Part shown: piece after piece, positions 1 to 23,653 of the stretch
Numbering within the stretch: position 1 is the stretch's first letter
Layout of the letters: every line of letters begins with the position of its first letter
Source: an archaeon
GTDB taxonomy: Archaea; Iainarchaeota; Iainarchaeia; Iainarchaeales; 1-14-0-10-31-34
Assembly (NCBI GenBank): GCA_043815885.1
Contig: JBDRIL010000038.1
Coordinates: 1 to 23,653 of the forward strand
DNA: 23,653 nucleotides
Direction: 5' to 3'
Position numbers and translations under genes: made by a program
Notes under the pieces: model-generated
Database searches by the model: none
What the model saw: the letters and a program-made list of their open reading frames with translations, nothing else
What the model was told of the DNA's origin: nothing

Positions 1-1
1 T

Positions 2-679
2 AAGACAAAAGGAGGCAATAAGGAAGTAAAGTACAAGCAATTAACTAGTATTGATTCAGTTGATGTAGCTGAACTTACTGCAAGGAGAATGGATGACTGC
101 ACTGGAGAATTCATAAAAAAGGAAATGGATATTCCGAAGACTCCGACAGAACAGAAGAATGCAAAATGCGATGCAGGAGAAATTCCTTCAGGAATTTCGG
201 GCAGTGTAGTTAATCCAAACTGCTTTGAAAAACACAGTGAATCCTATGCGGAAATAATTGAGACATATGCTAAAGCGAATAGGTTGTCTGCAATTGAGGC
301 ACTTGCAGTACTGCAACAGGAATCAAGTTGCGGGGTTCTTGCTCCAAATAATCCAATGCAGGCTTCAGGCTGCAGTAATGTAACATGTTCCTTCCAGAGA
401 GGATTTAAGGTATTGAGGGAAGCATATGATATGGCAGACTATTATAGATTGATTGGGGAAGACAAACAAGTGCTGGCTTTATACGGATACAACAGGGGAA
501 CAGGAAATGAGGAAAGAGCAATAACTTTAATGACTGAAGGGCATAGCAGAACTGATTCAATGGTAATGGCTTGCGAGGAATGGTATGCTCCTTCAAAGTG
601 CATGGAAGGACAAACAAGTTTACCCATAGATAAATGCTGTAATTCTCCTGGCTATGGAGCACAGTATCCTGAAAGGTAA
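2..679 (+). CDS. 5'-truncated Cys-rich protein with C-terminal lysozyme-like / lytic transglycosylase (SLT/CwlT-like) domain
   Basis: The frame of ORF 89..679 is open back to position 2 (KTKGGNKEVKYKQLTSIDSVDVAELTARR-M), so the true start lies upstream of the window. Motifs occur in SLT order: YAEIIETYAKANRL..ALAVLQQES (putative catalytic Glu, codon 320-322), NPMQ (GLMQ/DPMQ-like), SFQRGFKVL, LALYGYNRG (AYNxG-like), YGAQYPE. The real C-terminus may extend to 714 via a frameshift (see findings). Confidence 0.75.
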   Translation, partial: KTKGGNKEVKYKQLTSIDSVDVAELTARRMDDCTGEFIKKEMDIPKTPTEQKNAKCDAGEIPSGISGSVVNPNCFEKHSESYAEIIETYAKANRLSAIEALAVLQQESSCGVLAPNNPMQASGCSNVTCSFQRGFKVLREAYDMADYYRLIGEDKQVLALYGYNRGTGNEERAITLMTEGHSRTDSMVMACEEWYAPSKCMEGQTSLPIDKCCNSPGYGAQYPER

Positions 680-714
680 TGGGAATCATTGATAAAATTG
701 CTGAGTCCTGCTAA

Positions 715-721
715 TTTTTTT
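715..721 (+). terminator. Putative archaeal oligo-T terminator
   Basis: T7 run directly after TAA at 712-714. Confidence 0.4.
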
Positions 722-731
722 ATTTCAAAAG

Positions 732-753
732 AATAACTATTTATATGAATTAA
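732..753 (+). promoter_or_regulatory. Putative archaeal BRE/TATA promoter of the pilin-like gene
   Basis: AATAACTATTTATATGAATTAA, with TTTATAT at 740-746, ~30 nt upstream of ATG 777. There is no SD, consistent with a leaderless or short-leader mRNA. A near copy lies at 2645-2665. Confidence 0.55.
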
Positions 754-776
754 CCACATAATAATTCTGGATTCTG

Positions 777-2597
777 ATGGACAGGAAGGGTTTCACTCTT
801 TTTACTGCTTTAGTGGCTTTTGTGCTGATTGTATTGAGTGTATTGTTAGTGCATGGAATGATCAGGGCAGAGAGAGACAGGATTGACTTGATTGCAGGGA
901 TAGAGGAACAGACGACAATGCAGACTATTGCTGACATGGAGAGGAGTGATGCAATGCAGATACTGATTTATGATTTAAGGTTTATAATGGAGAGATGGTT
1001 TAATCAGCAATCTAAATGCGGTGAAAGTGAAGGAAAAGAAAAATGCACTGGAGGCATTGGGCCAGTCTGCAAATGGGAGGAAGGCGAAGAGGAAAAAGTA
1101 TTTTGTTCTTTTGATGAATTAGTGGATAATTTTTCTGTCACATATTTTGGAGGAAACGGAACGGAAAATGAGGATGCGGCATCACAGATGTCCAACTGGA
1201 TGGCTACTTCCCTAATGAATTTACTTCCAAGAGAAAAGAGAGTTGGAAGTTATGTGATTAGAATAGAGGATGATGTCAATGAAGAAACAAGTGTAACGGA
1301 TAAGTTGAGAGAGGGACTGGAAATATTGATTGAAAAGAGTGCTAATTCAGAGGAAGGGGATTTCTTTGAAGTAATTGAATGCGAGAATGGGGATCCAAAC
1401 AATTGTATCGGGACATTTTATTTGAATTTCAGGGCAAGTGAATTGACTGATAAAGAATACGAGAAACTACCGCAAATAAGTATTAGGAACACTGCTACCG
1501 GAAGAACGATAAGGCAGGCAATCCTTCCAAGAGAAAATTTCAGGGTTTACGTTCCATTAAGAATATTTAAAGCAATAGCAGAAGCAAGGGCATTGGCATT
1601 GGATTATTATGCGGAAGGAGAAGAAATTGATTGGACAGAAAATTATGGTTTGTTGAGTCCAAGGATTCATAATGAGATAGAGGAAATGAGGATTGGGATG
1701 TGTGATGCAGGAGTCTGCTATCCAAGGGAAAACCCATATGAAGAGCCTGATGAAAAAAACATTAAAGGCCACCTGTGCCCGGGGGCCCCTTTCTATAGCC
1801 CCGGTAAATGGGTGAAAATTAATTGTGCAGGAAGTGAATTATCAAAGAGGATGAAATGCGAGAATGCAGATATCTATTACGACCCACAGGAAACAGAAAG
1901 TATGAAAAGTGCACTTGATGAATTGGTTAGGAACCGGCTGGAGTTTTTGGTTAAAGAAAGCATTGGAAGGACTTTTGAGATAAAACAGGAAGACAGGTTT
2001 GAATTAAAAAAAGTTGAATTGAGCTCTACTGATATAGAAGTAACTAGATCGAAGAAAATCATAGTGGCACCTGGATCTGAAAAAACGGAATCAAAACCAA
2101 ACGACCATTCTTCATATAAGTCAAATTATTTCTTTGGGGAAGGCTCTTCAGCTTGCCCGATGGTTGATTCAGAAGCAAGGGTTGGTTTATTCTATAATTA
2201 CTCTGATAAAAATGTTTACAAGAATCCTGTTCCGAATGGAAAGCTTGAGTGTGAGGATATAACGAATGGAAATGTTTTCTCGCATTGCGCTGAAGTCAAG
2301 TCAATTGAATTCGCTGTATTCTTTACAGAAACAGATGGAAATTATGTAGTGAATAAAAAATTGCTTGAAGAGGGAGGGCCATTATATGGAATAAAGATAA
2401 AGGATAACTGGTATACTCCATTCACTGCGAGATACAATGCTCCTCTTGACCCCCAGGGGAGTTGTGCTTTAGCGAGTGATGCTTACAGAAATGATTTGCC
2501 TTGTAATTTGAGTGATTGGACCTGCGAATCAAGAACTTTTATGGAAATGGGTGGTTTCGGGAATATTGAAGAAAGCTATGGTTGTAGTGTTCCCTGA
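777..2597 (+). CDS. Large Cys-rich type IV pilin-like protein with class III (prepilin) signal peptide, 606 aa
   Basis: N-terminus MDRKG|FTLFTALVAFVLIVLSVLLV: short basic leader, KG/F prepilin-peptidase site and hydrophobic helix, followed by a long amphipathic helix. The acidic body has 18 Cys, consistent with a disulfide-bonded extracellular domain. Confidence 0.7.
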   Translation: MDRKGFTLFTALVAFVLIVLSVLLVHGMIRAERDRIDLIAGIEEQTTMQTIADMERSDAMQILIYDLRFIMERWFNQQSKCGESEGKEKCTGGIGPVCKWEEGEEEKVFCSFDELVDNFSVTYFGGNGTENEDAASQMSNWMATSLMNLLPREKRVGSYVIRIEDDVNEETSVTDKLREGLEILIEKSANSEEGDFFEVIECENGDPNNCIGTFYLNFRASELTDKEYEKLPQISIRNTATGRTIRQAILPRENFRVYVPLRIFKAIAEARALALDYYAEGEEIDWTENYGLLSPRIHNEIEEMRIGMCDAGVCYPRENPYEEPDEKNIKGHLCPGAPFYSPGKWVKINCAGSELSKRMKCENADIYYDPQETESMKSALDELVRNRLEFLVKESIGRTFEIKQEDRFELKKVELSSTDIEVTRSKKIIVAPGSEKTESKPNDHSSYKSNYFFGEGSSACPMVDSEARVGLFYNYSDKNVYKNPVPNGKLECEDITNGNVFSHCAEVKSIEFAVFFTETDGNYVVNKKLLEEGGPLYGIKIKDNWYTPFTARYNAPLDPQGSCALASDAYRNDLPCNLSDWTCESRTFMEMGGFGNIEESYGCSVP

Positions 2598-2644
2598 ATT
2601 TCGGGTTAGGGATTAATTAATATAAATAGAGGGGGAGGGAAAAC

Positions 2645-2665
2645 AATAATTATTTAAATGATTAA
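2645..2665 (+). promoter_or_regulatory. Putative archaeal BRE/TATA promoter of the giant-protein genes
   Basis: AATAATTATTTAAATGATTAA, with a TTTAAAT box, in the 2598-2717 intergenic region. It closely resembles the motif at 732-753. Confidence 0.5.
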
Positions 2666-2717
2666 ATACATATAATTCTTTTATTGTGATTAAACATAAA
2701 TCTGGCCAGTGAATGGA

Positions 2718-5700
2718 ATGGGTGTAAAGGAATTTTATCATTCGATTGAGGACAAGTATTATGCTTTAATGGATTCATTGGACAAGAGAGGAATTCCTGT
2801 TTATAAGGCGATTGATTTCCTTGAGTCAAAGAATATTCCTTCTTTTCCTGTATTCATTTTATCAATAATAATTCTGATTGCATTAATTTATTTTGCTTTT
2901 ACTCTAAGTGGAGTCATCAGCCCAATGAATGAATTCACTTTGAGCGTAGGTGATGAATCAGGGAATGCATTGACTGGAGCAAGAGTGACTCTAACATATG
3001 ATGAAGAAACTTCCACTAAGACAACAAATGATGACGGAAAAGCAGTGTTCAGTGTTCCTGCGGGAAAGAATTTTTCGGTTATAGTGAGAAAGGAAGGATA
3101 CGCGGAAAAAGCAAAAGAGTTTTCTGCTGTAGACAAGAGTGGAATGCTTAGCCTTGCATTACTTCCATTGAACAGAATTGAAATAATGCTGTACAAGGAA
3201 GGAACCACTCAATTGATTGATGAAACAGTGACTGTATCATTTTATTGTTCTGAGGGAGACTATCTTGAAGAACGAACTACTTCTACCGGAAGAATTACTT
3301 TGGAGGGGGTTCCGTCTGATTGCGGGAGACTGATTGCAGATGTAGTTGGGGGGGATTGCATTGAAGGATGCAGTATTGACAGTTCAAAGGACACTGCATC
3401 AATTTATCTTTCAGGAAAAGAGAAAGAAGAAAAAGGAGAATTAAATGTAGAGGTAGTGAATGAATCAGGAGATGCTTTAACGGGAATTCATGTTAATTTA
3501 ATTCCATTCAATGGAAGCATCAGCGCGGAAACAAGCTGTGTTACTTATGGAAGCGGAAGCTGTACAATGGATAATATTCCTTTTGGAGATTATTATGTGA
3601 CTGCTTATGACCCGAATGAAGGCTATTCTTTCTATAATTCTTCTGTTGAAGGAGAAATCATCAGCATCAATCCTTCCAATCCAGTAAAATACTTTGAAAT
3701 TACAATGAAGAAGGATGTGCTTGGACAGATAAATGTAATAGTGATTGATGCTTCTACTGGAGAGGGAGTAGAGAATGCAGAAGTGAAATTATTGAGGGAT
3801 AATTTAAAACAGGAAACAAAGAAAACGAATGAGGAAGGTGTGGCTGTATTTAATGTCGGGACAACGCAGGAGGTTTTTTCTCTTGCAGTGAATCACCCTG
3901 ATTATTTGATTGCGGATTCAATTACTGGTGTAGGGGCGAGAGATGAAGCATTTGAGTTTAGGTTGACTCAGGCTACAGCAAACAATTCACAGAGAATTGA
4001 TGTAGAGGTGCTTGATTCAGAGAATGAACCAGTAGAGAATGTTAAAGTGTTTTTGAAGAAAGCTGATGAACCAGAAGTAATAATCGGAAAGGAAATGCTT
4101 ACTGGAATGGATGGAAGAACTTCCTTTGGGAATGTAGAGGAAGGAAGATATATTGTTTATGCTGAAAAGAACGGCTTTCCAGGAAAGAACAGTGAACCAA
4201 TTACTGTAAGGGCGAGGACTCCGGCAAAAATTGTGATTCATTTGGAGATTGGAAGAGGAACAATTGATTTAAGAGTGGTTAACGAAGAAAAGCAGGCGAT
4301 ACAAGGAGCAACAGCAAGGGTAATTGATTTATTCTCCAATAAGGAAATGAGTGAATTAAAATCAGTAACTGATTCAAGCGGTAATGCAGGAATTAATGTC
4401 AGGGCAGACAAGGTCGTGTATCTTAAGGTTAGTGCACCCAATTACGCTGATTTCACTTCTGTTCCGATTAAAATGTATGAGGGAAGCATTCCAAAAGAAA
4501 TTGTATTGGTTGAAGGAATTACAGAACTGGATATTGTATTGCAGGGATTTTATTCAAAGAGCGAGCAGGCAGAGGATTCAGGGGAAGGAATAAAGTTATC
4601 TAAAGGAAATGAATATGTTGCAAAGTTTTTGTTATTGGTTCCTGAAACAGATGCAGTGGAGACAGGAGTGCATATAAGGACTGGAGCAGAAAAGGATAAA
4701 GTAAATAACATAATGGAAAAGGATGACCTTTTTATTGAGAAGATTTATGCATCCAATGCAATGCTTATCAGGGGAACTTCCTTTAATCCTCCAAATGGTT
4801 TTGAGGTTGATTCACAGCATTTGACTTCAGGAGACAGCAAGTGGGCGAATATTGTATTCAATGAACCAGTAAAGGGAGCAATAGAGATTGAGGCAAGAAT
4901 TCAGTTAAAGGAAATAACCTCAAGCAGTTTAATGAATCTGGCTTACAGGGCATGGATTGTGACAGGAGAAGGAGTATTGCGGGAGCCATTTGATGCAGAA
5001 TTAAAGGAAGCGGAATCAACTCCGACAAAGCATTCGCTTTACGCAAAGGCAAAGTATAAGCCGTTAATGACTGGCGCTTCAAGCATGTGTACTGATTACT
5101 TCTGTTATTCCTTGAATATAACTGATTTAAGTTCTGGAATGAAGACAATGATTGCGGATGAGTTTCCTGCAGAAATAAACAATGATTACAGGATGGAGTT
5201 TTCTTTAATCAATGTAACGGAAAAGGATTTTGATAATGTAGAGTTAGAGATAAAGAATGAATTGAAAGGATTACAGCTGAAGAATTACAGTATTGAGGGA
5301 AGCCAGGGAATTGGAAAGGAAGGAAAGATTGTTGTTCCTGTTGGAAGTGTCAGTGAAGGAACAATGATTAATGGAATGATTGAATTCAATGCAAAGAAGG
5401 AAGGACCGAACAAGCTTGAATTGAGTCTGGTTTCTTCCAGTGAAGAAATGGGAAAAGAAAATGTATTCCAGAAGACTATTAAAATTGATACAAAGGCACA
5501 GGGAGAAATGAAGATTGATTTGCTTCCAAAAATACTTGTTCCGTTTATCAACAATAATTTATTGATTAGGATTAGTGACACTGATGAAAATCCATTGAGT
5601 GAGGTACTGGTTGAAGTGAGAAAGGACGGAGAGAATGTAGTCAATGGATTTACTGATGGAGAGGGAGTGTTTGCAGTAACACTGGAGGAAATGGGTCCAA

Positions 5701-8700
5701 GAACAAAGGTAAAGATTGTAGCAGAGAAGAGAGGATACAGGGAAGTAGAGTTAGAGGTTGAAGTACAGAAGGAAATACTTTTAGTTAATCCAACAGAAAT
5801 AAATGAAACATTTATTGTTTCAAAGGAATTCACTGTAAAGAGAGAAATCATTGCAAGGAATATTACAGAGATTCCACTGAATATTGCTGCAGTAGAGGTA
5901 ACAGATGCATTCAATGGAATGGTTCAGTTTACTTGGGAAGAGGATTACAGTGGAAAAGAATTGGTTGCAGTGGAAGACAATAAACTGTATCTGACTATTG
6001 GATTGACTCCAAAAGGGAAAATGGCTGAGGAAACCACTCTTCTTGAGGGAACAATAAATATTGTAGTGGAAAATGAAGAGATTGAAAAGCAGTGGGTCAG
6101 CTCGATTCCTGTAAGCATTACAATTGGTTTGGGCGGAGAGGTGGATGAAGCTGATTGTTTGATTATAGAGCCGGAAGAATGGAGAATTAGAACTGACGGA
6201 ACAAGAGGCGCAAGGAATTTTACTTTAAAGAATATCTGTACAGTGGAAGGAAAGCCTGTTTCTTTGAGGAATTTAGAGGCAAGGATTTTGTGGGAGGGAG
6301 ACAATGAAGTTGCAGGATTTGAACTCACCCCAAAAATGGCTGAAGGAAACAAAATAGAGTTAACCAATAAATGGAAGATAGCAGTTCCACTGGTTAAGCC
6401 AACACTGGAGGATGAGGGAGAGGTAATTGAATTCAGTTTTACTCCTGATGAGATTAATTCGGCTTCTTCTAAGATGAGAATACAATTAAAGGCAACGCAT
6501 TTAACTGAAACAGGAAAACAGGCAATTCAGACAGAGGTAAATACAGAGATACAGATAAGCAAATTGATTGAATGCATTGAAGTAATTGAAAGAGGTCCTT
6601 TAACAATACAGTTAGGGGCATTCTCTCAGGGATATGGAATGTTCCAAGGCCAATTTGGAAATACGGGAAGTCCGTTCGGACAGTATCCAAACTATTACAA
6701 TCAATCCCAGAACTATTATCCTTATGGTTATGGAGGGCAATACTATCAGGGAAGCACTTACGGAAGCTATCCTTATTCTTCAGATGTAATGTATCCTTCC
6801 ACGAATGAATGGATGAACAGGAGCTGGCCTTCAGCTTACTACAACCAGCCTTATGTGGATAACTCAATGATTAATCCTGGATCTATGAATCAATGGCAGC
6901 CAGGAACAGAGTCAAAAACCTCATTTATAGTGCAGAATAACTGCCAGTCAGATGTAGAGATAAGCATTGAGCCAGATCCTAACCTGTCTTCTTCTGATAC
7001 AAGCTTTGAACTTGAACCAGGAAATGAAAAAAAGGTAGAAGTAATGTCTACTTATTTCCCTGGATCTTATCCAGTGTATGTCAGGGCAAAGTTAAAGGAC
7101 TCACAGCAAAAGAAAACAGATATTAAACAAGTAAATGTATTGGTGGAGAATGAATCCCAGAAGAATTACAGGGACTGCATTTACCTGGATAAAAGGACGT
7201 TCCAATTCAATGACTTCATTCAGAAGCCAGTAACAGGAAAAATAATTAATTCTTGTTATGGAATGGGGGTAGTATTGGATTATCAGTCGCTTTCATTGGG
7301 GGACTACCAGGCAGACTATTATGGAAATTCTTACAGGGACCAAAGCACTGTTGACATGACAAAAAATGCTGAATACCAGCCAGGACTGATTAATGATTTC
7401 AGGATACTGGAATTAATCAATAAGCCTGGCCCGAACGGAAAAGTCATTCAGGAATTAAGGTTTGAAATAATCAAAGAAATTGAGAGCAGTTACAGGAGTG
7501 ATATTCCAAAACTCCCAGATGCAAAAGATCCAATAACAGAGATAGGTTTATGGAGATTAAAGCTGACTGGCGCTTACTATACTGTAAGGGCCCCAGAAAT
7601 ACTTGTAGTGAATTTCTATAACAGGTATGGGCAGAGACAAAGCATTCCATTCGATATAATAATTGAGGATTTATGGGCTGCAGTGCCATTGGTTGCAGGA
7701 GAAGTTGAATGGGGAAGCGAGAAAGAAATCTTCCAGGAATGCATTAACAGTGAATCACTGAATGTAAGCAATTACAGGATAGGAAAGACAATGAATGAAT
7801 GTCTGAAGGAGGACGAGGACTTCTTTGAAAAAGGGGGAACTCAGTACCTGCACAGCAATGAAGGAAAGGACAGGGTATTGCAGATAGGAGAAAATTTATG
7901 CGGGCAGGTTGATTCACTGTCACTGGAAGTGAATAGTGTTGCAAAAGAGGAATGGAATGGAATAAAGTTATTGTTTTCGTTATATGACAGCAAACACAAT
8001 GTACAGATGTATGTTGATAAAAGCAACTGGGATGGAACAGAAACAAAGATTGATTATAAATTACCTGCAAGACTTACAAGAATGATTCACGGATACAGCC
8101 AGAGAGTATACATTCCGGTAAAGGTATGCATTGCAGGAGAAAAAAAGCCTGAAGGGCTGACAGATAAAGAACTTGAATGCTATAAAGAATTAAGAAGATT
8201 AGAGAAAGACATTGAAGAACTTAAAAAAGAAATAGAGAGACTGAAAGAATGTGTTGGTTTGGAAAAAGGAAGCAAAGAAAAAATAATTGAAGAAATAGAT
8301 AAGAGCTATACAACAGAGGAAGTTAAATGCGAGACAGGAACAACCGGAGAAGGGGCAAAGAAAAAATACGGGTTTGATAGATTACTGTTTGACTGGGAGA
8401 CTGGAAAAGACCATATAGAGATTCACACATGTGATGATGCTTCAGAGTATTATGATGATGCTGGAAAGATTTTCTGTGATGCAACACAGCAAAGCATTGC
8501 ATTGAATGAAAAGGCAAAGGAAATTGAGAGAGTATTGAAAAGCACTAAAAGCGTCTGTTTGAAAGTGACAGAAACAGGTGTAACGATTTGTGAAGACACA
8601 ACAACAGAGAACCTCCCAGCACACTTCATTAAGCAGGTAAAGGTAAAAGATAAGGTAAGTGGAGAAAACCTAGTGTTCTTTATTGGAAAAGATGGAAGCA

Positions 8701-10349
8701 TTCTTGAAAAAGAAAAATTGGATAAGGCAGGTTATTCTTTAACAGAAGATATAAAGAATCAATTCAAGGATGGAATTCCTTTGGATTTAGTATTAGTAAT
8801 TGATTTAATGGAATCACTGAATAATAAACTCGAAGAAAAGACTGAAATTAAAAACATTATTGCACAGGTAGAGAGAAAGGAATTCAGTTCAACTGAGTTA
8901 GACACTCTAAAGCACATTGTTGGGGAAGAAATGGACGTTTATGAGGATTACTATATAATGACATTCAATGAATTTGATAAATTCCATGAAAAGCTTGATA
9001 ATGCAACTCCTATCGAAATGGACTGCAGTACCAAGACAGTTAAAGAGAACTGCTGTACAAGGGTGGCTGGAAAAATCAATAGCTGCAAGATTGAGAGCAT
9101 TAATGGAACAACTCAATTCGATGTAAGCGCTGCATTCATGCAAAAATTATTCAATAGTATTTCATTCAGAGTGGGACAGAGGAATATTGAATTGAGCAAA
9201 GAAGAGAAAGAAAATGTATTGGAGAAAGGAAAGTCAGTAATAATTGAAGTAACAGATTTATTGAAATGGTATCACCAATACATTGAAACTGATTCATTCT
9301 TCATTCAGGATAAATTCAGCGAAGATTTCAGGAAAGACTTTGAAAAAGAGTATTCCGGTATAACTGTTGGAGACTTCGGGAAATGGGAGTTTGCTCCAGA
9401 AAGCGTTCTTGCAGGAAAGTACAAGGTATTTATTGTATATAACTGGAAGGATGAAAAAGTTAAGGTTAAATTCACTCCAATAGAAACTAATTTGAACAAT
9501 ATCGATAAAGAGAATAAAACGTCCTATGCAAGCAATCCGTTCTTTAGGATGCCGTTTGATGGGGATGTAGGAAAAACCGATGGAAAACTGCAAAGAGATG
9601 GTTACGGAGTGGGATATGGAGAGAAGGCAGCCCTTAACTTCTATTTAAAAGACGGCCAAGACCCAGTCAATTCAAAGGTAACAACAGGAAATCCAAAGGT
9701 AACCTATAATACTTCTTACAGCAAGGAATTCGGGGACACGAGAAATGGAATGATACTGGATGTAGGCAGCGGAACAATTGAATTCACTCCTTCAATGCCA
9801 ATTGTACTGGAATTGAATCTGGATAAGACAAGCACTAAGAGAGGAGTGTTCTATTCATTATCTCTTGGAGGAAAAGAGTTAGGAAAGGATATTGAGAAGG
9901 ATTTGAGTTATCTCTTTGAATGGAATGGATGCGGAAAGACTGCAGTGAAAGACAATAAAACAAGCCAGTCTGTATTCAAGTCCTCTGAATGCACTTCAAC
10001 TGTTGAAAGGTTTGGATTGGTTTTGGATGCAGGAGAAAGCACTAGTTATGCAGCAATATCCTTTGTTCCATTAGAGAATACTTACAAGATAACGGCAAAT
10101 TATTGTGAGAATGGGGTAGAGCAATTCAATTTATTTAAGGGATTCGAGAAAGAAAAGAGTGAGAAATCTTCAATTAAATCATCTGCAGGAGAACTCACGA
10201 GCGGTGATGCAAGTAACGAAAACATGAATAAATTAATTGAGAGAATTGGGGGCGGAGAGGTTTGCATTAATCCAACTGACAGTGGAAAGGGAATGGAGTT
10301 TGTCTGGAACAAGCAAGAGATAATGAATTTGTCTAAGGTTTGCAGTTAA
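2718..10349 (+). CDS. Giant membrane-anchored surface protein 1 (~2543 aa), carboxypeptidase-regulatory-like/Ig-like beta-sandwich repeats
   Basis: Long ORF (track start GTG 2709; ATG 2718 preferred because MGVKEFY matches the paralog starts MGLKE). N-terminal motif, then TM helix (FPVFILSIIILIALIYFAFTL), then repeated V-D-x-x-G-x-x-[LV]-x-[GN]-A-x-V...T-x-x-x-G-x-A-x-F units typical of CarboxypepD_reg/Cna-B-like folds. Also a Y/Q/G/N-rich insert, a coiled coil and a C-terminal block shared with protein 2. Confidence 0.85.
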   Translation: MGVKEFYHSIEDKYYALMDSLDKRGIPVYKAIDFLESKNIPSFPVFILSIIILIALIYFAFTLSGVISPMNEFTLSVGDESGNALTGARVTLTYDEETSTKTTNDDGKAVFSVPAGKNFSVIVRKEGYAEKAKEFSAVDKSGMLSLALLPLNRIEIMLYKEGTTQLIDETVTVSFYCSEGDYLEERTTSTGRITLEGVPSDCGRLIADVVGGDCIEGCSIDSSKDTASIYLSGKEKEEKGELNVEVVNESGDALTGIHVNLIPFNGSISAETSCVTYGSGSCTMDNIPFGDYYVTAYDPNEGYSFYNSSVEGEIISINPSNPVKYFEITMKKDVLGQINVIVIDASTGEGVENAEVKLLRDNLKQETKKTNEEGVAVFNVGTTQEVFSLAVNHPDYLIADSITGVGARDEAFEFRLTQATANNSQRIDVEVLDSENEPVENVKVFLKKADEPEVIIGKEMLTGMDGRTSFGNVEEGRYIVYAEKNGFPGKNSEPITVRARTPAKIVIHLEIGRGTIDLRVVNEEKQAIQGATARVIDLFSNKEMSELKSVTDSSGNAGINVRADKVVYLKVSAPNYADFTSVPIKMYEGSIPKEIVLVEGITELDIVLQGFYSKSEQAEDSGEGIKLSKGNEYVAKFLLLVPETDAVETGVHIRTGAEKDKVNNIMEKDDLFIEKIYASNAMLIRGTSFNPPNGFEVDSQHLTSGDSKWANIVFNEPVKGAIEIEARIQLKEITSSSLMNLAYRAWIVTGEGVLREPFDAELKEAESTPTKHSLYAKAKYKPLMTGASSMCTDYFCYSLNITDLSSGMKTMIADEFPAEINNDYRMEFSLINVTEKDFDNVELEIKNELKGLQLKNYSIEGSQGIGKEGKIVVPVGSVSEGTMINGMIEFNAKKEGPNKLELSLVSSSEEMGKENVFQKTIKIDTKAQGEMKIDLLPKILVPFINNNLLIRISDTDENPLSEVLVEVRKDGENVVNGFTDGEGVFAVTLEEMGPRTKVKIVAEKRGYREVELEVEVQKEILLVNPTEINETFIVSKEFTVKREIIARNITEIPLNIAAVEVTDAFNGMVQFTWEEDYSGKELVAVEDNKLYLTIGLTPKGKMAEETTLLEGTINIVVENEEIEKQWVSSIPVSITIGLGGEVDEADCLIIEPEEWRIRTDGTRGARNFTLKNICTVEGKPVSLRNLEARILWEGDNEVAGFELTPKMAEGNKIELTNKWKIAVPLVKPTLEDEGEVIEFSFTPDEINSASSKMRIQLKATHLTETGKQAIQTEVNTEIQISKLIECIEVIERGPLTIQLGAFSQGYGMFQGQFGNTGSPFGQYPNYYNQSQNYYPYGYGGQYYQGSTYGSYPYSSDVMYPSTNEWMNRSWPSAYYNQPYVDNSMINPGSMNQWQPGTESKTSFIVQNNCQSDVEISIEPDPNLSSSDTSFELEPGNEKKVEVMSTYFPGSYPVYVRAKLKDSQQKKTDIKQVNVLVENESQKNYRDCIYLDKRTFQFNDFIQKPVTGKIINSCYGMGVVLDYQSLSLGDYQADYYGNSYRDQSTVDMTKNAEYQPGLINDFRILELINKPGPNGKVIQELRFEIIKEIESSYRSDIPKLPDAKDPITEIGLWRLKLTGAYYTVRAPEILVVNFYNRYGQRQSIPFDIIIEDLWAAVPLVAGEVEWGSEKEIFQECINSESLNVSNYRIGKTMNECLKEDEDFFEKGGTQYLHSNEGKDRVLQIGENLCGQVDSLSLEVNSVAKEEWNGIKLLFSLYDSKHNVQMYVDKSNWDGTETKIDYKLPARLTRMIHGYSQRVYIPVKVCIAGEKKPEGLTDKELECYKELRRLEKDIEELKKEIERLKECVGLEKGSKEKIIEEIDKSYTTEEVKCETGTTGEGAKKKYGFDRLLFDWETGKDHIEIHTCDDASEYYDDAGKIFCDATQQSIALNEKAKEIERVLKSTKSVCLKVTETGVTICEDTTTENLPAHFIKQVKVKDKVSGENLVFFIGKDGSILEKEKLDKAGYSLTEDIKNQFKDGIPLDLVLVIDLMESLNNKLEEKTEIKNIIAQVERKEFSSTELDTLKHIVGEEMDVYEDYYIMTFNEFDKFHEKLDNATPIEMDCSTKTVKENCCTRVAGKINSCKIESINGTTQFDVSAAFMQKLFNSISFRVGQRNIELSKEEKENVLEKGKSVIIEVTDLLKWYHQYIETDSFFIQDKFSEDFRKDFEKEYSGITVGDFGKWEFAPESVLAGKYKVFIVYNWKDEKVKVKFTPIETNLNNIDKENKTSYASNPFFRMPFDGDVGKTDGKLQRDGYGVGYGEKAALNFYLKDGQDPVNSKVTTGNPKVTYNTSYSKEFGDTRNGMILDVGSGTIEFTPSMPIVLELNLDKTSTKRGVFYSLSLGGKELGKDIEKDLSYLFEWNGCGKTAVKDNKTSQSVFKSSECTSTVERFGLVLDAGESTSYAAISFVPLENTYKITANYCENGVEQFNLFKGFEKEKSEKSSIKSSAGELTSGDASNENMNKLIERIGGGEVCINPTDSGKGMEFVWNKQEIMNLSKVCS

Positions 10350-10366
10350 AGGGGAAGTGGAGATGA

Positions 10367-13300
10367 ATGGGGCTGAAAGAAGTTTATTATTCCCTGGAGG
10401 AAAAATACTATAATTTATTGGATAAAATAAATAAGGTCATTCCATTATACAAGATTGTTGATCCAATCGATAAAATATTTCCTTCTTTTATATTATGTAT
10501 TATAGTAGTATTAATCCTGATTCTTGTGGCTGGAGTAATGCTTGCTCCGGGATTCATGGTGAAAGAGGAATTTGATTTAGCTTTTAAGGTAACAGATGAA
10601 GAAGGAAGAGGTTTAGGCGGAAGCAGCATAACAGTAGAATATGAGGGAACAAAAAAAACACTTGAAGCGGATTTGTTTGGAAAAACTGATGTAGTGAAGG
10701 TAACAGAAGGGACAATGGTTTCATTTAAGGCAATAAAGGATGGATATGAAAGCTTTGAGGATTCAATTGAAGTAAAAAAGAATTATACAAAAGAGATTTC
10801 ATTAAAGGAATTGATTATTGCATTCCAGGAAACAGAGAGAAACATTGAATTCTATGATTCAGTAAATACAAGTGAGTTGGTCAGGGAAAGGCTTTACCTT
10901 TATTTTTCCTGTGAGAATTATGAGGCAACCCCTCCTGATTCAATTGATGTAAGTGATGGAAGGACAATAGTGTCTGAGCCATCAGAGTGTGAAGGACTGA
11001 GTGTAACAGTAAAGAGTTCTTCTTACAGGCAGGTTAATTCATTTCCACTGGATTACACTATAAATGAAATATATCTGGAGAGATTGGGTAGCGGAGAAGG
11101 AGAAATTACAATTGAGACTTACTACAATGATGCTCCCATAGATAATATCTGGGTTGGATTGTATGAGGACACTGAATTAGGGCCAGTGTATGAGGGATAC
11201 ACATATGGCGGGGAAGTGAGTTTTGCTGTTGTGCCACAGCTTTACTTCATTAAGGCATATGATGAACTGAATGAATTTGAGCCTTCTTCAATTACTGCTT
11301 CAATTGAAGCAAATGAGGAAAGGACTGTAAGGATAAGTTTGGAGAAAAATGTTCCGGAAATTGCTTCTGGATTAATCAGAATCCAGGTAGTGGATTCAGC
11401 TAATTCAAAGAGATTAATTGGAGGGGCAAAGGTTACTTTAAGGAAGGAAGAGGAAGAGATTGCAACACTTGAGACTTCAATTGATGAAAATGCAATAATT
11501 GAATTCAATGTGGATGATGAAGAGGCAAGCTATAATGCAATAATTGACCATGAAGATTATTTGGTTAAAAGGGAAACTGATTTGAGAGTGAGTGATGCAG
11601 TTCATACAGTTAAGCTGGAGAGATTTGACGGAGAGAATGGAGGAGAATTAAAGGTAAGGGCAATAGACCAGGAAGGAGTTCCTGTTAGAAATGCAAGGGT
11701 TGCATTGTATGATGATAAAAAGAATTTAATTCAGGCAGTGGAAGAGACAACTGACTTGAATGGAGAGGCAGAATTCACTCGAGTACAGAACGGGCATTAC
11801 ATGGCTTTTGCTTATAAGGGAACAGTGAGCGGATGGAGTGATGCAAGCTACTTCAATATGCGGACAGGAGAATTAACTGAATTGGTTGTAGTAATGCAGA
11901 TTCCTGACGGAACGCTCAAGATAAAGGTAGTGGACTTGGATGATGAACCCATAAGGTTTGCAAATATTTCTTTATTTGATGCAAGCAATGAAGAACTAGT
12001 TATTAATACCCCGACTGATTCAAATGGAGTACTGAATTATACTGAAAGAGCAGACAAGAGTGTTTACTTTAAGGTGGAAAAGGAAGGATTTGCTTCATTC
12101 CATTCAATTGTATACCAATTGCTTCCAAATACTGTAGAAGAAATAGAGGTAGTAATGGAAAAAGCAATTGTTTCAGGAGAGGCAACAGTAGAATTTGTCG
12201 GGGTTTACAAGGAAGACGAATTTGTTTCAGGCAAAGAAGAAGGGCTTCCTGGAGCGCTTTCCTCTGGAGAGGAATACATTGCATTACTGTATCTGAGGGT
12301 TCCGGAGAAAAAGAATTACAGTGAAGCAGGAATTCATTTTAGGCTGGGAAAAGATTTATTCATGGAAAACGATTTAATGTTTATAAAGGAAGTAATGGAC
12401 GGAGAAGCAACAGTAAAAAAATATACGAGGTTCAGTGGAAATGACGCAAAGGATGACTTAAAGAGCCTGAGTGAAGAGTACGGGAAATGGACTAATATTG
12501 TTTGGAGGGCTCCAGAAGCAGGAATACATGAAGTAAGGGTATTGTTTAAGGTAAAGGAAAATGTTGAGAAAGGAAAGGAACTGGCATTCAATTACAGGAG
12601 CTGGGCAAGAAAAGGAAACAAGGCATACAGGGATCCGGAAGATGTTGCAATGGAGGAAGAGCTTTATGCAGCAGTAAAAAAGAAAATATATACTACTGGA
12701 TTTACTACTCTCTGTTCTGATGAATTCTGTTTCACTGCATCAATTCTGGACAAGAAGGAGGATTTAGTTGAGGGAGTGGTTGATTCCTATACCGCAAAAA
12801 TCTGGCAGGAATACCAGCTTGAATTCGATATAGTGAATAACAGCAAGGACTTCATTCATTATCCTGATTCATATGCAAAGATAAGGAATAACAATGAAGC
12901 AATTACTTTTACGCATTACTCTATAAAGAATGCGGATTCAAGGCCAATTGTTGATGAACCGGATTCCTCTTACATAAAGAAAGTTGATTTAGGAGAATTT
13001 TCTCCTAACAGGCATGTAGTTGGAAAGATTGATTTCAGGATAGTGAAGGATGCAGGAGGAACAATAAATATCACTATTGTTTCAGGAAAGGAAATGAAGT
13101 TCTCAAGAGATATTACTATTGAAGTGGAAGCTCCAAAAGAATTTGCTCTTTCCTTTGAACCAGATCCAATCGCGGCAGGAGTAAGCAATAAGGTATTGTT
13201 TAAGGTAAAGGAATTAGTGGAGGAAAAAGAAGTAGAGAAGGCATTGATTACGCTTAAAGACAAATTCAGTGATGTAATTGTTGGGCCTGTATCCACTGAC

Positions 13301-16300
13301 AGGGAGGGAGAAGCAGTAATTGAGATTCCTGCACAGGCTCCGGAAAGTGTATTGTATGCAGTAGTGGAGAAAGAGGAATTCAAGACATTAAAGCAAGAGA
13401 TAAGGATTGACGGAAACTTTGTGGAAGTAAAGCCAAAGAAGTTAGGGATTACGCTTAATACAGTTGAGAAAGCAACTTCAATGGATTCATTTACAATAGA
13501 GAACCTGCTTTACTTTGATTTAAAGCTTGAATCAATTGAAGTTCAGGGCGACCTAAAACATTTGATTGACGAGGATGCAATGAATGATTATCTCTATACT
13601 AATTTCAAGGGAATAACTGTTTCGGCAAAGGAAGAAAGAGAAATTCAATTGAGAAGCATTCTTTCAATGGAGGGAAGGAACTGGACGCAGAGAGAGGACT
13701 TGAAAGGAGAACTGCTGATGGTTTTCTCCAATGGAGAGGCTTCCTGGACATATAAATTGCCTTTAACCTACAGCATTGGAATAGGAAAGGAAGTTGATAA
13801 TCCAACCTGTTTCAGTGTTTCAATGAATGAATGGAAGACCTCCACAGAAGGAAGCACAGAGGAAGTGAGCTTTGAAATAGAGAATAACTGTACAGTGAAT
13901 GGCTCTCCCTTGGAATTAAAGGATTTGGAGGCAATGGTTGAATGGAAGAGCAATAAAGTGGGAGCATTTACTCTTACAGTGGAAGATGTTTCAGCTGAAT
14001 TAAGGTCTACTTACTACAAGAGTGTAAGGGACAATGTAGAGAATAAGAGACACAGGGCAATTCTTTCCTTTACTCCAAACGGAGGAGTGAATGGAACAGG
14101 AATTGCAACAATAAAGATTCGCGCAAGCAATGTACTGGAAGGAAAGAACCAGCTGCTGGAAGATGCAATTGAAACAGAAATAATGATAGTCAATTTACTG
14201 GACTGCATTAAGTTCTCCAAAGACGAATTAAGAATGCCTCAGGGAGGAAGTGATTCATTTAAAGTGGAGACGCTTGGATGCGGGGGAAACATAACCTTTT
14301 CCTTTGAATCAGATTTGCATTTAAGCACTAAAGAAATTGAATTAGGAGAAGAAGAGGAAAGCTCGGATATAATGGTTAGTGCAGTGGACGTGGTTCCAGG
14401 GCAATACAAGATTGTTGCAACAATGCAGGGAGAAGCATTAAAGACAAAGAGAAAAGTGAAAAACATTTATGCATTAGTTGAAGGAACAGGATGTGTAAGG
14501 CTGAGCAAATATGAATTCGATGTATACAATGATCCAGCTGATCCTTATGATGGATATGACACAGTGAAAATCATTAATGACTGCTACAAAAAAGAGTTCC
14601 CGGCAAAAGTGAAAATAAAGGACTGGAAGAAGGCAATGGAAGACGCATTAATGCCCACACTCTATGCCTTCCTTGGGGGAGGATTAATGAATGTAGTGGG
14701 AGACAAGATTCCAATTATCGGCCCATACCTTAACACAATCAAAGGACTCTTTGGAATCACAGGCGGGGAAGAGAAAAAACCTGAAACAAAAGAAAAAGAG
14801 AAAAGCAAATTGGAGAAACAAAAAGAAGACTTAGAAAAACAATTAGAGGAAGCGACTAAAGCAAAAAAAGACTCAGAAGAAATTAAAGAACTAGAAGAAA
14901 AAATATCAGAACTAAATAAAGAAATTAAAAAAATATTAGAAGATGAAAAAGAAGTAGTGACACCGCCCGAATCCCCTAAAACCCCAACAGAAGAACCCAA
15001 AAAGGAAGAATCTGAAACTCCTGCTCCTGCGCCCCCAGAAACTTCTGAAACTCCTAACCCTTCTGAAGGAACGCCTTCAAACGGAGAAATAGGGGACTTC
15101 CCAGCACCTTCAGAAGACGTATATGCTGAAGAAAAAGAAGGCATTCCAACAACTGGTTATTTCCTTGGAGGGATTCCAATTATAGGGGAATTCTTTACTA
15201 AGGGAAACATAATTACTACTGCATTGACTTTTGTTGGAACTACAATCTATAATTACATGAATCAGGATGACGTGCAATTGATGTATCTGGAGAGGGATTT
15301 AGGGGTAAAGGATTATGGATTGTTTGAGGAAAGGAAACAGTTAATTGAAGGGAAATTGATTGAAACTCCGGAGGAAAGGATTGGGTTTACGCCGAAAGTG
15401 GATGAAATTGATTTTGATGAAGATGTTTACACTGAATTCAAGGAAGGGACAACTGAATTAAGGGAAGTGTATGAAGTAGTATTCACTAATGAGGATGGAT
15501 GGAGGCAGAAGGATGCAATGAGTCCATTGTATGCATTATTCAATGTAGTAACGGAAAAGTATGAGTATGAGGAAGAATACAAGGACAAGATTCCTGAGAA
15601 ACTGGAGGAAATAACCCCAAGGGATGAAATGGAAAATGAATTCCATCTGCAATTTAATTCATTTAAGACGGACGAAAATATAGATAGCCGTCCATTAGGA
15701 AATTGTGTTATTGGTTCAAAGGTAGGAGAGACAGGGGAACAGGCAGAACTTCCAAAAGTGAAATTATTATGGAGATGGCAGGAATTTATGGGGGGAAAGG
15801 ATTCCAAAGGAAATGCAAATATTTATCCATGTAGTGAGGGAGGCTATTACTGTGATGCAACGCAATTCACTATAGAATTAATGGAGAGGATAAATGAAGC
15901 GCAAAAGATAATTGAGGACCTTGAATTAGAGTGCCCTTATCCAAGGGCTGAATGCAAGGAATTAAGCACTTCGTTAATAAATGAAATAATTAAGTATACT
16001 GAAGAAAAGAATGAAACTGAATTAAACAAGGAAGACAAGGAGAGGTTAACTAATTTACTTGGATTCAATGCTTACCTGATTAGGGACGGGTATTCTGCTG
16101 ACTTCCAGAAGGACTTCCATGACTATGCAGCAAATATTGCTTTCTTCCAGACTCCATTATTCTATCACAATCCTGATGATGTTAATAGTTCTCTTGGAGC
16201 AATATTCTCTAATCCAGACTTATTTGAATTCGATTACTTCAGGGAATCATCAAACCAGGCAATAAATGGCCCGGGAATGTACAGCATTACAATAGACATT

Positions 16301-17308
16301 ACTTATGATGATGATTCATTCCTGTTGTTTGAGAAGGAAAAGCTTACTGCAAGCATTAAGGCAAGCATGAGCAAACTGAAGGCACCAAAACCGGATTCGC
16401 CATTGTATTACATTCCGTTCGATGGAGAGATAGGCTTATTGAGTGATAACGGAAGAGTGGGATATGGAACGAATTACGAGACAACTCTTGGAGACCCAAT
16501 AAATGTTAATGACGCAATCGGAGGACAGGGGCAAATAAGAACAATAAATATTGCTAATGCAAACGCAATACACAATGTAAAGGCAACAACAAAGGATGAT
16601 TTAAAGACATTGAATGTGGATGAAAGAGGAACAGTAATGAAGTTTGAAAGGACTGGAACAGAAACACAGCTGCTGTATTCTCCTTCAGATGCAACTCCGG
16701 TTATTTTAGGAATAGATGATGCCACATCCAAAAATTTATTCCTGTTTTATTCAATCGAGATAGCGAATGAACCCCAGAGAAATGTCGGAAGTTATATGAG
16801 CAGATGGACTGGAAAAGGAGACAATTGTGTTGACTTCCACGGAAAGAAAATGATTGCATATGCAGAAGAACCAGACAGGCATGCACTGAGCTCTGAAGCG
16901 AAAAAGGAATCAGTAATGGATGACAGACTCAGACCATATTCATATGGATTTTATTGGAGTTCCCCTACAAGAGCAGGAGAGGTATTCTTTGAGACAGTGT
17001 TCTTTACTCCAAAGGAAAGGGATTCAATCTTAAGGATAACAGCAAAATCAGGAGGGACAGGCGTTAAATTTTATACTCCCACTACTTCCGGAGAACAGGT
17101 TACATTGAGCGGAGTAATGATTGAAAGCAGGAACAGGATTGATTCAGTGCAAAAGGTATTTGATTTGGTTAGAGAGGAAAAGATGTGCGTAATGGGAAAT
17201 GACAGCAGAAGCGTTGAATTCTTCTGGAATCCAAAAGTTGGATTGGATGAATTGGAAGATAGTTCAGCAGTAAAGGCACTGAAAATAGATGAAAGCTGTA
17301 TCAGGTAG
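10367..17308 (+). CDS. Giant membrane-anchored surface protein 2 (2313 aa), paralog of 2718..10349
   Basis: Starts 17 bp after the previous stop, with an SD-like GGAG. Same N-terminal motif + TM, same beta-sandwich repeats and shared motifs (RADKxVY, GIHFRxG, KWxNIxW, CDATQ, PFDGxxG, EFxWN). A central coiled coil and Pro/Glu-rich linker are flanked by Gly-rich hydrophobic segments. Confidence 0.88.
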   Translation: MGLKEVYYSLEEKYYNLLDKINKVIPLYKIVDPIDKIFPSFILCIIVVLILILVAGVMLAPGFMVKEEFDLAFKVTDEEGRGLGGSSITVEYEGTKKTLEADLFGKTDVVKVTEGTMVSFKAIKDGYESFEDSIEVKKNYTKEISLKELIIAFQETERNIEFYDSVNTSELVRERLYLYFSCENYEATPPDSIDVSDGRTIVSEPSECEGLSVTVKSSSYRQVNSFPLDYTINEIYLERLGSGEGEITIETYYNDAPIDNIWVGLYEDTELGPVYEGYTYGGEVSFAVVPQLYFIKAYDELNEFEPSSITASIEANEERTVRISLEKNVPEIASGLIRIQVVDSANSKRLIGGAKVTLRKEEEEIATLETSIDENAIIEFNVDDEEASYNAIIDHEDYLVKRETDLRVSDAVHTVKLERFDGENGGELKVRAIDQEGVPVRNARVALYDDKKNLIQAVEETTDLNGEAEFTRVQNGHYMAFAYKGTVSGWSDASYFNMRTGELTELVVVMQIPDGTLKIKVVDLDDEPIRFANISLFDASNEELVINTPTDSNGVLNYTERADKSVYFKVEKEGFASFHSIVYQLLPNTVEEIEVVMEKAIVSGEATVEFVGVYKEDEFVSGKEEGLPGALSSGEEYIALLYLRVPEKKNYSEAGIHFRLGKDLFMENDLMFIKEVMDGEATVKKYTRFSGNDAKDDLKSLSEEYGKWTNIVWRAPEAGIHEVRVLFKVKENVEKGKELAFNYRSWARKGNKAYRDPEDVAMEEELYAAVKKKIYTTGFTTLCSDEFCFTASILDKKEDLVEGVVDSYTAKIWQEYQLEFDIVNNSKDFIHYPDSYAKIRNNNEAITFTHYSIKNADSRPIVDEPDSSYIKKVDLGEFSPNRHVVGKIDFRIVKDAGGTINITIVSGKEMKFSRDITIEVEAPKEFALSFEPDPIAAGVSNKVLFKVKELVEEKEVEKALITLKDKFSDVIVGPVSTDREGEAVIEIPAQAPESVLYAVVEKEEFKTLKQEIRIDGNFVEVKPKKLGITLNTVEKATSMDSFTIENLLYFDLKLESIEVQGDLKHLIDEDAMNDYLYTNFKGITVSAKEEREIQLRSILSMEGRNWTQREDLKGELLMVFSNGEASWTYKLPLTYSIGIGKEVDNPTCFSVSMNEWKTSTEGSTEEVSFEIENNCTVNGSPLELKDLEAMVEWKSNKVGAFTLTVEDVSAELRSTYYKSVRDNVENKRHRAILSFTPNGGVNGTGIATIKIRASNVLEGKNQLLEDAIETEIMIVNLLDCIKFSKDELRMPQGGSDSFKVETLGCGGNITFSFESDLHLSTKEIELGEEEESSDIMVSAVDVVPGQYKIVATMQGEALKTKRKVKNIYALVEGTGCVRLSKYEFDVYNDPADPYDGYDTVKIINDCYKKEFPAKVKIKDWKKAMEDALMPTLYAFLGGGLMNVVGDKIPIIGPYLNTIKGLFGITGGEEKKPETKEKEKSKLEKQKEDLEKQLEEATKAKKDSEEIKELEEKISELNKEIKKILEDEKEVVTPPESPKTPTEEPKKEESETPAPAPPETSETPNPSEGTPSNGEIGDFPAPSEDVYAEEKEGIPTTGYFLGGIPIIGEFFTKGNIITTALTFVGTTIYNYMNQDDVQLMYLERDLGVKDYGLFEERKQLIEGKLIETPEERIGFTPKVDEIDFDEDVYTEFKEGTTELREVYEVVFTNEDGWRQKDAMSPLYALFNVVTEKYEYEEEYKDKIPEKLEEITPRDEMENEFHLQFNSFKTDENIDSRPLGNCVIGSKVGETGEQAELPKVKLLWRWQEFMGGKDSKGNANIYPCSEGGYYCDATQFTIELMERINEAQKIIEDLELECPYPRAECKELSTSLINEIIKYTEEKNETELNKEDKERLTNLLGFNAYLIRDGYSADFQKDFHDYAANIAFFQTPLFYHNPDDVNSSLGAIFSNPDLFEFDYFRESSNQAINGPGMYSITIDITYDDDSFLLFEKEKLTASIKASMSKLKAPKPDSPLYYIPFDGEIGLLSDNGRVGYGTNYETTLGDPINVNDAIGGQGQIRTINIANANAIHNVKATTKDDLKTLNVDERGTVMKFERTGTETQLLYSPSDATPVILGIDDATSKNLFLFYSIEIANEPQRNVGSYMSRWTGKGDNCVDFHGKKMIAYAEEPDRHALSSEAKKESVMDDRLRPYSYGFYWSSPTRAGEVFFETVFFTPKERDSILRITAKSGGTGVKFYTPTTSGEQVTLSGVMIESRNRIDSVQKVFDLVREEKMCVMGNDSRSVEFFWNPKVGLDELEDSSAVKALKIDESCIR

Positions 17309-17470
17309 AGAATATTATATGTGACATCCTCCCACGCCTAAAGGCGTAGGCTTCCGTGGTCGACAACTGAAACATTTTTAGGAAGCCTTTTTTTCACTGC
17401 CACGGTTAAGGGCATTGCCACATTGCCCGCTTCACCAAACATATAGCTTGATGAAAAAGTTTTTGCAAGA
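17301..17470 (-). ncRNA. Predicted TnpB omegaRNA (reRNA); guide begins 5'-AUAUAAUAUUCUCUACCUGA
   Basis: Inferred from the known TnpB architecture: the scaffold overlaps the tnpB 3' end and right end, and the guide is the flank beyond TCAC (17320 downward). The 5' boundary and guide length are approximate. Confidence 0.6.
17309..17320 (+). repeat. 12-bp direct repeat copy 1 (AGAATATTATAT)
   Basis: Exact match to 18670-18681. It fills the whole gap between the protein 2 stop codon and the IS right end. Confidence 0.9.
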
Positions 17471-18576
17471 TTTATTGCTGCATTCAAATCAGCATTCAAC
17501 TCATAACCACATTTTTTACACTTAAAAACTGAACCAACTCTATTGCTTTTACTTGTAAAACCACATTTATTGCAACGCTGAGAACTGAACTTTGGAGAAA
17601 CATAAACTACTGGAATACCATTCCAAGCAGCCTTGTATTCAATGAATAACTGCAACTGACTGAAAGTCCAAGAATGAAGCAAACCATTCAATTTCTTACT
17701 TGACTTCAATCGATTCCTAATATGCTTTAAGTCCTCCAAAACAATTACAGGATTCTTAACCTGCAATGCCTGTTTTACGATAACTGCACTTACTTTATGA
17801 TTCAAGTCCTGCATAAAACATTTCTCCTTATACTTGCTCTTTTTCACTCTCCAAAGCTTCTTGAAACGCATTAACTGTTTCCTGAATTCATTGAAATGGT
17901 TTCTAACAGCAATAGACTTCCTTCCAGAAAAAAACCTTACACTCAAAGGCTTGTCTTTCCAAATCACAGAAGTGGAAACATTATTCAAACCCAAATCAAC
18001 ACCAACAGGAACACTATTTGCATCCGGTTCTTTTATAGTCACCTCCCTTTTAACAACAACATAAAAGAAAAAATCATTACCACGCTTAACCAATTCAACA
18101 CAAGCCATTCCAAGCTCTTCATTCAACAATTTCCTCAAATACATATACTGATGCCTTTGTCCCAGCAAAGGAACAAACATTCTGCCAGAACAAGTGGAAA
18201 CAGAAGCAAAAAACTCGAGCTTGTTATCAGTTCTGATTATCTTAAAAGTTCTAGAATCCAACCTAACAGGAGCTCCACCAGAAAAAACAGGTACAGAAAC
18301 CTTCAACCCCTTCTTTTTCTTACTCAAATAAGACTTGAATGCCTCCAAAGCCTTATCCCTAGCTGACTGCAACAAAGCAGAAGGCAAAGAAGAAGACTTC
18401 CTCAATTCACTATAAGTCAATTCATGCAAAACAGTCTTAGAAACAACTTTTCTCTCAGCCATCACTCTAACATAATAATTCAACAACTTACCATTCTCAA
18501 TAAGCAAATCCAAAAAAGTTTCCTTAACCCTAGTTGGATTAAACACTTTAACCTTAACAGTTTTAAAAACTTGCAT
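17338..18576 (-). CDS. tnpB: RNA-guided endonuclease TnpB, 412 aa
   Basis: RuvC-I VGVDLG, RuvC-II IVLEDL, W-x-F-x-QL...IEYKA, SSQRCNKCG...FKCKKCG zinc ribbon, RuvC-III NADLNAAINL. The D-E-D triad is intact. The stop codon falls within the right-end hairpin. Confidence 0.95.
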   Translation of the reverse strand: MQVFKTVKVKVFNPTRVKETFLDLLIENGKLLNYYVRVMAERKVVSKTVLHELTYSELRKSSSLPSALLQSARDKALEAFKSYLSKKKKGLKVSVPVFSGGAPVRLDSRTFKIIRTDNKLEFFASVSTCSGRMFVPLLGQRHQYMYLRKLLNEELGMACVELVKRGNDFFFYVVVKREVTIKEPDANSVPVGVDLGLNNVSTSVIWKDKPLSVRFFSGRKSIAVRNHFNEFRKQLMRFKKLWRVKKSKYKEKCFMQDLNHKVSAVIVKQALQVKNPVIVLEDLKHIRNRLKSSKKLNGLLHSWTFSQLQLFIEYKAAWNGIPVVYVSPKFSSQRCNKCGFTSKSNRVGSVFKCKKCGYELNADLNAAINLAKTFSSSYMFGEAGNVAMPLTVAVKKRLPKNVSVVDHGSLRL

Positions 18577-18600
18577 ACAATAAAAAGAGTAATTAGAGGC

Positions 18601-18615
18601 TTATAAAGCATTTCG
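18601..18615 (-). promoter_or_regulatory. Archaeal BRE + TATA promoter of tnpB (leaderless)
   Basis: The minus strand reads CGAAA-TGC-TTTATAA, ending ~25 nt upstream of the tnpB ATG (18576), which is canonical archaeal spacing. Confidence 0.65.
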
Positions 18616-18669
18616 GGAGAGTAGATTTCCGATGAAATATCCAACAACCAAAGATGTTGGTTTTCTCAC

Positions 18670-18681
18670 AGAATATTATAT
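18670..18681 (+). repeat. 12-bp direct repeat copy 2 (AGAATATTATAT)
   Basis: Exact match to 17309-17320. It abuts the predicted TTAT target tetranucleotide. Confidence 0.9.
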
Positions 18682-18698
18682 ATAATTTTCTATATAAA
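18676..18698 (+). promoter_or_regulatory. Candidate TATA box(es) for giant protein 3
   Basis: TTATATATAA (18676-18685) and TATATAAA (18691-18698) lie 33-55 nt upstream of ATG 18731, followed by a purine-rich AAGGAAGGA SD-like tract. Which box is used cannot be determined from sequence. Confidence 0.4.
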
Positions 18699-18730
18699 GA
18701 ATCATACGAAGTGAAAGGAAGGAATAATTG

Positions 18731-21700
18731 ATGGGCTTAAAGGAATTTTATTATTCCATGGAAGACAAATGGTATGGTTTGCTGGATAAGATTGATAAAA
18801 AGATTCCGGTTTATAAGGTAATAGATAAAATCGATAAAGTGATTCCTTCCTTTATTCTGTTTCTGATAATTATAGCAATTATTATAATTGCACTTGCAAT
18901 ACTGCTGCTTGGTTCTATTGCGCCGGAAATGACTACAGTTAAATTCAAGGTAATGGATGAAGAGGGGATTACACTAAGCGGGATAGAGGCACTGATTTCT
19001 TGGGATGGGAATGAATTAAGTGAGCTTAGTGATGATGAAGGATTGATTCAGGCAGAAGTGTGGCTTGGAGCAGAATTAACTGTATTGATAGAGGAAGCAA
19101 GATTTGAGGAATACGAGAAAACATTTATTGTAATGGAGAGAGAGCAGGCATTTAATATTGTATTGACAAGGAAGGAAATCCCTGCACAGGAAATTACTGT
19201 GGAGTTTACTTCTAAGGGAGCACTGATTACTGGAAAGGAAATAAAATTAAAGGTTAGTTGCAGTCCGTACATTCCGCTGGAAAAGACAACCTACTTTGAT
19301 GACGACAAGGATGGAAGGATTACAGTAATAAAGCCAGGCGAATGCGATGTAATGGAAGGGACAGCAACAATTGACGGATATAAATCAAAGAAAAAGATAC
19401 TGAATGACGCATACGAGGAATTCGATTTGGAGGAGGAAGGTCAGCCAATAAATCCTTCAGAGGAAGAAGGAAAGATCCAGGTAGAAGTAGAGGACATGGA
19501 TGGGGGAATTCTTGATGATATTCTTGTAACACTGTATGATGACTATGATGTTTATTTGGATTCAGATTACACGATAAACGGAACAGTAATATTTGATTAC
19601 CTGGAACCGGGATATTATTCAATTGTAGTGGAAGACGATTTGGATGGAAGATATGGAACAGAGAGGGAAGGAAACCTTAGAGTTTATTCAGATGAAACCA
19701 CTTATGTTACAGTTCAAATGCAAAAAGAATCTTACACTATAATTGCAAGGGTAATGGATCTGAGTTCAGAGGAAAGAATTCCAGATGCAACAGTGGAATT
19801 AAAGGATGTTGAAGGAAGCCTTATTGGTTCAAGGGATACAGGAGAGGATGGAGAGGACGTTAATTTTTCAGTTAGTGATGAAGTGCCTGCATTCATTTAC
19901 GCAAGAGCAGAAGGCTACTTGCCGAATGAAATTGACTTGAATTCAGATACAAGGGAAGTAGATATTTATTTAGAGGTAATGACTCCGGAGAACAGTGGAA
20001 GGATTCATATAAATGTAGTTGATGAAGACGACAAGGCAGTGGAGAATGCAAGAGTACTGATAATGGATGCAGAGACTGATTTCAGGGCAAATTATCCTGC
20101 AAAGTTTTCTGATGCAGACGGAAACGTGAATTACACAGGAGTAAAGGAAGGAACCTATTACATTCTCGCGCAGAAGGGAAGGGCAGAAGGAAAGAGCGGA
20201 GAAAAAACAATTGAAATAGATGAAGTAAATGAATTTTTGGTGCAGGTAGAGTTTGGGGATACTACACTGAATATAGAGATAGTGGATGAGGACGGAAAAG
20301 CAATTATTGGCCCGGGCTCGGAAGCAGAGGTAAGGAATGCATCTGACGGAGAACTTCTTGGGACAGTGGTTCTTGTACCAGAAGGAAAAGGAGAAATCAC
20401 TTTAAGGGCAGACAAGACTGTTTATGTCGTGGCTTATGCAGAAGGATTTGAACAGACACAAACCACCCCAATTGAATTGATTAAGGATGAAATAATTGAT
20501 GTACAGATAATGCTCAAAAGGCCTTTAGTAATAGAAAACCCAGTAATTGAAATGACTATATTTGATGAAGAAAAAAAGGAAGTAGGAACAAATGTCCCAT
20601 TAATGAAAGGAAAAGAATACACTGCAAAATTAAAGCTAAGGATTCCGCAGAATCCTGGAGTGCAGAGAGCGGGAATTCATTTCAGGGTTGGAACGTCTCC
20701 AGCAATGGAGAACGATGACCTTTACTTAAAGGACATCATTGTATCCAATGCAATGATAATAAAAGGAACCACATGGAATAAGGATTCGTACGAGGAAGAT
20801 AAAAGTTATATAGTGGATGCAGCAGAAAAAGGAAAATGGGTTAACATTGAATGGCAGAATGCCGAGCCAGGAACATATGAAGCAAAGATAAAATTCTTTG
20901 TGAAGCTTGATGCAGAGGATGAGGCTCTTGCAGGAATTTATTACAATGGATGGTTTGCAACTAAATCCGGAAACCAATACAGAGATCCAGAAGACTTTGA
21001 GTCCGCGCAAATAATGTATGCTAATGTGCATTCTCCTGAATACTATATTGAATTGATTCCGGAAATAGAGAAAGTAATAAAAATGACCGAGGAAAAGATA
21101 CTGAATTTGAATGAAACTTATGAAGTGTACGAAGAAGAGCCTTATTTGCTGCAGGATAACGGAAAGTTCAGGTATGACTTCACTATCACTAATATGAGTG
21201 ATGAAGTATACGATGATTTATTGCTTTCAATAAGGAACTATGATAATGGAAAGCTGCAGGAAGACATTGAGTTCGACAATTACACTATTTCTGCTGATGT
21301 TACTAAAAACGGGAATGCAAATAATGCAAACGAGATACTGAATATTGCCACCGGAAGATTCAGAAGTTATAAGACAATAGAGGGAGAAATTGATTTCACT
21401 ACAAAGGAAGAAGGAAAGACACTAATTCAAATAAAGTTATTGGACAGGAAAACACATACATATATTTTTACCAGTGAACTTGAATTCGAGGTCGTGGCTG
21501 ACGGAAAAATAATTTTGAAAGAAGAAAAGATACTGAATTTGAATGAAGAAATTTCAGTATATGAGATTGAACCCTATAATTTGAGTGTACATGGAGACTA
21601 TCAATATGAATTCACTCTAAAGAATATGAGCAATAAAAGCTACAATAATCCCGCGCTGACTTTAATGAATTCAGATAATGGAAGTGTAATGAAGGAAGAC

Positions 21701-23653
21701 ATTGGTTTTGGAAAATACAAATTCGTGGATGGAATAAATGTAAACGGGGATGTACACAATGAGAATGAAATAGAGAATATAGGGATAGGGGATTTCAGCA
21801 GGAACGATATGGTTAACGGGGAAACAGAATTCAAAACAGAGAAAGAAGAAACTGCCACAGCAATATTCATGAAATTAACTGACAAGGACTCAAAGGAAGT
21901 AGTGTTTACTCATAAGACTTCTTTCAGGATTATTTCTGATAATACTTTCCTGATTGATTTCAGCCCGGAAACAATTCCTGCATACAAGGAAACAGACTTA
22001 GAGGTAGTAATCAGGGATGAAAAGAAGAAGGAGCCGGTTGAGGGGACAAGGGTTACAGTAAAGATTCAGGAAATCGGGAAGAGGGCAACAGGAATAAGGA
22101 CAAAAGAAACCCCTGAAAATGGAAGGGTTAACTTCTTTATTGAATCCCTTTCACCAGAACACGTTATATGGATTGAGGCAAAGAAGACAGGATTTATTAC
22201 TAAAAAGATTTACATTACACTGGACGGGCTGGAATTAGATATCCCAGAAGAATGCACTGAAGTAGATGAAGCCTGTATAAGGGATGAAAATGTACAGTTG
22301 GAAGAGGTAATTGGAGTAGAGCCAAAGAGAATTAATTCTGACTTAAAGGTAGGAGACAAGGAAGAAGAAATATTTGGATTGATCTTCAATAACAAGATTG
22401 GAATTGATTTCTATATCTCTGATTTAACTATTGTTCCGGAATTTACCTGGAATGGACTGGTAAAGAATGTGCAGATGCAGAACTGGCTGAACCAATGGGT
22501 CCAGGGAAAAGGAAGAAAAACAGTAATCCCGGCTTACGGCCCTAATAATGATTCTTCACTGAAAACAGTAATTAATCCAAGCATGGTTAGGAACCAGGAA
22601 GCAGTGGAAGGAACATTAATAATAAATGTAAGGAATGACGAGCACGACAGAGAGTATGCTTATTCAATTCCAGTGGAAATAGGTGTTTCTCCTGGAGGGT
22701 TTGTGGAAGTACAGAATTGCCTGATTGTATCAGGACCTGAAGTTCCGGAATGGATTGCCTCAGCAGAACCAGGACAGCCTTCTACTATTCACTTTACTTT
22801 AACGAATAACTGCAAGGTAGGAGACAGGTATGTTGAATTAGAGAATGTACAGGCAAAATTAGACTGGAAGAGCAATCAAATAGGAAGCTTTGATTTGGCA
22901 TTAAACGGAGGGTCTGTATCCCTTAAGGGAAGCTCTTGGGTAATTGCCTTGGACAGGATGGATCCAGAAGAAGTACTGGATGGATATCTAACCTTTACTC
23001 CTCTAGGACTGACTAAAGCACAATTGAATGCAGAAGCAATGATTCACTTCAACGGAGAAGTATTAGCCAGAGGAGGAGAAGGCTCAGCAGTAATGATGAA
23101 AGTGAATACAGAAAACGCAAGCAATACCTTTATCCACGCTGATTTGAAAATAATTAATTTAAGGAAATGCATTAACACTGTTCCTGATGAAATAATAAGC
23201 TTTGATGAAAACTCTTTTGAAGAAGAATTAACTATTGAAAATAAATGCGATATTCCTTTGAAGATAAGGCTATGCAAGGATGAAGGAGTATGGGGATGTG
23301 GAATGGATTCAGATGTACTGCAATTTGAGGGATTCCAATTCAAACAAGCTGAAAGAAACTTCCCTGAATTCGAATTAGATTCAAATGGAGAAAGAACTTT
23401 AACCATTAAAAGAAAGGAATTCCTTCCTTTAGGAGCTTACAGCATCAAGATTGAGGCAAGACAGGTTGAAGACAATGAATTCTATTACAGGGAAATAGCA
23501 AGGCCAAGAGTAGAGATACTTGGCTCATTATACATGGAAAAATTATTCCTCGCAATCGATAAAGAAGGAGGAAAGTATTTAGCAGAACAAGACATACTGC
23601 ATAATAAAGAAGTTGGTAAGGATGGTTTTGGAGCATATGTTGACCCAATCTGG
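18731..23653 (+). CDS. Giant membrane-anchored surface protein 3 (>1641 aa, 3'-truncated by window; absent from ORF track)
   Basis: Manual translation: MGLKEFYYSMEDKWYGLLDKIDKKIPVYKVIDKIDKVIPSFILFLIIIAIIIIALAILLLG... The frame is consistent at checkpoints and open at the window end (...GKDGFGAYVDPIW). It shares RADKTVYV, AGIHFRVG, MENDDLYLK, GKWVNIEW, YRDPED, FTLTNNC and WKSNQIGSF with the paralogs. Confidence 0.9.
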   Translation, partial: MGLKEFYYSMEDKWYGLLDKIDKKIPVYKVIDKIDKVIPSFILFLIIIAIIIIALAILLLGSIAPEMTTVKFKVMDEEGITLSGIEALISWDGNELSELSDDEGLIQAEVWLGAELTVLIEEARFEEYEKTFIVMEREQAFNIVLTRKEIPAQEITVEFTSKGALITGKEIKLKVSCSPYIPLEKTTYFDDDKDGRITVIKPGECDVMEGTATIDGYKSKKKILNDAYEEFDLEEEGQPINPSEEEGKIQVEVEDMDGGILDDILVTLYDDYDVYLDSDYTINGTVIFDYLEPGYYSIVVEDDLDGRYGTEREGNLRVYSDETTYVTVQMQKESYTIIARVMDLSSEERIPDATVELKDVEGSLIGSRDTGEDGEDVNFSVSDEVPAFIYARAEGYLPNEIDLNSDTREVDIYLEVMTPENSGRIHINVVDEDDKAVENARVLIMDAETDFRANYPAKFSDADGNVNYTGVKEGTYYILAQKGRAEGKSGEKTIEIDEVNEFLVQVEFGDTTLNIEIVDEDGKAIIGPGSEAEVRNASDGELLGTVVLVPEGKGEITLRADKTVYVVAYAEGFEQTQTTPIELIKDEIIDVQIMLKRPLVIENPVIEMTIFDEEKKEVGTNVPLMKGKEYTAKLKLRIPQNPGVQRAGIHFRVGTSPAMENDDLYLKDIIVSNAMIIKGTTWNKDSYEEDKSYIVDAAEKGKWVNIEWQNAEPGTYEAKIKFFVKLDAEDEALAGIYYNGWFATKSGNQYRDPEDFESAQIMYANVHSPEYYIELIPEIEKVIKMTEEKILNLNETYEVYEEEPYLLQDNGKFRYDFTITNMSDEVYDDLLLSIRNYDNGKLQEDIEFDNYTISADVTKNGNANNANEILNIATGRFRSYKTIEGEIDFTTKEEGKTLIQIKLLDRKTHTYIFTSELEFEVVADGKIILKEEKILNLNEEISVYEIEPYNLSVHGDYQYEFTLKNMSNKSYNNPALTLMNSDNGSVMKEDIGFGKYKFVDGINVNGDVHNENEIENIGIGDFSRNDMVNGETEFKTEKEETATAIFMKLTDKDSKEVVFTHKTSFRIISDNTFLIDFSPETIPAYKETDLEVVIRDEKKKEPVEGTRVTVKIQEIGKRATGIRTKETPENGRVNFFIESLSPEHVIWIEAKKTGFITKKIYITLDGLELDIPEECTEVDEACIRDENVQLEEVIGVEPKRINSDLKVGDKEEEIFGLIFNNKIGIDFYISDLTIVPEFTWNGLVKNVQMQNWLNQWVQGKGRKTVIPAYGPNNDSSLKTVINPSMVRNQEAVEGTLIINVRNDEHDREYAYSIPVEIGVSPGGFVEVQNCLIVSGPEVPEWIASAEPGQPSTIHFTLTNNCKVGDRYVELENVQAKLDWKSNQIGSFDLALNGGSVSLKGSSWVIALDRMDPEEVLDGYLTFTPLGLTKAQLNAEAMIHFNGEVLARGGEGSAVMMKVNTENASNTFIHADLKIINLRKCINTVPDEIISFDENSFEEELTIENKCDIPLKIRLCKDEGVWGCGMDSDVLQFEGFQFKQAERNFPEFELDSNGERTLTIKRKEFLPLGAYSIKIEARQVEDNEFYYREIARPRVEILGSLYMEKLFLAIDKEGGKYLAEQDILHNKEVGKDGFGAYVDPIW
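21089..21950 (+). repeat. Tandem ~144-aa domain duplication within giant protein 3
   Basis: Identical 24-mer GAAAAGATACTGAATTTGAATGAA at 21092-21115 and 21524-21547 (432 bp apart). The units align: EEKILNLNE..VYE.EPY.L...G...Y.FT..NMS...Y....L...N.DNG...EDI.F..Y...NEI.NI..G.F......GE..F.T. Confidence 0.85.

Follow-up and report, generated by a model that had tools for sequence, protein, structure and literature searches.

An apparently intact GH23 domain at the tip of a giant, putatively membrane-anchored protein from a Diapherotrites-type archaeon, with bacterial peptidoglycan as its probable target

The DNA described here (the window, 23,653 nucleotides) is the whole of contig C38 of the archaeal assembly GCA_043815885.1. 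At its left end it encodes a cysteine-rich domain whose assignment to glycosidase family GH23 (goose lysozyme, lytic transglycosylase or CwlT type) is confirmed by sequence profiles and a predicted structure. Sequence and model together are best explained by an apparently intact GH23 glycosidase that forms the tip of an anchored surface protein of approximately 2,695 amino acids and that probably cuts bacterial peptidoglycan. What was computed directly is the homology, the fold, the conserved state of the catalytic motif, the placement of the DNA among the archaea and the absence of genes for murein synthesis from the assembly. The domain and its principal parts are located in the window as follows:

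2 to 679, plus strand: 3' end of the giant gene (225 codons and a stop), cut by the start of the contig, the reading frame being open at the 5' end of the window
200 to 676, plus strand: cysteine-rich GH23 lysozyme-like (SLT/CwlT-type) catalytic domain, delimited by a profile match (200 to 685), the alignment, PDB profile matches, the AlphaFold2 model and VIA-align
320 to 325, plus strand: Glu107-Ser108, the presumed catalytic Glu-Ser of motif I, conserved, with Glu107 at the C-terminal end of a predicted helix in the model
350 to 361, plus strand: N-P-M-Q, a variant of the family motif II G-(I/L)-M-Q, with Asn for Gly in the window copy only
485 to 499, plus strand: G-Y-N-R-G, motif III (A-Y-N-x-G in goose lysozymes), of which N-R-G is invariant in the family
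572 to 676, plus strand: C-terminal cysteine-rich extension (A-C...C...C-C..P-G-Y-G-A-Q-Y-P-E), conserved in the subfamily and located beyond the Pfam SLT match, which stops at residue 175

The GH23 domain comprises the last 167 or so of the 225 residues encoded in the window. The sequence QESSC is formed by residues 106–110 (nucleotides 317–331), and the codon of Glu107, nucleotides 320–322, is exactly the one named in the original prediction, which had also placed the E-S, (N)PMQ and GYNxG motifs correctly within the frame 2–679. The cysteine-rich character it had noted is evident from the eight cysteines in the last 167 residues (4.8%, against 1.15% across the inferred whole protein). The prediction had put the feature at 230–679; the domain is real, but position 230 lies inside it, and the reading frame is the tail of a gene, not a whole one. 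The chain ends in C-C-N-S-P-G-Y-G-A-Q-Y-P-E-R, the last nucleotide being 676.

A phmmer search with the window protein against 1.84 billion representative proteins gave 24 non-self matches at E ≤ 1e-3, the best at 6.3e-9. One of these, P0010, is a low-complexity false match and was rejected, leaving 23 genuine homologues. The domain alignment contains 23 sequences, namely the window copy and 22 homologues; P0010 was left out, as was P0025, which is without the N-terminal half. The glutamate (column E49) is invariant in all 23 domains and the serine (S50) is present in 21 of 22. Residues C52, the N-R-G triplet and M129 are also invariant, as are C133, C155 and G159 in the C-terminal extension, where C142, G161, Y164 and P165 are near-invariant. 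In the terms of the family-1 lytic transglycosylase literature, motif II is named G-L-M-Q and motif III A-Y-N-x-G. The window copy retains the Met and Gln of motif II, but the Gly present in all 22 other sequences is an Asn, and the loop after M-Q is shortened; motif III reads G-Y-N-R-G. When all columns with at least 90% agreement among the other 22 sequences are considered, the window copy retains 21 of 24, the three departures being the Gly to Asn replacement before M-Q, an Ile to Phe and a Phe to Tyr.

The original prediction had proposed HMM searches with Pfam SLT and Lysozyme_like, and the outcome was mixed. The SLT model (PF01464) matches residues 123–175 of the window copy at E = 0.0065 with 16.5 bits, below the gathering threshold of 21.3, so that by Pfam's own rule the window copy is a divergent relative and not a member, and Lysozyme_like does not match the window reading frame at E ≤ 10. 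In contrast, a profile made from the 23 domains matches 30 distinct PDB sequences at E ≤ 1, all 30 of GH23 type: goose-type lysozymes, lytic transglycosylases (MltC, MltF, Slt70 and MltE) and CwlT-like hydrolases. The best matches are cod g-lysozyme (PDB entry 3gxk, 4.1e-7), followed by 3wyh (2.5e-6), 4hpe (2.8e-4) and 4fdy (4.2e-4), and in the profile alignment the E-S, G-L-M-Q and Y-N-x-G motifs of the family line up with those of goose lysozyme. Searches with the single window sequence gave no match among NCBIfam models or, with phmmer, in the PDB; a word-indexed search among proteins of similar length returned the query itself only, and a word-indexed profile search among longer proteins returned three proteins only. 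Pfam SLT matches 11 of the 24 homologues at E ≤ 0.01, six of them above the cut-off, five of these on the aligned domain.

The AlphaFold2 model, calculated with the alignment, has a pLDDT of 83.3 and a pTM of 0.80. In the model, residue 49 of the domain (Glu107) is located at the end of a helix formed by residues 39–50. A Foldseek search of the PDB with the model gave no match at E ≤ 0.001; the best E-value was 0.016 and the top ranks were all GH23 proteins. When the Foldseek candidate list was subjected to VIA-align, the model could be superposed best onto 4hpe (C. difficile Tn916-like Orf17; Z of 12.5, r.m.s.d. of 2.6 Å, 131 residues aligned) and 4fdy (S. aureus CwlT-like; Z of 12.0). These are followed by MltF (11.4), LtgA (10.8), MltC (10.7), Slt (9.9), MltE (9.8) and the goose lysozymes (9.6), the range from MltF to the g-lysozymes being 9.4–11.4. 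The predicted fold is thus that of a lysozyme, with the CwlT-like proteins 4hpe and 4fdy as the closest structures, and the earlier "SLT/CwlT" label is borne out by the PDB profile matches and the VIA-align ranks alike. As the model is mostly helical, a Z of about 12 is a good score that would not be conclusive by itself.

The window and contig C43 overlap without a mismatch: the first 141 bases of the former are the last 141 of the latter. No other contig of the assembly shares the first 31 bases of the window. De Bruijn assemblers leave an overlap of exactly this length where the graph branches, if their largest k is 141. On C43, a frame of 2,516 open codons begins with a GTG at position 35923 (G000:C43:35923-43472) and runs off the end of the contig. 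It shares 46 identical residues with the window frame; if the two contigs are adjacent, the joined protein has 2,695 amino acids. Contigs from two public groundwater runs reach 258 and 137 bases upstream of window position 1, so the DNA continues there, although these contigs do not prove what it contains. The contigs recovered from three groundwater runs are short and of low depth, with none over 436–696, and there are no RNA runs among the public runs listed. Full-length orthologs have 2,631 amino acids (P0023, from the same-family genome G018, where the flanks are conserved as well) and 2,723 amino acids, which speaks for a genuine gene of this lineage. The joined protein aligns to its orthologs end to end, with 46% identity to P0023 over residues 1–2072 and 30% to P0002 over residues 6–2101; the tail, aligned separately, shows 26–27% identity. 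The length of the overlap, the upstream DNA in the groundwater contigs and the end-to-end ortholog alignment all support the join, and the overlap suggests that the window frame encodes the tip of a membrane-anchored protein of approximately 2,695 residues.

At the amino-terminus of this joined protein, a strongly hydrophobic segment is located (residues 37–79, Kyte-Doolittle 3.0); like the enrichment of cysteine in the tip, it speaks for export of the protein. The segment is followed by a long body that contains paired cysteines as well as a CarboxypepD_reg module, a glycine-rich hydrophobic stretch (residues 2022–2074, approximately), found again in both orthologs, and a poorly conserved linker without cysteines that leads to the GH23 tip. 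Domain searches found no peptidoglycan-binding module in the giant protein. Two further hydrophobic segments (residues 2022–2074 and 2413–2436) make the topology of the tip uncertain; on the simplest reading of the sequence, the tip would be extracellular. A three-pass topology, with residues 2075–2412 as a cytoplasmic loop, was considered and dropped: with the threshold used, the second hydrophobic segment is absent from both orthologs.

Downstream of the giant gene, the window contains the following genes:

777 to 2597, plus strand: 606-residue cysteine-rich protein with a pilin-like hydrophobic amino-terminus (K-G-F-T-L...), without a Pfam family
2709 to 10349, plus strand: paralogous giant surface protein of 2,546 residues (CarboxypepD_reg, Big_1 and SpaA modules), with a syntenic frame of 2,545 residues in G018
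10367 to 17308, plus strand: giant surface protein of 2,313 residues
17338 to 18576, minus strand: TnpB-type gene (IS605 OrfB / Cas12f1-like TNB) between giant genes, an insertion that is not part of the system
18728 to 23653, plus strand: a further giant surface protein gene, longer than 1,642 residues, that continues beyond the window

The amino-terminus of the 606-residue protein weakly matches the minor pilin ComGF (E = 0.0043, 17.3 bits against a cut-off of 80), and its ortholog in G018 (locus L007) is also located directly downstream of the giant gene. Between the corresponding giant genes of G018 there is no reading frame of at least 100 amino acids, that is, no TnpB. Upstream, on C43, the giant gene has as neighbours a gene of the exosortase/archaeosortase family (TIGR04178, 46.8 bits), ATPase and platform genes of type II/IV secretion in two sets, and small reading frames that could not be assigned. 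The same order of reading-frame sizes is found on both flanks in G018. The locus is a conserved surface-apparatus island, the parts of which may work together.

Within the phylum of the window genome, 8 of 215 genomes (this one included) match the family profile at E ≤ 1e-3, five of them strongly (E < 1e-20), and in the phylum of another carrier, G215, a single genome of 61 matches at E ≤ 1e-10. Organism labels are available for six of the 23 genuine subfamily proteins, every one of them archaeal (three Woesearchaeota, one Micrarchaeota, one Diapherotrites and one "uncultured archaeon"); the other 17 are unlabelled. P0023, labelled Ca. Diapherotrites archaeon, comes from a 192-kb contig of the 99%-complete genome G018. 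A scan of genomes with P0009 returned its own archaeal MAG and two irrelevant repeat matches. When the 23 domains were placed in a maximum-likelihood tree, the window copy had a longer branch than any other (2.12; median 0.66), which makes it unplaceable; the other two giants pair with a support of 88/91. The window copy is thus a divergent one, as seen from its sub-threshold Pfam score, its branch length and the lost glycine of motif II. The same-family orthologs share 46% of their residues in the stalk and 26% in the tip. These values would be compatible with a weapon-like tip that evolves fast, with an exchanged tip or with relaxed constraint; that 21 of the 24 conserved positions are still in place speaks against decay. 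The activity may be reduced or altered, since the near-invariant Gly of G-L-M-Q is lost.

The assembly is a metagenome bin of 1.16 Mb in 62 contigs, estimated to be 91.7% complete with 2.06% contamination. It contains a small-subunit rRNA gene that matches the archaeal model over its full length with 1396 bits, an adjoining archaeal large-subunit rRNA gene, and Ribosomal_S8e, which among the control genomes was matched only in the four archaeal ones. The window itself has no universal marker gene, and the overlapping contig C43 was therefore used for taxonomy. For its PAC2 gene, a search at E ≤ 1e-10 gave 298 homologues, of which 120 were listed. Of these 120, 15 carry an organism label, as given by the depositors; eight read "Candidatus Diapherotrites archaeon" and seven "archaeon", and none is bacterial or names the Pace- or Woesearchaeota. 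The genome belongs to a small archaeon of the DPANN group and falls among MAGs labelled Diapherotrites. The original prediction would have fallen had the contig proved bacterial, for instance from the CPR; the rRNA genes, the S8e protein, the PAC2 labels and the same-family ortholog on its 192-kb contig all identify it as archaeal. It had also assumed that the organism has no peptidoglycan wall of its own, and this agrees with the gene content: the single Mur_ligase_M match in the genome is FolC (TIGR01499, 400.9 bits; 60.6 bits for pMurE against a cut-off of 600), and no SEDS gene was found in the 91.7%-complete bin. The archaeon appears to have neither a murein nor a pseudomurein pathway, although in a bin that is 92% complete absence is not proof.

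The strongest clue to the substrate comes from the domains fused to the homologues. A second peptidoglycan-specific module (E ≤ 0.01) is present in 11 of the 23 genuine homologues, above the Pfam cut-off in nine of the 11. These modules are Amidase_3, Amidase_2 (twice), Glucosaminidase, NlpC/P60 (three times, one of them weak), M23, M15_4, VanY (just below the cut-off) and LysM. The partner enzymes act on the MurNAc-L-Ala bond or on stem peptides with D-amino acids, which are found in bacterial murein only; these fusions therefore point to bacterial peptidoglycan. The window's own genome encodes further proteins of these kinds: an SLT protein with a signal peptide and canonical E-S, G-I-M-Q and A-Y-N-A-G motifs (28.9 bits, above the cut-off), a second, weaker SLT protein of 244 residues (19.4 bits) and a membrane-anchored M23 peptidase (71.9 bits; M23 matched ten bacterial controls and none of the archaeal ones). 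Neither Amidase_2 nor NlpC/P60 could be found anywhere in it. Judging by these sequences, the tip is most likely a muralytic enzyme directed at bacterial walls, and they are compatible with a lysozyme or a lytic transglycosylase alike. Since the archaeon apparently makes no murein itself, cleavage of bacterial peptidoglycan is the most likely function. The original reading, a lysozyme-like domain with a foreign target, is supported by fold and family, by the archaeal taxonomy and by the lack of an own wall. Upon contact with a bacterium, the tip would cleave the MurNAc-GlcNAc glycan strands of its peptidoglycan, Glu107 serving as general acid in the manner of goose lysozyme and Slt70. Holding the bacterial cell would fall to the long Ig-like/CarboxypepD_reg stalk and to the pilus-like machinery nearby. 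Such an activity could serve attachment, breaching or feeding.

The tip might instead bind and no longer cut, acting at the end of the stalk as an adhesion module for peptidoglycan or another GlcNAc polymer. The long branch of the window copy, its Asn in motif II, the shortened loop after M-Q and the Pfam score below threshold would all fit a domain that has lost its activity. However, inactive lysozyme-like modules are usually without the glutamate, and here the Glu-Ser, M-Q and Y-N-R-G motifs, all the conserved cysteines and most of the conserved columns are kept, which makes pure binding unlikely. It is quite unlikely, too, that an active tip has another target, be it a beta-1,4 GlcNAc-type glycan (chitin or chito-oligomers) or the wall or S-layer glycan of an archaeal host. 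Pseudomurein has beta-1,3 links and no MurNAc, and GH23 enzymes are not known to cut it. The partner modules in the subfamily are specific for murein peptides (MurNAc-L-Ala amidases, M15/VanY of the D-Ala-D-Ala carboxypeptidase type, M23 and NlpC/P60). On the other hand, solved GH23 relatives bind chito-oligomers, according to the titles of their PDB entries (MltE with chitopentaose, MltD with chitotetraose, the phi6 lysin with chitotetraose), and DPANN archaea with known hosts are described as living on other archaea (PMC8204110).

A mis-binned bacterial contig, for example from the CPR, or an enzyme that remodels a murein-like wall of the archaeon itself is highly improbable and has been largely refuted. 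The fragmented bin with its estimated contamination and the window without a marker gene would allow a stray contig; against this stand the archaeal PAC2 homologues of the overlapping contig among the matches listed, the orthologs with the same flanks in the 99%-complete same-family genome, and the exclusively archaeal labels of the subfamily. Remodelling of an own wall was rejected, FolC being the only Mur-ligase-like gene and SEDS genes being absent from the genome as assembled. A muralytic tip for bacterial walls is therefore preferred. Going beyond it, and tentatively, the cysteine-rich GH23 subfamily, the labels of which are so far archaeal only, may possibly represent an exchangeable warhead that forms, with the pilin-like partner and the archaeosortase-like and type-IV-pilus-like genes, a contact-dependent apparatus for attaching to and breaching bacteria. 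The idea rests on the presence of the same domain on amidase, M23, M15 and NlpC/P60 enzymes and on a tip that diverges faster than the stalk (26% against 46% identity). If it were true, bacteria and not archaea would be the hosts or prey of this Diapherotrites-type archaeon.

Giant murein transglycosylase proteins of DPANN archaea have already been published, and the window protein is a member from a Diapherotrites-labelled lineage, which it adds to the two DPANN groups named in print. Castelle et al. (2021) describe fam00969, giant DPANN murein transglycosylase proteins of up to about 3,000 residues in Pace- and Woesearchaeota, which they propose bind or degrade bacterial walls and describe as largely missing from other lineages; three earlier genomes are credited there to Rinke 2013 and Castelle 2015 (PMC8204110). 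In Woesearchaeota, Vigneron et al. (2022) describe a "large lytic murein transglycosylase" of family GH23, and they suggest predation (PMC9723730). A large lytic murein transglycosylase is also mentioned for three ocean DPANN MAGs (PMC10936187), and the same idea of wall degradation is repeated for Pacearchaeota (PMC11537232). In the work of Strock et al. (2025), two archaeal M23 hydrolases kill a bacterium; the enzymes assayed are M23 peptidases with PG_binding_1 domains from a haloarchaeon, and the main text does not use the words SLT, GH23 or lytic transglycosylase (PMC12352652). A search of the literature for such a protein in Diapherotrites or Iainarchaeota gave, among the papers listed, no description of one. 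Hosts are known for only a minority of DPANN archaea, and an intact, exported enzyme directed against a polymer that only bacteria have would be a rare genomic clue to a life on bacteria or to predation of them. The compact domain of 167 residues and the clear E107Q control would make the proposed cleavage of peptidoglycan easy to assay.

When the window protein is compared to fam00969 and to the proteins of Vigneron et al., the similarities are a small-genome DPANN origin, a giant length, a domain of GH23/SLT type and a proposed role on the bacterial wall. With 2,695 residues (if C43 and C38 are joined), an amino-terminal anchor and orthologs of 2,631 and 2,723 residues, it falls in the length class of fam00969. 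Its genome groups with Diapherotrites-labelled MAGs and not with Pace- or Woesearchaeota. The top structural and profile matches make the domain resemble CwlT-type hydrolases (4hpe, C. difficile CTn1-Orf17; 4fdy, S. aureus SAV0400), bifunctional cell-wall hydrolases of Gram-positive conjugative elements, and several members of the window subfamily likewise pair the domain with NlpC/P60. Unlike in CwlT, there is no NlpC/P60 domain in the window protein and there are no conjugation genes in the flanks; the domain is at the carboxy-terminus of a giant stalk and has an extra conserved cysteine-rich C-terminal segment. Motif order, fold and a glutamate at a helix end are shared with the goose-type lysozymes and family-1 lytic transglycosylases (Slt70, MltC, MltE and MltF; CAZy GH23), from which the window copy differs in its identity of only about 13–20% and its position below the PF01464 threshold. 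The enzymes assayed by Strock et al. are M23 peptidases and not GH23 domains; as described in that paper (PMC12352652), the archaeal hydrolases resemble the window domain in their archaeal origin, in a target polymer that only bacteria have, here a presumed one, and in a patchy distribution.

The break between contig C43 and the window is located inside the gene for the GH23 giant protein. Exactly 141 identical bases are common to window positions 1–141 and positions 43332–43472 of C43, which belongs to the same bin, and two public groundwater runs hold contigs extending past window position 1. When the protein composed of C43 plus window positions 2–676 is used for comparison, the stalk (residues 1–2072) shows 46% identity between same-family orthologs, versus only 26% for the tail with the GH23 domain (residues 2409–2695). 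The linker of about 340 residues preceding this tail is devoid of cysteines and gives no BLAST alignment between these orthologs.

The window further contains:

777–2597, + strand: 606-residue cysteine-rich protein with a pilin-like amino-terminus (M-D-R-K-G-F-T-L-F-T-A-L-V-A-F...)
2709–10349, + strand: giant gene, 2,546 residues
10367–17308, + strand: giant gene, 2,313 residues
17338–18576, - strand: TnpB-type gene between two giant genes, with a Cas12f1-like TNB domain (86.5 bits)
18728–23653, + strand: giant gene, more than 1,642 residues

The 606-residue protein belongs to no Pfam family, and its amino-terminus matches the minor pilin ComGF only weakly (E=0.0043). In G018, a same-family genome, a homolog lies directly 3′ of the GH23 giant gene (locus L007). 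CarboxypepD_reg, Big_1 and SpaA-type modules are present among the three giants, and the amino-terminal anchor region of the GH23 giant is common to at least the 2,546-residue one. G018 has ORFs of 2,545, 2,206 and more than 1,619 residues in the same order. The TnpB-type gene, at which the GC skew changes sign, looks like a recent insertion, because at the matching site of G018 the two giant ORFs are separated by only about 90 bases.

On C43 lie:

L023:12506–14311: T2SSE ATPase of the type II/IV secretion kind (122 bits), bearing a 4Fe-4S ferredoxin-type domain at its amino-terminus; two T2SSF platform genes come next
L005:3933–8676: second ATPase/platform pair
L005:9849–10373: exosortase/archaeosortase-family protein, 174 residues (TIGR04178, 46.8 bits), just upstream of the GH23 giant gene

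No obvious carboxy-terminal sorting signal was found on those giant proteins inspected.

Elsewhere in the assembly (G000) are:

C22:8890–10978 (L018): canonical secreted SLT-like protein, at least 696 residues, cut by the contig end
C14:8804–9538 (L019): weak secreted SLT-like protein, 244 residues
C11:954–1781 (L021): membrane-anchored M23 peptidase

With these two additional SLT-like proteins and the peptidase, the archaeon therefore has several predicted murein-directed enzymes.

Follow-up and report, generated by a model that had tools for sequence, protein, structure and literature searches.

A tnpB-only element of a DPANN (Iainarchaeum-like) archaeon with a tiny genome is bordered on both sides by the same 12 nucleotides, and the best reading of its sequence, compared with that of another copy and of relatives, is that this repeat is target DNA, of variable extent, duplicated during the insertion of the copy. 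The element lies in a window of 23,653 nucleotides (the whole stretch of DNA that was analysed) and is itself best read as a non-autonomous insertion sequence of the IS200/IS605 type, of the tnpB-only (IS1341) kind. On the plus strand, the 12-mer AGAATATTATAT is found at 17309-17320 and again at 18670-18681. Such a 12-bp direct repeat had been claimed in the original prediction, together with a layout in which TTAT acts as target and TAM, the right flank provides the guide, and a 12-nt seed stands on the left junction; the repeat was recovered flush with the element ends, and the layout holds in the sequence.

The limits of the element were set by alignment of the window copy against C11, a second copy, 90% identical, located at a different site of the same genome (G000). 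This alignment puts the conserved element, which is tnpB-only and comprises 1,349 bp, at 17321-18669 of the minus strand, so that both 12-mers are flush with the conserved ends (Table 1). The cargo includes tnpB, its own BRE/TATA-like promoter, and an HgcC-like predicted omegaRNA. The insertion point is found 3′ of TTAT, inside a spacer of ~60 nt separating two giant genes; the upstream gene ends with a TAG stop at 17306-17308, the right-flank repeat beginning one base later, and the downstream gene starts with the ATG at 18732. Each of the two G000 copies faces a host gene start within ~50 nt.

Table 1. Features of the tnpB element and its junctions in the window (sequences on the minus strand are given in element orientation).
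Feature	Position	Strand	Basis or remark
Right-flank repeat copy, ATATAATATTCT	17309..17320	-	First 12 nt of guide/target
Right-end tail, AGGATGTCAC	17321..17330	-	Last four bases TCAC, predicted right cleavage site (C_R)
Right subterminal hairpin, CCTACGCC-TTTA-GGCGTGGG	17331..17350	-	Doubles as the final omegaRNA stem
GAAG, adjoining the right hairpin foot on its 5′ side	17351..17354	-	IS608 G_R position; by eye
omegaRNA region (predicted)	17308..17430	-	Overlaps the tnpB 3′ end; Rfam match and consensus fold
tnpB, 412 aa	17338..18576	-	ORF; Pfam Cas12f1-like_TNB (PF07282), E 1.3e-24
BRE/TATA-like tnpB promoter, CCCGAAA..TTTATAA	18601..18617	-	~25 nt upstream of the ATG
Left subterminal hairpin, CCAACA...TGTTGG	18641..18660	-	Folding
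AAAA, adjoining the left hairpin foot on its 5′ side	18661..18664	-	IS608 G_L position; by eye
GTGAG, first conserved left-end bases	18665..18669	-	Common to C11, G067 and G068
Left repeat copy, between TTAT and the conserved left end	18670..18681	-	TAM plus 12-nt seed match to own guide
TTAT (plus strand ATAA)	18682..18685	-	Predicted TnpA target/left cleavage site and TnpB TAM
TATA-like box of the downstream giant gene, CTATATAAAG	18690..18699	+	By eye; 5 nt from TTAT

In element orientation, the junctions of the window copy read TTAT-ATATAATATTCT-GTGAG on the left and ...GTCAC-ATATAATATTCT-CTACC on the right. For C11, the corresponding junctions are TTAT-TAATTAGC-C-GTGAA, in which one base is extra or mismatched, and GTCAC-TAATTAGC. 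The repeat was found again after TTAT in G177, a 51%-identical relative from another genus (left TTAT-AAACGTAT-GCTGG; right GTCAC-AAACGTAT). TTAT therefore directly precedes the repeat in 3/3 repeat-bearing loci, and the length of the repeat varies among them, being of 12 nt in the window, 8 or 9 nt in C11, and 8 nt in G177. Although 90% identical and alike in the left-end start GTGA, the two G000 copies carry unrelated repeats. Since the repeat differs per copy and matches the flank of that copy, it is to be regarded as a target-derived duplication, not as an element-encoded constant. The original prediction had proposed the comparison of further copies as the means of telling these two situations apart: the repeat indeed varied with the flank in the window, C11 and G177, although it was carried by only three of the eight family loci, and it is therefore no obligatory feature of the element. 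Among the loci lacking it, the spacer following TTAT showed no match to the own flank in G067 (TTT) and G068 (AACTTT).

The association between the repeat and TTAT was assessed by an anchored test, in which any TTAT within 300 nt upstream of tnpB was considered and the longest prefix of the own right flank located directly after it was recorded. The eight family loci gave 12, 8, 8, 4, 0, 0, 0 and 0, and the maximum was 6 both in 56 mispaired flank/upstream pairs and in 640 same-locus decoy 20-mers; a prefix of at least 8 nt after TTAT was thus observed in 3/8 family loci versus 0/56 mispaired pairs and 0/640 decoys. A chance match in AT-rich DNA, one of the explanations initially offered, could draw on the 36.8% G+C of G000 and on the AT-rich flanks of the element, but these counts, along with repeats that abut the two ends exactly in each of three loci from two genera, leave it a negligible probability, and it was rejected. 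Another of those explanations offered either homology-assisted target choice or a duplication arising through repair or a non-canonical integration route; the flank-specific repeats support the duplication, and the homology-assisted choice was discarded.

Other candidates and scans were set aside. A candidate decayed repeat in G167, from gapped local alignment, was left out of the count with a score of 11, equal to the control maximum of 11, as was an 8-nt match in G166 that lies within the tnpB TATA box and not after TTAT. An unanchored direct-repeat scan of 53 TnpB loci was too noisy to use, repeats of at least 10 nt occurring in 19/53 loci versus 28/265 mispaired and 9/53 reverse-complement controls. 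Two anchored scans based on BLAST-defined ends returned 7/55 cognate loci versus 43/550 mispaired ones and, with K=8, 2/79 loci versus 21/6162; L121 was the only clean extra case from these scans, whose sensitivity was low because BLAST defines left ends poorly. In a second TnpB family (family C), the terminal inverted repeat spans 13 nt and the direct repeat has a constant length of 8 bp, with CGACGTAG carried by both L134 and L129; the overlap between these two loci is just 94.9% identical, so they would not be one copy, although this is uncertain. Family C probably belongs with the TnpB linked to DDE transposases or Cas1.

The organisation of the ends resembles that of IS608 and ISDra2, elements with a 'peel and paste' Y1 TnpA and TnpB homing, in which insertion takes place 3′ of a tetranucleotide that is also the TAM, the hairpins are subterminal, guide tetranucleotides lie 5′ of each hairpin, and the guide of a 3′ omegaRNA corresponds to the right flank. 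In IS608, GAAT and AAAG are G_R and G_L, respectively, and the left and right sites are placed ~19 nt and ~10 nt from the hairpin (PMC3201880). The right tail of the window copy, from hairpin foot to element end, has 10 nt as in IS608, and compensatory changes were found between copies in the right hairpin. The left hairpin was clear in four of the seven folded loci (the window, C11, G168 and G177) and unclear in G067, G068 and G167. By eye, TTAT was recognised upstream of the left end in 7/8 family loci; its distance to the left hairpin foot is 21 nt in the window and, over four loci, 21, 17, 17 and 18 nt, compared with 19 nt in IS608. The agreement with IS608 in this distance holds only if the repeat is included in the left end. 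This argues that the repeat would be transported by TnpA together with the element, but the two copies differ in their repeat. Sequence inspection revealed the tetranucleotide pairs TTAT/AAAA and TCAC/GAAG, against TTAC/AAAG and TCAA/GAAT in IS608, so that positions 1-3 are identical and the fourth covaries at both ends. The left-end GTGA is complementary to the right-end TCAC, and this inverted identity extends over just 4-5 nt, with no long terminal inverted repeats between the ends. The differences from IS608 and ISDra2 are that here no tnpA was found in the element or in G000, and that the element is flanked on either side by the initial 8-12 nt of the target, in a family defined by transposition without duplication.

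Regarding the encoded protein, the RuvC residues D194, E281 and D363 and the zinc-finger cysteines (CxxC...CxxC) C335/C338/C353/C356 were invariant among seven aligned proteins, which bears out the intact RuvC triad originally described. The predicted omegaRNA is structured, overlaps the tnpB 3′ end, and terminates at the right end of the element. Its region presented a full-length but sub-threshold match to Rfam HgcC (27.4 bits for a gathering score of 50; E 6e-4), and compensatory change was observed in 12 of the 24 pairs of the consensus fold predicted from eight loci. A GGAAATCTACTCTCCCGAAA motif adjoins the tnpB promoter, and is found upstream of host genes too. The solo tnpB, the structured 3′ RNA and the sub-threshold HgcC match approximate this element to the archaeal IS1341 group (sotRNA; the HgcC RNA of Methanocaldococcus). 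A survey of archaeal IS1341-group tnpB-only elements with sotRNA stated that they lack target duplications, in contrast to the variable terminal stretch found here, which is a copy of the right flank.

Sites without the element were sought in relatives. In G004 and G006, the neighbouring genes of C11 lie immediately next to each other, and in the latter genome CTAATTAAATAA occurs once where G000 reads GCTAATTA-ATAA, the repeated word being single in the site without the element. The two giant genes of the window are adjacent without tnpB in 5/6 relatives inspected, and both sites correspond to short intergenic spacers in the relatives without the insertion. Of six sequencing runs, none was recorded as RNA; in the four compared with the window, no contig bridged the position of the element as an empty site would. 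In run X4, which holds a ~91% relative, one contig covers 16300-17301 and proceeds with 838 nt unlike the window, and the element is located on another contig (17314-18630), a pair that would agree with an empty site without demonstrating one. The GTDB family of G177 offered no other genome for comparison. Further family members were found neither in 215 genomes of the phylum nor in genome contigs or viral contigs, and the metagenome contigs searched yielded just a duplicate of G177 and one partial locus. An autonomous IS605 in G159 showed a similar right end, without the repeat.

Y1 TnpA (PF01797) was not found in G000, a genome 92% complete, and was present in 55/196 genomes of the order, including G067, G068, G167 and G177; moreover, TnpB relatives at ~35% identity adjoin TnpA. 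The serine recombinase domain PF00239 was likewise not found in G000, and membership in IS607 was dismissed on this ground, on the GTGAG/GTCAC ends, and on repeats of 8-12 nt in place of the 2 nt of a core dinucleotide matching at both ends. Four further transposase families were searched in G000, DDE_Tnp_1, IS1595, DDE_3 and rve (PF01609, PF12762, PF13358 and PF00665), and none of them was found. According to reviews and primary papers, the IS200/IS605 family makes no target duplication, and the flank-specific repeats of 12, 8(9) and 8 nt in 3/8 loci depart from this rule.

We propose, with a probability of roughly 0.45, that this IS200/IS605 (IS1341-group) element duplicated its target upon insertion through a Y1 TnpA provided in trans and an extended joining of the left end. 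This TnpA, no longer present in G000, would have linked the right end in the canonical way to the first base past TTAT. A polymerase would then have extended the 3′ end at TTAT by 8-12 nt along the complementary strand, and only after this extension would the left end have been joined. In an equivalent route, synthesis of the second strand would have started at a nick located 8-12 nt downstream and the displaced flap would have been retained. Both routes would leave the flank prefix on the two sides of the element. In this way, the filled locus would present to its own TnpB-omegaRNA a TAM followed by a seed of 8-12 nt, a length suited to binding and too short for efficient cutting, and duplications of at least 14 nt would be self-cleaved and lost. 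The self-match may be a tolerated by-product of this process, maybe co-opted. The joining model was fitted to the three junctions. The idea that extension would stop where the 3′ end resembles TTAT agrees with the window (TTCT) and with G177 (GTAT), and disagrees with C11 (AGCC).

Other origins of the duplication can be weighed against this one. The repeat might be a scar of TnpB homing, in which the empty site would be cut and repaired from a filled copy, keeping a TAM-proximal stub of the target before the left end. Homing by cut-and-repair is the role documented for TnpB, and the retained piece is always a TAM-proximal guide prefix, shorter than the ~15 nt at which ISDra2 TnpB cuts the non-target strand. 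This origin is nevertheless unlikely: the repair and end-joining routes considered give a precise junction or a right junction starting beyond the cut, and none yields the right end joined to position 1 together with the prefix joined to the left end. Furthermore, independent copies have their left end joined at one and the same conserved base (GTGA), unlike what random trimming would produce, and the junction microhomology is inconsistent (TTCT, GTAT, AGCC). Were the element the passenger of a transposase encoded at another locus that cuts and pastes double-stranded DNA (DDE or Cas1-like), it would bear an ordinary target site duplication, with TTAT as a mere site preference, and its repeats would be flush with both conserved ends, as observed. 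The association of TnpB with DDE transposases and Asgard Cas1 is on record (Altae-Tran et al. 2023, PMC10691335), family C combines a 13-nt inverted repeat with a constant 8-bp repeat, and the termini of the window element are weakly inverted (GTGAG/GTCAC). The elements described in that work are also tnpB-only passengers, but with symmetrical ends, and those of the window family are asymmetric and IS608-like, with inverted identity of just 4-5 nt, where such a passenger would be expected to have ~10 nt or more, and with covarying guide and cleavage tetranucleotides. Together with a repeat that is not fixed in length (12, 8/9 and 8 nt), that is missing from 5/8 loci, and that directly follows TTAT in every case, as well as with the lack of the four families searched in G000, this makes such a passenger quite improbable.

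Two further explanations concern the self-match and the element circle. A match maintained by selection would allow TnpB-omegaRNA to dock without cutting at the left junction, regulating tnpB, the host promoter, or the access of TnpA. By analogy with ISDge10 TnpB, whose TAM is also TTAT, a match of 8-12 nt is within the published range for binding and not cutting: reporter binding peaks with a 10-nt guide, and indels fall from 14 nt downwards, with none at 10 nt; the seed of ISDra2 TnpB is of ~12 nt. Self-binding repression, also among the explanations initially offered, is thus compatible with the guide-length data for TnpB with a TTAT TAM. The proximity of the window site to the TATA-like box of the downstream giant gene, the orientation of both G000 copies towards host gene starts, and the mention of nuclease-dead TnpB relatives as regulators (PMC10691335) would be in line with such a role. 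Selection would nonetheless leave the origin of the copied stretch unexplained, as well as the 5/8 loci without it; with ~75 nt separating it from the tnpB TATA box downstream, the site is badly placed to act as a roadblock, and lengths up to 12 nt are equally expected if longer matches are simply lethal. A selected self-match is unlikely. The self-match differs from engineered short guides and from dead proteins aimed at host promoters in that the nuclease motifs are intact, the partial target is the end of the element itself, which would be presented to its own RNP in the state of TAM plus ~10 nt, and two copies lie at different G000 sites. Finally, excision past the right end could have taken the flank prefix into the circle, which would later have re-entered an empty copy of the same site. 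Canonical TnpA chemistry alone would generate exactly the observed structure in this manner, and the unmatched spacers of G067 and G068 could have been kept from sites occupied earlier. A parallel is Replitron-1, an HUH-enzyme element whose new insertions present duplications and carried-over downstream donor sequence with 'fuzzy' right ends, although it employs an enzyme of the Rep class, is eukaryotic, and is described without TnpB (PMC10288648). Even so, the 3′ ends of the repeats are unlike the right cleavage site TCAC, and re-entry at the same site among thousands of TTATs would have been required three separate times, which makes this capture very unlikely.

Under the proposal of extended left joining, a broader and still doubtful generalisation is that some archaeal IS200/IS605-type TnpB elements follow an undescribed step, in which the right end would be joined at the TAM/target and joining of the left end would take place 8-12 nt beyond this point, on a target strand extended by a polymerase or present as a second copy. 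Every such insertion would be born with a TAM-anchored duplication, a left linker lengthened to the ~19 nt needed by TnpA, and a non-cleavable dock for TnpB-omegaRNA that would couple the nuclease to excision or to control of neighbouring promoters.

The IS200/IS605 family is the textbook case of transposition without target duplication, and the theory of TnpB homing assumes that the guide matches the empty site only. In the two G000 copies and in the relative from another genus, the filled site repeatedly carries a TAM and a seed-length match to the own guide derived from target DNA. For such repeat-bearing copies, the rule that the TAM stands immediately before the conserved left end would lead to incorrect element boundaries and TAMs. 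If the duplication is made at insertion, it points to a new step in single-strand transposition or in its completion, and it may be relevant to the long-standing question of the mobility of tnpB-only elements in the absence of tnpA. Should the site be bound, the element would offer a natural case in which an RNA-guided nuclease that is still active relies on a truncated match for control and not for cutting, a principle that engineers are only beginning to exploit with TnpB.

The 12-mer that the original prediction had placed on both sides of the TnpB element was borne out, and its two copies abut the conserved element, since the alignment with a further copy found in the same genome (G000; 1.16 Mb in 62 contigs, 92% complete, 36.8% G+C) begins exactly after one 12-mer (gtgacatcc...) and ends exactly before the other (...ggttttctcac). 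This further copy, on contig C11, shares 90% identity with the window copy and carries about 45 additional nucleotides within its left end. They are placed after the promoter motif and before the hairpin, and are predicted to pair with the GTGAAAAACC start into a longer stem. A third, partial tnpB, recognized by its zinc-ribbon domain (58 bits), lies at the very start of contig C2, with its left end unassembled. The coordinates of these features are collected below.

Table. Positions of the TnpB element, its flanking repeats and associated features
Feature	Sequence	Position	Strand	Remark
12-mer AGAATATTATAT, right-end side	window	17309..17320		
12-mer AGAATATTATAT, left-end side	window	18670..18681		
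Element	window	17321..18669	-	tnpB-only
Stretch aligned with C11 copy	window	17321..18638		
tnpB ORF	window	17338..18576	-	412 aa; between two copies of 12-mer
OmegaRNA region	window	17308..17430	-	sub-threshold HgcC match
Promoter motif GGAAATCTACTCTCCCGAAA	window	18611..18630	-	immediately upstream of tnpB TATA box
Motif copy	C31	24319..24338		20/20 nt
Motif copy	C32	near 1659..1684		23/26 nt
Right end at host stop codon	window	17306..17320		
Right end at host stop codon	L002 (C11 locus)	1485..1500		
Additional left-end nucleotides	L002	about 2795..2860		
Partial tnpB	C2	375..572		
Three tandem giant ORFs	window	2709..23653		2546 aa, 2313 aa, >1642 aa

In element orientation, with the left end upstream of tnpB and the guide in the right flank, the window junctions read TTAT-ATATAATATTCT-GTGAG... 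and ...GGATGTCAC-ATATAATATTCT-CTACC, and those of the C11 copy read TTAT-TAATTAGC-C-GTGAA... and ...GTCAC-TAATTAGC-TTCC. A protein search across the order (196 genomes) returned six further loci of the family at 51-60% identity, and one across the phylum (215 genomes) yielded no more. Among them, the G177 locus presented the same arrangement with a third word (TTAT-AAACGTAT-GCTGG... and ...GTCAC-AAACGTAT-CCCC). In G168, GTGA immediately followed TTAT and also opened the right flank, a match of only 4 nt that was excluded from the count. The spacers of G067 (TTAT-TTT-GTGAG) and of G068 (TTAT-AACTTT-GTGAG), the latter with a tnpB interrupted by two stops, bore no relation to their own flanks, and G166 and G167 displayed no clear flank repeat. 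The repeat was therefore present in only three of the eight family loci.

Two simpler accounts of the repeat were considered, and neither survived the comparison of loci. The check proposed originally, whether the repeat is constant or varies with each flank, revealed that it varies with the flank: the words in the window, C11 and G177 differ from one another and each matches its own flank, by which an element-encoded constant was rejected. Chance resemblance was assessed by an anchored test, in which every TTAT in the 300 nt upstream of tnpB was examined for a prefix of the right flank immediately following it. The prefix lengths in the eight loci were 12, 8, 8, 4, 0, 0, 0 and 0, and the maximum was 6 both in 56 mispaired combinations and in 640 decoys; own-flank prefixes of 12, 8 and 8 thus dismissed the suggestion of a chance match. 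Together with the copy-by-copy variation, this test indicates that the repeat is real, target-derived and TTAT-anchored.

Sites without the element were also inspected. The genes flanking the C11 element are directly adjacent in G004 and G006, and the gene on its left-end side is conserved in all nine genomes of the family. G006 reads ...TAAaaCTAATTAAATAAc..., compared with gcTAATTA|ATAAat in G000 once the element and one repeat are removed, so the repeated word is single in the uninterrupted site. At the window site, where the two giant genes on either side of the element keep their synteny in five of the six relatives inspected, the next giant gene starts approximately 30-110 nt after the upstream one, without tnpB, in 5/6, and these spacers are too diverged for alignment of the 12-mer itself. 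Every genome of the family holds many giant paralogues, 2000-2500 aa long. The sequencing runs compared yielded no contig that joined across the element. One marine sediment run (X4) contained a ~91% giant-gene relative and a ~90% element copy on different contigs, and the element is, judging from these contigs, located elsewhere in that organism.

The ends are asymmetric and fit the plan of IS608. According to the portions of PMC3201880 and PMC5934647 describing IS608, its left cleavage site, TTAC, is 19 nt 5′ of the hairpin on that side, its right site of cleavage, TCAA, is situated 10 nt 3′ of the right-hand hairpin, and each is recognised through a guide tetranucleotide 5′ of the hairpin (AAAG left, GAAT right). 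In the window, the right end comprises a covarying hairpin preceded by GAAG, after which come 10 nt that end in TCAC; at the left end, AAAA precedes the hairpin, and in the four loci whose hairpin is clear TTAT lies 21, 17, 17 and 18 nt upstream of it. Read by eye, the pairs TTAT/AAAA and TCAC/GAAG differ from TTAC/AAAG and TCAA/GAAT at the fourth position only, complementarily, at both ends. In three places of genome G007 (L004, L006, L007), right-end-like copies (...CCACGGCTTTAGCCGTGGGAGGATGTCA) without any tnpB come after arrays of short palindromic AT-rich repeats; they may represent either orphan ends or elements associated with palindromes that use the same TnpA.

The omegaRNA region showed compensatory change in 12 of the 24 pairs of its fold across eight loci, and matched Rfam HgcC (RF00062) over its full length at a sub-threshold 27.4 bits (gathering score 50); given this match, methanogen HgcC RNAs may likewise act as TnpB guides of this kind. 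The tnpB ORF matched Pfam Cas12f1-like_TNB (E 1.3e-24), and it retains the RuvC triad D194/E281/D363 along with four zinc-finger cysteines, all of them invariant in an alignment of seven relatives. The closest solved structures are Cas12f/TnpB proteins (top match E 3e-24; ISDra2 TnpB, E 6e-9). The motif upstream of the tnpB TATA box recurs on G000 contigs C31 and C32 ahead of BRE/TATA-like boxes of unrelated host genes, and the tnpB promoter resembles a type of host promoter that has this upstream motif in common. Y1 TnpA is common in the order, with 55/196 genomes having it, including four of the seven carrying this TnpB family. In the 92% complete G000, neither Y1 TnpA, a serine recombinase, nor any of four DDE transposase families searched was found. 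Given these ends, the omegaRNA and this distribution of recombinases, the element is read as a stranded, non-autonomous, tnpB-only IS200/IS605 member.

It departs from that family in one defining respect, the duplication, which both review and primary papers (PMC7290912, PMC13565253 and PMC4810608) say the family does not make. At the right junction, TCAC is followed by the first base of the target, as in the canonical product of TnpA; an offset of 8-12 nt marks the left junction. Since one strand cannot give both TTAT-prefix-3′OH and 5′-prefix-rest, the second prefix copy must be synthesised. A homing scar, a DDE passenger and read-through capture were weighed as origins. The simplest route found would have TnpA cut after TTAT and join the right end, the 3′-OH at TTAT be extended along the complementary strand, and the extended end resolve the left-end intermediate; a staggered nick 8-12 nt downstream, then filled in with the flap retained, would be formally equivalent. 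Such an extension would account for the duplication of the right-flank prefix alone, its start at TTAT, the flush ends, and its variable length or absence in some copies. The 3′ end of the prefix is TTAT-like in two cases (TTCT, GTAT), a hint that fails in C11 (AGCC). There is also a tension, in that IS608-like spacing is obtained only with the repeat counted in the left end, and the G000 copies have no common repeat.

DDE- or Cas1-linked TnpB is described in part of PMC10691335. An unrelated TnpB family from Methanobacteriota and Thermoplasmata MAGs (family C; L118, L121, L134, L129, L132, L049) has a terminal inverted repeat of 13 nt, and a constant flank repeat of 8 bp directly follows TTT (exact in L121, 5/8 in L118, none in L049); it is probably a cut-and-paste passenger of that kind.

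As a consequence of the duplication, the filled locus presents the TAM and a perfect match to its own guide, of 12 nt in the window and 8 nt in C11 and G177. The right end of each G000 copy adjoins or overlaps a convergent host gene at its stop codon, so the guide spans that gene's last codons. ISDra2 TnpB is described, in part of PMC8612924, as cutting the non-target strand 15 nt and the target strand 20-21 nt away from the TAM, and a section of the review PMC13639567 places its specificity-determining seed in the first ~12 bp. For ISDge10 TnpB, whose TAM is also TTAT, the relevant part of PMC13507860 reports that reporter binding climbs once the guide is shorter than 14 nt, with its peak at 10 nt, and that indels drop from 14 nt downwards, with none at 10 nt. 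On these figures, repeats of 8-12 nt lie in the range of binding without cutting, and those of at least 14 nt would probably lead to their own destruction, a possible reason why none was seen. In the window, 5 nt separate the left-junction self-match from a TATA-like box belonging to the downstream giant gene, and putative TnpB docking there could conceivably interfere with the promoter.

A TAM-anchored flank duplication was not found described in full-text searches on TnpB/IS605 duplications, homing and archaeal IS1341; a haloarchaeal survey noted, without explanation, that the terminal stretch ahead of the palindrome is highly variable (PMC3119063). In sum, the repeat is a duplication that differs with the flank, within a tnpB-only element that is otherwise IS608-like, with a proposed mechanism and a conceivable regulatory use.
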